Shown here: piece after piece, positions 1 through 64,000 of the stretch | How the letters are laid out: every line of letters starts with the position of its first letter | Numbering within the stretch: the first letter of the stretch is position 1 | Origin: an uncultured virus (IMG/VR IMGVR_UViG_3300031994_000070) | Taxonomy: Duplodnaviria > Heunggongvirae > Uroviricota > Caudoviricetes | DNA: 64,000 bases | Reading direction: 5' to 3' (one strand) | Virus record (IMG/VR): IMGVR_UViG_3300031994_000070 | Made by a program: the position numbers and the translations under genes | Notes under the pieces: generated by a model | Databases searched by the model: none | Told to the model about the DNA's origin: nothing | The model's input: the letters and a program-made list of their open reading frames with translations, nothing else

Positions 1-3000
1 TGTGACCGAGAGGAATATGTATATGCTCCAAATACTTTCTACATTTCTACTCCTTTAGGAGATAAAGTTTTAGACCCAGATACAGTATTTAATAGTGAGT
101 ATGAATATTTTATTTTCAATGCTGATGAAGCGCATTCTGGCGCACAACCACTTGCAGAACCAGTAACTTATAATGGTCGTACTTATAATTATGATACCAA
201 AGAATATCGTAATGCTAAATTCACAAATGATTTAAGTAAGCATTTTAATATTGAATATTTAGTTACTTATTTCATTATGACTGAAGTATTTGAATGTTAT
301 GACTCCCGTGGTAAAAATGCTATGTTTGGTAGCTGGGGTCCTCAGCAAGAAGGCGGAGATTATATTTGGTATCCAATGTTCTATGATATTGATACTCAAT
401 TAGGTATTAATAATACTGGTATTCCTTCATTTGAATATTATGTTGATGCTACTGAAAATGGTACATTCTCAACAAATGATAGTATTCTTTGGAATAATCT
501 TTATAAGAACTTTAGAAGCCAAATTATTCAAAAATATAGACAATTAAGAGGCAAAGAATCTACCTATGGTACTTTAACTCATGCACCGCTTCAAACCGTG
601 GACAGAATTGAAAAATGGTATCTCGCTGACCCGACTGTTAGCAATAGTATTGCTATGAAAGGCGAAAGACCATTAATTGCTTTCAACTTAGATGAGTACT
701 TTAAGTATATTAGCATTACCAATGCCGCTGTTGGTTATCAAGACCGTAATGGTGGTACCGGATATGATAATGGTACTTATTTCTATGCATTACAAGGTGA
801 TAGAAGCTTATCTAGACAGCAGTTCTTAACTAATCGTTTTAATTATATTGATTCTTGGCTGAATCAAGGTAACTATGAACGTGGTGGTACTAATATTATT
901 AGAGGACGTATTGCTGCTAATAGTCCATCTAACACCTCTGATAAATGGATTGAGGGAGAAAATAAAAATACAGAACCAGCATTAATTACTAATGTTCCTT
1001 ATTGGACAGATTCTACTAAAACAAAGAAAACCCATATGTTTGATGGTGAATATTGGATTACGATGGAGCCAGTAAGAAATTCTTATGTAACTGTTGGTAC
1101 TGATACAGCTAACTTCCCATCATTAAAATATACCAATATTGAAGGGCCGGTTAAATTTGAAACACCAGACCTTGAGAATGGTGTTCGTACTAGTGGCGGT
1201 TACCATGAACAACTCTACTATGTATATGGTTTAGACCAAATGAAGAGTTTAGGAGATATGAGTAAACTCTATTGGACTGAATTTAATATTGAAGGTAGCG
1301 CAACTAAAATGACTGATTTATTATTAGGATATGATGGTCTTGATGAAAATAGTGACCATTATGCAAATGATAATATCAATATGTATGGTATTCACGCAAG
1401 TAATTCTGCTACAGATAACGGTGGTATGCCATTATTAAAGAAAGTTAATATGTCTTATATTAAGTTTAATGATACTGCGCCCACCTATAATTTTGCAAGT
1501 TGTGAGAAATTAGAAGATTTTAGAGCAATTGGTTCTAATATTACTAATATAACATTTGCAGATGGAGTAGCTTTACAAACATTATACCTGCCCGAAACAA
1601 TTAAAACACTTAATTTAGTTGAAGCAACTAAATTAAATAATATTGTTACTCAATATGTGCCTAGACAGGACGGTGCAACACCTCCAGTTGATGTAACCCC
1701 TGGACTTTATATTCCAGGCTTAACAGAGCCGTCACAAGGTGGTACTTATACTAGCAAGATTGAACAATTATCATTGATTGGGGATTGCTTAGGTTATGAT
1801 AGTTATGTATTATTAAATAATTATTATCAAGCTCGTAGTGGTTCTCCTTCATCTAAAGTAACAATTACTGAAGTTGATTGGAGTCCATATAAACAAATTG
1901 ATGTTGGAACTGAGTACGATGCTGACGCAGCTGCAAATCATGAATATTGGCTTGATGATGGCCACTATGGATTTAAGGAATACACTCATACAACTTATGA
2001 TAATTGGAATCTTTGTATTAAGAATGGCGAACTTTATCGATTAGATAGAGATTTATTAACTGCAAAGCAAAATTTAATTACTGACGCGCAGTTACTTCTT
2101 AATTTAAAGAACGCTACCAATTTCATTAGTACAGCAGAAACTAATTATGAAATTCCAATTATTAGTGGTATCATATTTATCAACAATGAATCTCCAATGG
2201 ATGAGGTTGAAATACAAACCACTCTTGCTTCAGCTTATCCAAACTTAAAATTATTCTTTGCAAATGTTACACAACATCCTGCTGCTAAATATGTCGTACT
2301 TAATGATGACGGCACATATGATTTATTAGCAAGAAAGACATTGGGCGCTGGTGAAACAAGATTCCCTGACCCTACCGATGCTTCTTCTGGTATTTTATCA
2401 TCTGCTGAATTAGATAGATATGATACAAGAAGTTCATACGATTTCTATGGTTGGAGTACACAGCCATTAAGTCCAAGTGCTGTAGCGGCATTACCTAATA
2501 ATTGGTATGAAGCTAGTCAAGGTCGCTTATTAGTTACAACTAATAATGCCAATTCTGCTGCATTATTACCAAGTCAACAATATAATAATTGGAATTCATT
2601 TGAATTAACTGAAGGCGTAAATGATTATACATTCTATGCAGTATTTGGTATTCATAAATACGTAATGAGTTATTATCTCTATGTTGATGAAAATGGTAAT
2701 TATAGCACCGACGCCGCTAATATAGATAAAGTATTAGTTCCAGCAGGTGAATATATAGTTGATAATCCTACCAAGAAAATGCCATATCGTGATGATACTG
2801 CTTTAGGTCCTAATGGCTTATGGAAATTTATAGGTTGGGGATTAAATCCTGAAAGTACTGTGCCAGTAGAATGGACTAATGCAGCTATTGGACGTGCTTC
2901 AAGAGATAGACGTTTTTATCCAATATTTACTGCAATTGATGTACATGATGAACCAACCGATGAAAAGTATTTCACAATTTATAATGGAGAGTTAATGCCC

Positions 3001-3609
3001 GCTCCTGGATATGAAGGATTAAAAGGTAAAATTACTTTACCAAATACAGTAAATGGCGTTACTGTAACATCCGTATCTGGTTTTAGCGGTCAAAATGGTT
3101 TAACTCACGTATTCGTTATGCCCGGTAATCAAATAACTACAATTGGTCAAGGTGGATTTACTGGTTGTACAAAATTACAATATTTTGAATGGCCAGAAAC
3201 CTTAGAAGTTATTAATGCAAATGCGTTTATGGAATGTGGAGCATTAACATCTACTGATTTCTCACATACGAAATTACGTAGAATTGGCTCACAGGCTTTC
3301 CGTGTTGCATTAGCTGGAGACCATGTGAATATTTATTTACCAGGAAGTACTTTAAAAGAGATTGGCCAAAACGCATTTACTTATTTAAATAATGCAACTC
3401 TTGAAACTATCACTTTTGGAAGTGCTGGAGATTTGTTTGATTTAAATAATGTATCGTATACGACTCCTATTAGCGCACAAAATAGTGGTGGTAAAGCTGA
3501 CCAATTAACTTATGTGCTTTATTTACCAGCTGATGTAACTACAGAAGTAATTAATCAATTCTTAGCTGGCAGTTATAGAGCTGGAGAATATACAACACCA
3601 AACAGGTAA
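1..3609 (+). CDS. Large virion-associated protein, 5'-truncated. CotH-kinase-like region, then LRR-like segments and C-terminal BspA-type leucine-rich repeats
   Basis: Frame is open from base 1 to TAA at 3607-3609. Motifs YDSRGKN and WYPMFYDIDTQLG resemble CotH-like kinases. C-terminal IGQGGFTGCTKL / INANAFMEC / IGSQAF repeats are BspA-like. Confidence 0.6.
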   Translation, partial: CDREEYVYAPNTFYISTPLGDKVLDPDTVFNSEYEYFIFNADEAHSGAQPLAEPVTYNGRTYNYDTKEYRNAKFTNDLSKHFNIEYLVTYFIMTEVFECYDSRGKNAMFGSWGPQQEGGDYIWYPMFYDIDTQLGINNTGIPSFEYYVDATENGTFSTNDSILWNNLYKNFRSQIIQKYRQLRGKESTYGTLTHAPLQTVDRIEKWYLADPTVSNSIAMKGERPLIAFNLDEYFKYISITNAAVGYQDRNGGTGYDNGTYFYALQGDRSLSRQQFLTNRFNYIDSWLNQGNYERGGTNIIRGRIAANSPSNTSDKWIEGENKNTEPALITNVPYWTDSTKTKKTHMFDGEYWITMEPVRNSYVTVGTDTANFPSLKYTNIEGPVKFETPDLENGVRTSGGYHEQLYYVYGLDQMKSLGDMSKLYWTEFNIEGSATKMTDLLLGYDGLDENSDHYANDNINMYGIHASNSATDNGGMPLLKKVNMSYIKFNDTAPTYNFASCEKLEDFRAIGSNITNITFADGVALQTLYLPETIKTLNLVEATKLNNIVTQYVPRQDGATPPVDVTPGLYIPGLTEPSQGGTYTSKIEQLSLIGDCLGYDSYVLLNNYYQARSGSPSSKVTITEVDWSPYKQIDVGTEYDADAAANHEYWLDDGHYGFKEYTHTTYDNWNLCIKNGELYRLDRDLLTAKQNLITDAQLLLNLKNATNFISTAETNYEIPIISGIIFINNESPMDEVEIQTTLASAYPNLKLFFANVTQHPAAKYVVLNDDGTYDLLARKTLGAGETRFPDPTDASSGILSSAELDRYDTRSSYDFYGWSTQPLSPSAVAALPNNWYEASQGRLLVTTNNANSAALLPSQQYNNWNSFELTEGVNDYTFYAVFGIHKYVMSYYLYVDENGNYSTDAANIDKVLVPAGEYIVDNPTKKMPYRDDTALGPNGLWKFIGWGLNPESTVPVEWTNAAIGRASRDRRFYPIFTAIDVHDEPTDEKYFTIYNGELMPAPGYEGLKGKITLPNTVNGVTVTSVSGFSGQNGLTHVFVMPGNQITTIGQGGFTGCTKLQYFEWPETLEVINANAFMECGALTSTDFSHTKLRRIGSQAFRVALAGDHVNIYLPGSTLKEIGQNAFTYLNNATLETITFGSAGDLFDLNNVSYTTPISAQNSGGKADQLTYVLYLPADVTTEVINQFLAGSYRAGEYTTPNR

Positions 3610-3626
3610 TAAAGGAGGAATAACTA

Positions 3627-3845
3627 ATGAAAAAAAGAATTGTTTATCAATATGAAAACAATAATGGCGAAGTTCTTTCTAGTTACGTCCGTTTAGATGG
3701 TGTTCCTTATAAAAAACACTATGAAATAATGGCTGAGGATGGTAAACTTTTAACCATGGATAATAAACATTTTTATAAAAATATTGTTATTAATCCTACT
3801 AACCTTGGTAAATGGAAAGAAGTAAAGGATAATGGTCAAATCTAG
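3627..3845 (+). CDS. Small hypothetical protein
   Basis: 72 aa ORF with AAGGAGG RBS, ends in TAG. Confidence 0.75.
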   Translation: MKKRIVYQYENNNGEVLSSYVRLDGVPYKKHYEIMAEDGKLLTMDNKHFYKNIVINPTNLGKWKEVKDNGQI

Positions 3846-3880
3846 CCATTTTCCACTAAATAAAAATTAATTATAATGAA

Positions 3881-3901
3881 GGGGAGGGAATCTCCCTCCC
3901 C
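3881..3901 (+). promoter_or_regulatory. GC-rich hairpin just downstream of a TATAAT (possible 5' stabiliser)
   Basis: GGGGAGGGA-ATC-TCCCTCCCC follows TATAAT at 3872-3877; there is no U-tract. Confidence 0.45.
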
Positions 3902-3929
3902 CATTGACTTTAAAAAGGAGGAAAATATA

Positions 3930-5810
3930 GTGATTACATATATAAAGAGTCAAGAAGCCAAACTCTTTACGGCAGCTGCTACTGAATTAGGAGTAGCGCC
4001 AGCAGATTTTACGATTGACCAATATTTAAATCGCTTAAGCGAGCTCAAAGAGATAAGCCCTAGATTTGTTCGTTTACCTTTATATGAAGATGGACATGAA
4101 GACGAAGAGATTTTTGAGATTGATGCTAATGCAAGAACTATTGCAGTACCCCGTTCCTTCGCAAGTAATGGTGTGGGTGTTGTTAGCGATGAATTAGCTG
4201 AAACTCTTTGGTTTAGAATCAATCGTTATTTCGATATTAAAGATTTTGGCAAAGCTGCTGGTGTTGTAGGAGACCAATTAAAAGATGGTAATTTACATAT
4301 TTTAATTGAGTGGGAGGCTCCCGATGGAGAAAAGGGTGCTTCTTGGGCATATGCTATTGATAAAGACACCGATGCAGATTACATATATTTTGGTTGGGCA
4401 TTAACATCTGACCATTTAACAGCTAAGGCTGGACAAATTAAGTTTGCAATTCGTATTATTCAATACAATGCAGATGGTATTGCTTATAGCTTTGCTACTC
4501 AGGTTGCCAATGTTACAGTTAAACCGACTCTCGAGTTTGATTTAGGCGCAGAAGATTTCTTACTTGAATCTGTTGCTGATAAAATTAGTAATAGACTTAT
4601 GGGCGGTCAGATTGCGTTCTGCCCTGTATTTGTAGATACTCCAGCAGAAGAAGAAGGCGGAGAGCCTATCTCTGGAGACCTTAATGATTATCTTGCCAAT
4701 ATTGAAAGTGGTGAAACTACACGTTTAACTGTAAATGCAGCTGCCCCAGAGGGTGAAACTTATGATGCTATGGCATACATTTGGTATAAAAAAGGTAAGG
4801 ATGAAACTGAATTTAGTGAAGTAACTGAAGGGGATGGCGTTTATACTCCATCATTAGCTGTAACTTCTTCTGGCCAGTACTATGTTGTAGTTTATGGTAT
4901 GAAAGAAATTGTAGATAACACTATTTATACTTATGACAATGAAACAAGAACAGTGTCAGATGAGAAGGAACCTTTCTGGTATCATACTTCAGTTGCAAGT
5001 ACTAAGAGTACAGTTTGTGAAATTCCTATGCCAATTCCACTCGTTATTGAAAGATTCCCTGCTGAATATGCAATTATGGCTAGTGGACAAGATGAGCAGA
5101 TTGAATTTATTTTAACTGGTCGCCAAACTATTAAAGATGCTATTAAAGTAGGAACTCCTAGTTTATTAGTAGAAAAAAGTGAAAACGCTGCTTTCGTTGA
5201 TGACCCAAAAACTTTATCATACGAAGAATTTAGACTTGCAGATGACCAAGTAATATTTGATGAGGAACATAATGCTTTAATTTTCAAGACAAGTATAACA
5301 ACAACTACAACAACTCCTAGTGAAGAAGAAGATGGCGAGCCAACAGTTACAACTACTACAACAAATATTCCTGAAGGATATTATAGATTTACAGTATTAA
5401 ATACTTTAAATGGAGATACTGCCGCAACAGAACCTGCATTTATTATTCGTATTACTGAACCTGCTAAATCAGCCGCAAGCGACCTTCAACTGATTGCTGT
5501 TAATGCCGATGGTACTGCATATAATGGAACTAGCAATCCTAGTGTAGTTAATCGCAATGAATTAAGAATTAATTATACTAGATTTACTCCTGAGCAATCT
5601 GATGGTGTTGCATATGAGTGGTTCAAGAGAGTTGGTGAACAAGTTAACCCTGAAGATATTGAGGGAGAAGCTACTGACTTATTAATTGAAAGTGCAACCA
5701 CTGAGGCTTATGCTCCTACAGCATCTGGCGCATATTATGCAAGAATAATTAATACATTTAATAATACTGTTAGCAAAACACTTACAAACGTAGTTGTATT
5801 TACTGACTAA
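3930..5810 (+). CDS. Baseplate/tail protein with BppU-N-like domain and Ig-like C-terminal domains
   Basis: GTG start 3930 follows AGGAGG. IDANARTIAVP..AETLWFRINRYFD..AGQIKFAIR is paralogous to the next gene. Y-x-W-Y/F Ig-like motifs are present. Confidence 0.6.
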   Translation: MITYIKSQEAKLFTAAATELGVAPADFTIDQYLNRLSELKEISPRFVRLPLYEDGHEDEEIFEIDANARTIAVPRSFASNGVGVVSDELAETLWFRINRYFDIKDFGKAAGVVGDQLKDGNLHILIEWEAPDGEKGASWAYAIDKDTDADYIYFGWALTSDHLTAKAGQIKFAIRIIQYNADGIAYSFATQVANVTVKPTLEFDLGAEDFLLESVADKISNRLMGGQIAFCPVFVDTPAEEEGGEPISGDLNDYLANIESGETTRLTVNAAAPEGETYDAMAYIWYKKGKDETEFSEVTEGDGVYTPSLAVTSSGQYYVVVYGMKEIVDNTIYTYDNETRTVSDEKEPFWYHTSVASTKSTVCEIPMPIPLVIERFPAEYAIMASGQDEQIEFILTGRQTIKDAIKVGTPSLLVEKSENAAFVDDPKTLSYEEFRLADDQVIFDEEHNALIFKTSITTTTTTPSEEEDGEPTVTTTTTNIPEGYYRFTVLNTLNGDTAATEPAFIIRITEPAKSAASDLQLIAVNADGTAYNGTSNPSVVNRNELRINYTRFTPEQSDGVAYEWFKRVGEQVNPEDIEGEATDLLIESATTEAYAPTASGAYYARIINTFNNTVSKTLTNVVVFTD

Positions 5811-5832
5811 TACGGGAAGGAGGTAATTTATT

Positions 5833-6504
5833 ATGATTACATCCGCTTATGAATATTTATCCCATATTCAAGAAATTCAAAATATTAATCTTCGTAAAGA
5901 AAGATTAAGTATTCCTGAGAGTGAACCAATTTACGCGATTGATTTAAATACCCGTACAATTGAAACACCGACTTTCTTAAGTGTTGAAACAGACCATACT
6001 GCTGAGACAGTATTCTTTAAAGTAGACCGCTATTTCGATACAGTCGATTTAGCGGACTCTACTTGTATTATTCAATACATCAACGCTAAAGGTAAATCTT
6101 ATATTTATGCAGCTCCAATTTATGACACTCAGACATTAGCTGCTGAGGGTAAGATGTTAATTCCTTGGGTTATTCAAGGACCGGCTACTGCTTCTGCTGG
6201 TACTATTAAATATGCAATTAGGTTTTATAAACTTAAGAAAACAACAGAAACCATCCAAGATGGTGATGGAGTAATTAATACAGAAGAACCTAAATATGAA
6301 TTTGAGTATATTATCAATACAATTCCTTCAACAAGCAGAATTCTGTCTGGCTTAGGTGATAAAGGATATACAATTGCAGAAGCGGCTTTTGAAGAAGAGC
6401 TGTCTAAAAAAGATATAACAAGTCTTGAATTTATTTTAGAAAGATTAAATAGACTTGAAAATTCAGACGGATTTAATATTTATTGGACCGATTTATTTGA
6501 CTAA
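5833..6504 (+). CDS. BppU-N-like baseplate protein
   Basis: IDLNTRTIETP..AETVFFKVDRYFD..AGTIKYAIRF; GGAGGT RBS. Confidence 0.6.
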   Translation: MITSAYEYLSHIQEIQNINLRKERLSIPESEPIYAIDLNTRTIETPTFLSVETDHTAETVFFKVDRYFDTVDLADSTCIIQYINAKGKSYIYAAPIYDTQTLAAEGKMLIPWVIQGPATASAGTIKYAIRFYKLKKTTETIQDGDGVINTEEPKYEFEYIINTIPSTSRILSGLGDKGYTIAEAAFEEELSKKDITSLEFILERLNRLENSDGFNIYWTDLFD

Positions 6505-6506
6505 TT

Positions 6507-6542
6507 AAAAAACGGGCTTCTTTTTAGAAGCCCGTTTTTTTT
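6507..6542 (+). terminator. Rho-independent terminator (bidirectional layout)
   Basis: A6-CGGGCTTCT-TTTT-AGAAGCCCG-T8. Confidence 0.85.
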
Positions 6543-6666
6543 ATGGTCATTTTAGAATAAGTTAATAGCAAATAAAATCAAATATAAATAGAGATAATAT
6601 TTTCCATTGGACAGTAAGATACGCAATAGGAAAATTAAGAAATAGTTATATTATTGCGACTTACTG

Positions 6667-6707
6667 TACCCCTTGGGAGATAGGAACCCCAAGGGGTATT
6701 TTTTTTT
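6667..6707 (+). terminator. Rho-independent terminator in the leader of the tail-fibre operon
   Basis: TACCCCTTGGG-loop-CCCAAGGGGTA followed by T9, directly upstream of the RBS of the gene at 6729. Confidence 0.75.
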
Positions 6708-6728
6708 AGGAAAGGAGAAAAGAAACGT

Positions 6729-7160
6729 ATGGCACTTTTTAAAATATTACGTGGTGATTCAAGCAGATTAAGCTCTGTAGCGCTTAATGATGGTTTTGCT
6801 TATTTCACCCCTGACAATGGAAGATTTTACATAGATGTAGCTTTAGATAAAGCGCCTCTTAATATACCAATATTTAAGCAAGGTCAGGTAAATGGGAAAA
6901 CAGTTTATAGGCTCGAATTGCGTCCATCAGTTGCTGATACTGCAGTTTTAGCAAATACAGCAACATATGATACCGCACCTACATACGACCCAGACACGGG
7001 CTTGCCTCGACCAATTATAGACACGTATATAGCAGATTTATCATTTAATTATGCTACAAGTACTTTAACAATGACTAGACCGGGTGGAAGAAATACAACC
7101 ATTCAAATTCCGCCATTGGTTCAAGTTAAAACATGAACAGCTGCGGACGTAGCTAACTAA
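6729..7160 (+). CDS. Tail-associated protein, 143 aa (1 in-frame TGA=Trp)
   Basis: TGA 7134-7136 reads VQVKT-W-TAADV, similar to the VQIVRW end of the 13063 gene. TAA 7158-7160 abuts the next RBS. Confidence 0.65.
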
Positions 7161-7173
7161 AAGGAGGTAGCCT

Positions 7174-9654
7174 ATGCCAATTTATTTTAATCGTGAAAAA
7201 ATTGATGGTGTAGTTGTTGGAACAGCCTCTGGAAGTACAGCCGGCGCCACTTTACAAAATGCAAGTGATTTACGTGCCGGTTTAATTGCTTATGGACGAT
7301 ATGGCCAAATAACTGGTACAATGCCAGATTTAGCGGCCACGACTTATACTCCTGGCACAACTAACCAAGTAATCTCAGCTGGTAAATATATCGCTGGTGC
7401 GCAAACCATACTAGGCGATAGTAATTTAATTGCAGCGAATATTAAAGACGGAGTAACAATCTTCGGTGTTACTGGAACCCATGCTGGTGGAGGTAATTTT
7501 ACAACCCAATCAAAAACGGTAACTCCAACAGAGACCAGGCAATACGCAACCCCTGACTCTGGATATGATGGCTTAAGTCAAGTTGTTGTAGAGCCGATTT
7601 CAAGTACTTATATAGGTAGTAGCATTACACAACGTACTGCTACCGATGTAACCGCCTCTGGGGCAAGTGTTATAGTGCCTGTTGGATATTATGCGTCTAA
7701 AGTCACAAAATCTGTTGCAACAGCAACCCAAGCAACACCTTCAGTTTCAATTGATAACACTGGTTTAATTACTGCAAGCGCAACACAAACCGAGGGTTAC
7801 GTTGCTGCTGGTACTAAATCAGATACACTGCAATTAACCACAAAGGCCGCAACAACAATTACACCAAGCGCTTCAGCCCAAACAGCTGTAGCTAAAAACG
7901 TGTATACATTAGGAGCAATTTCAGTAGCAGCTGTTCCTTCAGAAACAACTACAATTACATCTAATGGAACCCATTCCCCAAGTTCTGGAAAATGGTTTTC
8001 TTCAGTTACTGTAAATGTTCCTACTGGAGGTACAATCAACAATCAAAATAAAACAGTTACTCCTACTAAAAGTCAGCAAAGTGTTTCTGCGGATAGTGGA
8101 TATACCGGTTTAGGAACTGTAACTGTTAATGCTATTCCGGCCGCTTATATTACAACTAGTGATGCCGATGCGGTCGCAGCAAATATTTTAAAGAATAAAA
8201 CCGCTTATGTAAATGGTTCAAAAATTACTGGTAGTATGGCTAATAATGGCGCTACTGGCGGAACTATTACTGCACAAGGCGGCACATATACAATTCCAGC
8301 TGGATATACTAGTGGTGGTACAGTTACTGCCAGCCTTTCAGCTAGTAGTATTACTAATACCGCTTTAAATGTGGCTTCTTTTGAAGAAGAAACTGGGGAT
8401 TATGGTGTAAGAGCTAGTATCACAATTCCCGCTGGATATTATAATCAAACAACATTAACTAAAGATTTAAGTACAGTTTTACCAGCTCCAGATACTGCTG
8501 CCGCAGTAGGCCAAATTTTAGCTGGCTATCAGGCATATAATAATGAAGGTCAGTTATTAACTGGTACAATGACTAATAATGCTGCTTGGAGTAGAACATT
8601 AGACCAAACTACAACAAGTGTTACTATTCCAGCTGGTTATCATAATGGAACTGGTACTGTAAGTCATACAACTGTTAATATCCCAGACCCAACTATTAGT
8701 GTTAGTAGCGCTGGTGTAATTACTGCTTCTGGTAGTTGGACAAGAGGATTTACAACTGATAATAGTTATTCAAATACAAAACAATTAACAACTCAAGCGG
8801 CTAAAACAGTTACTCCAACAGAAAGCGAACAAACCGCAGTTGCTTCTGGCGTTTATACAACTGGAGTAGTTAAAGTTGGAGCAATTTCTTCAACTTATGT
8901 TGGTAGCGGAATCTCACAAAGAGATAGCGATGATTTAACAGTTAATGGCGGTACAGTGACCGCTCCGGCCGGATATTATAGCTCAGCTGCTAGCAAGTCA
9001 GTTGCATCAATGACATTACCGACAAGCGCAAGCTCAACGGCTGTATCTGGTGGCACAAGAAAAGCAACAATTGGCAGAAGCACAGCTGTGCAATATATCA
9101 ATATCCCAGTTGGATATAACTCTTCTACTGCGTATTATCAAATTAGCGCAACTCCAAATGGCAGTGTTACAGCACCAAGTTCAATTAGTGGTACAACAGC
9201 TACTGTTTCTACTGGAACCAATACATTAACTCTTACAAAGACTGTTAGTGTAACACCAAATGTAACAACAGCTGGCTATATTAGTGCTGGTACTGCTGGT
9301 AATAGTAGTGTTACTTTAACCGCTAATGTAACTACTAAAGCAGCTGCTACAATTACTCCAGGAACTTCAAATCAAACAATCGCTTCTGGCACCTATTTAA
9401 CTGGAACGCAGACGATTGCTGGAGATGCTGATTTAGTAGCTGGCAATATTAAATCAGGTGTAAATATTTTTGGAGTAAATGGTACATTTACAAGTGATGC
9501 TACGGCTGGCGCGACAGAAATTCTTGATGGTGTTACTGCTTACGTCGACGGAGAATTAATTACCGGCACACTTGTAATTAATAAATATTATACTGGAGCT
9601 ACGGCTCCGTCATCTTCATTAGGTAATAATGGAGATATTTATTTACAGCAATAA
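7174..9654 (+). CDS. Thr/Ala/Gly-rich repetitive tail-fibre-like protein, 826 aa
   Basis: Repeated IPAGY, KTVTPT..SGY.GL and GD..L.A.NIK.GV.IFGV.GT modules; ends GATAPSSSLGNNGDIYLQQ. Confidence 0.7.
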   Translation: MPIYFNREKIDGVVVGTASGSTAGATLQNASDLRAGLIAYGRYGQITGTMPDLAATTYTPGTTNQVISAGKYIAGAQTILGDSNLIAANIKDGVTIFGVTGTHAGGGNFTTQSKTVTPTETRQYATPDSGYDGLSQVVVEPISSTYIGSSITQRTATDVTASGASVIVPVGYYASKVTKSVATATQATPSVSIDNTGLITASATQTEGYVAAGTKSDTLQLTTKAATTITPSASAQTAVAKNVYTLGAISVAAVPSETTTITSNGTHSPSSGKWFSSVTVNVPTGGTINNQNKTVTPTKSQQSVSADSGYTGLGTVTVNAIPAAYITTSDADAVAANILKNKTAYVNGSKITGSMANNGATGGTITAQGGTYTIPAGYTSGGTVTASLSASSITNTALNVASFEEETGDYGVRASITIPAGYYNQTTLTKDLSTVLPAPDTAAAVGQILAGYQAYNNEGQLLTGTMTNNAAWSRTLDQTTTSVTIPAGYHNGTGTVSHTTVNIPDPTISVSSAGVITASGSWTRGFTTDNSYSNTKQLTTQAAKTVTPTESEQTAVASGVYTTGVVKVGAISSTYVGSGISQRDSDDLTVNGGTVTAPAGYYSSAASKSVASMTLPTSASSTAVSGGTRKATIGRSTAVQYINIPVGYNSSTAYYQISATPNGSVTAPSSISGTTATVSTGTNTLTLTKTVSVTPNVTTAGYISAGTAGNSSVTLTANVTTKAAATITPGTSNQTIASGTYLTGTQTIAGDADLVAGNIKSGVNIFGVNGTFTSDATAGATEILDGVTAYVDGELITGTLVINKYYTGATAPSSSLGNNGDIYLQQ

Positions 9655-9666
9655 GGAGGAGAAAAT

Positions 9667-12054
9667 ATGGCAAGAGTTATAAATGTGACAGATAGCGTCA
9701 CTCTTCATCCTGTTGATTATGATAGTGCTAATTCTTCTTATTCTGGCGTAAGTAGTTCATATCCTATTTCAAATGGATATGATTCTGCTTCAAGTACAAA
9801 TTATGCATATATAACTTGTAGAACTGGTTCTTGGGCAGAGTCTTATATTTCATATACTTTCAATGTATCTAGTATACCTGCAGGAGCTACAATTAATTCA
9901 GTTGCGTGTAGTGTTAAATCAAGAGTAAGTTCTACTTCTTACTTACCTACATCTACTATTCAATTATATTGTGGTTCTACTGCAAAGGGCGCTGCAACTT
10001 CAGCTTCATCTACATCTGCCACTTCACGTTCTATTAGCAATACTGGTTCATGGACATTAGCTGAATTAAGCGATATTCAAGTTCGACTTACTGGTGAACG
10101 CAGTAATTCAAATGCAAATCGTGCAGCTTATTTATATTTTTACGGAGCAGATTTAACTATTAATTATAGTATTAATGGCACAGCTTATACTATCACGGCG
10201 TCAAGTTCGGTTGCTTCAGCAACAGTAACCCCAGCTTCACAAGAAGTAATGAGTGGTGAAGAAGCGATTGTGCGTATTGATGCAGCAAATATTGATGATG
10301 TTGTTGTAACTGATAATGGTATTGAGGTAAATAATTTATTAGAACAGCACCAAGTTGAAACTGGTGGGGCTTTATCTAAAACCGCTGAGTCGCAAACAAC
10401 AAGCGGCATTCAAAGTGGAACAAGTTACGCTGCATATGCAGTCGGGCGTAGCGCTGAAAACCCATACAGCTCAACTAACAATATGTACGCTTCTAGTGGT
10501 TCTAATGGTTATGTTACATACAGTTTTGATTTTAGCGATATTCCAAATAATGCTACAATCACTAATATTGAAGTAAAGGGGTATGGCCATAGAGAAAGTT
10601 CAAGTGTTAGTAGTAGCTATAAAGCAATGGTTAGTTTATATTCAGGCTCTACTCAAAAGGGCGATGATTATGAATTAACGAGTACATCTAATTATCTGTT
10701 TACTGTACCAACACCCGGTACTTGAACTCGTTCTGAATTACAAAATGCAACTTTAAGATTTACTGTAGGATATTATGGCGGATTGCTTTGTGGTATTACA
10801 TGAAATGTAACATACACAATGCCGAGTGCCGGTAATGATTATTATTATACATATACAATGTCGAATTTATCGGCAGACCACGTTATTTTAGTTGACGAAG
10901 CCGGTGTATTTATTCCACCAGAAGAAGACCCAACAGAAACATATTGGCCAATCACAATCTCAAGTATTAATGCGATTACTAATCCAGCAAATGGAACCGT
11001 ACGTGTTGTTGAGGGCGCTAATCAGACAATTACTATTACGCCTAGCGACCCGCAACTAACTCTTGCGCTTGATAATGGTGTAGATATTACAAGTCAGTTG
11101 CAAGGCGGCACACCAAATAATACTTATACAATTGATACACAAGTTAGTGGCGCCAATTATGGGTTTTATTTAAATAACTCAACTGGTTATTATGTATCGA
11201 CAAATGATGGCGTGAACAAATCTGCTTCTGTGGCAAGATTAAATATGAATTTTGAATCAGAATGTTTGGTTACAATTCAATATATAAATTATGCCGAAGC
11301 AAATTATGATTATGGTATGTTTGGTAAGTTAGACACTGAAGTTGCAACAGATGGACTTACGGCTTCTAGTGGCGGTTCATCCCCTTCAGATTCAACTTCA
11401 CATTATCAAATCGCAAGATGCACTAACTCAAGTTCTGCGCAAACTGTAACTTATGAAGTTCCGATGGGAGAGCACTTTATTGATATTAAATATGGTAAAG
11501 ATGACGCTTCAGAAGATGGATATGATAGTTTACAATGAAAAGTATTAAGTGTAGAGGCCACTTCTATTGGAGGAGATTATACATATACATTAACAAATGT
11601 TACTCAAAAGCATAGCTTAATCTTTGTATTTGGTGATGTAGATTTTTGGTACATTACTTCATCTGGTACCTCAGGAATGCGCTTATTCCCTGATGGACAA
11701 CAAGTTAAATTAGACGGAGATGGTTATGTATTAAATATTGTTCCAAATAGTGTTAGTTCAACTATTACAATTACTGATAATGGAAATAATGTTACACCCC
11801 AATTAGAGCGTGAAACTGGTGTTGATAAAAATAATAATCCTGTTGTAAGTTATAAATATAAATTAAATAATATCTCTGCAAATCATACAATTAATGTAGT
11901 GGCCGGAGATGCTACGATACAATTATATGTAAAAGAAAATAATACATGAAGAATGTATTCTAAAGTTTATAAAAAAATAAACGGCTCTTGAGTAGAGCAA
12001 TCAGATTTATCTAGCGTATTTAGCACGTCTGCTAATTACGTTAAAGGTAATTAG
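9667..12054 (+). CDS. Tail fibre/adhesin-like protein, 795 aa (5 in-frame TGA=Trp)
   Basis: Joins track ORFs 9667, 10819 and 11677 through TGA at 10723, 10801, 11536, 11947 and 11989. GT(TGA)TRSEL matches the internal repeat GS(TGG)TLAEL. Ends YVKENNTW..YKKINGSW..TAG. Confidence 0.85.
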
Positions 12055-12071
12055 AAAGGAGAGAGATAGAC

Positions 12072-13043
12072 GTGCCTAGTGAAATAAATTTAACAAAATT
12101 AACCATTAATCATGTCGCAAGCCAAGCAGTTTATGATGCGATGGTAAATAAAGGGCTGATTAATGATAATGAGCTTTATTTAATTCCTGGTGATAATACA
12201 TACGTATTACCAATAGCGAGCGCATCGAGTTTAGGCGGTATTAAAGTTGGCAGTAATTTAAGCATTGCTGATACCGGTGTTCTGTCTGCGGTAGACTCAA
12301 AATATGATTTATCTAAATCAAGCACTCGAAGCGGATATACAGGAATTGATATTAAACTGACGGGCTCTGATGGCGCAACTGGCCAAAATAATTATGTAAA
12401 TATACCGACTGCAACACAATCTGCGCTCGGTTTAATGACTGCGGCAGACAAAAAGACTTTAGATGATTTAAGTGGAATAGATGGTTTTAGTAAAGTTAGA
12501 GTTTATACAAGTAATAATGCTTATACTGATGTAGCAGCAAATGATATTGAAGATACTTTAGTTTTTAAATCAGGCGGTAATATAAGTTTTACCCCAACAG
12601 ATAATGATAATACAATTATTATTAGCGCAAGTGATACTAAATATGGGGCAACTAGTAAGTCTATAGATATTATAAACTCAATTACAAGCGGTGTTGCTGC
12701 TACATTAACAACTGAAACTGTAAATGTTGGCGGTATTAAGTATGGTAGCACATGAACTACTCCTTCAATGACCAAGAGTAATGTTACAATTCCAAATGTA
12801 ACCAGTGCTGGTACTGCAACAAATGCGTCTGTGTCTGCTGGAGTGCTGACCATTACTAATGGCACTGCTCCTACGCTAGGAACTGCATTAACTGCTACAT
12901 ATATTAGCGCGTGGGATGCTGGAACATTACCAGAAACAGAATCGCAGAGTTTTGAAGCGGTTAAATCTTGGACAACAAATACTCCAACAGTTGTTACTAA
13001 AAAATCACAGACGGTGCTTACTGCGCTGCAGGCGAATGGTTAA
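12072..13043 (+). CDS. Tail fibre-associated protein, 323 aa (1 TGA=Trp)
   Basis: Joins track ORFs 12072 and 12768 through TGA 12753. N-terminal motif is shared with the 18375 and 20643 genes; contains a LPIAS.S.LGGIKVG fibre motif. Confidence 0.8.
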
Positions 13044-13062
13044 TTAAAGGAGGGATAAAGAT

Positions 13063-16000
13063 ATGACTTATATAGCAAAAACAAAGATAGGTAATACTAC
13101 ATATCCAATTGGCTCTGCTTTATATGGAACTTGTGATACAGCTGCGAATACTGCTAATAAAACGGTTACATTATCTGATTTCGATACTTTAATTACTGGC
13201 GTTACATTACATGTAAAATTTACTAATAGTAATACCGCGGCAAGCCCAAAATTAATAGTAGGAACAGAAGGTCAAGCAAAATCTATATATAGATATGGCA
13301 CTACAGTGCCTGGTACCACTGCAGCAACTTCATGGCCTGCTGGTGCAGTTGTTTCATTCACTTATACTGGCGATGCCTGGATTATGAATGATTGGAATAA
13401 TACTGATACATGAACCGCAATGACTGGAGCTACCTCTGCTGCTAATGGTAGTGGAGGATATATTAATGCTACCCCACCTAAAGACGGATATAACACAAAA
13501 TTTTGGCGTGCCGATGGCACGTGAGCCATTCCTGCAGATAATAATACTGATACATATGTAGGGTCTGCGGCATTTGCGGATGATAGCACATCTAATGCCA
13601 CTAATCCCGTAAAAATGACATTAACTTATGCGGGCAGTAATGCTGGAGCACAAATAGCCGCAAATATTCCACAAGTATCTAGTTCGAGCGCTGGTGTCGC
13701 ACCAAAAGGAGCGACTGTAAGCACACAAACTCAAAACACTAAGTTCTTACGTGAAGATGGTACTTGGGCTGCACCAAGTTATACGACAAACACCAATACT
13801 GACACTTTAGTAAAACAAGAAAATTCAACAGCAAACTCTACACTGAGAGTTTTATTATCACATGATGCGAATGATACTACAGCAACAAATTCTTCGTATA
13901 AAAGCGGAAAATTAACGTTTAATCCATCTAGTGGGACACTTACTGCTACAAATTTACGAGGTGCATTAACTTCAAGTCAAGTAACAACGGCTCTTGGTTT
14001 TACTCCTTATACTAAAAACGAAGTAAATAATTTAATTGCAAGTGTATTTCATTATAAGGGCACCAAAGCCACAGTAGGAGATTTGCCTTCTTCTAGTAAT
14101 ACAACTGGTGATGTATGGCATATTACTGCAGATGGTAGTGAATATGTTTGGAATGGCAGTGCTTGGGAAGAATTAGGCACAGTTATAGACTTAAGTGGTT
14201 ATGCCCAATTAAGTGGAGCTAACTTTACTGGCCCAGTTAATTTTGGTGATTCTGTATCTGCCGACGACTTAACAGCTGGCCAATTATTGGTTACTGGAAA
14301 TGCAAGTTTTACAAATAATATAAGTGCAAATACTATTAACGGGGTTGAGGTTGGTAGTAATCCTAAGTTTACGGATACTGTTTATACTCATCCAACTCAC
14401 ACTTCTTATAATAATGGATTGTATAAGATTACTATTAATAATTTGGGTCATGTAACATCAGCTACTGCAGTAGCTAAAGCAGATATTACTGGGTTGGGAA
14501 TTCCAGCTCAAGATACTACTTATTCAACAGCCACTTCTAGTACATTAGGATTAGTTAAAATAGGGTATGCTGCTAATGGTAAAAATTATCCAGTTCAATT
14601 ATCTAATGGACAAATGTATGTTAATGTTCCTTGGACAGATACCAATACAGATACAGATACACATTATACAGCTCATTTAAGAACTGCAAACTCAGCTACT
14701 AGTACTTCTCAAGTAACAACAGCTACTTCTAATCCATATCTAAATTTAATTGAAGAATCTGCTCTTCGAGATAGTGTTAGAATAATGGGTGATGGAGCTA
14801 CTACAGTAACATCTAGTGCTGATGGTAAAACCATTACTGTAAAAAGTACTGATACTAATACTCATAATACATCTTATTTATATGCTGGAGCTTCTAATGG
14901 TAGTGTTAATGCAACAACTACATCTGGTAATACTTATTTAATTAATGTTGATGGTGGTTCTGCTACTAGTAGAATAAAATTAGTACCTGGTAATAATATG
15001 AGTATTACATCTGATGCAAGCGGAAATGTAACATTTGCAGCTACAGATACTAATACTTGGCGTGGTATTCAGAATAATTTAACTAGTGATAGTACAACAG
15101 ATTCATTGAGTGCGGCACAGGGTAAAGCTTTAGCGAATGGTAGTGCGAGGGATAATACCAAATTGCCACTCGCTGGTGGTACAATGACTGGTGCAATTTC
15201 TCGTGCTGGAGTATCTACTAGTTGGAATAAAGGTAGAGATAATGTATTAATTAAAACAACCTCAATTAATGGATATACTCCATTGTGGTCAGCTAAGACT
15301 ACTAATGGTTCTTGGGATGTCGGTACTTATGACAATGCTAGTTATACAGATGATTTAATTTTTAGTTATATAACTGATACTAATTATGCTAATAATAATG
15401 CTACAACTGCACAAATTAAATTTTTAGAAAATGGACATATAGTTGGTGCTTTAGATGGAAATGCAACGACGGCTACTGAATTTAGTTCAAATGCTACAGT
15501 TGCATTGACTGGAGATACTACTGGTACTAGCGCAGGAAGTAAAAAATCTTGGAGTGTTGCTACAACAACTAACTATATTACTAATTTAGGTAGACCGGCC
15601 AGTGCAGATTATTTAACGCCTAGTTATTTATCTAAAGTACATTTTTGTTTAGCAAGTAGTTCAATGACTACTCATAAGCCACCAGCTGGTGATGGATATA
15701 TAACTACTTATCATTGGGATAATAGTGGATGGGCAGCTCAATTTTATTTAAGGCACGATAAAAATGACCCTTCTCCAATGGTTAGAGGGGCAACTAATAG
15801 TAGTAATACTTCGGATTGGGGCGAATGGAAATATATTTTAACTGAAGCTAATTATACTAATTATACCGCAGATATTAATGGCGCTGACCAGACTAGTAGT
15901 GTATCTATATATGCTCCTACTGCTGGCGGTACCGCAGATACTCAAGCACTTGTTGGAGATGGTGCGACTAAAGCACCAAAATGGGTTAATATTTCTCCCG

Positions 16001-16410
16001 GCATTTCAATTACAGCTGGGGATGCAAGTAATGCTCCAAAAATTAATGTTACAGTTTTAGGTCGTAGTGGAACAGCACAGGCAATTACTAAAGCATCAAC
16101 TAGTGTATATGGCGTTACTAAATTATCTTCAACTTCCAGTAGTTCAGAACAAAGTTTAGCTGCAACACCTAAATTAGTATATGATTCTATTGCAGCGCTT
16201 GATGTTTCTAATATTTCTGGTTTTGGGGCAGGAAAAACTTTGGCTACATTAACCGAAACAAATGGTAAAATTAGCGCAACATTCCAATCAATTGCGATTG
16301 CGCCATCACAAATTACAAGTACAACTAATGACAATGGAAAAACATTAATTTCAAATGGCACAACAACTGAATGGGGAACAAGAACATTAGTACAAATAGT
16401 GAGGTGGTAA
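13063..16410 (+). CDS. Long tail fibre protein, 1115 aa (2 TGA=Trp)
   Basis: Joins track ORFs 13063 and 13615 through TGA 13411 and 13522. KFWRADGT(TGA)AIP matches KFLREDGT(TGG)AAP in the same gene. Contains LG.VK, LSAAQGKAL and LPLAGGTMTG fibre motifs. Confidence 0.85.
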
Positions 16411-16413
16411 ACT

Positions 16414-17163
16414 ATGGCAATATATTTAGGCACAGATAAGGTAAGTTTAGCGGGAACTAATGGGGGATATGGTCTTAATGGACGTTTGCTTTTAACAAAA
16501 ACTTATTCTATTAATTTAGGGCAGACTAATTATAGTAGTTTAACGCCAAGTACTACTTCTCAAAATTTAACTTTACCAGCAACAACTTATAGTACCAGCG
16601 GAGGAAGTACAATTACTTGTTTTCGTATTGGAGAAGCATATGACGGGACAAAAATTGATTTTAATCAACATGATTATATGGGGTTTGCAGAATGTATTAC
16701 AGAATATAATTATGGAAGTAATAGTGTAAGCGGGACAATTCATCCAATTAGACATTGCCAAGTTAGGGATTATCATGAAGGCAAGTACATTGATAGTATA
16801 AATTCTACTACAGGAATATTAAACACTTCAGCAACTTTTAGAAAAGGTTCTTCATATATTCAAACTCCGCATGCATTATTATATCAAAAAGCTGATAATA
16901 CATATGGAATTACTAATAGTGGATGCGGTATATATCATTCTGGAACGGGCTCTATTAGTTGGTCTACAAATTCTAATTATATTGATTTAATATTAGGCAA
17001 TGTTGCGATGGTAATTAATACTAGTTATGTTCCAGAAGCCGCATTTACTGCAATAAATCCAGCAAATACAACTATAACAATGACTTGGCACCTTTATGAA
17101 TGTGATAAAACAGCCTATGGATATGAATATTCACGTGCCTATGAACTTGCGGCAAATCATTAA
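16414..17163 (+). CDS. Hypothetical tail-associated protein
   Basis: 249 aa ORF with GAGGTGG RBS, in the tail operon. Confidence 0.65.
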   Translation: MAIYLGTDKVSLAGTNGGYGLNGRLLLTKTYSINLGQTNYSSLTPSTTSQNLTLPATTYSTSGGSTITCFRIGEAYDGTKIDFNQHDYMGFAECITEYNYGSNSVSGTIHPIRHCQVRDYHEGKYIDSINSTTGILNTSATFRKGSSYIQTPHALLYQKADNTYGITNSGCGIYHSGTGSISWSTNSNYIDLILGNVAMVINTSYVPEAAFTAINPANTTITMTWHLYECDKTAYGYEYSRAYELAANH

Positions 17164-17266
17164 TATAAAACAAGAACAGCTGCATAATTAGACTTTCATA
17201 ACAATTTTAAGTAGAATATTGCGTAGAATCATTTGATTATACAGAATCAAATAGAAAGGAGCAAAT

Positions 17267-17578
17267 ATGGATATTAATACACTTATAACTTATTTAATTT
17301 CTCCAGCTGGACAGGTGGCATTAATTATGGCACTTGCAGAGCTTATTAAAAAGCAAGAATTGTTTGCATCAAAATATATCTTTTATGTAGACCTTATTTT
17401 TGGTGCAATGCTTGGTATGGGAGTATTCTGGATATATCAAGGAATGCATCCTGTTCTCGCTATACTGGCCGGACTTGGCGAAGGACTTATGGCCGCTGGT
17501 GTATTTAGCGGAATTAAAAATTTAAGAGAAGCATATGATGACCCTGAGTTTGTAGAAGGGAATGAAGAAGATGAGTAA
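17267..17578 (+). CDS. Putative holin
   Basis: 103 aa with three hydrophobic segments, a GL..GL.A.G..S..KN pattern and an acidic tail; overlaps the lysin start. Confidence 0.7.
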   Translation: MDINTLITYLISPAGQVALIMALAELIKKQELFASKYIFYVDLIFGAMLGMGVFWIYQGMHPVLAILAGLGEGLMAAGVFSGIKNLREAYDDPEFVEGNEEDE

Positions 17579-18335
17579 GTACACAGGAGCATATCCCAGC
17601 GTATATACCACTATTAATTATCAAAAAAGATTAGCTAACGAGGCCAATAGACTTGCATATGCTGGTAGACCTAAAGAAGCTGCTTATCCTAATGGACATC
17701 CAACAGCTCAATGAAAGGCGGCTCAAAATAAAGTTGCAAAAGGATTCAAATATTGGTCAGATGCTAGTCGTAGAGGATTTTCTTGTGATGTAGGCGCTGG
17801 AGTAACCATTAGGTCGGTGTATGATAAAAATATGCCCCTTGGGTTATGGAAACAATTAAAATATATGAATGCCCACCCTGAGGCATATAGAAAAGTATCT
17901 CCAGCAAATGCGCAGCCTGGAGATATTGGACATTATACAAAAAAGGGTGTTAAAAGAAGAGGCCATATTTTTATAGTTGGCGAAGGTAATAAAATTAAAG
18001 AAGCTTCTGCTGGCAATTGGGCTTTCTCAACCACAAGCGCTCATAATGCTCGTTTTGATATGAACAATAAATCAAGATTAACAATATTCAGGGTAGTTAA
18101 TCAACAAAAATATACCCCTTTAAAGCAGGGGTCTAAAGGTGAAGAAGTTAAGAAACTTCAAAAATACTTAAATTGGTATTTTAAAGGCGATAAAAATTTA
18201 AAGGCTCTTAAGGTCGATGGAGATTTTGGGCCAATTACCAAGGCTAGAGTAGAACGTATGCAAAAGAAATTAAAGGTAACTGTTGACGGAATAGTAGGCA
18301 CGAAAACATTAAAGGCAATGCAACAGGTTAAATAA
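17571..18335 (+). CDS. Endolysin, NlpC/P60- or CHAP-like catalytic domain plus PG_binding_1 domain, 254 aa (1 TGA=Trp)
   Basis: ATG 17571 overlaps the holin end; TGA at 17712. Contains FSCD..PGDIGHY..GHIFIV and C-terminal LKQGSKGEEVKKLQ..VDGDFGP..VDGIVG. Confidence 0.8.
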
Positions 18336-18374
18336 TTTTTATTGCTAATCTAATTGGAAAGGTAAGATAAAATT

Positions 18375-19136
18375 ATGTCTGAAACACACGATTTGTCAAC
18401 TTTAAAAATCAATTTTTTAACACAGGCGCAATATGACGGTGCGACTGTAAATGATGATGAAGTTTATATTTTAACTGATAGTGGAAAGGGGGCCCAGACA
18501 GCGGCCCCCGCAACAACCGGCTATGCAACAGCCAATTTAAAAAATATCGTTTTGTCAAGTGAAGACGCTACAAACGCAACTGATTATCCAAATGGAACAG
18601 TATGGATGAAGTACGGTAGTGAAATGACATTACTTGATATGTTTTACCCAGTCGGTAGTTATTATGAAACCAGTGATGCAAATTTTAATCCTGAGACTAG
18701 TTGAGGTGGTACTTGAGAGCTAGAAACAGCTGGGCGAGTACATGTATCAGCAGGTACTGGATATAGTACTGGAGCTACTGGCGGTGCGACCAGTGTTAGT
18801 TATACGCCTAGCGGTACTGTAGAGAATACATCTGTTACTCCTAAAGGAACTGTTGGTAATCATACACTTACGATTAATGAAATTCCTTCACATTACCATG
18901 GATTTAATGCATATAATGGTGGTGTTGGCGCCTCTTCAGCAATTCAAAGAGGCTGGTATGGTACGACGTCTGAAACATCTGTGCAAAATACCAATGCTAA
19001 AGGCGGTGGAGGAGCTCATAATCATGGTTTTACTGGTACAGCAGAAAGTCATAAGCATACTTTTACCGGCACTGCTAAATCAATTTCTGTCATGCAACCT
19101 TATATAGTTGTTAATAGATGGCATAGAACGGCATAA
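18375..19136 (+). CDS. Tail protein with T4 gp10-C-like baseplate domain, 253 aa (2 TGA=Trp)
   Basis: YPVGSYY..NPETS(TGA)GGT(TGA)EL..HTLTINEIPSH.H..MQPYIVVNRWHRTA; TAA 19134-19136. Confidence 0.85.
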
Positions 19137-19147
19137 GGAGGTAATGT

Positions 19148-20605
19148 ATGGCTAATAAAAGTGGGAGTATATATGGTAATTATGTAGGAAATACTAGCTA
19201 TGGTTATAGTTACAATCGTTTGCGTATTGATTGATATGAAGATGCAAATAGCATAAATAGTACAACTAACACATCAACTGTATATGCAACTGTATATTTA
19301 GAAAATTCATTTGGGTCACATTCCGATGGAGACCCAACATGGGTAACTTTAACAATAGATGGAACTAGTTATAACGCAACTTTAAATTATTGGTCAGGTT
19401 CAACTGTAACCCTTATATCAAAATCAAAAAGTATAACTCATACTAGCAATGGGTCAAAATCTATTACAATTTCAGCAAGGTTTGATACTAATGGTACTTC
19501 AACTGGCGTAGTAACAGCAAGTGGCACTGCGGTATTAACTACAATTAATTTATGAAGCAACGCTTCTGTTGCAAACAATGGCACTACATCACCGCAAAAC
19601 TCTGCAACTGGAACACTTAAATGGAAAGGAACTAATGGCACTAGTAATGCAATTACTGGGTATACTGTTAAAAAAGGTTCAACGCAAGTTTATTCAGGTA
19701 CGGCGACATCTTGCACGGTAGATTTGGCTTATGGCACAAATACTTTTACAGTAACTGCTACGGCACCACATAATTCCCCAAGCGTAAATATAAGTATTGT
19801 ACGTTATCCAGTATTAAAAATACAGCATAATTTAAATGGCGGCACAATAGCTGATGCACCACATCAAGATGGAACAAATAGTCGTTGATTTAAATACTCA
19901 AACAATTTAGTAACAGTTTCAACAACTACAGCTGATGGGCCATATTCTACACTGGTTTCATCAATGACAACCGCTGATTCTTATATTAATTTATGAAACG
20001 TTGCAACATATAATGCGACTAAAACTGGGTATCATATAACTGGTACTAAAGCATATAATACTAAAGCGGATGGCACTGGGGTTGATATTAATCAAGAGTC
20101 GACGGCCAGTAGCACAAATGTCGCTAATACTACAAATTTAAATGGCGGTACAACATTAACCGCAGATAAAACAGTTAGTATTTATGTTAATTGACAACCA
20201 AATTCTTATACAATTAAATATAATGCGACTGGTGCAATAGGAAGTACTAATTCATCGACCCATTATTATGGAACTAGTAAAAAATTAACAACGAATGGTT
20301 TTACCAAGCCTGGCTATATTTTTTATGGATGAGCAACTACTCAAGCCAAAGCGGATGCTGGAACACGTGATTATACGAATGGCCAGTCAGTTTTAAATTT
20401 AACTTCATCTAATGGTGGTACAATTAATCTTTATGCTGTTTGACAAGCAGCGCCGCCAACAAACAAATATGAATTACCAATAGCTGCAAACACAGATTCT
20501 GAATGATTAAAATTATATAGCTATTGAGCAAATATAAATAAAACTTGAAAGAAAATACAAGATATTTGAGTCAATGTCGATGGGACTTGGCGCAAAGTCT
20601 TTTAA
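19148..20605 (+). CDS. Minor tail/adhesin protein with DUF859-like N-terminus and InlB B-repeat (Listeria-Bacteroides repeat) domains, 485 aa (11 TGA=Trp); absent from the supplied track
   Basis: No TAA/TAG over 1458 nt; AAGGAGGT RBS. GYIFYG(TGA)AT and LYAV(TGA) place TGA at the conserved Trp positions of the repeat. Confidence 0.85.
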
Positions 20606-20642
20606 GACCTCCTTTGAAATGTAGGAGGGGGGGGAGGAATAT

Positions 20643-21218
20643 ATGGCAAGCACACAAAATTTAACTGAATTCAAAATAAACTATCTCACCCAAGAACAAT
20701 ACAATATAGCTCTACAGAATGGGCAAATTAATTCTGATGAGTTGTATTTTACTCCCGAAGATAGAGGAAAAATAATAGTGTCTAATCAAGACGCTTCAAC
20801 CCCAGAGGCATATCCTGAAAATAGTATTTGATTAAAATATGGAGATGCGAGTGGAGGCCAGGCTGACTGGATAGTTGACCAAGGCGCGAGCGGAATTTGA
20901 ACCTATAGAAAATGGGCAAGCGGTGTTGCAGAGTGCTGAGGCCATTTTTCTAGTAGTAGTTTAACTTGAAATAATTATGGTACTCCAACAAATGGGTATG
21001 CAATGTATTATTCGACACCAGTTGATATTGCTCTTCCTTTTACGATGGCAAATGCTAATTATTATGCTATGGCTACCGCCGCAGCAGTAGGGAGCAACGT
21101 CGGTTGGACTGCCGGTATGCGTACGCGTACTACGACACAAGTCGGATTGAGTTTTGTAAGAAATGGCAACACAGGAACTGTTAGTGCTGATATATATATT
21201 AATGGACAGTGGAAATAA
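20643..21218 (+). CDS. Tail protein, 191 aa (4 TGA=Trp)
   Basis: DWIVDQGASGI(TGA)TYRKWASGVAEC(TGA)G is a common phage tail motif. YPENSI(TGA)LKYG matches YPNGTV(TGG)MKYG of the 18375 gene. Confidence 0.85.
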
Positions 21219-21234
21219 GGGGGTGCGGTAGTCT

Positions 21235-23592
21235 ATGTCAACAAAAACAGGCTATATTAAAAACTCCGGCCCTAAGGATGCTGCATTTGATGATGGCCCA
21301 CATATTGGTGGTGTTATTAAATTTGTTTGTACCAGAAGTTCAGAAACATCAAAAAATGTTTCTGTTACAGCTTATTATTATTTAGGTTTTGGTAGTTATG
21401 CTAATTCAAGTGCGTCTTATACTCAATATCAAGTAACTATTTACGCATGAGAAGGTACTTGGTCAGATAGTACTCATCCATCTAAAGTTATTAATAGCAG
21501 TGGTACTAAATGGAAGTGTATTAGTAATACAGCTACCTATTTTTCTGCACATGGTGATGATTCAAATATTGACGTAAAAACTAAGCCTACTCAAAAAACT
21601 GGAACAATAGGTAGCTGGACTATTTCTAATTGGACAAGTGGTTCAAAAACATTTAAATTTCAAATGCGTGATAATGGCTTGCAAGATACATATACAGTAT
21701 CAATTGCTGCGCCATCTTATACTAGCACTATTACTGCTACTGTTGTATCAGCAGATACTACTATGGGTACTGTTACTGGAGGCGGAACTTATACTTCTGG
21801 CGCATCATTTACCATTACAGCCACTCCTAAAGCAGGTTATGAATTCGTTAAATGGACTTATTCCGGAGGGTGAAGTGGAGGTAATACTAGCGCAAGTGTT
21901 ACTATGTCTCAAACGACATCAGGCACAGCAACGGCTAGTTTCCAAGGCAAGCTACAAACAATTACTTTAAATGCAAATGGTGGCAGCGGTGGTACTACTA
22001 GTGTTCAAATTAGAACAGGCACTGCGGCCGGTAGTTATCCATCAATTACCAAACCAACATATACTGGACACCATTTCTTAGGATACTATGATGCTACATC
22101 TGGTGGCACCCAATGATATAATGCGTCCGGTAACTCAGTGCGTCAATTTACTCTGACGTCTGGAGCTACTTGATATGCTCATTGAGCTTTAAATACTTGA
22201 ACTATACATTTTGACGGGAACGGCGCTACTAGTGGTTCAATGGCCAATCAAACGCATACTTATGGAACAGCATTAGCATTTCCAGCTGTTGGTTTTACTA
22301 AAACTGGTTATAAATTTAATGAATGGCAATGAACTGGCGCATCAGATGGCGAAATTCGTCATTATCCTGATAAATATAATATGTCAGGTAGTTGAACATC
22401 AACTAATGGCAATACATATAATATGATTGCTCAATGAACTCCTTGTCATGTAACTATTAAATATCATGCTAATGGGGGTACAATTGCTAATGGCTATTCC
22501 AGTGTAGATGGGTTGTGACGGCTTGGTAGTGACAGTTTAGTTGAATTATCAACAGATAATGGCAGCACATGAGCCGATGTTACATCCTCTCCGTCTGTAG
22601 AAAGTACATATTATAATTTATGAAATGTTAGTACTTTTGGATTAAAGAAAACAGGATACCATATTGATACTGAAACAGCTTATGCGTTAAATACAAGTGG
22701 AACTGGTAATTTATTTAATCAGCAAAATACTGCGGCCGGTGAAACTAATCCAGTTACTACAAAACGACTTAATGGCGGCACGGAAATTACTGCGGATAAA
22801 ACAATTACTTTATACGCCAATTGAAAAGAAGATACTGCTACTTTAACTTACAATAACGGAGGCTTCGGTACCGTTCCAGATGCAGTAACAATGCGATACA
22901 CCACTCAAACGGTTGCCGCGAATGCGCCAGAGGTATTTGGCAAAGATTTTTTAGGTTGGAAACGTAGCGATAATAATGCAATTATTCAACCGGGAGATGT
23001 GATTAAAGCTGCTAATGTTATACCAACTAATATAACGTTAACTGCTCAATGGCGCAATAAAATTATTACATGAGGACAAAAAAATAATATTTGAAACACT
23101 GGCAATACTTTATACGCTAAACATGGTGGGGAATGAAAAGAAGTTATTTCCGCTTGGGTATTAGTAAACGGTGTTTGAAAGATTGTCTTTGGAACTGGTG
23201 GCGGCGCTATTGTTGGTAAGCCAATTGCAACGAATACATCCATATCTATGCTTTTGGGGTCATATGATATAGGAAATAATAGCGATGCGGCGAATGCTTG
23301 AATTCGTAATAAAACAGATGATTATGGATGAGTATATATTGATTATGATGAATTGGACGCAATGACTGAAGCGTATGGTGGTACTATTACCTTAAATGTA
23401 GGCAATTGTGGAACAATTTCAATTCCAGAAAGTGACCATGAGCGTTATTTCCCATATGCTTTATGGAGTGATTATGGGGTTGATTTAAATTTACCCGTAT
23501 CTGCTATATGCACAACTTCAACCGGTCAAAATATTCGTATAAATGTCGTAAAAATTAATAATGCTATAGGTTTACAATTTTTATTAAATTAA
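21235..23592 (+). CDS. Adhesin-like tail protein with several InlB B-repeats, 785 aa (19 TGA=Trp)
   Basis: Joins track fragments 21235, 21664, 21904, 22891 and 23353 in one frame with no TAA/TAG before 23590. YAH(TGA), IAQ(TGA) and LYAN(TGA) fall at repeat ends. Confidence 0.85.
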
Positions 23593-23617
23593 ATTCTTGA
23601 AAGGAGGAAAAAATTAT

Positions 23618-25429
23618 ATGAGTTTACAAGTTTGACTTCCTTTAAATAAGGATTTAAGACAAAAAGGATTAAGTGATGTGACTATTACAAATAATGGGGC
23701 TACTTATGATAATAGCGTTGGCTGTCCTATGGGCGGTTGTTATAGTTTTGATGGCTCTAATGATTATTTAACGGGCACGTATGAAGGAACTGATAACATC
23801 ACTTTTGCTGCATGGATTTATTTCCCAACATTACCGGGAGGAAAACATGTTTTTGATGGACGTATTTCTTCAAATGGCGACGTTGGATATCAGCCAATGT
23901 ATATTACAAATACTCAAATTCAAATTGGATGTAGTAAATCCTCATATGTATATTTTAATTATACATGAGCAGCTAATACATGATATCATGTTTGTGTTAC
24001 ACATTCACCATCTGAGGGCAAAGTTTATATAAACGGTGCATTGATTGGAACATCTACCGCAGCAAAAGGGGCAAATTATGGTGCGTTAACATTTACATTG
24101 GGGAGTAGATTCAATCAAGCAAATTATTGCAATGTAAAATTCAATGATGTGCGCATTTACAATGAATGTCTATCAGCAAACGATGTAGCAACACTCGCCA
24201 CTGGATTAGCGGTACACTATCCATTAACTCGGCAAGGTTTTCCTTCAGAAAATTTATTTCAAGCAACGGCATTTGATAAAGAAGAAATAGGTACGTTGTT
24301 TGGTAATAATGCTGGCGGTTGGGAAAATCGACCATGTGGATTTTATAATGGAGCTGCATCAAACCATAATATTGCAAATGGCATAGATACTATTACTGTG
24401 GATAGCGCCAGCAATATAGGTATTGCTTTTTGTAGAAAAGCAAGCGATATTGCACTCGACTCTAATTCATATTATACGATTTCATGTGAAGCACAAAGTA
24501 CACAAACCTCTAAACCGTTATGCATTGGATTATCTTATAATAATGGAAATGCAACAAGTCCTTGGATATGAAGAGGCGGAACCAATCCTCAAAATTTTAC
24601 GGCAGTAAACAAATGGCAAAAATTTACTTTAACATTTAAACCTGATGCGGATACTCAGTATATTGATTATTGTTTTACTGTATCCGGAGAGGCTGGGTCG
24701 TCATTTACTTATAAATTACGACACTGTAAATTAGAAAAAGGTTCTACAGCAACTGGTTGAATTCCAAATTCAACTGATACTCTTGGAAAGTTAATGGGAT
24801 TAAATTCTAATGCAATTGAAGATATTAGTGGCTTTGATATTCATGGTATTAAATCTGATAATTTACAATGAACAGGTGATACGCATATTTATCCAGTTTG
24901 TGCAGATTTTACTTCAGGGCAAAGTTGCGCTATATTAAATCCGCCTGATTATGAAGGTGCTACTAATTTAACATTAGCGGCATGGGTTTATCCAAAAGCA
25001 AGAAATACTGATAGAGATTGTATTTTAATTTATCGTGGTCAATATTTAACTATTGATAGTACGGGGCATTTAAGTGCTTATTCATATGGTAAATCGCCTG
25101 CTGGATACCACAATAGTACAGGCACTATACCATTAAATCAATGAAGTCATATAGCTATTACTTGAGATGCTAGTAATGTAAAATTATATATAAACGGTTC
25201 ATTAGATACAAGTGTGGCTTGCACAGGCGCACTTGCAAATATATCCAAAACAATTGGCTGTATAGGTTTGGAAGTCCATCCCAATTGAGAAAATCCTACA
25301 TCAACTAGTCGTCAATTTATTGGCTCCATTGCTGACGTGCGTGTATATGCAACTGCTTTATCAGCAGCTGATATGACTAAACTTTATAATAATACAATTT
25401 ATTTAAATAATATGCACAATATTGCTTAA
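23618..25429 (+). CDS. LamG (ConA-like lectin)-CBM-like-LamG protein, 603 aa (9 TGA=Trp)
   Basis: MSLQV(TGA)LPL matches MSLQV(TGG)LPL at 58825. Also NT(TGA)YHVCVT..KVYING, LEKGSTATG(TGA)IP and NQ(TGA)SHIAIT(TGA)D..KLYING. Confidence 0.85.
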
Positions 25430-25435
25430 GCAAAC

Positions 25436-25464
25436 TTGACTTTAGCAGAAAAAAACCATATAAT
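25436..25464 (+). promoter_or_regulatory. SigA/sigma70-type promoter for a small ORF and the tRNA
   Basis: TTGACT (25436-25441), 17 nt spacer, TATAAT (25459-25464). Confidence 0.75.
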
Positions 25465-25481
25465 ATAGTGTTACAGAAAAT

Positions 25482-25514
25482 AAAAAAAGGGGGAGAGAAT
25501 TTCTTCTCTCCCCC
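25482..25514. terminator. GC-rich hairpin (- strand terminator or + strand 5' stabiliser)
   Basis: A7-GGGGGAGAGAA-TTTC-TTCTCTCCCCC. Confidence 0.55.
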
Positions 25515-25528
25515 AAAAGGAAATAACT

Positions 25529-25738
25529 ATGTCAGATAATGTAAAAATTTATATAACAGTTAAAGATGTGCGCCAATTTAAAGAATATGAAAGTTTTTTA
25601 TTTGGTGTTAGTTTTAAAGAGCCCGTAGAAGTTTGTGTTAGTGTAGATGAATTAAATAAAAGATATTACTATGACACAATTGAAATGAATGGGCAATATA
25701 TAATTCGACAAACTGGCGAGTATGACTTGCGTCCCTAG
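25529..25738 (+). CDS. Hypothetical protein whose stop overlaps the tRNA 5' end
   Basis: 69 aa, AAAGGA RBS; TAG 25736-25738 lies inside the tRNA. Confidence 0.6.
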   Translation: MSDNVKIYITVKDVRQFKEYESFLFGVSFKEPVEVCVSVDELNKRYYYDTIEMNGQYIIRQTGEYDLRP

Positions 25739-25823
25739 TGTAATGGTAGCACACTGGTCTTCAAAACCAGGGTAACCGTGTCCAAAGCGGTGGGTGTGGG
25801 TTCGAATCCTACGGGGCGTGCCA
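25729..25823 (+). tRNA. UGA-decoding tRNA (anticodon UCA, tRNA-Trp-like) with a 21-nt extra arm, 95 nt
   Basis: Acceptor GCGTCCC/GGGGCGT, discriminator G, encoded CCA end. D-arm GTGT-AATGGTA-GCAC. Anticodon arm CTGGT-CTTCAAA-ACCAG (TCA at 25761-25763). T-arm GTGGG-TTCGAAT-CCTAC. The region between anticodon and T arms is 25 nt. Confidence 0.95.
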
Positions 25824-25829
25824 GACAAT

Positions 25830-25865
25830 AAAAAAAGGGAGAGCATTAAGCTCTCCCTTTTTTTT
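25830..25865. terminator. Bidirectional terminator where the two transcription arms converge
   Basis: A7-GGGAGAGC-ATTAA-GCTCTCCC-T8. Confidence 0.9.
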
Positions 25866-26292
25866 AATCTTCTTCCGCTGGTAACATCATAACCTTTTGA
25901 TAAAGGTCATGAATTTTACCATCCCCGCCAAGTTCTTCATAAATATGAAGTAATTCGGCAAGTTCATTGAATTCTTTATGAGTTACATAACCGCGGCTAA
26001 TATAATTTTCACAATCATTTTGTAAAATTGTCCCATAATATCTAATATTTTGTTCCATATTATGGTCAAATTTCGCTTTACAACCCATCATTTGGTCGTT
26101 TAATTTATCTATTTTCTCTAATACTGGTTTCATCTTATCATCTACAATAGCGATGAAATCTGCATTTTCTTTATTTTCTAATAATTCTTTATAACGATTT
26201 ACCTCTTTGGATAATCTATGAATGACTCACATAACGGCTGCACTAACTAGTCCAAAAAGGATTTCTAACCAATAGGCGTTTAAACCCTCCAT
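25864..26292 (-). CDS. Membrane protein, possibly holin-like or lysis-associated, 142 aa (1 TGA=Trp)
   Basis: Extends the track ORF to ATG 26292 through TGA at codon 22, at the end of an N-terminal TM helix. C-terminal YEELGGDGKIHDLYQKVMMLP motif is often seen in Bacillota phage lysis regions. Confidence 0.65.
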
Positions 26293-26310
26293 ATTTTTTC
26301 CCAACCTTTC

Positions 26311-27057
26311 CTAATTCTTTTCGTTGTTTTTTAAGCTATACATGCCGGTTACAATTCCCGCAAAGATTAACCCACCAATTAAATTGCCAAAGTAAGTTAA
26401 CACAAGGTTAGGGAAATATGCCCTCATAATAGCCGTATCTTGACATACCAAGAAATGATATAAATCTAAAGTTGCATGTTCAAATCCGCAAACGCCGAGT
26501 GTGAACATTGAAATCCAAATGGACATTACTTTTTCAAATGCAGAGTCTGTGCGTTTAGCAGTGAATACTCCCATACAAGAAGCTACGCATCCAATAATAC
26601 CTTTAATAAAAGTTTGAAAAAAATTAGCATCTGTTTTCATAGTAATTTCACCAAGTGCTATAGTGCTAATATTTGGAATTTGGCCAGCTCCCCACATCAT
26701 TAAAATAAAAATAATTATTCCAAAAATATTAAATAAAGTAACACATAATGCCGATAGCGCAAATTGTTTCCACGTTAAATCTTTTTTATATGATGCTAAT
26801 GAATATAAAAAATGTGTTGAAAATAAATCAGATTTAAATGTATCACATAAAATAAATCCTAACGGTAATACCGCTGCTGCTATCATTATACTACCAGTAA
26901 ATAATAAAGTTTCCTGGAACATAAATCCAGTTAAACCAATAAAAAAACCAGCAAGCATTCCATTAATTGCCAGCATTAAAAAATTATTTTGTATAGCGAC
27001 ATTTTTTATTTGGGCCTCTTTAATGAATAAATTTGCTGCTTTTGTTAATCCCCTCAT
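26311..27057 (-). CDS. Formate/nitrite transporter (FNT) family protein
   Basis: Multi-TM protein with G.LAG.FIG, GFEH and T.FGNLIGG motifs. Confidence 0.8.
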   Translation of the reverse strand: MRGLTKAANLFIKEAQIKNVAIQNNFLMLAINGMLAGFFIGLTGFMFQETLLFTGSIMIAAAVLPLGFILCDTFKSDLFSTHFLYSLASYKKDLTWKQFALSALCVTLFNIFGIIIFILMMWGAGQIPNISTIALGEITMKTDANFFQTFIKGIIGCVASCMGVFTAKRTDSAFEKVMSIWISMFTLGVCGFEHATLDLYHFLVCQDTAIMRAYFPNLVLTYFGNLIGGLIFAGIVTGMYSLKNNEKN

Positions 27058-27078
27058 TACTCCTACTCCTTCCTTACG

Positions 27079-27558
27079 TTACCCTCAATAATGTCCTAAA
27101 CTTTTTATAATATGGCTACCAATGCAAATGGCGTCGGCCTCATCTTGCGTACAATGGACGCCATAAGTTTCAGCAACAAAATTTTGGGCATTTCTCTTTT
27201 GTTCTGCTCTTCCTCTTCCTTTAATTTTTAAAGTTGACTTTCAAGTATTAGATGAAACAATTTCATATTTTGCGTGTAACTCTTCGCATAATTCTAAAAT
27301 TACTCCAAAAACATTTGCCAGTACTTTAAAAGTTTTAACATTATTGCCTACTGAAGATTGCATTTGTATATCTTCAAAAGCAACATAATCTATTTGGTTT
27401 TCATGAATTAAAAACTTAATCGCTTCTCTTAATTGTACGAGCCGAGGTCCAACTTCTTCATCGCGTAAATCAATCTTGCCGTGCTTTACTAATTTGTCAT
27501 CTTCAAAGATTGCGTAACCAGTAATTTTCGACGCTTGGTCTAGTGCTAATAATTTCAT
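27079..27558 (-). CDS. ruvC: RuvC-like Holliday junction resolvase, 159 aa (2 TGA=Trp)
   Basis: LALDQA..TGYAIF and VAFED, then SNT(TGA)KSTLKIKG..AEQK..DEADAICIG; TAA at 27079-27081. Confidence 0.85.
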
Positions 27559-27586
27559 TTTTAGTCCCTCCTCTCCTATGCATATG

Positions 27587-27624
27587 AAAAAAAGGGCAAC
27601 CTAATTATACTAGGTTGCCCTTTT
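27587..27624. terminator. Terminator hairpin after dut
   Basis: A7-GGGCAACCTA-ATTATAC-TAGGTTGCCC-T4. Confidence 0.75.
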
Positions 27625-27626
27625 AC

Positions 27627-28172
27627 TTATTTTGAGGTGGAACCAAAGCCACCAACTCTGTCGCCCTCTACTGGATGGTCATCATCTGTAGTCAGGTACG
27701 ATTTTATAATACCCTGGCCGATAATATCGCCCTTTTTTAATTGAATGGGGTATGGACTTAAATTAATTAACTGGAAGAAAATTTCTCCTTCATTGTCGGG
27801 ATTATTATAATAATCTTTATCAATAATTCCTACTCCGTTGGCTAAAATCAACCAATATTTTAATGGAGTGGAACTGCGCACACTTAATTCGAGATAAGTA
27901 CCAGGAGCTAAATGACATTTAACTCCGCTAGAAACTAAAGTGGGGCGTGCGCCAAATCTTTTTGTGAATGCGTTCACATCTGATAATGTCATTGCTACTG
28001 GCATTAAATCAGGGTCGCCTAATTTATCCGTTAAACTTGCGTAAGGATAGATAACAATGTCTTCGGCCACCTCCATATCATAACCAGCGCTTGAATATGT
28101 TTTTCGGACTGGAAGATTAAAGCCTTCATCATCTTTAAATCTACTTACTTTTTCAAACCAACAATCTTTCAT
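27627..28172 (-). CDS. dut: Trimeric dUTPase
   Basis: SAGYD, RSS, GIIDKDYY, QG and RVGGFGST motifs. Confidence 0.92.
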   Translation of the reverse strand: MKDCWFEKVSRFKDDEGFNLPVRKTYSSAGYDMEVAEDIVIYPYASLTDKLGDPDLMPVAMTLSDVNAFTKRFGARPTLVSSGVKCHLAPGTYLELSVRSSTPLKYWLILANGVGIIDKDYYNNPDNEGEIFFQLINLSPYPIQLKKGDIIGQGIIKSYLTTDDDHPVEGDRVGGFGSTSK

Positions 28173-28414
28173 TATGCATCTACCTCATAAGTAATTTTTA
28201 CTCTACGGTCAGGCATTTTTTCATCAGTAAACATCTTCGTGGCTGTTACTAACTGATATTCTTCTCTATCATCCTTTGGGCCACGATATTTAGTTTTGTA
28301 ACTGAAAGAAATCAAGTCTGCCCATTTATCATTTGTTAATTCTTCGTGAAGTGCTTCTACTTCGTCTACTGTATCTACACTATAATATTCTGTAGTTTTT
28401 AATAAATATTTCAT
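28172..28414 (-). CDS. Hypothetical protein
   Basis: 80 aa, translationally coupled to its neighbours. Confidence 0.7.
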   Translation of the reverse strand: MKYLLKTTEYYSVDTVDEVEALHEELTNDKWADLISFSYKTKYRGPKDDREEYQLVTATKMFTDEKMPDRRVKITYEVDA

Positions 28415-28684
28415 TTATTCGTTTACCTCAACCGTAATTTTATTTCCACTAAATTTTGTATTCTCGATTTCTCCAATTTGAGCTTTCACCTTTTGGCACA
28501 TATCTCCAAAAGTACTGAATAATTTTACTCGATAAATATTTTTTGCATAACATTCATCGGTAATAACATGCCCTAATGACTCTAATGGTGCTTTTGCGAG
28601 CAGGTGAATTCTTCCATTATCATCTACTTTATATACGGATTGGTCTCCATCAAATAATTGTATTTCGCTATAAATTACTGGCAT
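28415..28684 (-). CDS. Hypothetical protein
   Basis: 89 aa in a tightly packed operon. Confidence 0.7.
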   Translation of the reverse strand: MPVIYSEIQLFDGDQSVYKVDDNGRIHLLAKAPLESLGHVITDECYAKNIYRVKLFSTFGDMCQKVKAQIGEIENTKFSGNKITVEVNE

Positions 28685-29166
28685 TTAATCACCCCCTGTG
28701 AATAGTCAAATAAGTAAGCCACATGCGCAGTATTTTCTGCGTCAGTAATCCAACATTCTATAAGTTCATCATAAATTTCTATCGATTTAATTTCTCCTAA
28801 TACTTTAAGGCACTCAACAACTTCGTCCTCAAATTTAGGTTCACTATCTTTATCTAAAATAAAAATGGTGTAATAGTTTAAATCTCGGCATAATAGCATA
28901 AAATATTGTGAATCAAATTTATATGTTAAATCTCTAATATATGTTTTGGCAGTTGTAATTTGTTCATCATCAAGAGCTTCTAACTGTTGTACCGCCATTT
29001 GATTAATCTCATATAATGTAACACCTAAATTTTGGTCAGACTTATATTCTTGCCATTCGCCATCCATATACTGGTATACTTTTTGCTCATCTTCAACCAG
29101 TGCGAATTCTTTATCTTCGTGAATTTGTAGGCTATTTAGAATATTAATATCTTTTACTCTTACCAT
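28675..29166 (-). CDS. Hypothetical protein
   Basis: 163 aa, AAAGGA RBS, SigA-type promoter upstream. Confidence 0.75.
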   Translation of the reverse strand: MVRVKDINILNSLQIHEDKEFALVEDEQKVYQYMDGEWQEYKSDQNLGVTLYEINQMAVQQLEALDDEQITTAKTYIRDLTYKFDSQYFMLLCRDLNYYTIFILDKDSEPKFEDEVVECLKVLGEIKSIEIYDELIECWITDAENTAHVAYLFDYSQGVIKCQ

Positions 29167-29196
29167 TAATTTTAATTCCTTTCTGTCGTATATTAT

Positions 29197-29225
29197 ATTA
29201 TATAAATATAATTTTTGAAAGGCAA
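29197..29225 (-). promoter_or_regulatory. SigA-type promoter
   Basis: TTGCCT-17-TATAAT on the - strand. Confidence 0.55.
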
Positions 29226-29367
29226 AAACGATGAAAATAAAAAAGAAAACCCCATATATATTTAGGATTTTTATCCTTATATATGGGGTTCTGAGAGGTT
29301 TTTTTATTAAAAACGTACATTTATATTACTTTTAAAAAATAAATGCTTTAGAATCGATTCTACGGCA

Positions 29368-29871
29368 CTATTCGCGATTTACTCTCCAACCTTCTTCAGT
29401 GCGTTCCCACACGCATTGATTTGAGCTACCGCGCAATTTTAAATTAAGGTCTTTAAAATTTTTATCAAAAGCGCCGTCAATTAAGAAATTAATTTTGGAT
29501 AAGATAGAATTAATCTTTTCATTTTCAAACTGTCTTAATTCATTCATCGTATATCCAGTCCATAAGTATATATTAATATGGGGATAAGCTATTCGAACTG
29601 CACTTACTATATCTTTAACCATATCTAAATTTTCTGATGCTAATGGTTCACCGCCCAAAATAGAAAAGTTTCTTTGAACACCATTAGCCCCAATTAATTT
29701 AATTATTTCCCATTTGGTTTCTTGGGTGTACTCATGACCAGCATTGAAATCCCACGTTTCAGGATTAAAACAGCCATCACAATGGTGTGGACAGCCTTGA
29801 ACAAAGAAAGAAACACACACTCCCTCTCCATTCGTAACATCGTTTGAAATTATTGTATTATATCTATTCAT
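29368..29871 (-). CDS. nrdG: Anaerobic RNR activating enzyme (radical SAM)
   Basis: NGEGV..FVQGCPHHCDGCFN, GGEPL and LRGSSNQ motifs. Confidence 0.95.
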   Translation of the reverse strand: MNRYNTIISNDVTNGEGVCVSFFVQGCPHHCDGCFNPETWDFNAGHEYTQETKWEIIKLIGANGVQRNFSILGGEPLASENLDMVKDIVSAVRIAYPHINIYLWTGYTMNELRQFENEKINSILSKINFLIDGAFDKNFKDLNLKLRGSSNQCVWERTEEGWRVNRE

Positions 29872-30463
29872 CTGTTAACATACCTTCCGCAAACATCGCT
29901 CCAATAGAATTACCAAAAACAACTAATAGCCATTTTAATAGTGCATCCCAGGAGTGTATTACATATAAATATGGCGCATCTGCAATACAGTGTTCACTTC
30001 CTATCAATATAAAAATTATAATTGCCCCAACTGTGATAATGGGTATTTTACATTTAACGGCTATATGAATTAAAAACCCGCATAAACACCCATATAATAA
30101 CATTGATAATAAAGATTTAGAAAATTTAACTGTTGCGATTTGAATTAATATATTTGAAAATTCAATATTAGCGCATGCATACATAGTAACAACTAATAAA
30201 ATACCTAAACAATTACCAATAAAAATCAAAATATAAGGTTGAGATATTTTATTAATAGCAAAACCAATCTTACCAGTATATAACGGAATTTGTAATTGGA
30301 TAATTGCTAAAAGTCCAAAACTAAATAAAGTGGCACCTAAAATGGGCGGGGTGGTTAAGAGGTTAATGATAACCCCAAAACCAATCAGTACCCCAGCAAT
30401 AACGCTTTGTTTAAAGTTTTTTACTATGTTTAAATCTATCTTCGACTTCTTTTTGTTTTCCAT
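29864..30463 (-). CDS. Short formate/nitrite transporter (FNT) family protein between nrdD and nrdG
   Basis: AG.LIG.G, LFSFGL, LYTG, G.LCG.L, GSEHCIAD and GNSIGA motifs. Start uncertain (ATG 30463 overlaps the nrdD end). Confidence 0.8.
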   Translation of the reverse strand: MENKKKSKIDLNIVKNFKQSVIAGVLIGFGVIINLLTTPPILGATLFSFGLLAIIQLQIPLYTGKIGFAINKISQPYILIFIGNCLGILLVVTMYACANIEFSNILIQIATVKFSKSLLSMLLYGCLCGFLIHIAVKCKIPIITVGAIIIFILIGSEHCIADAPYLYVIHSWDALLKWLLVVFGNSIGAMFAEGMLTDE

Positions 30464-32636
30464 AATTAAATGCAGTTTTATAATCACCAGTTAAATAACC
30501 GGTTACTCTTCTTAATCTTTGAATATGTGTTGACCCACACTCTGGGCAAGCATTTCCTATCTCACCTGTCCAACCGCAATCAAGACATGTATCAGCTGGA
30601 ACATTTACTGCAAAATATGGAATGTCTTTATCCATAGCATAAGTTACAATTTGTTCAAGTGCAGGAATATTCTTTAAGATAGCGCCCTCTAATTCAACAT
30701 ATGTAATACATCCAGCGCTAGAATATCCAGTTAACTGACTTTCAATATCTATCTTATCGAAAGGTGAAATTTCTTTCCATACAGGAACATGCATTGAATT
30801 TGTAAAATATTCTCTGTCGCTTACATTTGGAATCTTGCCATATTGCTTTTGGAATTTTTTCATAGCGGTATAGCAAAGATTTTCAGCGGGGGTATAATAT
30901 ACTCCAAAATTAAGACAATATTTATTTTTAAATTCTGCACATCTTGTTTTAAATAATTGTTCGATGTGTTTTGCTACTTCCATACCTTGGTCGGTTGTAT
31001 GGTCGCAACCAATAAGAATTTGAAGAGCTTCTGCTAATCCTAACTGACCAATTACAATTGTTCCATGCTTTAAAGCACTTCTAATACCTTGCTCTGGGAT
31101 ATAACCAGCCATTGTGCCATTCTCATACATAAACTTTGCACTTGAGGCATCTTGTGAACAAATATAATCAAATCTTTCTAAAAGCATATCCTTTGCATCA
31201 AAGATTGCCTTATCCAAAATCTTGAAGAATTCGTCAACAATATCTCCGCCTTCTTCAACTGATTCCTTCGCCTCCATTGCAAGAGTTGGAAGTATAATTG
31301 TTACTGGACAAATATTTCCACGACCATCTTTAAGCTGGCCAAAGCCGTTAATATCAAAGCCATTCGCCGTGCGGCATCCCATTGTACTGAAATATGTACG
31401 AGGGTCATTTCTATCATATCCAGCATTACCACTCCAATCTACATTTGCATAGTTTGGATATAAACGCTTTGCGGTTGATTCAAGAGCCAGTTGGAATAAG
31501 TCATAATTCGGTGTGCCGGGTTTGTCATTAACTCCTTTCATATATTGGAAAATTCCGCAAGGGAAAATTGGAGTTTTATGAAGTTTGCCGACACCTTTAA
31601 TTGAGCCTTCCAAAAGTGCCTTAATAACCATGCGCCCTTCTGGTAATGTGCAAGTACCATAATTAATTGAAGTAAATGGTAATTGATTTCCTGACCGGCT
31701 TTGCAGTGTATTTAAGTTGTGATACATGCCTTCAACCGCTTGCTGAGTTTCTTTTTCAGTCATTGCTAATGCATATTTATAAACTCTGCCATCATATGCC
31801 TTCCACTCTGGGTCGGTAATTCCGTATTCAGTGCAGTTATGTAACATATGCTCTATTTCATAATCAATTTCATCGATGGGTTTATCATTGATAAAACACC
31901 ATCCATCAATATAATGTTTAGCGAATGATTTTCTTACATAAGGAACCATCGTCCAATCTAAATGACTTGCACTTACTCCACCAAACTGTTGTAAAGATTG
32001 TAACTGGAATAATACGGCTACTAATTGGAATGCAGTATTTACTGAATTAGCTGGGCGCACATCAGTTTGTCTTGTATTAAATCCTTTTGCTAATAAATCA
32101 TCAAAAGGAACTGTTAAACAATTATGCATACCAATAGCATAAGAATCTAAATCATGAATATAAATACGATTGTTTATATGATTATTGCGAGATAAATCAG
32201 ATAATAAATTATCAATCGCATATTGTTTCATAATTTCATTTGAGGCTTCACCCCTACGACCACCGAAACTTTTTTCATCGACGTTCGCATTTTGATTAAC
32301 AACGTTCGATGCATCGAGCTTTTCTTTTACTACTTTCATTAATTGAGCGTTGCGGTTTCTTGCGCGGGTGCGCTCATCTCTATATGTGATATAAGCTCTA
32401 GCTACATCTTTACGTTTACTACTCATTAAACCATGTTCTACAAGGTCTTGAATTTCTTCTACCTCTAAAACTTCTTGGTCTAATCCTTCAATATGGTCGG
32501 CTATATTATGTGCTTTTTGTTTTGCAAAATCACTAATTTCACCATCAACGGCTTCAAAGCACTTTAATACGGCGTGTTCAATTTTCTCTCTATTAAAATC
32601 TGTGTGCCGACCATCTCTCTTAATTACTTGTTTCAT
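30411..32636 (-). CDS. nrdD: Anaerobic (class III) ribonucleoside-triphosphate reductase with ATP cone
   Basis: VIKRDG ATP cone, TMGCRT, TPAENL, CxxC..CxxC and the glycyl-radical motif RRVTGYL. Confidence 0.97.
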   Translation of the reverse strand: MKQVIKRDGRHTDFNREKIEHAVLKCFEAVDGEISDFAKQKAHNIADHIEGLDQEVLEVEEIQDLVEHGLMSSKRKDVARAYITYRDERTRARNRNAQLMKVVKEKLDASNVVNQNANVDEKSFGGRRGEASNEIMKQYAIDNLLSDLSRNNHINNRIYIHDLDSYAIGMHNCLTVPFDDLLAKGFNTRQTDVRPANSVNTAFQLVAVLFQLQSLQQFGGVSASHLDWTMVPYVRKSFAKHYIDGWCFINDKPIDEIDYEIEHMLHNCTEYGITDPEWKAYDGRVYKYALAMTEKETQQAVEGMYHNLNTLQSRSGNQLPFTSINYGTCTLPEGRMVIKALLEGSIKGVGKLHKTPIFPCGIFQYMKGVNDKPGTPNYDLFQLALESTAKRLYPNYANVDWSGNAGYDRNDPRTYFSTMGCRTANGFDINGFGQLKDGRGNICPVTIILPTLAMEAKESVEEGGDIVDEFFKILDKAIFDAKDMLLERFDYICSQDASSAKFMYENGTMAGYIPEQGIRSALKHGTIVIGQLGLAEALQILIGCDHTTDQGMEVAKHIEQLFKTRCAEFKNKYCLNFGVYYTPAENLCYTAMKKFQKQYGKIPNVSDREYFTNSMHVPVWKEISPFDKIDIESQLTGYSSAGCITYVELEGAILKNIPALEQIVTYAMDKDIPYFAVNVPADTCLDCGWTGEIGNACPECGSTHIQRLRRVTGYLTGDYKTAFNYGKQKEVEDRFKHSKKL

Positions 32637-32695
32637 AATGTTTTCTCCTCCTTAAGTATATAAAGCATTTCTAAGGTTTCATACATTATTGATTT

Positions 32696-33256
32696 TTAAT
32701 TAAAATGGTCTATCTTAATTTGCCCTATTATTTTTTGGGCATTTTTATCAATGTCTGTAATTAGTGTATTATCTAAAATAATTAATTCATTTGTATCTAA
32801 TTGTGCAAAATCTGCTTTATCAGTATGATAACGTCTAAATATTTCTTCAATATCAGGGTTTGTTTCACGCAAGAGCTGACGCGCCAGTCTTTGATTATCA
32901 CCTTGCACATTTAATAAATATCCTATAACCTGTACGTTATCAATTTTTAATAATTGGTTATATCCACCTGGACTAAATACTCCAACATTAATTTTATCTT
33001 CTGATAAATCATTTTTAGAAATACCATAAAACCAATCGTTAAAAAAATTAGCAGTTAATAATTTTTTATCTTCTACTAAATGATAAAAATCTTGCAGAGT
33101 TAAAAAATGATAAGCTTCATCTGTTTCATTATCTCTGCGAGGCCGAGTGGTTGAAAAAATAATTTTGTTCCACTCTGGCTGCAGTTCGATAATTCTATTT
33201 AATAAAGTATCTTTACCCGACCCAGATGGGCCAAGGATTGCTACTATTTTATACAT
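32696..33256 (-). CDS. gmk: Guanylate kinase-like protein
   Basis: GPSGSGKDT P-loop, TTRPRR.NE, YHF and YG motifs. Confidence 0.8.
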   Translation of the reverse strand: MYKIVAILGPSGSGKDTLLNRIIELQPEWNKIIFSTTRPRRDNETDEAYHFLTLQDFYHLVEDKKLLTANFFNDWFYGISKNDLSEDKINVGVFSPGGYNQLLKIDNVQVIGYLLNVQGDNQRLARQLLRETNPDIEEIFRRYHTDKADFAQLDTNELIILDNTLITDIDKNAQKIIGQIKIDHFN

Positions 33257-33485
33257 CTATTTTATATTCCTTTATAATATATTCTATTTGTATTGATGGG
33301 TCTGTTTTAGCAGTACCAACCATAATTAAACGGTCTCCCTCTTCTTTATAGGTATATTCAAAACTATTATCATTGCCGCGAATCGCCTTAATCGCCTGAT
33401 TCAGCGATGTATAAATTCCATAAATTTTTGGTTCAGCAATTATTCCTGCGCCGGGCAGGCTAAGCACTCCCCACATCTTCCACAT
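33249..33485 (-). CDS. Hypothetical protein
   Basis: 78 aa between dnaE and gmk. Confidence 0.65.
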   Translation of the reverse strand: MWKMWGVLSLPGAGIIAEPKIYGIYTSLNQAIKAIRGNDNSFEYTYKEEGDRLIMVGTAKTDPSIQIEYIIKEYKIDV

Positions 33486-33488
33486 ATA

Positions 33489-36400
33489 TTACACCTCCTG
33501 GTATCTTTCACTTTGAAAATTTAACGTACCATCTCTATTAATCGCAGATACTTTATATAACTGATGACCAGCACTTGTTCCGTATTTTTTCGCTATAAAG
33601 TTATCGTTTGAACGGAAACCTTGTACCATAATAATTGACCCACGATTAAACCAAGATTTTTCAACAACGGATTTTGTTCCATCGTCATTAATAACAGATA
33701 TTTGTTTATCAAATAAACTGAAATATTCTTTTCTAAATTTAACTTCTACAACACCAGTTGTAGTTAATAATGAAACTGTACTACGAACTTTGTCTTTTGC
33801 TATACAAGTTCCACAAATTTTATTTAATTTAAATATGTTTCCCGCATGCCCATTCTTTGTTGTATATGTTCTTTCAACTACTGGATGCTCTGGTAATTTA
33901 AAGAAATCAACAATTCCATATTTATCTGTATTTGTTCCAGCCAATTCGTGGTCATGATAGTAAAAACATAATACTTCCATTTCCCAAGTTGAAATTGTGC
34001 CTGATGCATACCGGTCCCATGTTTCATTAAATATCCTAATATTTAATAAATTTAATAATTTGTCTTTATTTGCATTAATCCAATCTCTAAATACAGTTTT
34101 TGTACCTTCATAATATTTATCCCAAGTTTTTACAGATAAATACATTTCACTATCAACTACATCAACTGAACTATCTAAACCTAACTTAATTAAAAAGTTA
34201 AACGCTCTATCATCTATTTTATATTTATCCTTTGAATATTTGCAAATTGCTTTTAAATATCTATTAAATTCATAAATACTCTTTTCATTTTTTAAACTCT
34301 TCGGTACTAAATCATAATCCATTAATGCCTTTAAATTTTGAAGAGTTAATTTTTTCTTTTTATCACATACATCCCATAAATATTGAGTCATACATTCTTT
34401 ACGGTCTTGTAATTCATCAAATGCGCCACTCTTTATTAATGAAATCATTGCTGATTTTGTTGGCTTAATTTTATCAATAAATTCTTCAACTGTCGCATAT
34501 GGACGATTTGCAATAATTTCTTCAACTAATTCATCGCCAACATTTAACAACGCTTTCATGCCAAACAATATACGATTATGTTCAACATCTGGGATAAAAC
34601 CAAATTGAGAACGATTAATATCAATTAAACTAATTTCGATACCAGCTTTTCTCATTTTTCCAATTGCCGTTGCTAATTTCTTATAATCAGTTGAACCAGA
34701 CGCATCTTCTAATGAACCGCTATCTACGATTAAACAAGCCGTATCCCAATATATTGGATTAAAATTCGTCGCCAAATATAATGTTTGTATTCCTACAAAA
34801 CTATACGCTAATGCATGTATTGTACTAAATGAATATCCCATTTGTGGGCCAACACCGCATTTCCATACATAATGCCCAAGATTCATACTCTTGGCTTGCG
34901 TTAATACTTTATCATGCAATGCTGGAATCTTATCCATTTGTTTTTTACCAACAATTTTCCTCGCTGCATTCGCTTCTGCTAATGTAAAACCACAAATATC
35001 TTTATCCATTAACATTCGCATTAATTGTTCCTGTGAAGGTGGTACCCCATATGATTCCAAGAAATATCTTTCCAGCACTTTCTGTTCAGCCTTTGTTAAT
35101 CCAGCCTTATCCATTTCTTGATACCACAGATTAATATTGTTTTTAAACCTAACATATTTATCTAATGGAGATTCTTCACCTTTTTCTGCGGTCATTAATC
35201 GAATTAATCCATTTGTGTCCGCCATTTCTGTTGGAGTTTTCGGTTTAACTTTTTTTGCTCCTTGTGTTCCAACAGCCGAATCAAACTGGAAACAGTCAAT
35301 AACATTACCATTTGCCAACGCATTCCAAATTCTTGGGTCTTCGATTGGTAAAACTTCGGGGTGCAAATATTTATCATAAATCTGCCTTAATGTTAAATCT
35401 TTTTCAATTAAACCATTATCTTGTAATAATTTAATTGTTTGAATAATAATATCTTGAACCGAAGTTAACAAGAAATCATATTTAACATTACCAGCGGCCT
35501 CTTCTTTATGTAAATCCCACTGAGTTACTAATGCGCCACTTGGAGTCCTCATAATTGCCGAATGGTCAAATATATCTTCACCATATAATATAACACCAGA
35601 CGCATGACTTCCACGACGAGTTATTAATCCTTCAATTCCTTGAATAATATCTAATAACCCTGGATAGTTATTCAACTCATAAATAAATGCTGATATTGGG
35701 GTACGGCCCTTTTCAGGATTGCCTTGAATCATATCTTTAATTGACCAACTGAAACCACGTTCAACCGGAACTAATGAAGATAAATATTGCGCCTCATCAA
35801 TATCAATTCCATTGGGGCAATCTTTACTTCTATATCCTCGGCATGCTGTTAATATGGCCGCCTTTGATGTTTCCGTTCCAAAAGTTGCAACCTGAACAAT
35901 TCCTAATTCTCCACGTTCTTTACGAATCGCTTCAAAGATTGCTGGTAGTTTACTTGGCGCCAAATCCAAATCAATATCTCCCAATTCAACACGTTCATCA
36001 TTTAAATAACGCCACCACGGAAGATTCCATTTAATTGGGTCAAGTTGTGTAATTCCTAATAAATAATGATTTAAACCTGAACAAGCTGAACCACGGCCCG
36101 CTCCAACTGTACTTCCACACTCCCAAAATAAATCAATATAATGTTGCAATGTATTCGGATATGCGAACATACAAGTTTGAAGTTTTTCGCCTATGATTCT
36201 TTTAACTCTGGCCTCTTCTTCTAATCGGTCAATATATTCATCTTTTAAACCGATACCTTTGTTAATTAATGCTTCAATACATTGATTAATCCAATATCTT
36301 TCTTGAACATTATCACTATTAAATAAACTATTTAATACTGTCCAACGACCTCTGTTAAACTCACCCTGAAGCCCATCCCATCGATTACCCTTTGGATACT

Positions 36401-37347
36401 TTTTAACATCGACCTCTGGAATACTTTGATGATGTTCCAAACTATAAAACTCAATCTTCTGACGAATTTCTTCAAGATTATTCACCATTTGATTAATGGT
36501 TTCATCGTCATAAACCAGTTTTAAAAAGTCATAAACCTCTTCGGGCTTCATCATATATGAAAATTCATAGAATGAATCAACTTCTCGCTCGCCATCTTTA
36601 GAATTTAAAAATGCTTTATGAATCGACCTATCTTCTTTGTTTAAATAATGGCTATCTGTTGCAAAAACCATCTTTAATCCATAAGCCTGTGCAATTCTTA
36701 AAATCTTTTTATTAACAATTAACTGGTCTTCATTATCTGCTGGCGCTACCTCTAAATAAAAATCTTCTCCAAAAACTTCTTTTGTGAAATCTAAAAATCG
36801 AAGAATATTATTATAATACACCGCCGCCGCATTATTATCTCCAGCCATCTGCGCTTTCGACATTAATAATGCATTACTCGATAATTCACCACCAATACAT
36901 GCCGTTGTTCCAATTACATGGCCGGGATACTTTGACAACACTTCTTTTAATTCAGACTTTAAAGTTGGAACTCGTTCCAATCCTCGGTCTGAATACATAT
37001 TATACCAAGCCTTTGAACTTAATTCTTTTAACGCTCTAAAACCTATCTCATCTTTTGCAATTAAAATGAAATGATAATACTGTTGCCCTGATTCTCTTGT
37101 ATCTGTTAAATAAATTTCATTACCTAACCCAATAGTGAAGTCTGGATTTGTTTCTCTCAATTTTTTCGCATATTGATTAACCTCCATGGCCGCACTTAAA
37201 CTTTCATGGTCAGTAATAACTAAGCCGCTTAACCCTAATTTTACCGCATGATTAATTAAATCGATAGGTTTATTAATACTATCAATTAAACGTAAATTAG
37301 ATTTAAGAATAATGAGTATGATTATGTATGCTATAATAACTACTCAT
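33489..37347 (-). CDS. dnaE: DNA polymerase III alpha subunit (family C), interrupted by a 7-nt stop-containing insert after codon 14
   Basis: GAGRGSA, DIDLD, HASGV and GYSFS..HA motifs. The PHP N-terminus HNHTHYS (ATG 37347) is out of frame with SNLRLIDS..ITDHE, which runs into the track ORF starting at 37187. Confidence 0.9.
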
Positions 37348-37392
37348 TGTCAACGGCATCACCCCCATTTTTTTATTTTATTCCTTATTATT

Positions 37393-37421
37393 ATTATATC
37401 ATAATTATATAAAAAAAACAA
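37393..37421 (-). promoter_or_regulatory. SigA-type promoter upstream of dnaE
   Basis: TTGTTT-17-TATAAT with an extended -10 TG. Confidence 0.55.
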
Positions 37422-37444
37422 CAGAGAGTATCATTTTACCTCTG

Positions 37445-38617
37445 TTATTTTTGTCTTACTACTACAAGTTTTGATTTTGCTCGCGTGATAGCGGTATATA
37501 GCCATCGCATATGTTCTTCTTCGACATAAGGGAAATTTTCTTCAAAGACTAATACCTTATTATATTCGCTACCTTGACTTTTATGGGCCGTAATGGCATA
37601 CCCATAATCAAATTCACGAGGTCTTGCTTCTCCTCTAAATTTCCTCCAATTAGTTTCATTAATTGTTGGCACGCCAGTGGTTAATAAATTATAATCAACC
37701 AAAACATCATTGTAATAGGGGTCACCAAGAGGACAATCAATATCAAATCCTTCGGGGAGTATATCCAATTTCATCGCGGGATGCAGCTTACGTGTTTCAA
37801 ATTTACGAATGAAACTGATTGTTCCCGTCATTCCGTTCACTAAAGCGTCCCCAATATGGTTAATATCTTCCCAATAATTATTTAAGCAAATTATTTTATC
37901 GCCTTCTAATGGCTCTAAATCTTCAACGTCATAGAGTAATTTCCTTACGTCTTGATTAATCTGCCGACGAGTTGCATTTTTTGCACAAATAATCTGGTCT
38001 GCCCAAGTAAACATTCCTGGTATTACTTCTTCGGGGTCGATAATTTGAATTTGTTCACCTTTATATAATTCTAATGGCTTGTTCTGACGCACATCCATTG
38101 ATAACCTAATAATTTCATTATCCTGAGCTTGACGAACAATTTCAGACAAGAAACAATCGGGGTGGTCTAACATGCCGTTGTCCTGTGCTTTTACTGGCGG
38201 CAATTGGCCTGGGTCGCCAAAAGCAATAACTGGAATGTGGTGTGATAATAATAATTCCCAAATATCTTTCGGCAACATAGAAACCTCATCAACGATAATA
38301 AGTTTATATGAGCCGATATATTTTTTAGGAATGTGTTTAAAACTTCCATTAGCTTGCGGTACCGACCTATATAATAATCGATGGGCGGTCTGTGCATTAT
38401 AGCAACCTTTGTTCGCCATAACTAAAGCCGCTTTACCAGTAAACGCGATATAAGCGACTTCGGTCTGTGGGTTTAACCCAAGAGCATCAACTACTATTGG
38501 AATAAGTGTACTTTTTCCACTTCCCGCATAGCCAACAATAATAGTATAAGGGTCTTTGTGCTGATATTTTGTTTTACAAATTTTAATTGCTTCTTCTTGT
38601 GAGTTTGTTAAAATCAT
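37445..38617 (-). CDS. RecD/Dda-like superfamily 1B helicase
   Basis: GYAGSGKS, AFTGKAA, IVDEVSM, GDPGQLPPV, YAITAHKSQGSE and YTAITRA motifs. Confidence 0.9.
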   Translation of the reverse strand: MILTNSQEEAIKICKTKYQHKDPYTIIVGYAGSGKSTLIPIVVDALGLNPQTEVAYIAFTGKAALVMANKGCYNAQTAHRLLYRSVPQANGSFKHIPKKYIGSYKLIIVDEVSMLPKDIWELLLSHHIPVIAFGDPGQLPPVKAQDNGMLDHPDCFLSEIVRQAQDNEIIRLSMDVRQNKPLELYKGEQIQIIDPEEVIPGMFTWADQIICAKNATRRQINQDVRKLLYDVEDLEPLEGDKIICLNNYWEDINHIGDALVNGMTGTISFIRKFETRKLHPAMKLDILPEGFDIDCPLGDPYYNDVLVDYNLLTTGVPTINETNWRKFRGEARPREFDYGYAITAHKSQGSEYNKVLVFEENFPYVEEEHMRWLYTAITRAKSKLVVVRQK

Positions 38618-38639
38618 AATTAATTATATTATATTTTTT

Positions 38640-40364
38640 TTAAAAATCCCAATATTTACTTTCGTATATGTTGTAATCAACTATATCAATTCGCAATGCG
38701 TCGCCAAATCCGACACTGCGTTTACAATAACCAACTATATCCATATATTTGCGTTTGCCTTTTGGCTGAACATTTATCCATTCATCTTCGCCAAAAAATG
38801 TTTTCATACCATTAATTTCATTAGTTAAAGTTACTTGGAATGTTTTTTTAGGCGAATAGCTCATAGTATCTGTGGTTAATGGAATATTTTGAATAGCTAT
38901 AAGCGGTTCTTCTATACCTGTTCCCCATAAAGACCCGGCATCGGCTAATGATGCTATATCACCTTCGTCGATTTGAGTAACATCATATATCTTATCAACC
39001 AAATAACATTTTTCAAAATTATAACCTTTTAATTTTTCGTTGGTATATTCAACAAATTTATTTAAGTTCTTATCTGGAATGCTAATACCGGCCGCATTGT
39101 CATGTCCATGGCACCAATCGATTAACCCAGAATCTAATGCAAATTTTTGAAAATCTGCAATAGGGTATCCTGAGTTACGCATTGACCCCGCCCAATGTAA
39201 GCCGTCTTCTTCATTGACAGGGGATAAGATTAATGCAGGACGGTCATATTTGCTCATTAGTACTGTCGCTACTAACCCAGATAAATTTTTAGTGTCATCA
39301 TTTGACTTTTGGTTTTTTATTAGTATAATTTTGTTGTCCAACAAACCTTCTTGTGCAATGATATTTTCAAGTTCATCTGCCCAAGCTTTTTTGGCTCTAT
39401 CTTGCGCTGCTTTTACGTTTTTACATATGCGCGCAGCTTCAATATATCTTTTTTCTAATTTACCTTTTGCACCTCGTTTACTTGAGGGAATCTGTTCGCT
39501 GGCTTTAGAATCTAATAATGCTTCAAATACTAATAATCTTTCTTCTTCAGACCCAAAACGAGTGATAGAATTAATTAATGGGGCAAAACTCCAAGCTAGT
39601 GTATGCGCATTTAAAACTCCGTTATTTCTATAATTATCCATTTCAAATAAGTAGTTTAAAAACTTATTATTAATGGTCATTTTATTTAATAGTCTACGGG
39701 TTTCAAAATTTGTAATAGGCATAACGTCAGCTATCATTCCCAATAGAGCCAAATCTAAAAATGAATCAGCATATTCTACATTTAATAATTTATCTAAGCA
39801 GCAACAGAATTTATAAACCATTGTGGCGCCAGATAAATCTTTGTTTTCATAATCGCATAATTTATTATTTATAACGCAAGCATATTCAGAATACTTTTGA
39901 GCATTATGATGGTCGATAATTAATACATCGATGCCTCTGTCATGGAGTTCCTGATGCTGAATATATTCTTCTGAACTTGCGTCAGGAATAACTACAAGTC
40001 TAATATCATCTGGCACAGTGCTGGGAATAATTCCGTGGTGTTTATTATTATGTACTCGGTATATAATATTATTTTGAGCATAATCTTCATCTACCTTGTT
40101 TATATAATTAATGAAAATCGAAGCACTGGTATAGCCGTCACAATCGGCATCTGCCTGCACAAAGATTTTATCTCCGTTTTTCCAATGTTTTAATAATAAC
40201 TGCGCTCCCTCTTCCATATGTTCGATAGAAGCTGGGTCAAAAACATCATCATCATTTGTGTGTAAGTAATGATGAATATCATTTAATTGAAAACCTCGGT
40301 TTAATAATACCTGAATGAGCGCAGAATTATTATGTTGTGTATTTTGTATTAATTCAAACTTCAT
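38640..40364 (-). CDS. recJ: RecJ-like DHH ssDNA exonuclease
   Basis: DADCDG, IIDHH, LGMIADVM, GSMR and GHDNAAG motifs. Confidence 0.88.
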   Translation of the reverse strand: MKFELIQNTQHNNSALIQVLLNRGFQLNDIHHYLHTNDDDVFDPASIEHMEEGAQLLLKHWKNGDKIFVQADADCDGYTSASIFINYINKVDEDYAQNNIIYRVHNNKHHGIIPSTVPDDIRLVVIPDASSEEYIQHQELHDRGIDVLIIDHHNAQKYSEYACVINNKLCDYENKDLSGATMVYKFCCCLDKLLNVEYADSFLDLALLGMIADVMPITNFETRRLLNKMTINNKFLNYLFEMDNYRNNGVLNAHTLAWSFAPLINSITRFGSEEERLLVFEALLDSKASEQIPSSKRGAKGKLEKRYIEAARICKNVKAAQDRAKKAWADELENIIAQEGLLDNKIILIKNQKSNDDTKNLSGLVATVLMSKYDRPALILSPVNEEDGLHWAGSMRNSGYPIADFQKFALDSGLIDWCHGHDNAAGISIPDKNLNKFVEYTNEKLKGYNFEKCYLVDKIYDVTQIDEGDIASLADAGSLWGTGIEEPLIAIQNIPLTTDTMSYSPKKTFQVTLTNEINGMKTFFGEDEWINVQPKGKRKYMDIVGYCKRSVGFGDALRIDIVDYNIYESKYWDF

Positions 40365-41461
40365 TATAAAAAAATTCTTTCATTAAATAATTTCATAAAG
40401 ACTTCTTGCCCATTGTCTGTGGGACTGTCTTTATAATTTGTAATCATCTTTTTATCAAAGATAAAACTTATTGTCGTAAAATTTTTGTATTTATTATAAA
40501 TTCTACGCAAATTTTGAACTAAATGCGAATGTTCCGAATCACCTAACTGTTGAAACTGGCGGTCAAAACCTATAATAACTTCATTTACTCCAAGATTTAA
40601 TAATATTTGCATTTGGTATGCCGATATACTGCTACCACAACAGGCCGTTGATATATCTAAATCAGGCCCAAAATAACCACGATATTGTAAACAACTTTTT
40701 TCTGACTCAAAAATAATCGCTTTTTTAAAAGATGCAATATTATTTTTACTATGATTTATATTGTATAAATTCATTCCAAGAGGGTGGGTATACAATATAT
40801 TGTTGATACGTAAAGGACGGTATTTACCATACAACTCTGCCTCAGTTTTGCACAATGTCCTACCACGCAAACCTATAAACCTATTATCTATATCAAAATG
40901 TGGTATAGTAATTTGGTCTCCTCCGGGGTAGAACCCGATGCGCGCGTCATTAATTACGTCTTGCGTGATATGGTCATTTAACCAAGGGGTGAGTTTAAGG
41001 TTGTAATTAAAACGATTCAAGATTTCATTATCATACTCTTTTAATGATACCGTTAAATCTTTATTTTCTAAAGATTGTATACGATTATAGTTATCTAATA
41101 TATTCCAATCTTCATCGTTTGTCGTAGTGTCATTATCAATTTGAGAAGTAATTCCAAATTTATAAGCGACATATTTAACGGCATCATTAAGGTCAAATTG
41201 TTTATGCATTTGAATATCAGCTACTTTAATAACTAAATCAAATACATCAAAGCTATCATTACATCCCGTGAAACAATGAAACATTTGACTGTTGGTATAA
41301 TAATAAAGTTTATAACTACCTTCACCTTTTGGGTTATGACAAATTGTGCGGGAGAGAATCCCAAAATTTGTATATCTTGGGTCTCCCCCGAACTCATCTA
41401 ACAATTCAAATACGTCTTCAATTGTAACTTGTTCCTTAATATCGTTTTTATCTAATCCCAT
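40364..41461 (-). CDS. dnaG: DNA primase (zinc finger plus TOPRIM)
   Basis: CHN..CFTGC zinc finger, IPHFD..GLRGR, IFESEKS and GFD motifs. Confidence 0.8.
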   Translation of the reverse strand: MGLDKNDIKEQVTIEDVFELLDEFGGDPRYTNFGILSRTICHNPKGEGSYKLYYYTNSQMFHCFTGCNDSFDVFDLVIKVADIQMHKQFDLNDAVKYVAYKFGITSQIDNDTTTNDEDWNILDNYNRIQSLENKDLTVSLKEYDNEILNRFNYNLKLTPWLNDHITQDVINDARIGFYPGGDQITIPHFDIDNRFIGLRGRTLCKTEAELYGKYRPLRINNILYTHPLGMNLYNINHSKNNIASFKKAIIFESEKSCLQYRGYFGPDLDISTACCGSSISAYQMQILLNLGVNEVIIGFDRQFQQLGDSEHSHLVQNLRRIYNKYKNFTTISFIFDKKMITNYKDSPTDNGQEVFMKLFNERIFL

Positions 41462-41730
41462 TATTTATTAATAGTTGCGTTTGTCGATTCTGCGGTTTTA
41501 GTATATGTAAAAGGCACGGGTTCATCATTACAAGTAATAGTATATTTTGTAAAATCTATATCTTTACTATTACTACCAGTAGTTGTGTAATAATATGGAT
41601 AATATGAGTGTGATGCTCTACCATCTTTATATCCATCCATATAAGCATCTTCGAGCATTTTTTCTAACTTGTCTTTTTCGATGAGGAATCTATTCTCATC
41701 ATATTTTTCAGCAATAACTACTTTATACAT
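41461..41730 (-). CDS. Hypothetical protein
   Basis: 89 aa between helicase and primase. Confidence 0.7.
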   Translation of the reverse strand: MYKVVIAEKYDENRFLIEKDKLEKMLEDAYMDGYKDGRASHSYYPYYYTTTGSNSKDIDFTKYTITCNDEPVPFTYTKTAESTNATINK

Positions 41731-43260
41731 TTAAAACGCTCCTTTGTCAATTTCAATTTGCAAATCTTCAATTTGCACCATTTCATAGGTATAAGTTGTG
41801 GCAAAAATAGGATTAACTCTACACGTACCTAGGTCTGCTTTACACCAAAGATAAATGCCTTTATATTTGCCTCGGCGGTTTTTATAAATTGACATTTTCA
41901 TATTTGGAGTTAAATTTTCAGACGAGTTACTTAATATACGGCTTAATCCCTCCATATCAGTTGAGGTTGCGGGCAACATAATTGCGCCCCAGTCTATTTT
42001 ATCTGCTATAGCTTTTGCTCCTCGCAACAGGTTTTGGTCTGGCGTTTCTGAATCTTGATATTGCCCATTCAACTGAGTTGACGATAAAATAAATACGTTA
42101 TATTTTGTTGCAATATCTTTTAACTTTACTGATAACATAAATAAAATATTATCTTCACGCAGATTCATACCCCTTGTACGGGTTGCAACTTCTTCTAAGA
42201 TTTTTAAACTTGAATGAATGTAATCATAGAATACATAAGCTACATCATGGTCACGGATATTTTTCTTGATAGTATCAGTAATATCTTCTAACGAGAAGTC
42301 TGGTAATACTTCAATATAAATCGGTGACCGTTTTAATACTTCTGCGGCATGGCGCACTCGCTGTTCCTCATCACCAGTATATTTACCATTTAAAATATGG
42401 TCTTCGTTTACACTGGCTAAAAAAGCCAACATCATGGTTTGAAGTTCGCTCTTATCTTGCTCTGTAGAAATATACAAACAAGGTTGCGCCACACCATTTG
42501 TACGCCATCCTAATAAATCATCATAAATTTCGTCACAACCAATATTACAAAAGTCTGCAATCATTGTACGAGATTTACCAACACCAGTAGGAGCTGAACG
42601 CAAATAAAACTTTCCAAGTCGAGCGCCACGTGTAACGGCATTTATTAAACTACCATACATCGGAACTCCAACCTCTGGATATTGTTTTAATTGTTCAATC
42701 AAATCATCAATATCATCACCGGCCTGAAGAGCTTCACCGCCCATATCATTAACATAAGTTGCTCTAATATTAGAAATCATTAAATCAACTTTATTTGCCA
42801 GTTCTTCTAAAGATGAATTATCTAAATTCTCCTCTTGGGTTTGTTTTTTCTTGGCGTCAAAAATATTGTCTGGGTCATAAATAAATTTAATATCAATACC
42901 AAATTTATCATAGGCCCGAAGCAATGAAAACTTTTTCATTCGATTATAATAATAATCAAATGTTAATGGATTCGCTGCCGCTGACACTTGTGTTAACCAT
43001 TCTTCACCTTTTTCTTGCTTATACACCGCCTCGCTTTTTGGACGTGAGCTTAAAAAATCTGCGATGGTTTCAAGGTTAACTTTATTTGCCCCTAATTCAT
43101 GTAACCTATATATCGACCCAAAAACTATTTTATGAAAGTCATTGTCAAAATCATCTTCATTAATATGATATTTATCGGTTAAATCTAAAAGAGATAAATC
43201 GTTATAAACGCAACCAATAACTTGCATCACCGCTGCTGTATCATTATATTTAGATGCCAC
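41731..43260 (-). CDS. dnaB: Replicative DnaB-like helicase
   Basis: SAPTGVGKS, ISTEQ, FYDYI, TQLN, RGAKAIADKID and KNRRG motifs. Confidence 0.88.
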   Translation of the reverse strand: MASKYNDTAAVMQVIGCVYNDLSLLDLTDKYHINEDDFDNDFHKIVFGSIYRLHELGANKVNLETIADFLSSRPKSEAVYKQEKGEEWLTQVSAAANPLTFDYYYNRMKKFSLLRAYDKFGIDIKFIYDPDNIFDAKKKQTQEENLDNSSLEELANKVDLMISNIRATYVNDMGGEALQAGDDIDDLIEQLKQYPEVGVPMYGSLINAVTRGARLGKFYLRSAPTGVGKSRTMIADFCNIGCDEIYDDLLGWRTNGVAQPCLYISTEQDKSELQTMMLAFLASVNEDHILNGKYTGDEEQRVRHAAEVLKRSPIYIEVLPDFSLEDITDTIKKNIRDHDVAYVFYDYIHSSLKILEEVATRTRGMNLREDNILFMLSVKLKDIATKYNVFILSSTQLNGQYQDSETPDQNLLRGAKAIADKIDWGAIMLPATSTDMEGLSRILSNSSENLTPNMKMSIYKNRRGKYKGIYLWCKADLGTCRVNPIFATTYTYEMVQIEDLQIEIDKGAF

Positions 43261-43786
43261 GATTTTCCTCCTCTATTTCTTCATCTAAAAACTTAAACTT
43301 CTGACTTACAAATGGTTTTGGGACCGGCACAGGTATTGTAACTTTTACAACTTCTGGGGTGTAATCTTTTAACATTACTTCTCCCGGTCGTTGTTGCGAG
43401 TTAACCCATAATTGGTAATAATAATTATAGGCGTCTTTAAAAACATAAGGGACAATTCCTATCCCTTTTGCTCTGCCTATATCATACCCTTTAACTTCAT
43501 ACGCATATCTTAAACAACGCTCTATTTGTTGATATGTGTAATTCAAGTTCTCTCGATAATTTTTAATTTGTGTTAATACTAATGGAACATTATAACTTAC
43601 ACCGAATAATTCTTCGATATAATGCATTAAAGATGTTCTTTGTTTTTCATCTAATGTTTTTTGTTCTAACGCATTATTATAACAAGTTTTATGTGCATAT
43701 CGAGCGCCAATTTTGACATATTCAGTTGTATCCCTGTCAAAATGTTCCTTACAATAGGGGCATTTCACAAGTGCTTGTTTACCCAT
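43250..43786 (-). CDS. Zinc-finger protein, possible helicase loader
   Basis: CPYC..HKTC motif; directly upstream of dnaB. Confidence 0.5.
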   Translation of the reverse strand: MGKQALVKCPYCKEHFDRDTTEYVKIGARYAHKTCYNNALEQKTLDEKQRTSLMHYIEELFGVSYNVPLVLTQIKNYRENLNYTYQQIERCLRYAYEVKGYDIGRAKGIGIVPYVFKDAYNYYYQLWVNSQQRPGEVMLKDYTPEVVKVTIPVPVPKPFVSQKFKFLDEEIEEENRGI

Positions 43787-43803
43787 ATTTTCACCTCTAT
43801 ATA

Positions 43804-43858
43804 ATTATACGAAAAAAATATAAAAAAAACAACCTCAGGGTGCTTTAACCCTGAGGTT
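43804..43858 (-). promoter_or_regulatory. Terminator hairpin overlapping a SigA-type promoter
   Basis: AACCTCAGGG/CCCTGAGGTT hairpin at 43831-43858; TTGTTT (43832-43827)-17-TATAAT (43809-43804). Confidence 0.55.
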
Positions 43859-43871
43859 TGAATCTTACTTC

Positions 43872-44846
43872 TTATTTCATTAAATCTTCTTTAATCTCTG
43901 TATTGATTAAATAGATAAACTCAGCCTGAGTCGGGGTTGTATCTCCAATCTTCTTTCCTCTGCCGAGATATTTCTCAACAATAGCTGCAATTCTTGGACG
44001 ATAGTAAGCCTCATTTTTCATCATAAGGGGTGAGATTAAGTTATTAAATTCTTCAATTAATTCATCATAATTATAAGTCGGTTCTGAATTAATTGTTACA
44101 CGTTCATCAGTAACAAACTTACCTTGTGTTTCAGCTGCCTCCTTGTCAATTGCCGCATTTAATGCATCAACCAAATCCTGATAACTAAAATTAATTACCG
44201 GCTCGATGTACTTGAAACGACAACCAACGTCATATTCGCCATCTAATGAACGAAGAATCAATTTGCGTTCGTTGCCGATAATATCGGCGCATGCATAAAT
44301 ATCTGCCATTGCTTTCGCAATATCGTTAACAGATTTCTGTGCTGTTGGAACAACCTGGTTATACTCTGACCCATCTTTTCTCTTAAAGGACTTGTCCTGT
44401 GAGTGAGAGATGAATAATACGGCATAACCCATCATTGTTAAACTACGGAACGCATCTTCAAATTCCTTTTTATATTTTGCCCAGCCATTGACAGACCAAC
44501 CACCGTCGCCAAGGTTTTCAATGCCGAGCTGATTACAAATATATTTATCGCATAAAGCAGCCGCAATATCAATTGTATCAATAACCAGTGATTTAAATTC
44601 TGCCTGAACCTCAGGTTTCTTTAATTCACGCATAAGGGATTTAAATTCTCCCCAGCTATTAATATCAACCTTTTTAATACCGCCAAGAGCATTATAACCT
44701 TTTTCAAATGCAATAAGCAGTGATTTCGGCATCTGTGAGCCAAAAGTAGTTTTACCGACTTTTGGCACGCCATAAATATATGTAATATACCCACTTAAGT
44801 CACGACTAACTTTAGTCGGCTCTAGATGTAATAAATCAAATCCCAT
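43872..44846 (-). CDS. AAA_24 / Sak4-like ATPase (recombination)
   Basis: YGVPKVGKTT, AFEKG, VIDTID and FISH motifs. Confidence 0.8.
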   Translation of the reverse strand: MGFDLLHLEPTKVSRDLSGYITYIYGVPKVGKTTFGSQMPKSLLIAFEKGYNALGGIKKVDINSWGEFKSLMRELKKPEVQAEFKSLVIDTIDIAAALCDKYICNQLGIENLGDGGWSVNGWAKYKKEFEDAFRSLTMMGYAVLFISHSQDKSFKRKDGSEYNQVVPTAQKSVNDIAKAMADIYACADIIGNERKLILRSLDGEYDVGCRFKYIEPVINFSYQDLVDALNAAIDKEAAETQGKFVTDERVTINSEPTYNYDELIEEFNNLISPLMMKNEAYYRPRIAAIVEKYLGRGKKIGDTTPTQAEFIYLINTEIKEDLMK

Positions 44847-44866
44847 ACTACATTACCTCCTTTTAA

Positions 44867-45856
44867 TTAAAAATCAAATGTTTTGGCTTTAGCTGGTGCT
44901 TGAGTAGGAGTTTCAGGCATTGTAGGAGTTGTATTTACTGTTGGAGTTTCAAAACTTGTTCCTCCGCCTCTATTTGCCTTCCACTGTTCCCTATTTGCTT
45001 TAAGTTCAGCTAAATATACCTCACGGTCTGCAATCATCTGCTTTAATTCGTCAGCGGTAATTGTAGATTCGTCATCCCAATCATATGGGTCACTCTGTGC
45101 CCAAGTAATAACATAATCTTTACGACTATTCTTTACTTCTCTTACAGAAGGTTCTCCAAATGCACTTTCCTCTACAATCTGCCTTACAATTGTTTCAGAA
45201 ATTTCTTTACCCTGTACCCTTGTGAATACTGGATTACTAGATGATGCCTCTAAACCTTCAAAATAATCAATCGCATTAGGATTTAATACTGAAAGTTCAA
45301 CTGGTAACATTCTCTTTCTAAAATCATCAAAAATGCAACCTTTAATAATTCCTTTTTCCGGCAGATTTCTATCGGGGTCGGCTTCTTGACGTCTAACTCC
45401 AGTAATAACCATATCAACTTCAAACTTGTTACGACCATCTTCATCACTTGACCAAGGGCCAGTTGTATGAATAAATCCGCCCTCATTTCTTTTTACAGAA
45501 ACAAGTTCATCTGTACCAGACCTATCACTATAAAAATCATTAAGTGCAATTGAGGTGTCAACCCTTACTTTTACAGCCTTCTCGGCACCTCCACCCATTA
45601 CTGTATCAAAAGTACCATTAATTAAATTCGCTAATACAAGATATACAGGATTCTCTTTTTTCTTACTTGTAAGAGCTGTTACATACGGATAATAAATCTC
45701 TACGATGTTTGTGCAATCATCGTCCGTTGCTACCTGAATACTACCCTGAATATACTCTACTCCTGGTGTTTTTGCATTCGGACCAGAAGTCTTTAACTGT
45801 AAACTATGCTGATAAACTAATCCTTCGCAATGAAAATTATTCTTCGTCTTTTTCAT
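44867..45856 (-). CDS. Putative single-stranded DNA-binding protein
   Basis: Beta-rich body with a low-complexity tail ending FDF; adjacent to the Sak4-like gene. Confidence 0.5.
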   Translation of the reverse strand: MKKTKNNFHCEGLVYQHSLQLKTSGPNAKTPGVEYIQGSIQVATDDDCTNIVEIYYPYVTALTSKKKENPVYLVLANLINGTFDTVMGGGAEKAVKVRVDTSIALNDFYSDRSGTDELVSVKRNEGGFIHTTGPWSSDEDGRNKFEVDMVITGVRRQEADPDRNLPEKGIIKGCIFDDFRKRMLPVELSVLNPNAIDYFEGLEASSSNPVFTRVQGKEISETIVRQIVEESAFGEPSVREVKNSRKDYVITWAQSDPYDWDDESTITADELKQMIADREVYLAELKANREQWKANRGGGTSFETPTVNTTPTMPETPTQAPAKAKTFDF

Positions 45857-45921
45857 CTAATCTTTTTCTCCTTTAAAATCTTAATAAATTATACTTTTTT
45901 ATTTTTTAAAAATCCACTTAC

Positions 45922-46722
45922 TTAAAACAATAAATCTTTTGCATAGGGTAGTTGCATAGCAAATTTAATAAAGTTTGGCAATAAGGGGTCGTCCTGGCCA
46001 GACCATTCATTCAATTTATGGTTTTTCCTTTGTTCTACAATAGAACGGATATTTTCATAATTCATTGTAACGGTTCTGGTCTGAAGCCATGATTCTGGAA
46101 GTAAACGTATTAATTCTTTCCAATAGCGTTTATCTCCAGTTTGAATATATCTTTGACGCAATGTTTCGCAATTACTGATGGCATTAAGCCAAATATCATT
46201 AATTGTAGAATCTTCGCTCTGTGGCGCTCTGTCATACACTTTTAAATCACGATTGAAATCACCTATTTCAAAACAATCTATTGTAATAGGCTCACTTGCT
46301 AGTTTATGCATTGTAGAAGTTGAGTTAGCAACAGTTCCTACTTTATAGGTATCAAATTCTTTCCACCAATAAAGCGGAGCCGTAATATCAACTGTTACAA
46401 AAATTTGACGCATAAATTTGCGATGCTCAGTGCCACCTTGAATTAGATTCTGCATTAACTTCATATCCTTTGGGCCAATAGAAGTGTATAGGGCATTTTC
46501 GCCGTCGTTATATAAAATTATATCTAATAATGCCGAAACTTGTTCTTGGCCGGTCGGATAATCTCTTCCCCATTTTGATAAATGGGCGCGAGCTATTGCG
46601 GCAAAATCTTCTATAGAGCAAATGCCCGTTTCAGTATCAGATTTTTCCCAAGATTCTAATGGGTTGCGCATACCATGTATTGCGCCATCAAAATTATAAA
46701 CTATAATATTATCAAATTTCAT
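45922..46722 (-). CDS. ThyX-like (flavin-dependent thymidylate synthase fold), divergent
   Basis: HRKFMRQI.V..DITAP.YWWKEFDTYK..NS.STMH and RLLP....TRTVTMNY..R..HKL.EW. Confidence 0.6.
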   Translation of the reverse strand: MKFDNIIVYNFDGAIHGMRNPLESWEKSDTETGICSIEDFAAIARAHLSKWGRDYPTGQEQVSALLDIILYNDGENALYTSIGPKDMKLMQNLIQGGTEHRKFMRQIFVTVDITAPLYWWKEFDTYKVGTVANSTSTMHKLASEPITIDCFEIGDFNRDLKVYDRAPQSEDSTINDIWLNAISNCETLRQRYIQTGDKRYWKELIRLLPESWLQTRTVTMNYENIRSIVEQRKNHKLNEWSGQDDPLLPNFIKFAMQLPYAKDLLF

Positions 46723-46992
46723 TTATTCTTCATTACTTAATGTATAACCAACAAAACGCTTACCAAGATTATATTTCATGAATTCTTCCAGTTCATCAAT
46801 ATAGATATTGCCTTCAATATCAGAAAGGTCATCAGTATAATGAACTGCGTTTACTCTTGGTAAATCGTATGCTATACATTTATAGCCAATATTTTCAGGG
46901 TGAGCGCATACGATAGTGCCGCCCGTCTTAGCAGCTTCGCGAATTAATTGTTTTGTCTTGCCTGTGCTTTTCGCATTAATAATCTTAAACAT
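46723..46992 (-). CDS. Small P-loop-like hypothetical protein
   Basis: AKSTGKT and YIDE motifs. Confidence 0.55.
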   Translation of the reverse strand: MFKIINAKSTGKTKQLIREAAKTGGTIVCAHPENIGYKCIAYDLPRVNAVHYTDDLSDIEGNIYIDELEEFMKYNLGKRFVGYTLSNEE

Positions 46993-47007
46993 TAAGTATT
47001 TCCTTTC

Positions 47008-47976
47008 TTATTTCATACTATATCCATAAGTTTTGGCTTGATAAAAATCTTGCCAATACTGTTCTTGTTCATTAAGAATCTCTGGTGGACAATCTTCTAA
47101 CCATTCAAAAGTAAAATTTTCTATGCCATGTTTTTGCATAGCGGGATATAATTTATTCATTGGTGCTTTTTCCGCCCCCACCGCACATTTAATATGTGTT
47201 TGCCAACGCGCACTTCCATCACGTGCTTGTCCGACATAACACTTTCCATTAATTAAATTTGTAATTTTATAAATACCAGTTCGTTTTTCTTGCCCTAAAA
47301 CCCTACCAATTAGGTCAGATAAAGGGCGCTGATAATAAACTGAATAAATTACTTTATTTAATGGGCGCGGGTCACGAAGATACGGCGCAATAGATTTGAT
47401 TCGATTAATCTCTTCTATATCCGTATCAGATAAATGTAATTGATAAAACTTTTGTTGATTTTGTTTTTCAGCTTCTCGTTTATACGCTTCAACAGCCGCA
47501 TTAGACATTGAGCGCATTTTTGCTAAATTATCTTTATACTCTTGGATAGTAAGATTATAATTATCAACAAACTGATGTAAGGATGCCGATGTTTCATCAA
47601 GTATTTTTAAATACTCTGTTTGATAACTTTTAACATACCCATCATATTTACGTTTTAAATCAACGCATTTATTTTCATATTCTGTTTGTAATAATTCAAG
47701 CTGAAGTTTTTGATTTTTTTGTTGTTGTGCTTCGCTCTCTTGAAAATTACTATCTAATAATTCTTTTTCTAATTTTAATTGACTTAGTTGGCTTGTCCAT
47801 TCTTGATTCTGTTTCCATAACTCTTGGTTAAGAGCAGATAGTTGTTCATTATTATGTTGCAGTATTTGATTTTTTTCTTCTAATGACTCGTCTAAAGATT
47901 TAGTTCGCTTTAAATGTGGCCGTAAGATTAAATAAGTTATCAGAATACTGCATAATGACGCAACTATGATTCACAT
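47008..47976 (-). CDS. Membrane-anchored coiled-coil GIY-YIG nuclease, 322 aa (TGA=Trp at codon 2)
   Basis: ATG-TGA at 47976-47971, then a hydrophobic helix and an open Q/E/L-rich coiled coil running into the track ORF at 47517; GIYKITN..CYVGQ..RW..H. Confidence 0.75.
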
Positions 47977-47986
47977 AATCTGTACA

Positions 47987-48232
47987 TTAGACATCCAGTG
48001 CTAACCCCGCATCATTCAAAATTAAATATTTAACATTGATAAAGTTTCCATCTGGACCTTGAACCTGCATTGGCATTCTATATCCAAAATTTTTGGTACT
48101 AATTGCCATTGTAAATGCACCATCGATAGATTTTTTACTAATTCCTAAAGCAGATTCTAAATCAGCAGCTGTTAGCTTTTTATCTTTGTTATCTTGTAAA
48201 TATTTGATTATTCTCTTTGTGTTCTCTGTCAT
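47987..48232 (-). CDS. Winged-helix DNA-binding protein
   Basis: IIKYLQ..LTAADLESALGIS helix-turn-helix and KYLILNDAG wing. Confidence 0.65.
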   Translation of the reverse strand: MTENTKRIIKYLQDNKDKKLTAADLESALGISKKSIDGAFTMAISTKNFGYRMPMQVQGPDGNFINVKYLILNDAGLALDV

Positions 48233-48238
48233 AAAATT

Positions 48239-48430
48239 TTAATTCTCCCTTAAGATTTCTCGAACTCTGTTGTCAATTTCATCCATGTGGTGAAGTCCAA
48301 ATAAGCCATCTTCTACCATTAAACCTAAAATTTTATCCTCGGCTTCGTCGGGGGTAATTAGATTTTCCTGGGTTTGTTTTTCTATATTAGCAATGGCTTG
48401 TGCTAATTTCTCTATACGTTCTTTTTTCAT
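48239..48430 (-). CDS. Hypothetical protein
   Basis: 63 aa ORF. Confidence 0.6.
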   Translation of the reverse strand: MKKERIEKLAQAIANIEKQTQENLITPDEAEDKILGLMVEDGLFGLHHMDEIDNRVREILREN

Positions 48431-48455
48431 AATAAATTATACAATATTTTTATAT

Positions 48456-48492
48456 AAAAAAAAAGAGAAGAGTTTTATTAAACCCTTCTCTT
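48456..48492 (-). terminator. Terminator after the holin
   Basis: AAGAGAAG/CTTCTCTT stem with a T-tract on the - strand. Confidence 0.55.
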
Positions 48493-48502
48493 AATTGTAA
48501 AT

Positions 48503-48817
48503 TTATTTAGTGCTATCTAACTCGTTCTTATAAGTTTGGGCTTTGCAAGCATTCATTGTCATATTGTTGTTTTTCCACCATGCTCCCCAAAGCAGATAAG
48601 CTGAAGAAGCAATGCCTGAAATTCAAGCATAAAGCATATCTTCACTACAAGGAATTGGATTTTTACCGCTAATAGTTAAAATCCAGTTAACCAGTAGTAC
48701 GATATTAACCACTAAACGTGCGATGGCTTCGATTTGCATTTTCTTCTCAATATCTTGAGAAACATCAGCGTCATCAAAGGTTACTTCTTCCACACCTAAA
48801 ACCTGTTCCTGCTCCAT
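48503..48817 (-). CDS. SPP1-family holin, 104 aa (1 TGA=Trp)
   Basis: RLVV..LLVN.IL..SGKNPIP..LYA(TGA)ISG..WGAWWKNNNMT.NA.KAQ; TAA 48503-48505. Confidence 0.8.
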
Positions 48818-48850
48818 TAAACCTTCCTCCTTAAAATTTATATATAGTTT

Positions 48851-49450
48851 TTACAGCACACCCTCCGGTTTAAGGATTTCATCCACGATTCCGTATTCTA
48901 ATGCGTCTTGAGCGGTGAGCCAAAAATCATCATCATTATACTTATCATATGTTTCTTCATCAATAAGGGTATGTGATAATGTATACTGTTTTACTTCATT
49001 CTCTAACTTATCGTTGAATTTCATAAAACTCTTTGTTTGTGCCGCTGTACCATTAATAGTTAATGACCCAGCGTGCATCATAAAGATGGTAAAAGGATAA
49101 CAATCCTTATGTACATTGGGATTATTTTTCCCAGCAATTGCTAAATTAAATCCCATACTCAGTGCATAACCTAATATATGTATATATAAAGGCTTCTTAT
49201 AATTATCAATAATATTGCAAATATATAAACTTGGGAATACTCCGCCACCTTCTGAATTAATGTAAAGGTGAACCGGTTTATCGCTATCATCTTCATTGAA
49301 TTGTAATAACGGCATCCCAACAGTTTCAACAATATCAGTACTGCACTCATCATTAAAAATAATAGTGCGGTTTTCAAGATTTCTGAAATACTGATACCCA
49401 ATAATATTATTGTCATTTAAGCATTCGTCTAATAATGTTGATATGTCCAT
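48851..49450 (-). CDS. clpP: ClpP-family protease
   Basis: LYINSEGG, ALSMG (Ser), MMH (His) and DFWLTAQDALEYGIVDEI motifs. Confidence 0.9.
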   Translation of the reverse strand: MDISTLLDECLNDNNIIGYQYFRNLENRTIIFNDECSTDIVETVGMPLLQFNEDDSDKPVHLYINSEGGGVFPSLYICNIIDNYKKPLYIHILGYALSMGFNLAIAGKNNPNVHKDCYPFTIFMMHAGSLTINGTAAQTKSFMKFNDKLENEVKQYTLSHTLIDEETYDKYNDDDFWLTAQDALEYGIVDEILKPEGVL

Positions 49451-49534
49451 ACTGTGTATATCCTTTCTTGCCGTAGTTTATTTCACTATATAATAAAAAT
49501 TTAAGTTGTAAGATTTAATGGAAAAGTCCTCGTT

Positions 49535-51880
49535 CTAAATTTTGGATGTTGATACAATTGAGGTGCCTTTAATAAGGGTTGACCCCCTTGAAATTCGTGC
49601 ACCGGTCGGAACATCTGACCCAACAATACATAACGAACTTGTTGCACCTACAATTAAAATTGTATCGTCATCATTTATCATACCTGATGATACTATTTTT
49701 CCAGTTTTGCTATTTAAGTTATAACCTTTAACGCCAAGGCCACCACGATTTTGCAGATTATATTCTGATACGGCTGTCTTTTTACCATATCCGTTTTCAG
49801 TAAATAACGCAAGTAAATCAGCAGGGTCGCGCACTGCTTCACAACCAATAACTTCATCGCCCTCATTTAAACGGATACCAATAATACCCATTCCAACTCG
49901 TCCTATTGGAGAAATTGTGTTTGTGGCAATGTGTTCTACTTGTCCATTAGCGGTAATAATTAATACCTCTTCTTCGTCAATTAAAATTGTGCTGACTATT
50001 GTATCATTTGGTTTGATTTTAATCGCCACCATACCTTTTTTATTACGTCCAGACCTAATATATTCACTTAATTCGGTCTTCTTTAACATACCTTGTTTGG
50101 TAACGAATAAAATATATTTAGCCGTTGTGTGTTGGTGAATCGAATAAATAGTTTCTACTTCTTCATTTGCGCCAATATCCAACAACATTTTTAATGATAC
50201 GCCTTTAGAGGTGTTATTTCCTTCTGGAATATCTCCAACTATTAAACTGTACATTTTACCAGCATTTGTAAATACCATTAAAGTATCAGCGGTATTTGTT
50301 TTAATAGTTTCTGCGGTAATATCATCTTGAGTTTTTACACCTTTACCGTTTTTATTTTGTACCTTAAACGCAGTAGTAGGGATACGTTTTATTAATCCAC
50401 TGGCGGTTAAAATAACCATGCACTGTTCAGGCACGATAGCGGATTCTTCTTCCTCTTCTTCTTCTACTAAATCAATAACTTCAGTACGGCGTTCAAACCC
50501 ATATTTTTTAACGAAGTCGCCTAATCTTTCAATGAAAATAGACTTCTGCGTATCTTCATCTTCAATGATGGCTTCGCATTCTGCCATTTTAATTTTTAAA
50601 TTATTTGCCTCCTCTTCTAAATTATCTGCCTCTAAATGAGTTAATTTAGATAATTTCATATCAAGAATAGCTTTTGCCTGACGTTCTGTTAAAGAGTAGT
50701 CATTTATTAATTGCATTTTGGCGTCTTCAGTATTTGCGGCGCCTTTAATCAATGCAATAACGGCATCAATATTATTTAATGCAATTAATAAACCTTCAAC
50801 AATTTCTAATCGCTGGCCTGCTTGATTATAATCATACTGATATTCTTTATGGATACAACTAACATTATGATTAATATAAGCATTAATATACTGGTCAAGA
50901 TTTAATAGTTCGGGAACTTTAGTAATCATTGCATACTGATTTGCATTATAGATTTTTTGTAAATCAGTGAGTTTAAATAATTTATTTAAGATTTTTTTCG
51001 GTGTATCGCTACACTGAATTTCTATTAATAAAGTATTTTTATCACTTTTATTTAATACATCAGTAATGCCAGTAATTTTTTCATCTTCAATAAGTTTCTT
51101 AATATCTTTTAAAAGCGGCTCAATATATACTTGATAAGGTAATTCTGTAATTAGAATATTATTCCCATCAATTTCTGTTTTTGCCCTTAAAACACAACGG
51201 CCTCTACCCGTTTCATAAATGGTATGAAGTTCTGACTTATTGATAATGACTCCACCGGACGGAAAGTCTGGGTATATATTATCATATGTAATACGTCCAC
51301 GAACTATATATCTTTTAACTTTTTCAAAAAATTCATTTAAATTCCCGCATAACCAATTTTGTGCGATGGTCATACCAATTCCCTGAGACCCATTAACAAA
51401 TAATCTTGGGAAAATTGCGGGAAATACCTCTGGCCATTCGGCATCTTCAGAAAAATTTAGAATCATATTAACAACATTCTTGTTAATATTTCCAAAGAAT
51501 CCATCTTCACTCGCTTTTGATAAACGTGCTTCAGTATATCGTGCGCTTGCTGGTTCTGGGCCAGCTTTCTGTGACCCATTTGCGCCGTGCCAATCAACCT
51601 CTGGAATATTATTAATCCATGGTTGTGACATACGAGCAAATGTATCATAAATAGCGGTATCGCCATGCGGCCAAAGTTCTCCAATAACCGCTCCAGAAAT
51701 CTTTGCAGATTTTACATGCGGTTTATTGGAAGTATAACCTTTTGAATACATTTCCCAAAGACAAGCGCGCTGGCCAGGTTTTAAACCATCGAGCGCACTG
51801 GGGAAAGCTCGCTGACTATTTGCTTCATAACTGAAGTCTAAAAAGTTTTGATGAACTTCTTTACATACATCTATTGGCAT
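49535..51880 (-). CDS. gyrA: DNA gyrase / topoisomerase IV subunit A with C-terminal pinwheel repeats
   Basis: DGLKPGQR, KSAKISG, PHGD, ARYTEARL, PDFPSGG; GyrA-box-like QNKNGKG. Confidence 0.93.
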   Translation of the reverse strand: MPIDVCKEVHQNFLDFSYEANSQRAFPSALDGLKPGQRACLWEMYSKGYTSNKPHVKSAKISGAVIGELWPHGDTAIYDTFARMSQPWINNIPEVDWHGANGSQKAGPEPASARYTEARLSKASEDGFFGNINKNVVNMILNFSEDAEWPEVFPAIFPRLFVNGSQGIGMTIAQNWLCGNLNEFFEKVKRYIVRGRITYDNIYPDFPSGGVIINKSELHTIYETGRGRCVLRAKTEIDGNNILITELPYQVYIEPLLKDIKKLIEDEKITGITDVLNKSDKNTLLIEIQCSDTPKKILNKLFKLTDLQKIYNANQYAMITKVPELLNLDQYINAYINHNVSCIHKEYQYDYNQAGQRLEIVEGLLIALNNIDAVIALIKGAANTEDAKMQLINDYSLTERQAKAILDMKLSKLTHLEADNLEEEANNLKIKMAECEAIIEDEDTQKSIFIERLGDFVKKYGFERRTEVIDLVEEEEEEESAIVPEQCMVILTASGLIKRIPTTAFKVQNKNGKGVKTQDDITAETIKTNTADTLMVFTNAGKMYSLIVGDIPEGNNTSKGVSLKMLLDIGANEEVETIYSIHQHTTAKYILFVTKQGMLKKTELSEYIRSGRNKKGMVAIKIKPNDTIVSTILIDEEEVLIITANGQVEHIATNTISPIGRVGMGIIGIRLNEGDEVIGCEAVRDPADLLALFTENGYGKKTAVSEYNLQNRGGLGVKGYNLNSKTGKIVSSGMINDDDTILIVGATSSLCIVGSDVPTGARISRGSTLIKGTSIVSTSKI

Positions 51881-53787
51881 TATACATTCGCTCCTTCCCC
51901 ATATTTTAATAAGTAATCTCTTCGGGGTTCAACATCGTTGCCCATAATAATCTCTAAAAATGCGTCTGTGTTTTCGAAATCTGAAACATATAACAGTTCT
52001 ACATTTCGTGTCGCAGGGTCAAGTAAATATTCACTTAACTCTTCTGGACTTGACTCACCAAGTCCTTTCATACGACTTACGATATATTTATCATTTGGAT
52101 GTTGCTCTTTATATTCATCTAAAGCCTTGCCATCTTTTAAATAAATATATTCATTCTTTTTAGTGGTAATTCTAAATAATGGCGGAACCGCCTTTGCAAT
52201 ATGTCCATAAGTAAATAGCTCAGGGCATAACCACCAAAAGCAAGTAATTAAAAGATTGATAATAGACTGACCATCGGCATCAGCATCCGCCGCAAATATA
52301 ATCTTTCCATACCGCAATTTCTTTTGGTCATAAATTAATCCGCCATGCTCTTTATCTATATCCAATCCAAGAGCCTTAACGATATTTGCCACTTCTTGAT
52401 TGCCGTACACTTTTTCGGGGGTGGCTTTACGAGCCGAAATAATCTTACCACGAATAGGGAAGATTGCTTGAGTTTTTCCATCACGTGCTTCAATTAATCC
52501 GTTCGCCGCACTATCGCCCTCACAAATTATAAGTTCGCAATCTGCACGACTTTTTGACCACGCATCAACTAATTTAGTCGGTAAATTGATGAATTTCGGT
52601 TTACCTTTAGTTTCTAAATTACGAGCATTGTCCCTTGCCTTTTTAGCAGCTTCTCTTGCGCGTCTTGCAGCCAATGCTTTATCGGCAATTATCTTAACAT
52701 CTTTCTCATTTAATTCTAACCAATGGTCTAAATCTATTGAGAAATCTGCTAAAATATCAACCATATTTAAATTAACGACAGTAGTTTTAACCTGCGCGTC
52801 ATATTTTACATTGGGCACGGTTAAGTTAAAAACAATATACATACCTTCCTGAATATCATCTCCAGATAGGTTTTCTTCTTTTTCTTTTAACCAACCTTTT
52901 TCCCTAAAGAATTTATTAAACTGTCGTGTTAAAGTTGATTTAATACTTGTGATATGGGGTCCACGGTCAGTTAAACCAGTGTTTACATATGCGATAATAT
53001 CACTTGAATACTTTGAAGTATAAGTTAAGATAAAATCAAGTTTTTCTTTATCCTTTGCGATATTAATTTCACAACGACGTTTGATTATTTCATCTTTACC
53101 AACGGCTTCGTCCACTAAATCACTTAATCCATTTGCCGAAAAATATACGGTATTCTCACCATCAAGAGTAAAATCGATAGTTAACCCCGGACATAAAGAT
53201 ACTAATGTCTTAAACAGATTAGTGATTTTAGGAATTTCAACTTGCGTATGGTCAAAAAACTCTTCAGACGGCTGCCATTCTACATATGTGCCCGTAGGCT
53301 CATTAGAATCTTCAACTTTACGACTATCAAATACACCTTCGGTAAAATGAATTGCTTCTGTTTTTCCATCTCGCCAACTCTGCACATCTAAATAATGTGA
53401 GAGGAAGTTAGAAATTTTAGAACCAATACCAAAAGCGCCTAATGAAGTTCCTTCATAAACGCCATCGGCATTATACTTACCACTGGTATTTAATACACTA
53501 AATGAAGCTTCTAATATAGTCTTACCATCATCGCGTACTTCATTAATTAAAAAACCTTGTCCATAATCACGCACACTAACAACATCGTTGTTAATCACAA
53601 TTTCAATTTTATCTCCGTGCCCTAAACGAAATTCGTCTATTGCGTTTGATAAAATTTCTACCAAGAGCTGCGTTGAATAGGTTGTATCACCACAATATAC
53701 TCCAGGTGAATGTCGCGTAAATTCTAATGGCGTTAAGGTTTCAATTGAATCTTTACTATATGTATTTTTATTCTTCGCTTTCGCCAA
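51880..53787 (-). CDS. gyrB: DNA gyrase / topoisomerase IV subunit B
   Basis: EILSNAIDE, DYGQG, EGDSA, PIRGK, DADADG and KGLGE motifs. Confidence 0.93.
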   Translation of the reverse strand: MAKAKNKNTYSKDSIETLTPLEFTRHSPGVYCGDTTYSTQLLVEILSNAIDEFRLGHGDKIEIVINNDVVSVRDYGQGFLINEVRDDGKTILEASFSVLNTSGKYNADGVYEGTSLGAFGIGSKISNFLSHYLDVQSWRDGKTEAIHFTEGVFDSRKVEDSNEPTGTYVEWQPSEEFFDHTQVEIPKITNLFKTLVSLCPGLTIDFTLDGENTVYFSANGLSDLVDEAVGKDEIIKRRCEINIAKDKEKLDFILTYTSKYSSDIIAYVNTGLTDRGPHITSIKSTLTRQFNKFFREKGWLKEKEENLSGDDIQEGMYIVFNLTVPNVKYDAQVKTTVVNLNMVDILADFSIDLDHWLELNEKDVKIIADKALAARRAREAAKKARDNARNLETKGKPKFINLPTKLVDAWSKSRADCELIICEGDSAANGLIEARDGKTQAIFPIRGKIISARKATPEKVYGNQEVANIVKALGLDIDKEHGGLIYDQKKLRYGKIIFAADADADGQSIINLLITCFWWLCPELFTYGHIAKAVPPLFRITTKKNEYIYLKDGKALDEYKEQHPNDKYIVSRMKGLGESSPEELSEYLLDPATRNVELLYVSDFENTDAFLEIIMGNDVEPRRDYLLKYGEGANV

Positions 53788-54259
53788 TCAACGCATCCCC
53801 TTTCCATAAGATGGCTTCGGGTTTAATTTCACCCGTTGCCAATTTATCTGCTAATTCATTATATTTATCGCCGTTATGTCCTTTGACTTTATAAAACTCT
53901 ACTTTTGGTTTCTTAATAATCATAAAATCATAAATAGTTTTTATAATATCATAGTTTTCAATTCTTCGGCAAGCCGTATTTTTCCAGTCATTCTTCGCCC
54001 AAGTATACATCCAAGTGCAAATAGAATTAAGGGCATAATATGAATCACTATAAATTGATAATTCTTCATTTGGATACTTTTTAAGTACCGCCCATATGCC
54101 TAGTAATTCTTGTGCATTATTAGTTGTATTTTTTATTCGTGGACTAGAAAACGCATCAATAATATGGTCATGCTCATCGACGATTACATATCCAAAACCG
54201 CCAACATTTCCAGCTAACCTATTATGTACTGCGCTACCGTCTGTATATGCTTTTAACAT
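53768..54259 (-). CDS. rnhA: Ribonuclease HI
   Basis: YTDGS, TNNAQEL, YSDSYY and VKGH..NELADKLA motifs. Confidence 0.92.
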   Translation of the reverse strand: MLKAYTDGSAVHNRLAGNVGGFGYVIVDEHDHIIDAFSSPRIKNTTNNAQELLGIWAVLKKYPNEELSIYSDSYYALNSICTWMYTWAKNDWKNTACRRIENYDIIKTIYDFMIIKKPKVEFYKVKGHNGDKYNELADKLATGEIKPEAILWKGDALIGESEE

Positions 54260-54303
54260 AAAAAAATACCCTTCACATTTAATTTTATTCTTTTCTATAG
54301 TAT

Positions 54304-54332
54304 ATTATACTATATTTTATAAATAAAATCAA
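54304..54332 (-). promoter_or_regulatory. SigA-type promoter
   Basis: TTGATT-17-TATAAT. Confidence 0.55.
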
Positions 54333-54351
54333 ATATAAAGGGTTCTACGCC

Positions 54352-55209
54352 TTATTTCAATTCTAAATTGTATGTATTGGCTTCTGTATCTTCTGTAATA
54401 ATTGCCACATTAATTTGTTTACTTAATGCGGTGGTGGCATCTAATCCAATAAAATGGTCATCTTGAAATGCATTGTAATTATTTTCGTCATTCCAATAGC
54501 TTGAAGTTCCCCAATGGCCACTAATAAGATATTTACCTTTTTCTTTTTCGTGGTCAAACCATCCAGCATTATACATCACATAAGGATTGCCCCATGTGCA
54601 AGCCTCCCAATGTTTAGGGGTTGCTTCAGTGCGCCAATCATCTTTATATTCAAACCAGTTGTATGCTGGATTTAACCCATATGAGTTGGCTGCTTTATAG
54701 AAACAATCAAACATGCGATGCATACCATCTACATCTAGTGGAATAAATGAATGGGTGATAATATATGGGCCAATCTCATAATAATTAACCCATTTATCAC
54801 TTTCTAACCACTCGATAACACCCATATCTCTTAAAGTTAAGCAAGCGGCGTAAGTATCAACACCAATGTCATAAATTTGCCGATTATTTATATAAGGTTT
54901 ATTATGTGCTATACTACAAATGGTTTTTGCAGTTCCATTAGACCAGTCATATGAGAAACAATCGCCTCTAACCAGACAATCTCTTAAAAGATATTCGTGA
55001 TTCCCTCTGATTAAAATAATATTTTCCGGCCGGTGCGTGCGCACTAGGTCGTATAGTTCTAATGTGCCGTCGCCCCTATCAAATATATCGCCATTAAATA
55101 TTAAATAATGGTTAGGATTATCTTTTTCATATCCCGCTTTATCTAATGCATCAACCATAATTTTATAGAACGAATGCACATCACTAACTATAAAATATTT
55201 TTTAATCAT
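54352..55209 (-). CDS. Calcineurin-like metallophosphoesterase
   Basis: SDVH, GDIFDRG, RGNHE, TH and SGHW motifs. Confidence 0.88.
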   Translation of the reverse strand: MIKKYFIVSDVHSFYKIMVDALDKAGYEKDNPNHYLIFNGDIFDRGDGTLELYDLVRTHRPENIILIRGNHEYLLRDCLVRGDCFSYDWSNGTAKTICSIAHNKPYINNRQIYDIGVDTYAACLTLRDMGVIEWLESDKWVNYYEIGPYIITHSFIPLDVDGMHRMFDCFYKAANSYGLNPAYNWFEYKDDWRTEATPKHWEACTWGNPYVMYNAGWFDHEKEKGKYLISGHWGTSSYWNDENNYNAFQDDHFIGLDATTALSKQINVAIITEDTEANTYNLELK

Positions 55210-55658
55210 TATTCTACCTCTTTTAGAGCCTCTTCTCGTTGCTTTCTATTTTTTCTAATGCTTTGATAAAAGTTTTCGCCTTCTTCAATGTTACGATGAA
55301 TCTTATCTCTTAAATCATCGATACATTCTTTAATAACATCAATATCCTCAGTAGTAATTTCAATCCTTTTCGTCAGCATTTTTGCTTCAAAAGAGTCTGG
55401 ATTAAAACGAGGACTAGGAACTAGTGACCCTTCTAAACTTCTAAGTGCTTTTAATTCAGTCCACTTTTCTCTTTTTAACCCCTGTAATACTTTTAAGCAA
55501 GCTCTTAAATATGCTAACTCACTTCCAATTAACTGACTTTTAAAATCAGCGTCGTCCGGATGGCACTGCGCAGTTCCTACATATTCTGTATCTTTATATA
55601 AAATACTACACACTGCGACTCCATTAATTTCATCCCACTTATAATTTATTTTACTCAT
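55209..55658 (-). CDS. Hypothetical protein
   Basis: 149 aa with GTAQCHPDD.F...G..LA motif and a coiled-coil C-terminus. Confidence 0.7.
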   Translation of the reverse strand: MSKINYKWDEINGVAVCSILYKDTEYVGTAQCHPDDADFKSQLIGSELAYLRACLKVLQGLKREKWTELKALRSLEGSLVPSPRFNPDSFEAKMLTKRIEITTEDIDVIKECIDDLRDKIHRNIEEGENFYQSIRKNRKQREEALKEVE

Positions 55659-55669
55659 TTAAAACTCCT

Positions 55670-56251
55670 TTAAAGCTGCTCTTGGCACTCTATAACTTTC
55701 TGCTCCATTTCTTCAATAATAACATCTAATAATACTGGATAGCAATTTTGAGAATCAACCCCCACATGATACATAAAAGGTATGTCATTGAAGAAATTTT
55801 CGTTTTGATGTGTATGCCCATAAAGATTGCATGTACACTGTTTCAAACTCTCCTTTTGGAGATTAGCGGTTAATGATGGATAATGACTTAAATAAAAATG
55901 ATATTTTTTATAATGTAATACATCTGCCCATTTAACATCAATTACGTTTGTGCAGGTATTATACATCACAATTCGATTATCTGTGTCATGGTTACCAGCG
56001 ATAATATGAATTTTACCATTTAATCTTTCAATGAGTTTGCGATTTGTATTCAACATCTCTGGAGTACCACCGCCAAGACATACATCTCCTAAAAGATATA
56101 CTATATCATCATCATGCACGACAGCATTCCAACGCTCAATGATACCCTCATTCATTTCTTGGACTGATTCAAATCCACGGGGCTTGTATATAAATTCTCT
56201 ATCGTGATTAAAATGTAAATCGCTTGTTACAAAAATCATACTATTCCTCAT
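55670..56251 (-). CDS. Calcineurin-like phosphoesterase
   Basis: TSDLHFNH, LGDV, GNHD, SHYP, GHTH and VGVD motifs. Confidence 0.88.
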   Translation of the reverse strand: MRNSMIFVTSDLHFNHDREFIYKPRGFESVQEMNEGIIERWNAVVHDDDIVYLLGDVCLGGGTPEMLNTNRKLIERLNGKIHIIAGNHDTDNRIVMYNTCTNVIDVKWADVLHYKKYHFYLSHYPSLTANLQKESLKQCTCNLYGHTHQNENFFNDIPFMYHVGVDSQNCYPVLLDVIIEEMEQKVIECQEQL

Positions 56252-56714
56252 TAATTACAAATACTTCATCGAATCCTTCTTCTATTGAAGGCGGTATCAT
56301 TCTATTAAACATACCAGTAATCGCATATGGCGGCACGTGTTCTCTACCTGTTCTACCTTCATTACGTTTTAATGAAGTTTCTAATGGCGTTTTAACCCAA
56401 ATGGCATATACATGCTCATAGGTGCCACCTTTTCGAGCAATGGCTTTTAATAATTTATTTCTTGTGCTAGGTGTTAAATTAGTCTGGTCTGCAATAACGT
56501 GATAACCATTTAATAAATTATCACATATATCTCCTACAAATTTGCGATAAGTTTCATCTTCTTTATCAAAATAACTCTCATCATCTTTTAATAAAGAAAA
56601 TCTAATCGCATCTCTTGATACCCATTTAGTTTTGGGATGCTTATCGACATAGTATTTAGCAATTGTTGATTTGCCGGACGCTGGCTGTCCGCAAATTAAA
56701 TATAAATTACTCAT
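56241..56714 (-). CDS. AAA_33 / polynucleotide-kinase-like P-loop kinase
   Basis: GQPASGKST, SRDAIR, DQTNL..R and RN..R..VP motifs. Confidence 0.8.
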   Translation of the reverse strand: MSNLYLICGQPASGKSTIAKYYVDKHPKTKWVSRDAIRFSLLKDDESYFDKEDETYRKFVGDICDNLLNGYHVIADQTNLTPSTRNKLLKAIARKGGTYEHVYAIWVKTPLETSLKRNEGRTGREHVPPYAITGMFNRMIPPSIEEGFDEVFVINEE

Positions 56715-56895
56715 TAGTTTTCTCCATCATTAATTTACATTTACCAGTTGGTTGTTCATCGTCATAAGCCATGCAAGATGCTCCTATGCAATCCATAAAT
56801 ACTTCATAATAATCTGCTATAGCACTGCCATTGCCGGCGTACTTATAATCATAAACCTTTTTTTCTTTCCTAAACGGGCATTTGTTATGTTTCAT
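56707..56895 (-). CDS. Small Cys-rich hypothetical protein
   Basis: CPF..CIGASCMAY..C; AGGAAG RBS. Confidence 0.65.
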   Translation of the reverse strand: MKHNKCPFRKEKKVYDYKYAGNGSAIADYYEVFMDCIGASCMAYDDEQPTGKCKLMMEKTNE

Positions 56896-56930
56896 ACTTT
56901 TACTTCCTATATTTTTTCTATTATATATTT

Positions 56931-56959
56931 ATTATATACTTTTTTATTTAAAAAATCAA
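56931..56959 (-). promoter_or_regulatory. SigA-type promoter
   Basis: TTGATT-17-TATAAT. Confidence 0.55.
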
Positions 56960-56964
56960 GCCAT

Positions 56965-56996
56965 AAAAAAAATCCCCCTCGATAAAGAGGGGGATT
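56965..56996 (-). terminator. Rho-independent terminator
   Basis: AATCCCCCTC/GAGGGGGATT stem with a T-tract on the - strand. Confidence 0.8.
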
Positions 56997-57292
56997 GACC
57001 AATAAGGTCTATATATAAACTTATAAAGTAAGAAAGAATAGAATCTTTAAAAGCAATATTTTCTTTTATAGTGTTGAAAATATTGAAAACATTCACATCA
57101 GGAATATAGGAATTAATTGGGGAAAGAAAGTACCTATAATTCACTTTCTAATATAATATATATAAAAATTTTTATAAAAGCAAATAATTTATGATATTTA
57201 GAATCATTTAATTATTGTTTGTCGACTTTTTTACACTAAAGCCTAAAAATGGCTGTTTCATTCTACAAATACATAAATTATTTGCTAATAAA

Positions 57293-58411
57293 CTATATCT
57301 TGCGCAGATTCTTCTTATGAACTGCGGCGGTAACTGTTTTACCAACACCAATTACCACTCTATTTTTATTTACTTCAAATACGGTATATTGAGCATACCA
57401 AGCAATAAACTTTTTGCCTTCATAAGTAACTGCGTTTAATACCTTAACTTTATCGCCCGGTTTAAGGGTTTGCGCATCATCTGTTACCGATGGCTTTGGT
57501 TTCGCATATCTAATATCTTCTTCGTCCATCCAGCCAAGGCTACCAGTAGTATTGTAAGGGTGCTTTGCGCCAGGTATTGCACGGGTGATTTTAGTAGTTA
57601 ATTCTTTAACTACTTTTCCAGCAGACTTGCTGGCATTTGAACTTACATATAATTCGCCTTTAATAATAACCTTATCTCCAACTTTAAACTTTAATTTGGG
57701 AGTTTCTTCTTTAGGTTCTGGCTTCGTTTCTTCTTTATCAAATCCATTATATTTGTTGTCTTTTATAAACTTGGGCATATCAACGTAGCAATAATCTTGG
57801 TCTACCGTTTTACCCGCAATTTTGTTTGACCTAATTACGTTCGTTTCACCGCCAAATTGCCATAAGTAGTTAACTGGTGAAGATGGTTTATTCTCCATCC
57901 AGGCAGCTACCCACTTGCCATATTTAGTAAGTTCAGATAAAGTCATTTTATTTCTAAACCAATTTAAATTTGCATAAATCACTGGATAATAATTTTTAGA
58001 AATTAAGTAATCACAGAATCCTTTTGCAGCGTCAGTTACCTTCTTCTTACTAGCCTTAGCTTGGTATACCGGGTCTTCTATATCAATAGCTATTGGATAT
58101 TCAAACTGCTTGCCTTTTAAACAATTCTCATACATATATTTTGCTTCTGCTTGTCCAGCCTCATAGCTTGTTGCTCTACTGAACCAATAAGCGCCAACAG
58201 GCAGTTTTCTTTTAGTAGCTTCTTTATAGAATATTTCAAATTGATTATCTACTTTTTTACTAACACCATCTTTGTCGCCGGTAAATCCTGCTCTTAATAT
58301 TGCAAACTTAACTCCTTCTTTTATCGCTGTATCCCAATTTAAACCAGCCTGCCAAGTACTAACATCGATGCCAAAAACTGGTTTATCTATTTTATATTTT
58401 GAAATATTCAT
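57293..58411 (-). CDS. GH25 muramidase (endolysin) with SH3-like cell-wall-binding domains
   Basis: GIDVSTWQ, FAILRAG, GAYWF, DIED, WQF and VDQD motifs; C-terminal FKVGDKV / LKPGDKV repeats. Confidence 0.9.
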   Translation of the reverse strand: MNISKYKIDKPVFGIDVSTWQAGLNWDTAIKEGVKFAILRAGFTGDKDGVSKKVDNQFEIFYKEATKRKLPVGAYWFSRATSYEAGQAEAKYMYENCLKGKQFEYPIAIDIEDPVYQAKASKKKVTDAAKGFCDYLISKNYYPVIYANLNWFRNKMTLSELTKYGKWVAAWMENKPSSPVNYLWQFGGETNVIRSNKIAGKTVDQDYCYVDMPKFIKDNKYNGFDKEETKPEPKEETPKLKFKVGDKVIIKGELYVSSNASKSAGKVVKELTTKITRAIPGAKHPYNTTGSLGWMDEEDIRYAKPKPSVTDDAQTLKPGDKVKVLNAVTYEGKKFIAWYAQYTVFEVNKNRVVIGVGKTVTAAVHKKNLRKI

Positions 58412-58423
58412 TTAATTCCTCCT

Positions 58424-58681
58424 TTAAATCAGAGACCTTCCATATTTTTGAATGCTTGGATATATAGCATTTATCATACCGTTATAATCGGATATTGATT
58501 CTAATGTTTCTTGAAGGTCTAACTCTTCTACTGGGTCATATAATGACTCATCGGCCTCTTGTTTTAATTGATTAATGTCATAACATATATCGGCCCTTTG
58601 ATTTAATAAATCGACTATTTGCTTATCGATTTCTAATAATTCCTTATTTAGTTCTTCTTTTTTTGTATTTATATCTATCAT
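58424..58681 (-). CDS. Chorismate mutase type II (AroQ)-like protein, degenerate
   Basis: EID.QIV.LL.QR......I..LK......YDP.EE pattern; two conserved Arg positions are changed. Confidence 0.65.
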   Translation of the reverse strand: MIDINTKKEELNKELLEIDKQIVDLLNQRADICYDINQLKQEADESLYDPVEELDLQETLESISDYNGMINAIYPSIQKYGRSLI

Positions 58682-58824
58682 TGCTGTTAACCTCTTAAAT
58701 TAAATTAGAAGATTTTATTCTTCTGAATTTATTAAAAAATCAACGGGGCAAATTATAAGTGTTTGCTCAATGGAATTTTGATATTATAATGAAACACAAA
58801 AATAAAAGAAAAGGAGGGGAATAT

Positions 58825-60600
58825 ATGAGTTTACAAGTTTGGCTTCCTCTTACAAAAGATTTAAGAAATCAAGGTTTAGCTACAATTGAACAATTGTCAG
58901 GGACGGCGGTTTTTAAAGATAGTGGTAAAATAGGAAATAAAAGTTTAAATTTACATAATTATTTAACTTTTAATTGTCCTACCTTATCAGGAAAAAAGAA
59001 TTTTTCATTTTGTTTTTGATATAAACCAGAGACTTCTACCTCTACAGTTAATTGAAATGATGTAGTCGCATTTTTTGATAGTGGTGGAGGTCTGTTTAGG
59101 TTAGAAACAAGTTATGGATATAGTAATTATATTTTAAGTATGCATAATAATACCAGTTATGCTATTTTTCCTAATAGCGGTGGTTCTTATGGGTCTAATT
59201 TAGTTATTTCTAGTGCACGAGATATTTGGTATCATGTTGCAGTTATTGTATCTGAAACTGAAGGAATCAATTGCTATATTAATAATGAACTTAAATTTAC
59301 TATCGCTCATGCTGGAGGTTCAATTACAGGTAAATTTAATTTAGGAGAATATGCCAGCGGCGGCAATGAAGAGGGGAGTTTAAATGATTTCCGCATCTAC
59401 GACCATTGTCTTTCTCCGATAGAAGTCAAAGAGCTTTCAAAGGGATTGGTGCTTCATTATCCATTAAGTGATGGCAATATTGAATCAACCTATAATTATT
59501 TAGAAAATAAAAGTTTTTCAAATTATGGTAGCTATGGTTTTGGAAGTAAGGGTACTATTTCAATTACAACAGAAGTAGAACCACCAATAGCTGGAAATGA
59601 AGTGGCTTTAGTAACGAGTTCTGCAACAACAGCAGGTAATGGTGCGGTAGAAATTGCAACTAGCATATATCCCGGCACAATTATGAACAAAGATGATACT
59701 TTCACAGTTACAGCATATGTTAAAGGAAAAGGTGCAACAATTGGTAAAAGGGCACATATTCATTTATACAATACCAATGGCACAAACACTCAATCTACTG
59801 GTAAAGATTATACTTTTACAAATGAATGGCAAAGAATTGAATACACATTAAAATGGAACTATGATACTCCATCTAATAGTAGTTTAAATTGTTATGTAGT
59901 TGGATATATAGCTCCACAAGAGCAGTTTTATGTTAGTAGTATACAAGTTGAGAAAAAAGACCACTCGACTCCATTCACTACAAATACAAGAACATCAACA
60001 ATTATATATGATGCAAGTGGATATTGCAATAATGGTACAATAAATGGTAATTTAACTATTTCAACCGATACTCCTAAATATTCAATGTCCACTTATATGT
60101 CAAAAACTACGTTAATAACCCATCCACGTCCAGTGTTCGGAGGAACAGACCAAGAATGGACTTGCGCAATGTGGGTTAAATTAGATAATACATCACAAGG
60201 CAGTCAAGCTATGAACAATTTTAATATATCTAATAATATTGTTCATGCTTCTAATAGTACACCTTTATTATATTTAAATGATGGCACAAATGATTATTAT
60301 ATATATGGAAGTCAAGCGGTTAGCGCTGGAGTTTGGACACATGTTACTTTTGTATTTAAAAATAGTGATGGAACAAGAAATGTCTATATTAATGGTGTAT
60401 TAAAAAATAATTATGGGCCAAATAAAACATCTACCCCAAGAGGTATTCCAGATATAGTAACTGTAGGCACAAATTTAGCTGGTTACATATCTGACTATCG
60501 GGTATATGCAACACCTTTATCAGCCGACGACATTAAATCACTCTATCAAAACGAAGCTCAATTAGATGCATCAGGTAACGTCTTTGGCCCAATTAGATAA
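58825..60600 (+). CDS. Second LamG-CBM-like-LamG protein, 591 aa (2 TGA=Trp)
   Basis: ATG 58825 follows AAGGAGGGG; joins track ORFs through TGA 59017 and 59053; paralogue of the 23618 gene. Confidence 0.85.
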
Positions 60601-60603
60601 AAC

Positions 60604-60640
60604 TAAAACCCCTCGGTATAACCGAGGGGTTTATTTTTTT
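60604..60640. terminator. Bidirectional terminator
   Basis: AAACCCCTCGGT-ATA-ACCGAGGGGTTT between convergent genes. Confidence 0.85.
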
Positions 60641-61868
60641 AGCTATGATGTTTCATTAAATACTCTGGAGAAACGCATTTAAAAGACCTTACTCCGTCAA
60701 AAGACCTGAACACAATTCCTTCTTTCATTTTTCCATTGATGCGAGAAGTTTCGCTATTAACATAATCACGTAACTCCTCAATAGTATCGGGTAATGTATA
60801 ATTTGTATCTAGTAATGGTACTCCTGGTAATCCATAGATAGATAAGAAGGTATGCATTGCATTTGGATTTAAACGATGATGAGTACCATCTTTATATCCA
60901 AAAATTACATTGAAAATTGCTAATTGATGGTTATTTAAACCATAATCATTATCTTGAATACCTTTACCATAAGTTTCACCTTGAATAGTGATATACTCAT
61001 ATTTAGGTTCGGTGTCTAAAATATTAGTAAGCACTTGCTCAATATGATATTTGTCGCTCATTTCTGTATATACGTTAGTATCATAGAAACCTTTTTTAGA
61101 TGGTTTATCAAATGCGATATTACGAGAGCAGACTAAATATTCATATTTAGGGGCAAATGGATTATGATTTCTTTTTAAAGTAAAAGTGGTAGAAGTGCCA
61201 TCAATTTTTTCAGTTGCCATCCAAGGTGTTTTATCTTCTAATACCCAAAGCATATTTTCCACACGCTCTTCATCGGTTTTTTTAACCCAAGCTGGCCAAC
61301 CTCTTTTATCTTTTTTACGCCCAAAGAACACGAAGAGTAATTTTTTACCCCATTTACGTTTCATTAACCAATAGAATGGTTGATGTTTAAATAATTCTTT
61401 GTGGCGTTGTGCCATAGAATAATATTTATCAACACCTCTGCCTTTACGTTTGTTATCTTCAGCCACCGCATATGTAACTCCTAACTGTTTAGTTAAGAAA
61501 CGAGATTCATCGTCTAAACGGTGCGCCACGCCATCAGTATCATAAATCGCTTCTGCGTCAGCAGTCCAACCAAAATTTTCAGCAGACATTAATAAACCTT
61601 GAGATAAACTTTTGCACATTTTTTGTGTTTTGATTTTATAATGTTTGCTAACTAAAAATTCCATATTGGTAAAAGGTTCTACCTCTGGTAATTTAGAGTC
61701 AATTTCAAAATAAATTGCTAAATCATTAGGTTTAAACTCACCTTTACCAACTACAACTGTCCAGCCACCGATATGCGCCAGCTCAACCCTATCATAGTTA
61801 GGAATTGGAGTTACATTATCAATTTTAATAATATATGCTAATTGTCTTACTTGTTTAGAATCTAACAT
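60639..61868 (-). CDS. RNA ligase, DRB0094/Rnl2-like with N-terminal OB-fold
   Basis: PIPNYDRVELA..GW.VVV..YFEIDS.LP; TEKIDGTS, QGETYG, EGIVFR and SFK motifs. Confidence 0.88.
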   Translation of the reverse strand: MLDSKQVRQLAYIIKIDNVTPIPNYDRVELAHIGGWTVVVGKGEFKPNDLAIYFEIDSKLPEVEPFTNMEFLVSKHYKIKTQKMCKSLSQGLLMSAENFGWTADAEAIYDTDGVAHRLDDESRFLTKQLGVTYAVAEDNKRKGRGVDKYYSMAQRHKELFKHQPFYWLMKRKWGKKLLFVFFGRKKDKRGWPAWVKKTDEERVENMLWVLEDKTPWMATEKIDGTSTTFTLKRNHNPFAPKYEYLVCSRNIAFDKPSKKGFYDTNVYTEMSDKYHIEQVLTNILDTEPKYEYITIQGETYGKGIQDNDYGLNNHQLAIFNVIFGYKDGTHHRLNPNAMHTFLSIYGLPGVPLLDTNYTLPDTIEELRDYVNSETSRINGKMKEGIVFRSFDGVRSFKCVSPEYLMKHHS

Positions 61869-61895
61869 AATATTTCTCCTTTATAATATATAAAT

Positions 61896-61924
61896 ATTAT
61901 AGCATATAATAAAAAAGAAGTCAA
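61896..61924 (-). promoter_or_regulatory. SigA-type promoter for the RNA ligase
   Basis: TTGACT-17-TATAAT with an extended -10 TG. Confidence 0.75.
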
Positions 61925-61937
61925 GTAATTTGACTTC

Positions 61938-62762
61938 TTATAAAATACATTCTTCTCTTAACATTTGTTTTCGTGATGGCTGTCTTAATTTAGTTAATGC
62001 CACAATTTCTAATTGTCTAACTCTTTCTTTCGTTAATCCGACTAATTGCCCAACTTCTTCTAAACTTTTTTGTACTCCGTCATCTAGCCCAAATCGTTTA
62101 ATTAAAATATTCTTTTCTCTCTTGGGTAAAGTGTTTAAAATTCTCATTAACCCCTCATGAACCGCTAAACTTTTTTCGCCTTCTTCTCCAGTCCATGCAT
62201 TTGCATCTGGGATAATATCTTCCAATGAAGTATCACCATCTTCATCTATAGTTTGATTTAATGAAGTAGGGGAGATATTTGCCGCCATAATTCGAGATAT
62301 ATATTCGGCATCTAATCCGGTAGCTTTGGCCAAATCCTCTAAGGTCGGGTCTACTTCTGAAGATTGAGATAATTGCGCACTTGCCGTTTTAATTGTTTGT
62401 AAATCTGCCACTACATTCGCTGGAAGTCTAATTAAACGGGATTGGTCAGTTAATATCTGTGTAAAATACTTTTTTATATAATGTCCCGCATAAGTCGCAA
62501 ACCTCGCTCCCTGTGTATAATCATACTTACCAGCTGCTTCTATTAATCCTAAATTTCCTTGCTGAATTAAATCAATTAATTCAATTCCTTTATCATGATA
62601 CGGTTTACTTAAAAATACTACTAATCTTAAATTCGATATAATTAATTCTTCTTTTGCTTTTTCGTCCCCTTGTAAAATACGTTTGCTTAACTCCATCTCT
62701 TGATTTGCATCAAGTAATGGGAACTGTTTAATTTCATCTAAATATTCAGCAATACTATTCAT
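61938..62762 (-). CDS. Phage-encoded RpoD/SigA-like sigma factor
   Basis: YLDEI..PLL, SNLRLVV, DLIQQGNLGL, RFATYA, IRLP and SLEEVG..GLTKERVRQLE..AL.KLR. Confidence 0.93.
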   Translation of the reverse strand: MNSIAEYLDEIKQFPLLDANQEMELSKRILQGDEKAKEELIISNLRLVVFLSKPYHDKGIELIDLIQQGNLGLIEAAGKYDYTQGARFATYAGHYIKKYFTQILTDQSRLIRLPANVVADLQTIKTASAQLSQSSEVDPTLEDLAKATGLDAEYISRIMAANISPTSLNQTIDEDGDTSLEDIIPDANAWTGEEGEKSLAVHEGLMRILNTLPKREKNILIKRFGLDDGVQKSLEEVGQLVGLTKERVRQLEIVALTKLRQPSRKQMLREECIL

Positions 62763-62781
62763 TCTTTCTTTATTCCTTCCT

Positions 62782-63096
62782 TTATGACTTTAAATCGCCA
62801 TCCGTTTCCATAGAGGCTAATGTTATTTCCTCAATAAGTTTACAACATTTTTCTACTGATTCAGCCATTAATACCACATGTCCAATAGCCTGAAACGAAA
62901 TTATATTTGTTCTCTCTGTTGGTATAAGATTAAAACCAACATGGCCATCAATTCATCCTAACGTAAAATCAAAAATACTTGTATAATCATTATACGTCAA
63001 AACTACCCGACCGTGGTCATTCCTTATATTTACTAAATAAGGTGAACACTCTTCGGGCACTGATTTTGCAATCACATACATATCTAATTCACGCAT
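62782..63096 (-). CDS. Hypothetical protein, 104 aa (1 TGA=Trp); absent from the supplied track
   Basis: AAAGGA RBS, ATG 63096, TGA at codon 48 and TAA 62782-62784; fills the gap between promoter and sigma gene. Confidence 0.7.
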
Positions 63097-63129
63097 TTAT
63101 TTTTTCCTTTTCATTATTATTCTATTATA

Positions 63130-63158
63130 ATTATAACACTTTATGAATAAATTGTCAA
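63130..63158 (-). promoter_or_regulatory. Consensus SigA promoter
   Basis: TTGACA-17-TATAAT with an extended -10 TG. Confidence 0.85.
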
Positions 63159-63166
63159 CTATTTTT

Positions 63167-63472
63167 TTAAATTTCTCCTAATAGTTGTAATTCACTAATT
63201 TTTTCTGAAAAATCTCTCTCTATCAGTTTTCTTGATTCAGAATAATCGCACTTATATCGTAACTCTTTAGTGCTATATTCAAGTTCTACTAAATATGTTT
63301 CTTGAGCGGGGATATATGCTACAGATAAAACCCCATCTGTCCATCCATCTGGCATTGGAGAATCTAATTTAATTGTATAATAAACTCCATCAGCTCTTTC
63401 TTTTAGAATAATTTCTGTAATACTATCATAATATTTAGTAGGTATAATTTTAATTGCTGTTTTTAATTTCAT
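63167..63472 (-). CDS. Hypothetical protein
   Basis: 101 aa, AAGGAG RBS. Confidence 0.7.
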   Translation of the reverse strand: MKLKTAIKIIPTKYYDSITEIILKERADGVYYTIKLDSPMPDGWTDGVLSVAYIPAQETYLVELEYSTKELRYKCDYSESRKLIERDFSEKISELQLLGEI

Positions 63473-63547
63473 CTTTTTCTGTTTCTCCTTCTGCTCAATT
63501 TTACTATTTTTTTTAATGAAAAAAAAATAATTTCTCGATGTGAGAAA

Positions 63548-63952
63548 TTATTTAGTTAAGACCATAAATCCTAAATTATATATCCATATATCTTTATCAT
63601 CAACTTTGAAATGGGTGAAATCTTGATGTTGTTCAACAATAGTAATAGTAGTGCCAGTAAAAAAATGTAATGGGGCGCCAGTAGTGGTAAAAATAGTTAA
63701 AATTTTATTACCGCCTACATATGCGTCATTAACTTCTTCTGACCATATTTCCTTAAAAGCTGATACGTCTATAGATTTTGAAGTTGAATCATCAAAAATA
63801 ATAACGGGCACGTGGCTTAATGTTAATTTTTGACCAGCGCCAGAGGTTATAGAAATCCACTCACCTATATCGTTATATTGAACATCAACTTGTGAATAAA
63901 ATAATTTAATTGGACTTGTTTCTATTGTGTTTAATATCTTAATGTTATACAT
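63548..63952 (-). CDS. Hypothetical protein
   Basis: Start is probably ATG 63952; the upstream ATG lies in a hairpin/T-tract. Confidence 0.55.
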   Translation of the reverse strand: MYNIKILNTIETSPIKLFYSQVDVQYNDIGEWISITSGAGQKLTLSHVPVIIFDDSTSKSIDVSAFKEIWSEEVNDAYVGGNKILTIFTTTGAPLHFFTGTTITIVEQHQDFTHFKVDDKDIWIYNLGFMVLTK

Positions 63953-64000
63953 AGCAAAAAAAAAGAGGGCGCAATGGCCCATGGTGAATAAGTACTGGTG

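Follow-up and report, generated by a model that had tools for sequence, protein, structure and literature searches.

How a suppressor tRNA is charged by a host that keeps the standard code is an open question in the papers on recoded phages. The question takes a concrete form in the stretch of phage DNA analysed here (the window, 64 kb), which encodes a 95-nt tRNA(UCA) at 25729..25823 on the plus strand. Besides the arm that carries the anticodon UCA, this tRNA has a second arm of the anticodon type, whose loop shows the tryptophan anticodon CCA. The source of the tRNA is a rumen phage that spells many of its tail-gene tryptophans as UGA. What, then, does the second arm do?

ARAGORN finds a single tRNA in the 64-kb window, with ends at exactly 25729 and 25823, and labels it 'tRNA-SeC (tca)', a label due to the UCA anticodon alone. 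The general tRNA family, RF00005, is the sole Rfam family above threshold in the window (score 55.7 bits, threshold 29; every model position from 1 to 71 is matched), and relative to that model the tRNA carries a 22-nt insertion in its variable region. The minimum free energy fold is a five-armed cloverleaf of -32.2 kcal/mol, although its z-score of -1.0 relative to shuffled sequences carries no information. All parts lie on the plus strand. The 7-bp acceptor stem, with two G.U pairs, is formed by 25729-25735 and 25813-25819, and the D arm (25738-25752), with a 4-bp stem and a 7-nt loop, is of the class-I type. The decoding anticodon arm (CTGGT-CTTCAAA-ACCAG, 25754..25770) has a 5-bp stem and a canonical 7-nt loop, CUUCAAA, at 25759-25765, with the anticodon UCA at 25761-25763. 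A 5' linker, GGUA (25771..25774), joins it to the second arm, a pseudo-anticodon arm (ACCGT-GTCCAAA-GCGGT, 25775..25791) that again has a 5-bp stem and a 7-nt loop, GUCCAAA, in which the CCA triplet occupies 25782-25784. The two arms resemble each other in size, their loops share 5 of 7 letters, and removal of either 21-nt unit leaves, by arithmetic on the sequence, a canonical 74-nt tRNA. The 3' linker, GGGU (25792..25795), has the length and place of a class-I variable loop, and its final U may pair with A15. The T arm (GTGGG-TTCGAAT-CCTAC, 25796..25812), the discriminator G73 (25820), which is a bacterial Trp identity element, and an encoded CCA end (25821-25823) complete the gene. The initial annotation had drawn this five-armed tRNA from the letters alone, and every coordinate that it gave is correct to the base.

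It had also taken the body of the tRNA for that of a tRNA-Trp, and we agree: G73 is present, and of 35 other phage tRNAs compared with it, the six that match best are tRNA-Trp(CCA) without exception. In PMC9976931, G73 is given as a Trp determinant for both E. coli and B. subtilis, and A1-U72 is also counted among the determinants. In the tRNA studied here A1-U72 is absent, its place being taken by G1.U72, and CCA at positions 34-36 is absent from the decoding arm, which has UCA; CCA occurs in the extra arm only. The acceptor stem (G1.U72, C2-G71, U4.G69) departs from the B. subtilis set, which weighs against charging by a TrpRS of the host.

TGA is read as Trp in this phage. Four tail or receptor-binding genes immediately upstream of the tRNA on the plus strand (19148..25429), found as code 4 open reading frames with PHROG and Pfam tail, Flg_new and Laminin_G_3 matches, contain 43 in-frame TGA codons versus 23 TGG codons, and these four genes need the tRNA(UCA). 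Further late genes on the same strand (9667..19136), encoding tail fibre repeats and an endolysin with a PG_binding_1 domain, hold 11 more in-frame TGA codons. When the tail protein encoded at 23618-25429 was compared with 120 homologues, its 9 TGA columns held W in 594 of 933 non-gap cells, against a W background of 2.5%, and Ser in 23. A paralogue pair shows the same equivalence directly, with MSLQV[TGA]LPL in one copy and MSLQVW(TGG)LPL in the other. Under code 4 the coding fraction rises from 0.53 to 0.87 at 18-38 kb, as compared with a change from 0.83 to 0.86 at 38-58 kb. In the stretch beside the tRNA in 8 other phages the gain, a crude measure, was 0.08-0.20 in 6 and nil in 2 (L368 and L374). 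With UCA in a 7-nt loop and in-frame TGA at Trp positions, the tRNA fits a phage code-4 opal suppressor. The initial annotation had named charging with Ser, as in an ordinary class II tRNA with a long arm, as a finding that would speak against its reading. The TGA columns, together with mass spectrometry on phage UCA tRNAs reported in a preprint (PMC12636597), indicate that the amino acid is Trp and not Ser.

Immediately upstream of the tRNA is a 69-aa open reading frame (25529..25738, plus strand), whose last 10 nt overlap the 5' end of the tRNA. It has no Pfam or PHROG match, and in a related strain it shows 8 differences, all at third codon positions as we worked them out; it is probably a real gene that is co-transcribed with the tRNA. 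A sigma-70-like promoter match upstream of both (TTGACT-17-TATAAT, 11/12, 25436..25464, plus strand) is a lead only, since the consensus scan gave 5 matches in the region where 5.1 were expected. Downstream, a terminator scan identified a hairpin of 15 pairs (25830..25864), preceded by an A-run and followed by a T-run, that is likely to terminate transcription in both directions where the late and replication modules converge. Contigs from RNA libraries cover parts of the stretch, although such contigs cannot show transcription, ends or level, and gaps in their cover carry no meaning.

Is the extra arm more than a chance hairpin? We aligned 29 distinct arm-bearing sequences with MAFFT, an alignment not fitted to structure. 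UCCAA is invariant in the loop of the second arm (29/29), whereas all five pairs of its stem have changed on both sides, with 89.4% of cells paired. Read in the register of an anticodon loop, 130 of 145 cells of this stem are paired, whereas shuffling the partners 2000 times gave 75.6 +/- 5.0 and never more than 95, and the stem ends at exactly 5 bp across the family. The decoding-arm helix behaves in the same way (97.9% of cells paired, all 5 pairs changed on both sides), the T arm is paired in 100% of cells, and over the whole structure 96.8% of cells are paired versus 70.3% after shuffling, a value reached in 0 of 500 shuffles. The 5' linker varies from 2 to 7 nt; the 3' linker is 4 nt in 20/29, 3 nt in 8/29 and 5 nt in 1/29. 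G73 is kept in 28 of 29 homologues, and the first pair is A-U in 25, G.U in 3 and G-C in 1. Five of the 29 tRNAs have class-II-type D arms, so that the arm is found on different bodies. Among the homologues, then, the 5-bp stem covaries and the 7-nt loop retains UCCAA without exception, the outcome by which the initial annotation had proposed to check its reading; the variation in loop sequence or length that it had named as counter-evidence is not seen. Its description of G32 in this loop as atypical did not hold, as the position is G in 13/29 and C in 12/29 of the arm-bearing family.

The same loop stands out in scans in which the arm was not part of the search, the patterns being constrained by GGTTCGAATCC and C32/A38 with the variable region left free. 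A first, broad pattern matched at least 117 loci, most of which were not UCA tRNAs, and a tighter pattern was therefore used; among the first-pattern matches listed, 23 of 23 viral tRNAs called tca by ARAGORN carry UCCAA in the arm. With the tighter pattern UCCAA was present in 26 of 27 long-armed UCA matches in viral contigs, and by our own estimate it is expected in about 2% of 25-nt variable regions. Given this excess and the flanking 5-bp stem, the extra arm is more than chance. In genome contigs UCCAA was present in 5 of 15 matches to the tighter pattern, and the 10 matches that lack it comprise 5 at the Rfam tRNA-Sec threshold, 1 generic tRNA and 4 assigned to no family. A pattern for class-I tRNA(UCA) with a short variable loop gave 13 matches in viral contigs. 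A blastn search of GenBank phages with the tRNA returned no relative, the only hit being partial, 34 nt that coincide with a hypothetical protein of Bacillus phage Eldridge. Around relatives of the phage DNA polymerase (37-86% identity) no tRNA(UCA) was seen within the fetched flanks of 80 loci; judged by contig names, two such relatives (L177 and L180) have a CCA-arm tRNA about 30 kb away on their own contigs, and another (L126) has a CUA suppressor instead. The related strain differs at 16 positions over 995 nt, none of them within the tRNA.

A parallel design is seen in amber suppressors. A Gln anticodon followed by A37 ([C/U]UGA) is present in the extra arm of 32 of 39 long-armed viral tRNA(CUA), and UCCAA in none of the 39; the viral UCA tRNAs show the reverse, with UCCAA in 25/25 and the Gln motif in 0/25. 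The Gln-type arms are shorter than the Trp-type arms, mostly 3-5 bp. The arm loop thus tracks the amino acid and not the stop codon, as a synthetase signal predicts and as an effect on the ribosome or a release factor does not.

Activity data for this family have been published by others. Seki et al. (2025 preprint, supplement media-1.xlsx, PMC12636597) screened phage tRNA-UCA in an E. coli cell-free system, and we, rather than the authors, sorted the tRNAs into arm-bearing and arm-less. In that supplement UGA was suppressed by 13 of 13 arm-bearing UCA tRNAs versus 2 of 18 arm-less ones (Fisher p = 5e-7), the arm-less group being confounded, with two rows longer than 130 nt and several bodies unlike tRNA-Trp by eye. 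The set as a whole retains 9 low-confidence tRNA-UCA predictions. RFU_TGA was 26,699-58,947 for the arm-bearing tRNAs (n=13) and 5,437-11,695 for 16 of the 18 arm-less tRNAs, with controls of 5,403 (no tRNA) and 69,124 (wild type). The near relative tRNAUCA-5, with about 10 differences by eye from the tRNA of the window, reached 55,739. Two arm-less tRNAs, tRNAUCA-18 (50,795) and tRNAUCA-12 (28,797), were active in the E. coli extract, which indicates that the arm is not required by E. coli TrpRS, and the AP1 and HF2 tRNAs, which are paired with a phage TrpRS, are arm-less and were inactive without that enzyme. By mass spectrometry Trp was inserted by all 13 non-orthogonal UCA tRNAs analysed in the preprint, which are not named; by our count at least 6 of these 13 must bear the arm. 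Transcripts of family members processed by RNase P alone were active in the same system. Suppression of UGA and insertion of Trp by this family in E. coli extract have been shown by others, in these preprint data.

We conclude, with a probability of roughly 0.65, that the tRNA is an opal suppressor derived from tRNA-Trp in which the extra arm restores the Trp anticodon identity for the TrpRS of the host. In this derivative the decoding arm would have changed to UCA, and it would translate UGA as Trp in the tail and lysis genes, where TGA abounds. The second hairpin would be a pseudo-anticodon arm (loop N-U-C-C-A-A-A) showing the cognate Trp anticodon, as opposed to a class-II variable arm, and it most likely restores the C34 C35 A36 identity signal now missing from the decoding arm. 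Combined with G73, the arm would make the tRNA a substrate for the TrpRS of the host; the phage could do without a synthetase, and the choice of amino acid would be freed from the codon that is read. A charging handle had been proposed in the initial annotation, and the conservation of the arm and the Trp at TGA speak for it. The analysis shows the structure, the constant loop with its covarying stem, the Trp at TGA and the matching Gln design; recognition of the arm by TrpRS, and its route to the enzyme, are what we infer. A TrpRS-family gene (PF00579) was found neither in the 64-kb window nor in any of 15 phage contigs that bear the arm, of which 8 are at least 90% complete. Such a gene lies within 3 kb of the tRNA in 2 of 10 contigs with a short-loop UCA tRNA, a set in which three are not tRNA(UCA) by ARAGORN and several contigs are incomplete, and the contrast (0/15 vs 2/10, p = 0.15) is no more than suggestive and not significant.

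In the human TrpRS-tRNATrp crystal structure, as described in PMC1538984, the variable region is without protein contact, so that a static contact with a variable arm would need a different geometry. A broader view, which we regard as doubtful, is that phage suppressor tRNAs are two-headed adaptors as a general design, with one arm for the ribosome (UCA or CUA) and a second for the synthetase (CCA for Trp; CUG or UUG for Gln). In its boldest form the tRNA would be a bistable five-way junction. The CCA arm, the constant 4-nt linker and the T arm together have the geometry of a class-I tRNA-Trp, and the CCA arm could therefore occupy the anticodon position on TrpRS, while the UCA arm would do so on the ribosome. 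TrpRS would then be presented with a genuine tRNA-Trp(CCA), and the ribosome with a reader of UGA.

Charging by host TrpRS must be weighed against readings in which the arm has another role or none. Conservation by itself names no partner, and the arm might be kept for a task that does not involve TrpRS, such as competition with RF2, binding to EF-Tu or the ribosome, recruitment of a modification enzyme, or service as a decoy for an anticodon nuclease. The arm-less UCA tRNAs that can be charged in E. coli extract fit such a task, as do an RNA ligase gene and kinase/phosphatase genes of the tRNA-repair kind encoded in the window. We nevertheless consider it unlikely, as the loop is CCA in UCA suppressors and CUG or UUG in CUA suppressors, and neither motif turns up in the other class among the 25 + 39 sequences. 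The resemblance of the two arms in size and loop letters would also suit a functionless leftover of an anticodon-arm duplication, but a leftover would hardly keep its loop invariant while the five stem pairs and both linkers vary, recur on different bodies, including those with class-II-type D arms, and stay free of the differences that surround it in the related strain. This makes it very improbable.

Two further alternatives concern the RNA itself. Since deletion of either 21-nt unit leaves a canonical tRNA, the 95-nt RNA could be a precursor that is cut or spliced to a 74-nt tRNA(UCA) or tRNA-Trp(CCA), as the initial annotation had suggested. We know of no bacterial activity that removes such a 21-nt unit. 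The corresponding joints were found in 0 of 4 runs, a weak result drawn from contigs only, and one RNA-library contig of 153 nt runs unbroken over 25638-25790 and both arms, which is weak as well because DNA may be present. These observations, with the cell-free activity after RNase P processing alone (PMC12636597), lend no support to processing, and we think there is scarcely any chance of it. The least credible reading, to which the ARAGORN label would point, makes the RNA an ordinary class-II tRNA, like those for Ser or Sec, so that one of these two amino acids would be inserted at UGA. tRNA-Sec has an acceptor stem of 8 bp, a T stem of 5 bp and a D stem of 6 bp that closes a 4-nt loop. Here the acceptor and D stems measure 7 and 4 bp, clan competition in Rfam is won by general tRNA over tRNA-Sec (RF01852), and none of the 5 cellular matches at the Rfam tRNA-Sec threshold has the 7-nt UCCAA loop; the tRNA is accordingly not placed in the tRNA-Sec family. 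A long extra arm and G73 are features recognised by SerRS (PMC9976931) and both are present, but the D arm is of class I and the TGA columns hold W rather than Ser (594 versus 23 of 933 cells), which sets the tRNA apart from class-II tRNA-Ser, and Trp was reported for every UCA tRNA analysed by mass spectrometry in the preprint (PMC12636597).

The opal suppressors of code-4 phages (Borges, 10.1101/2021.08.26.457843; Seki, PMC12636597) are alike in their UCA anticodon and Trp insertion, and those phages likewise place TGA-recoded late and lysis genes beside replication genes in the standard code; dependence on the TrpRS of the host has been proposed for them too. In the preprint by Borges, host TrpRS and GlnRS are merely supposed to be "intrinsically susceptible" to phage suppressors. 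The Seki supplement lists and assays this very family, including the near relative of the tRNA of the window, and the extra arm goes unmentioned in both preprint texts; full-text literature searches, with Borges in its preprint version, found no description of it. The statement in the initial annotation that the architecture was undescribed thus stands for the arm within the searched literature, but not for the sequences, which were already listed and assayed in the 2025 preprint. The pseudo-anticodon reading and the link between arm and activity are our own.

The closest counterpart is engineered. In the pseudo-anticodon V-arm tRNAs of Mukai 2020 (PMC7590224), a hairpin in the variable arm shows the cognate anticodon, GUG for His, and recruits the anticodon-binding domain of the synthetase, while another anticodon decodes the stop codon. 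The phage arm has the features of that concept, with a 5-bp stem and a loop G-UCCAA-A that are conserved and covary. Those allo-tRNAs are man-made and needed HisRS fused to an extra binding domain, whereas the phage tRNA occurs in nature, targets Trp (or Gln, in its relatives) and presumably relies on the host enzyme in its unmodified form. A further helix between anticodon arm and T arm is also a feature of class-II tRNAs (Ser, Leu, bacterial Tyr and Sec), and in tRNA-Ser the long variable arm is itself an identity element (PMC9976931); the phage arm differs in its anticodon-arm build, its fixed loop, its 3-4-nt linkers on both sides and its amino acid, Trp. The class-I tRNA-Trp(UCA) of code-4 bacteria and some phages also reads UGA as Trp, but with a short variable loop. 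In the thrS operator an mRNA hairpin copies the cognate anticodon arm and is bound by ThrRS (PMC9976931); that mimic regulates translation of an mRNA, whereas the phage mimic sits inside a working tRNA.

The arm may help to explain why tRNA finders mislabel such genes, as with the SeC call of ARAGORN. A pseudo-anticodon arm would also answer how a suppressor tRNA comes to be charged by a standard-code host, and it would spell out a rule for designing suppressors that are efficient without being orthogonal to the host. If this reading is true, nature has separated the codon that is read from the signal for the amino acid, a trick that, going by the work in PMC7590224, has so far belonged to engineering alone.

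The window contains one tRNA gene by ARAGORN, at 25729-25823 on the + strand, and the program's label, 'tRNA-SeC (tca)', has no ground other than the UCA anticodon. The Rfam general tRNA model matches the gene at 55.7 bits (threshold 29) with 71 of 71 model positions aligned and a 22-nt insertion placed in the variable region; no other family reached threshold in the Rfam scan of the window. Read directly from the + strand, the gene consists of an acceptor stem of 7 bp (25729-25735 and 25813-25819, including two G.U pairs), a D arm of 4 bp, the UCA arm CTGGT-CTTCAAA-ACCAG (25754-25770), a GGTA linker, the extra arm ACCGT-GTCCAAA-GCGGT (25775-25791, with CCA at 25782-25784), a GGGT linker, and a standard T arm followed by G73 and an encoded CCA end. 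This five-armed cloverleaf is also the minimum-free-energy fold (-32.2 kcal/mol); its z-score, -1.0, carries no information. The initial annotation had described two tandem anticodon arms from the sequence; its coordinates for the tRNA are all correct, and the two arms are real.

A pattern that constrained just the UCA and T loops, with a long free gap, matched at least 117 viral stretches, most of which are not UCA tRNAs. Among the matches listed, all 23 viral tRNAs called tca by ARAGORN carry UCCAA in the extra arm. With a tighter pattern, UCCAA was present in 26 of 27 viral stretches, the sole exception (locus L214) being a stretch that does not parse as a tRNA. Applied to prokaryotes at one genome per species, the same pattern matched 15 stretches, of which five have UCCAA; these five all lie on MAG contigs and are all matched by the general tRNA model, and the remaining ten comprise five at or above the Rfam tRNA-Sec threshold, one generic tRNA (L234) and four below every family threshold. 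Because the patterns demand GGTTCGAATCC and C32/A38, the matches are a sample and not a census. The L234 gene, on a Chloroflexota MAG contig, encodes an 85-nt tRNA(UCA). Its D arm is of class-II type, and the loop of its 16-nt variable arm, CACCAAG, contains CCA without UCCAA; the tRNA may represent another version of the design or else a suppressor of Ser type. Additionally, five viral loci (L010, L017, L025, L028 and L052) have in common a conserved stretch that ends like the 3' half of tRNA-Trp, with a T arm and then CCCCTGCCA. No tRNA was called at this stretch, which lacks a proper anticodon stem, and the five loci may hold tRNA genes that are split, degenerate or interrupted by an intron.

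Covariation was measured in 29 distinct UCCAA-bearing sequences, anchored solely on UCCAA and with one doubtful tRNA (L029) left out. Across this set the extra arm has a stem of exactly 5 bp and a 7-nt loop in anticodon register. Stem positions pair in 130 of 145 cells, compared with 75.6 +/- 5.0 when partners were shuffled (maximum 95 in 2000 shuffles), and the sixth and seventh positions beyond the stem pair at chance level. In a MAFFT alignment made with no structure fitting, all five extra-arm pairs change on both sides and 89.4% of cells are paired; for the whole five-armed structure the value is 96.8% against 70.3% for shuffled alignments (0 of 500 shuffles as high), and it falls to 37-47% when partners are slid. 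At loop position 32, 13 of the 29 sequences have G, 12 have C, three have U and one has A; position 38 is A in 25 of 29. The 3' linker hardly varies (4 nt in 20 of 29, consensus NGGU), and the 5' linker ranges in length between 2 and 7 nt. Judged by these alignments, the extra arm is conserved and covarying and not a product of chance; the check suggested in the initial annotation, whether homologues keep a covarying 5-bp stem with a constant UCCAA loop, has a positive outcome.

The four ORFs directly upstream of the tRNA (19148-25429) contain 43 in-frame TGA and 23 TGG codons, and 11 further in-frame TGA codons lie in 9667-19136; the replication genes of the window are mostly free of them. 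Under code 4 the coding fraction rises from 0.53 to 0.87 in 18-38 kb, but only from 0.83 to 0.86 in 38-58 kb. One paralogue pair reads MSLQV[TGA]LPL versus MSLQVW(TGG)LPL, and TGA also occupies a conserved W position in the Flg_new-type repeats. Furthermore, the tail protein at 23618-25429 was searched with TGA as X. In an alignment of the best 120 of 390 homologues, W fills 594 of the 933 non-gap cells of its nine TGA columns (against a W background of 2.5%), reaching 85-118 of 120 in five columns, and Ser fills 23 of 933; the two columns that are not W-rich, 516 and 557, both fall within poorly conserved stretches. These codon and alignment data indicate that TGA is read as Trp here. We conclude that the window tRNA acts as an opal suppressor and inserts Trp in a rumen phage recoded at TGA.

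The tRNA-Trp-like body noted in the initial annotation is borne out, as the six best alignments of the window tRNA to 35 other tRNAs of the fetched loci are all to tRNA-Trp(CCA). G73 and A1-U72, which are bacterial Trp determinants (PMC9976931), are found in 28 and 25 of the 29 arm-bearing sequences, respectively; the first pair of the window tRNA is G1.U72, not A1-U72. In five phage loci (L040, L046, L059, L091 and L099) a normal class-I tRNA-Trp(CCA) gene of 74-76 nt is separated from the arm-bearing UCA gene by 4-130 nt, and in L046 the two tRNAs have identical anticodon stems, so that the UCA arm resembles a copy of the Trp anticodon arm with C34 changed to U. U31-A39 is present in 28 of 29 UCA arms but in only 11 of 29 CCA arms, a contrast that fits the CCA arm being the accessory one. 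Class-II-type D arms occur in five of the 29 sequences; thus the extra arm sits on more than one scaffold. A DNA contig of another study covers the entire 1-kb stretch and shows 16 differences from it, all outside the tRNA, and one RNA-library contig has C-to-T at 25735, which changes C7-G66 to U.G. No joint skipping either arm was seen in contigs of the stretch, which do not give the mature length, and a 153-nt RNA-library contig spans 25638-25790 unbroken, which at contig level proves neither transcription nor mature length.

The window is a portion of a large phage, and several studies of gut metagenomes from sheep and goats contain DNA near-identical to it. The tRNA lies where two modules converge: late genes on the + strand (about 0.3-25.4 kb; tail-fibre, receptor-binding and lysis proteins, with matches to PHROG tail families, Flg_new, Laminin_G_3 and an endolysin with PG_binding_1) and, on the - strand (25.9-58 kb), genes for replication (DNA polymerase, primase, DnaB, RecJ, topoisomerase II, RuvC) and nucleotide metabolism (NrdD/NrdG, dUTPase). 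Upstream of the tRNA, a promoter-like site at 25436-25464 (11 of 12 consensus letters) is a lead only. A 69-aa ORF with no family match (25529-25738, + strand) overlaps the first 10 nt of the tRNA. Because all eight sites that differ from a related strain are third codon positions, it is probably a real gene, transcribed together with the tRNA. A hairpin flanked by an A-run and a T-run follows at 25830-25864. A domain search found no TrpRS or release-factor domain in the window.

Other genes of the window deserve mention. Two metallophosphatases, an AAA_33 kinase-like protein and an RNA ligase (PHA02142 OB-fold and RNA_ligase domains), at 54352-56714 and 60639-61868 on the - strand, look like a tRNA repair set, which could protect phage or host tRNAs from anticodon nucleases. 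Two formate/nitrite-transporter-family genes (26311-27057 and 29864-30487, - strand) flank the genes for the anaerobic ribonucleotide reductase (NrdD, 30411-32636; activase-like protein, 29368-29871). Since formate is the reductant of class III enzymes, the phage may import its own. Among the standard-code replication genes lies an SPP1-type holin gene (48503-48817, - strand) with one in-frame TGA, so lysis may be timed through the suppressor, a dependence also proposed for other recoded phages.

The arm can be compared with activity in the data of Seki et al. (preprint PMC12636597), who screened 31 phage tRNA-UCA in an E. coli cell-free system. Sorted by eye, their table holds 13 tRNAs with a CCA extra arm, counting tRNAUCA-26 (loop CUCCACA), and 18 without. 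The 13 gave RFU_TGA of 26,699-58,947 (median 48,745; no-tRNA control 5,403, wild type 69,124), whereas 16 of the 18 arm-less tRNAs gave 5,437-11,695 (Fisher p = 5e-7 at a cut of 25,000 set in this analysis; Mann-Whitney p = 1e-5). One of the 13, tRNAUCA-5 from cattle (55,739), has linkers, T arm and 3' acceptor strand in common with the window tRNA and differs at about 10 of 95 positions by eye, with compensatory changes in both anticodon-type stems. According to the authors, mass spectrometry gave Trp for 13 of 13 non-orthogonal UCA tRNAs analysed, and they count 11 orthogonal ones. Since 13 of the 20 non-orthogonal tRNAs bear the arm, at least six of those analysed must bear it, a count obtained indirectly as the tRNAs analysed are not named, in the Fig. 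S5 legend either. The phage-TrpRS-paired tRNAs AP1 and HF2 are arm-less and inactive without that enzyme. The extra arm is not mentioned in the text of the preprint.

The UCA decoding arm would cost the tRNA the C34-C35-A36 signal for TrpRS, and the CCA extra arm would return it; we infer that such a restored signal is the best reading of the CCA arm. Against so simple a picture, two arm-less tRNAs, tRNAUCA-12 (28,797) and tRNAUCA-18 (50,795), are active in the E. coli extract, and the tRNAs without the arm are a mixed group. In the crystal structure of human TrpRS with tRNATrp, the tRNA reaches across the dimer and places its anticodon loop in the other subunit's helical domain, and the variable region is described as contacting nothing (PMC1538984). 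The small variation of the 3' linker offers a geometric clue: the CCA arm, the 4-nt loop and the T arm have class-I tRNA geometry, so the two arms might exchange the anticodon position, a speculation that we consider rather unlikely. No TrpRS-family gene was found in 15 arm-bearing phage contigs (eight of them at least 90% complete), compared with one within 3 kb of the tRNA in two of ten short-armed contigs, a contrast that is only a hint (p = 0.15).

An analogous pattern with a CUA loop and a free gap matched at least 115 viral stretches (L253-L367). Among the matches listed, the extra region of 32 of 39 distinct long-armed viral tRNA(CUA) contains [C/U]UGA, which corresponds to a Gln anticodon (CUG or UUG) plus A37; the motif is displayed in a small hairpin and is preceded by U33 in 20 tRNAs. 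UCCAA occurs in none of these 39. Viral UCA sequences have UCCAA in 25 of 25 and the Gln motif in 0 of 25. The seven tRNA(CUA) without the Gln motif, among the matches listed, comprise two with UCUGC, four with class-II Ser/Leu/Tyr-type D arms and one doubtful case; SerRS and LeuRS at least ignore the anticodon. The Gln-type arms are shorter than the CCA arms, mostly 3-5 bp. With the CCA loop in the UCA set and the Gln loop in the CUA set, the loop tracks the amino acid to be loaded, as a synthetase signal would predict, and the amber-suppressor arms follow the same principle with another amino acid. Among 18 rows listed from PMC12636597, CUA tRNAs with CUG or UUG arms mostly suppress UAG near wild-type level; two motif matches there lie in the T arm, not the extra arm, and one armed row reads 10,163. 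Relatives of the window DNA polymerase (37-63% identity; L126/L300, L168/L269, L177/L055 and L180/L223) occur with a CCA-arm UCA or a CUG-arm CUA suppressor, which suggests that the recoded stop codon switches within one polymerase lineage.

Full-text searches of openly accessible papers turned up no account of a pseudo-anticodon arm for Trp or Gln in a natural tRNA, nor was one found in passages of Borges 2021, the theta-ribozyme, Zeta crAss-like and 4-bp-anticodon-stem papers, Shulgina and Eddy, or Giege and Eriani. The nearest known system is Mukai's GUG pseudo-anticodon arm (PMC7590224), which is engineered, whereas the arm of the window tRNA is natural. The pseudo-anticodon arm offers an explanation, concrete and testable, of how host enzymes come to charge the suppressors of recoded phages.

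What the first reader, a model, noticed from the sequence alone, without database searches (positions are those of the whole stretch)
37299..37347. dnaE is split by TCT-TAA-A-TCT: candidate programmed 7-nt ribosomal hop in the replicative polymerase
Seen (- strand): ATG 37347 reads MSSYYSIHNHTHYS ending in TCT (37308-37306), followed by TAA (37305-37303), one A, and a second TCT (37301-37299). That second TCT opens the main frame: NLRLIDSINKP..ITDHE and on into the rest of the polymerase. A TCT-to-TCT hop rebuilds a contiguous PHP motif HNHTHYSNLRLIDS. A GGGGGTG RBS and a SigA-type promoter lie upstream of the short first frame. Known: matched take-off and landing codons with a stop right after take-off define translational bypassing (T4 gene 60, stop-hopping). 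Inference: polymerase output may depend on slow termination at UAA, which would couple replication to release-factor availability in a phage that must compete with RF2. Alternatives are a +1 frameshift (giving HYS-K-SNL), an intron or mobile-element scar, or an assembly error.
Basis: partly seen in the sequence, partly recalled or inferred. Interest (0 to 1): 0.85.

Follow-up and report, generated by a model that had tools for sequence, protein, structure and literature searches.

The report
Likely ribosome hop in phage polymerase
The DNA polymerase gene of this uncultured gut phage is broken after 14 codons by seven real bases that ribosomes most likely hop over, and relatives show many versions of the same trick, often next to a selfish nuclease gene.

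Summary
Confirmed. On the - strand a 14-codon ORF (ATG 37347) ends TCT-TAA. One A follows, then a second TCT opens the 1,270-codon frame of a YorL/DnaE-type polymerase. Contigs from three independent DNA studies and one RNA-library contig carry the same 7 nt. Joining at the two TCTs restores the family's constant H-x-H-T-x-Y-S-N-L-R-L-I-D spacing.

The break is not unique: 30 of 170 related phage loci are interrupted within the same 20 codons. Some carry 5- to 11-nt inserts that start with a stop right after a TCY serine codon, and 9 of 12 architectures end in another serine codon. Others carry a prfB-like CTT-TGA-C +1 site. Broken genes are under strong purifying selection (dN/dS 0.03-0.09).

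Only a hop explains all insert lengths. +1 frameshifting (HYS-KS-NLR) stays possible for the 7-nt class.

The breaks are recurrent and one rides a ~200-nt replaced patch. They often sit beside an HNH homing-endonuclease gene (12/29 broken vs 4/130 intact loci), as in T4 gene 60/MobA. The window has no such gene.

Verdict: likely hop, origin probably nuclease immunity, release-factor coupling untested. This scan noted similar dnaE gaps before on other phage DNA.

The parts
37411..37446 (-). Inverted repeat (AACAGAG ... CTCTGTT) plus a run of eight T, right after the stop of the Dda-like helicase gene. Probable terminator that separates helicase and polymerase transcripts.
   Evidence: Read and conserved in L003. 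Not reported by the simple scan (loop longer than its limit), so this is inferred.
37393..37401 (-). TG-n-TATAAT extended -10-like element upstream of the short ORF.
   Evidence: Read. Similar tatgatataat / tggtataat elements stand at the same distance in many relatives. One search listed only a weaker overlapping match. Function inferred.
37359..37366 (-). Shine-Dalgarno-like GGGGGTGA.
   Evidence: Broken relatives carry similarly strong GGAGGTG / GGACGGTGA leaders.
37303..37347 (-). Short first frame, MSSYYSIHNHTHYS plus TAA. It carries the H-x-H-T-x-Y-S part of PHP motif I. In-frame alternative starts lie upstream (TTG 37353, ATG 37359, GTG 37362, ATG 37368).
   Evidence: The homologue N-termini are of the same length. 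H-x-H-T-H-Y-S is kept through synonymous changes in other broken lineages.
37306..37308 (-). Take-off codon TCT (Ser), in the P site when TAA is in the A site.
   Evidence: The take-off codon is TCT or TCC in 18 of 18 unique broken 5' ends, against 15 of 79 intact ones.
37303..37305 (-). TAA stop directly after the take-off codon.
   Evidence: Relatives have TAA, TAG or TGA here.
37302..37302 (-). Single spacer base A. With the stop it forms the 4-nt gap.
   Evidence: This base is G, C or T in relatives.
37299..37301 (-). Landing codon TCT. Decoding would resume at AAT 37298-37296.
   Evidence: The landing triplet is a Ser codon in 9 of 12 architectures.
33489..37298 (-). Rest of the polymerase frame (1,269 codons plus stop): NLRLIDS... 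with PHP, pol3_alpha, finger and HHH_6 domains.
   Evidence: Three of three SNPs just downstream of the landing codon (37272, 37278, 37293) are synonymous third positions. dN/dS is 0.077 to L003.
25729..25823 (+). Context only: tRNA with anticodon UCA (opal suppressor) of this TGA-recoded phage.
   Evidence: Plus-strand late genes hold 9-19 in-frame TGA. The polymerase frame holds none.

Best explanation
The gene is a working replicative (YorL/DnaE-type) polymerase gene that carries a 7-nt non-coding insert, read here as TAA-A-TCT. Proposed mechanism: ribosomes start at ATG 37347 (or a nearby in-frame start) and read 14 codons. With peptidyl-tRNA-Ser on UCU in the P site and UAA in the A site, a fraction of them do not terminate. 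The tRNA lets go of UCU, the mRNA slides 7 nt, the tRNA re-pairs with the second UCU, and decoding goes on at AAU. The product is a 1,283-residue polymerase with an intact HNHTHYSNLRLID motif. The remaining ribosomes release a 14-residue peptide.

Shown: the sequence layout, its reality in independent data, its recurrence in relatives in several gap lengths, purifying selection on broken genes, and the link of such breaks to HNH endonuclease genes in relatives.

Inferred: the hop itself, its efficiency, and the origin of the insert. The proposed origin is a change that destroys the target site of a homing endonuclease aimed at this conserved motif, spread by gene conversion, as with the T4 gene 60 bypass and MobA. 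In the window's lineage the endonuclease gene would have been lost or was never co-transferred.
For: (1) Layout.
(2) Real DNA: L058 and L059, and contigs of three independent DNA studies without an indel at the site.
(3) Constant spacing: the hop product matches the family. Y-S-N-[LI]-R is contiguous in all full-length clusters among 120 homologues and in 139 of 140 intact loci.
(4) Same take-off and landing logic with different letters and lengths: TCT|TAG|TCT (6 nt); TCT|TAA A|TCT, TCT|TAG G|TCT and TCT|TAA C|TCT (7 nt); TCC|TAA TG|TCT, TCC|TGA TG|TCT and TCC|TGA TG|TCA (8 nt); TCT|TAG GTG|TCA (9 nt); TCC|TAG GTAAG|TCC (11 nt). L203 from a genome collection has TCT|TAA C|TCT. These displacements fall in all three classes modulo 3, which no single frameshift can serve.
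(5) The landing triplets were not specified in the search patterns.
(6) The take-off codon is TCY in 18/18 unique broken 5' ends against 15/79 intact ones. AGY take-off: 0 real hits.
(7) Broken genes are functional by selection. dN/dS is 0.077 for window vs L003 (both broken, dS 1.0), 0.034 for window vs L059, and 0.085 for L038 vs L048. The short ORF keeps H-x-H-T-H-Y-S through synonymous changes.
(8) No canonical start exists in the long frame before 37187, yet the codons between are conserved (SNPs).
(9) No other DNA polymerase was found among the window ORFs scanned.
(10) Origin. An HNH gene lies directly upstream in L040/42/46/93/105/121 and inside the old 5' end in L174, followed there by a fresh broken 5' copy. 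It also lies directly upstream in L205 and L208. Overall 12/29 broken vs 4/130 intact loci. L005 differs from its near-twin L009 by a ~210-nt replaced tract that carries the break. State changes on the tree number 17, at least 13 of them forced by well-supported branches.
(11) Precedents read in passages: T4 gene 60/MobA (10.1101/2022.08.31.505936) and the phiHau3 terminase 10-nt and 7-nt gaps (PMC10732093).
Against: There is no protein-level evidence of any kind. Three architectures lack a Ser landing triplet: TTT in L126/128/180/182, GCT in L174, and ACC in the 5-nt TAA-CC class of 10 contigs. Either near-cognate landing is tolerated or another mechanism acts there.

No RNA structure beyond chance surrounds the site (z -0.9 to +0.2 in 5 broken loci), unlike gene 60.

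From recall, stop-hops in E. coli constructs were inefficient (around a percent).

Loop length between S and D is not fixed across DnaE families. Thermus Pol III alpha has three residues fewer in the alignment, and L169 has one residue more. A two-residue insertion made by a +1 shift might therefore be tolerated.

In L127, L129, L136/139 and L142 an ATG or GTG stands right before the landing Ser codon, so reinitiation is possible there.

In L174 and L136 the 'stop' at the site is the codon that the phage itself recodes: 3 in-frame TAG and 6 in-frame TGA in their dnaE.

The window has no HNH homologue (best E 0.72), and window and L003 show no replaced patch. The nuclease origin is therefore by analogy for this lineage. 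Shared ancestry of 5' cassettes may inflate the codon statistics.
Confidence: 0.57

Rival explanations
1. Programmed +1 frameshift at UCU-UAA-A. With the stop in the A site the ribosome skips the U and reads AAA UCU AAU, giving HYS-K-S-NLR, a polymerase with two extra residues in the PHP loop.
For: A 7-nt insert needs only a +1 shift. The two 7-nt relatives without a Ser landing codon (TAA-A-TTT, TAG-T-GCT) are easier to read this way. A Ser codon followed by a stop is the antizyme +1 site (recalled). Other relatives use an undoubted prfB-like +1 site, CTT-TGA-C, six codons downstream. The S-to-D loop length varies among DnaE families and in L169.
Against: tRNA-Ser cannot re-pair on the +1 codon CUU (inference from pairing rules). 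It cannot serve the 5-, 6-, 8-, 9- and 11-nt inserts of sister lineages, which keep the same Ser-stop ... Ser-Asn frame. No intact relative has a two-residue insertion here (0 of 140 loci; 0 of the full-length clusters). It gives no reason for the second codon to stay a Ser codon.
Confidence: 0.22
2. Two separate products. The 14-residue peptide is released at TAA, and the polymerase body is started afresh near the junction (reinitiation at a non-canonical codon such as ATT 37310 or 37313). It either works without H-x-H or with the peptide bound in trans.
For: In L127, L129 and L136/139 the stop overlaps an ATG (TGATG, TAATG), and in L142 a GTG precedes the landing Ser codon, a classic coupling layout. 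T4 topoisomerase works as split subunits (passages of 10.1101/2022.08.31.505936).
Against: The window, L003, L015, L005, L134, L144 and the TAA-CC class have no ATG/GTG/TTG near the junction. The short ORF keeps the metal-binding H-x-H-T-H-Y-S under purifying selection, which argues that it ends up in the enzyme. The duplicated Ser codon has no role in this model.
Confidence: 0.08
3. The gene is dead or dying: a frameshift mutation in a polymerase the phage no longer needs, or a defective genome.
For: Gene callers truncate it (1,232-aa proteins P0002 and P0003). Only 64 kb of the genome was examined for a second polymerase. L174 looks like a very recent nuclease invasion with a poor landing codon.
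Against: dN/dS is 0.03-0.09 between pairs that are both broken, at dS up to 1.0. The same variant occurs in sheep and goat gut data of several years and studies. Three of three nearby SNPs are synonymous. No other polymerase lies in the replication module.
Confidence: 0.05
4. Under the phage's TGA-reading code the long frame is translated from ATG 37505 through four TGA codons, so no recoding at the junction is needed.
For: Under table 4 the frame is open from 37505 (1,338 aa, 4 TGA), and the phage has a tRNA(UCA).
Against: That stretch overlaps the helicase 3' end and the terminator/promoter region. It lacks H-x-H. In L003 the same frame is closed by a TAA with no start after it (frame 0). 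The replication genes otherwise hold no in-frame TGA.
Confidence: 0.02
5. Sequencing or assembly artefact.
For: None beyond the prior that frameshifts in metagenome contigs are often errors.
Against: The junction is identical in L058 and L059 and in contigs of three independent DNA studies and one RNA library. No homopolymer run is involved. Diverged relatives carry variant versions.
Confidence: 0.01

Closest known systems
Phage T4 gene 60 translational bypass within the MobA HNH homing-endonuclease element (passages of bioRxiv 10.1101/2022.08.31.505936; review PMC5009743)
   Same: [quoted passage not shown] The insert sits in a conserved, metal-binding part of an essential replication enzyme. 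Relatives link it to an HNH endonuclease gene that brings its own copy of the target's flank. Close relatives exist with and without the insert. The nuclease is often lost while the gap stays.
   Different: The displacement is 7 nt (5-11 in relatives), not 50. No take-off stem-loop beyond chance. The codon is Ser UCU, not Gly GGA. The gene is a polymerase, not a topoisomerase. Many architectures occur, plus a +1 site as an alternative solution. Hosts are gut Firmicutes-type phages with recoded stops. The window itself has no nuclease gene.
Stop-hops in E. coli constructs (Weiss et al. 1987, known to me only through PMC5009743 and the reference list of PMC10732093)
   Same: Peptidyl-tRNA moves from a codon before a stop to a matching codon just after it, and minimal signals suffice.
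   Different: Those were synthetic and in-frame (9 nt for one residue). PMC5009743 states that no natural in-frame stop-hop was known. Here the sites are natural, mostly out of frame, and in an essential gene. L131 (TCT-TAG-TCT) and L142 would be natural in-frame cases.
Streptomyces phage phiHau3 terminase: 10-nt, and in a prophage 7-nt, gaps after a rare UUA codon (PMC10732093, passages)
   Same: Short gaps in an essential phage gene. The junction is conserved in intact relatives. Bypass rather than frameshift was argued from invariant spacing, and the paper reports MS support in E. coli.
   Different: The slow A-site codon there is a rare sense codon tied to host development, and strong local structures were predicted. 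Here it is a stop codon and no structure is predicted. No nuclease link was described in the passages I read.
prfB (RF2) +1 frameshift site CUU UGA C (recalled; mentioned in PMC5009743)
   Same: Relatives (20 loci) carry exactly CTT-TGA-C/T at the L-L-D codons, six codons downstream of the window's site, giving Leu then Asp after a +1 shift.
   Different: The window's site has UCU in the P site, which cannot re-pair at +1. No Shine-Dalgarno-like element is seen 3 nt upstream in the relatives (by eye).

Membership tests
Translational bypassing (hopping) site | Take-off codon and landing codon are cognate for one tRNA. | tested here: met
   TCT 37308-37306 and TCT 37301-37299. Identical pairs occur in 5 of 12 relatives' architectures and Ser-Ser pairs in 9 of 12.
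Translational bypassing (hopping) site | A slow-to-decode codon (a stop) sits in the A site at take-off. | tested here: met
   TAA 37305-37303.
Translational bypassing (hopping) site | The protein product lacks any residue encoded by the gap. | not testable with these tools
   Needs mass spectrometry of the junction peptide. It is only inferred from the invariant spacing in relatives.
T4 gene 60-type bypass cassette | A take-off stem-loop or other stimulatory mRNA structure. | tested here: not met
   Folds of the window and 4 broken relatives gave z-scores of -0.37, 0.04, -0.08, 0.17 and -0.87.
T4 gene 60-type bypass cassette | A coding gap of about 50 nt with a nascent-peptide signal. | tested here: not met
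   The gap is 4 nt (7-nt displacement). Only 14 residues are made before take-off. A peptide signal was not tested.
T4 gene 60-type bypass cassette | It is part of a homing-endonuclease mobile element. | tested here: inconclusive
   Met in relatives (L040, L174, L205, L208 and others). Not met in the window, where the helicase gene lies directly upstream.
prfB-type +1 programmed frameshift | A P-site codon that can re-pair in the +1 frame before a stop (CUU UGA C), with an upstream Shine-Dalgarno stimulator. | tested here: not met
   The window has UCU UAA A, whose +1 codon CUU is not cognate for tRNA-Ser. No SD-like element lies just upstream. The heptamer is present only in other relatives.
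DnaE / YorL-type DNA polymerase III alpha | PHP, pol3_alpha NTPase, finger and HhH domains in order. | tested here: met
   Pfam E-values 1.5e-19, 4.2e-39, 1.9e-19 and 2.2e-16. PDB Pol III alpha chains match at E 4.7e-68. SPbeta yorL is 37% identical.
HNH homing endonuclease (the ORFs next to broken relatives) | An HNH catalytic motif or family match. | tested here: met
   L040 ORF: PHROG 374 at 1.1e-11 and 1035 at 8.3e-09, with Pfam HNH below its cut-off (18.5 vs 21.4 bits). L180 ORF: PHROG 559 and 9084 at about 6e-14. Cleavage activity and target were not tested.

The most novel reading that the evidence does not exclude
Natural stop-hopping is a general, evolvable way of reading genes in gut phages. 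Homing endonucleases aimed at the conserved PHP motif of the replicative polymerase keep generating 5- to 11-nt stop-containing micro-inserts. Peptidyl-tRNA-Ser(GGA) hops over them without any elaborate mRNA signal. Because the A-site codon is a stop, or in some relatives the very stop codon that the phage recodes, the yield of polymerase is set by the balance of release factor and suppressor tRNA. That would make the insert double as a timer which shuts polymerase synthesis off at the early-to-late switch of stop-recoded phages.
Probability: 0.2. Interest if true: 0.92.

Novelty: new variant of a known kind. Interest (0 to 1): 0.8.

Why it matters
Programmed bypassing has been known from very few systems: T4 gene 60 and its kin, yeast mitochondria, and a candidate in Streptomyces phages. 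The review PMC5009743 (passages read) says that short-distance counterparts with matched codons were long expected but scarce, and that natural in-frame stop-hops were unknown.

This case is a large natural series of short gaps (5, 6, 7, 8, 9 and 11 nt) at one site of an essential polymerase. It comes with intact twins for comparison and a +1 site as an alternative solution. That series is a ready-made mutational analysis of what a minimal hop needs. It also gives a second, independent case in which a homing endonuclease and a recoding signal travel together.

There is a practical point as well. Gene callers truncate these polymerases: 14 of 120 homologous clusters start at the same internal Met. 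Phage annotations therefore lose the catalytic H-x-H motif.

Tried and rejected
- Megablast of the region against cultured-phage records found nothing. The closest cultured relatives are about 41% identical Enterococcus phages.
- No whole genome is held for the window, and the record of L058 is not held. A second polymerase elsewhere in the roughly 127-kb genome could not be excluded.
- RNA folding gave no structure beyond chance.
- Take-off at AGY serine codons: two pattern scans gave one hit, an unrelated chance match.
- HNH homologue in the window: none.
- A replaced patch between the window and L003: none seen. Identity is 75-97% throughout in 60-nt bins.
- The code-4 long ORF from 37505 was rejected (see rivals).
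- The RNA-library contigs leave 37342-37458 uncovered. I draw nothing from that, and the RNA contig over the site may be DNA carry-over.
- The simple promoter/terminator scan did not report the elements I read by eye.
- Notes of this scan by place and by sequence returned nothing.
- Literature searches and term look-ups in 10.1101/2021.08.26.457843 (0 mentions of frameshift, bypass or DNA polymerase) and PMC10885494 found no description of a dnaE hop. The library lacks most subscription journals and I saw no supplements.
- The tree is FastTree only, and the 25 pattern-scan loci contribute about 100 residues each. Deep placements and the exact number of state changes are therefore rough.
- Loci from different collections include duplicates of one contig, and counts by locus are not counts of independent events.
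Full report
**The observation**

On the - strand, ATG 37347 opens MSSYYSIHNHTHYS. The last codon is TCT (37308-37306), followed by TAA (37305-37303), one A (37302) and a second TCT (37301-37299). That second TCT lies in the frame that continues SNLRLIDSINKP...ITDHE for 1,270 codons to the stop at 33491-33489.

In this long frame the preceding stop is TGA 37346-37344, and the first ATG/GTG/TTG is only at 37187, 38 codons further on. The long frame is a DnaE-type polymerase with PHP, pol3_alpha, finger and HHH_6 domains. It matches Pol III alpha chains in the PDB at E 4.7e-68. It is 37-41% identical to polymerases of SPbeta (yorL), SPbeta-like and Enterococcus phages. Its PHP match starts at profile position 8, so the H-x-H of motif I lies in the short ORF.

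A strong GGGGGTGA (37366-37359), a TG-n-TATAAT (37401-37393) and a hairpin with a T-run after the helicase stop (37446-37411) are read. The simple scan did not list them, so their function is inferred.

**Is it real DNA?**

Two other metagenome assemblies carry the identical junction (L058 100%, L059 99%). Coded runs from animal gut samples hold the stretch.

Contigs from three independent DNA studies span the site:
- X3 record 4, 36900-37700, 0 gaps.
- X5 record 9, 36941-37700. Its only indel is a T behind 37390.
- X7 record 17, 37093-37700, 0 gaps.

A contig of an RNA library (X14 record 1, 37086-37341, 0 differences) keeps the 7 nt. That library may hold DNA, so this is only weak evidence against removal at the RNA level. 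The three SNPs seen just downstream (37272, 37278, 37293) are all third-position synonymous changes in the long frame.

**What the family looks like**

Among the 120 best homologous protein clusters, the full-length ones read H-x-H-[TS]-x-[YF]-S-N-[LIF]-R-L-[LI]-D without interruption. Fourteen clusters, including a 99% and a 91% relative, start at the same internal Met as the gene call here.

I fetched DNA for relatives by homology. Of 172 loci, 170 could be assessed:
- 139 are uninterrupted.
- 1 has an in-frame extra codon.
- 30 are broken within the first 20 codons.

By unique junction sequence, 19 of 105 are broken.

Two kinds of break occur. Type C (20 loci) is a single extra T that makes CTT-TGA-C/T at the L-L-D codons. 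This is the prfB heptamer, and it gives Leu-Asp after a +1 shift. Type A is the window's kind: an insert that begins with a stop directly after the Ser codon of Y-S.

**The type A series**

Pattern scans specified H-T-x-Y/F-S(TCN)-stop, then any 1-30 nt, then N-L-R-L-L-D. The triplet before Asn was left free. They returned 25 loci in the viral collection and one in a genome collection (L203).

Together with the homology loci, the architectures are as follows.

| Take-off | Stop | Spacer | Landing | Displacement | Where |
|---|---|---|---|---|---|
| TCT | TAG | none | TCT | 6 nt, in frame | L131 |
| TCT | TAA | A | TCT | 7 nt | window lineage |
| TCT | TAG | G | TCT | 7 nt | L003, L134/147, L144/146 |
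| TCT | TAA | C | TCT | 7 nt | L015/074, L203 |
| TCT | TAA | A | TTT | 7 nt | L126/128/180/182 |
| TCT | TAG | T | GCT | 7 nt | L174 |
| TCC | TAA | TG | TCT | 8 nt | L129 |
| TCC | TGA | TG | TCT | 8 nt | L136/139 |
| TCC | TGA | TG | TCA | 8 nt | L127 |
| TCT | TAG | GTG | TCA | 9 nt, in frame | L142 |
| TCC | TAG | GTAAG | TCC | 11 nt | L005 |
| TCY | TAA | CC | none (ACC precedes Asn) | 5 nt | 10 contigs |

Nine of 12 architectures end in a Ser codon and five in the identical codon.

The take-off codon is TCT or TCC in 18 of 18 unique broken 5' ends. Intact genes use TCY in only 15 of 79, TCA/TCG in 43 and AGY in 21. Scans for AGY take-off gave no real hit.

**Are broken genes alive?**

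Yes, by selection. dN/dS is 0.077 between the window and L003 (both broken, dS 1.0, 516 codons). It is 0.034 between the window and L059, and 0.085 between two type C genes (dS 0.63). The short ORF keeps H-x-H-T-H-Y-S while its codons change synonymously (CAT/CAC, ACT/ACG/ACC, TAT/TAC, TCT/TCC). So the short ORF is still selected as part of the enzyme.

No other DNA polymerase was found among the window ORFs I scanned. These make up a full replication module: primase, DnaB-like helicase, Dda-like helicase, RecJ-like nuclease, topoisomerase II, NrdD/G and others. The rest of the genome could not be searched.

**How it is most likely read**

A hop of peptidyl-tRNA-Ser from the codon before the stop to the Ser codon after the gap gives the canonical protein in every architecture with a Ser landing codon, whatever the gap length. 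The displacements of 5, 6, 7, 8, 9 and 11 nt fall in all three classes modulo 3. Sister lineages on the tree differ in length: the 5-nt and 7-nt classes are sisters, and the 6-nt and 9-nt loci pair. A frameshift model would need +1, +2 and read-through in close relatives. A hop is indifferent to gap length.

For the 7-nt class alone a +1 shift (HYS-K-S-NLR) remains possible:
- The TTT and GCT landing triplets fit it better.
- The S-to-D loop differs in length among DnaE families. Thermus has three residues fewer.
- L169 has one residue more.

Against it, tRNA-Ser cannot re-pair on CUU, and no intact relative has a two-residue insertion (0 of 140).

Reinitiation is conceivable only where an ATG or GTG precedes the landing codon (L127, L129, L136/139, L142). 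The window has none.

I found no mRNA structure beyond chance. If it is a hop, it is a minimal one, like the stop-hops of E. coli constructs described in the review PMC5009743 (passages).

**Where the breaks come from**

On a FastTree of 142 distinct rows, broken and intact states change 17 times, at least 13 forced by well-supported branches. Close relatives differ in state.

L005 (11-nt insert) and L009 (intact) are 97-100% identical in 30-nt bins on both sides. They are only 53-70% identical over a tract of about 210 nt, from -94 to +116 around the landing codon. This is a replaced patch.

Type C loci L040/42/46/93 have a 221-residue ORF inserted directly upstream of the polymerase start, absent from their intact relatives. 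It matches HNH endonuclease families: PHROG 374 at 1.1e-11 and 1035 at 8.3e-09, with Pfam HNH just under its cut-off.

In L174 a 64%-identical homologue sits inside the old 5' end of the polymerase gene, right after the Tyr codon. A fresh copy of the 5' end follows, and that copy carries the 7-nt break. L180/182 have an HNH fragment upstream. L205 (8-nt class) and L208 (6-nt class) have HNH genes directly upstream.

By tblastn, an HNH-like ORF lies within 1.5 kb upstream in 12 of 29 broken loci and in 4 of 130 intact ones. This covers loci with at least 800 nt of upstream sequence, and near-duplicates were not removed. Type C loci without the gene keep the element's 3' leader.

This is the pattern described for T4 gene 60 and MobA. 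There an HNH element brings a homologous flank plus a bypass insert that protects against its own nuclease, insertions are recent, and the nuclease is often lost while the bypass stays (passages of 10.1101/2022.08.31.505936).

The window has no HNH homologue and no detectable patch relative to L003. For this lineage the nuclease origin is therefore an inference from the family. The break seems to have been kept through the window-L003 divergence.

The phage recodes TGA. A tRNA with anticodon UCA lies at 25729-25823, and plus-strand late genes hold up to 19 in-frame TGA. Replication genes, including this polymerase, hold none. The stop at the hop site is TAA, which both release factors read.

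Nothing I could compute bears on coupling to release-factor levels. One observation is intriguing and unexplained. Two relatives use at the site the very stop codon that their own genes recode: TAG in L174, whose dnaE has 3 in-frame TAG, and TGA in L136, with 6 in-frame TGA.

**Known or new**

Searches of the paper library and look-ups in two papers found no description of a hop or frameshift in a phage dnaE. The library is incomplete and I saw no supplements.

The closest precedents are T4 gene 60/MobA, the phiHau3 terminase gaps (PMC10732093, passages) and synthetic stop-hops.

After I had reached this reading, the notes of this scan showed three earlier reports of short stop-containing gaps in the PHP motif of dnaE in other phages (soil and actinophage relatives), also beside nuclease genes. 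They agree with this report but are unchecked AI notes on other DNA, and I did not test them.

I class this as a new variant of a known kind.

Noticed in passing
window 25729-25823 (+) and 9667-25429 (+): The phage reads TGA as sense in its late genes (for example 19 in-frame TGA in 21235-23592) and carries a 95-nt tRNA with anticodon UCA. ARAGORN draws this tRNA with a long variable arm and labels it SeC. Internal repeats of the late protein (AQW next to AQ-TGA, LYA.W next to LYA.-TGA) suggest that TGA means Trp, which sits oddly with a long-arm tRNA.
   Followed up: partly
window 47008-47994 (-): A GIY-YIG homing-endonuclease ORF (PHROG 314, 7168, 5123) sits in the replication module. It extends from 169 to 328 residues if one TGA is read. 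It is a nuclease gene that needs the late code, as Borges et al. noted for another phage clade.
   Followed up: no
L038, L040-L049, L090-L098, L105, L121, L123, L152, L153, L164 (about codon 20 of dnaE): Twenty related loci carry CTT-TGA-C/T, the prfB-type +1 frameshift heptamer, at the L-L-D codons of the same polymerase. The codons TTA CTT before the TGA are invariant, while neighbouring codons vary synonymously.
   Followed up: partly
L174:1781-2440 (+): The HNH endonuclease gene inserted in this relative's dnaE holds 8 in-frame TAG, and its dnaE holds 3. This is a TAG-recoded phage whose junction stop is also TAG.
   Followed up: partly
L007, L032, L045, L067, L069, L071, L089, L094, L095, L162, L163, L178, L191, L199, L201, L202: Uninterrupted relatives with 1-5 in-frame TAG in the first 430 codons of dnaE. 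In these TAG-recoded phages even the early polymerase gene uses the new code.
   Followed up: no
G001 (L209), G002 (L208), G004 (L207): In three relatives the polymerase match is split into pieces 0.3-1.1 kb apart at about residues 440, 700 and 826. One gap (L207:355-1254) holds a GIY-YIG-like ORF. These are probably introns or other nuclease-bearing inserts.
   Followed up: no
window 37347-37368 (-) and the leaders of broken relatives: Leaders of broken genes from distant clades resemble each other (GG.GGTGATGCC..TGACA) and carry strong Shine-Dalgarno sequences. After the window's own lineage, the best leader matches are almost all broken loci. This could reflect a shared cassette origin or compensation for low recoding yield.
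   Followed up: partly
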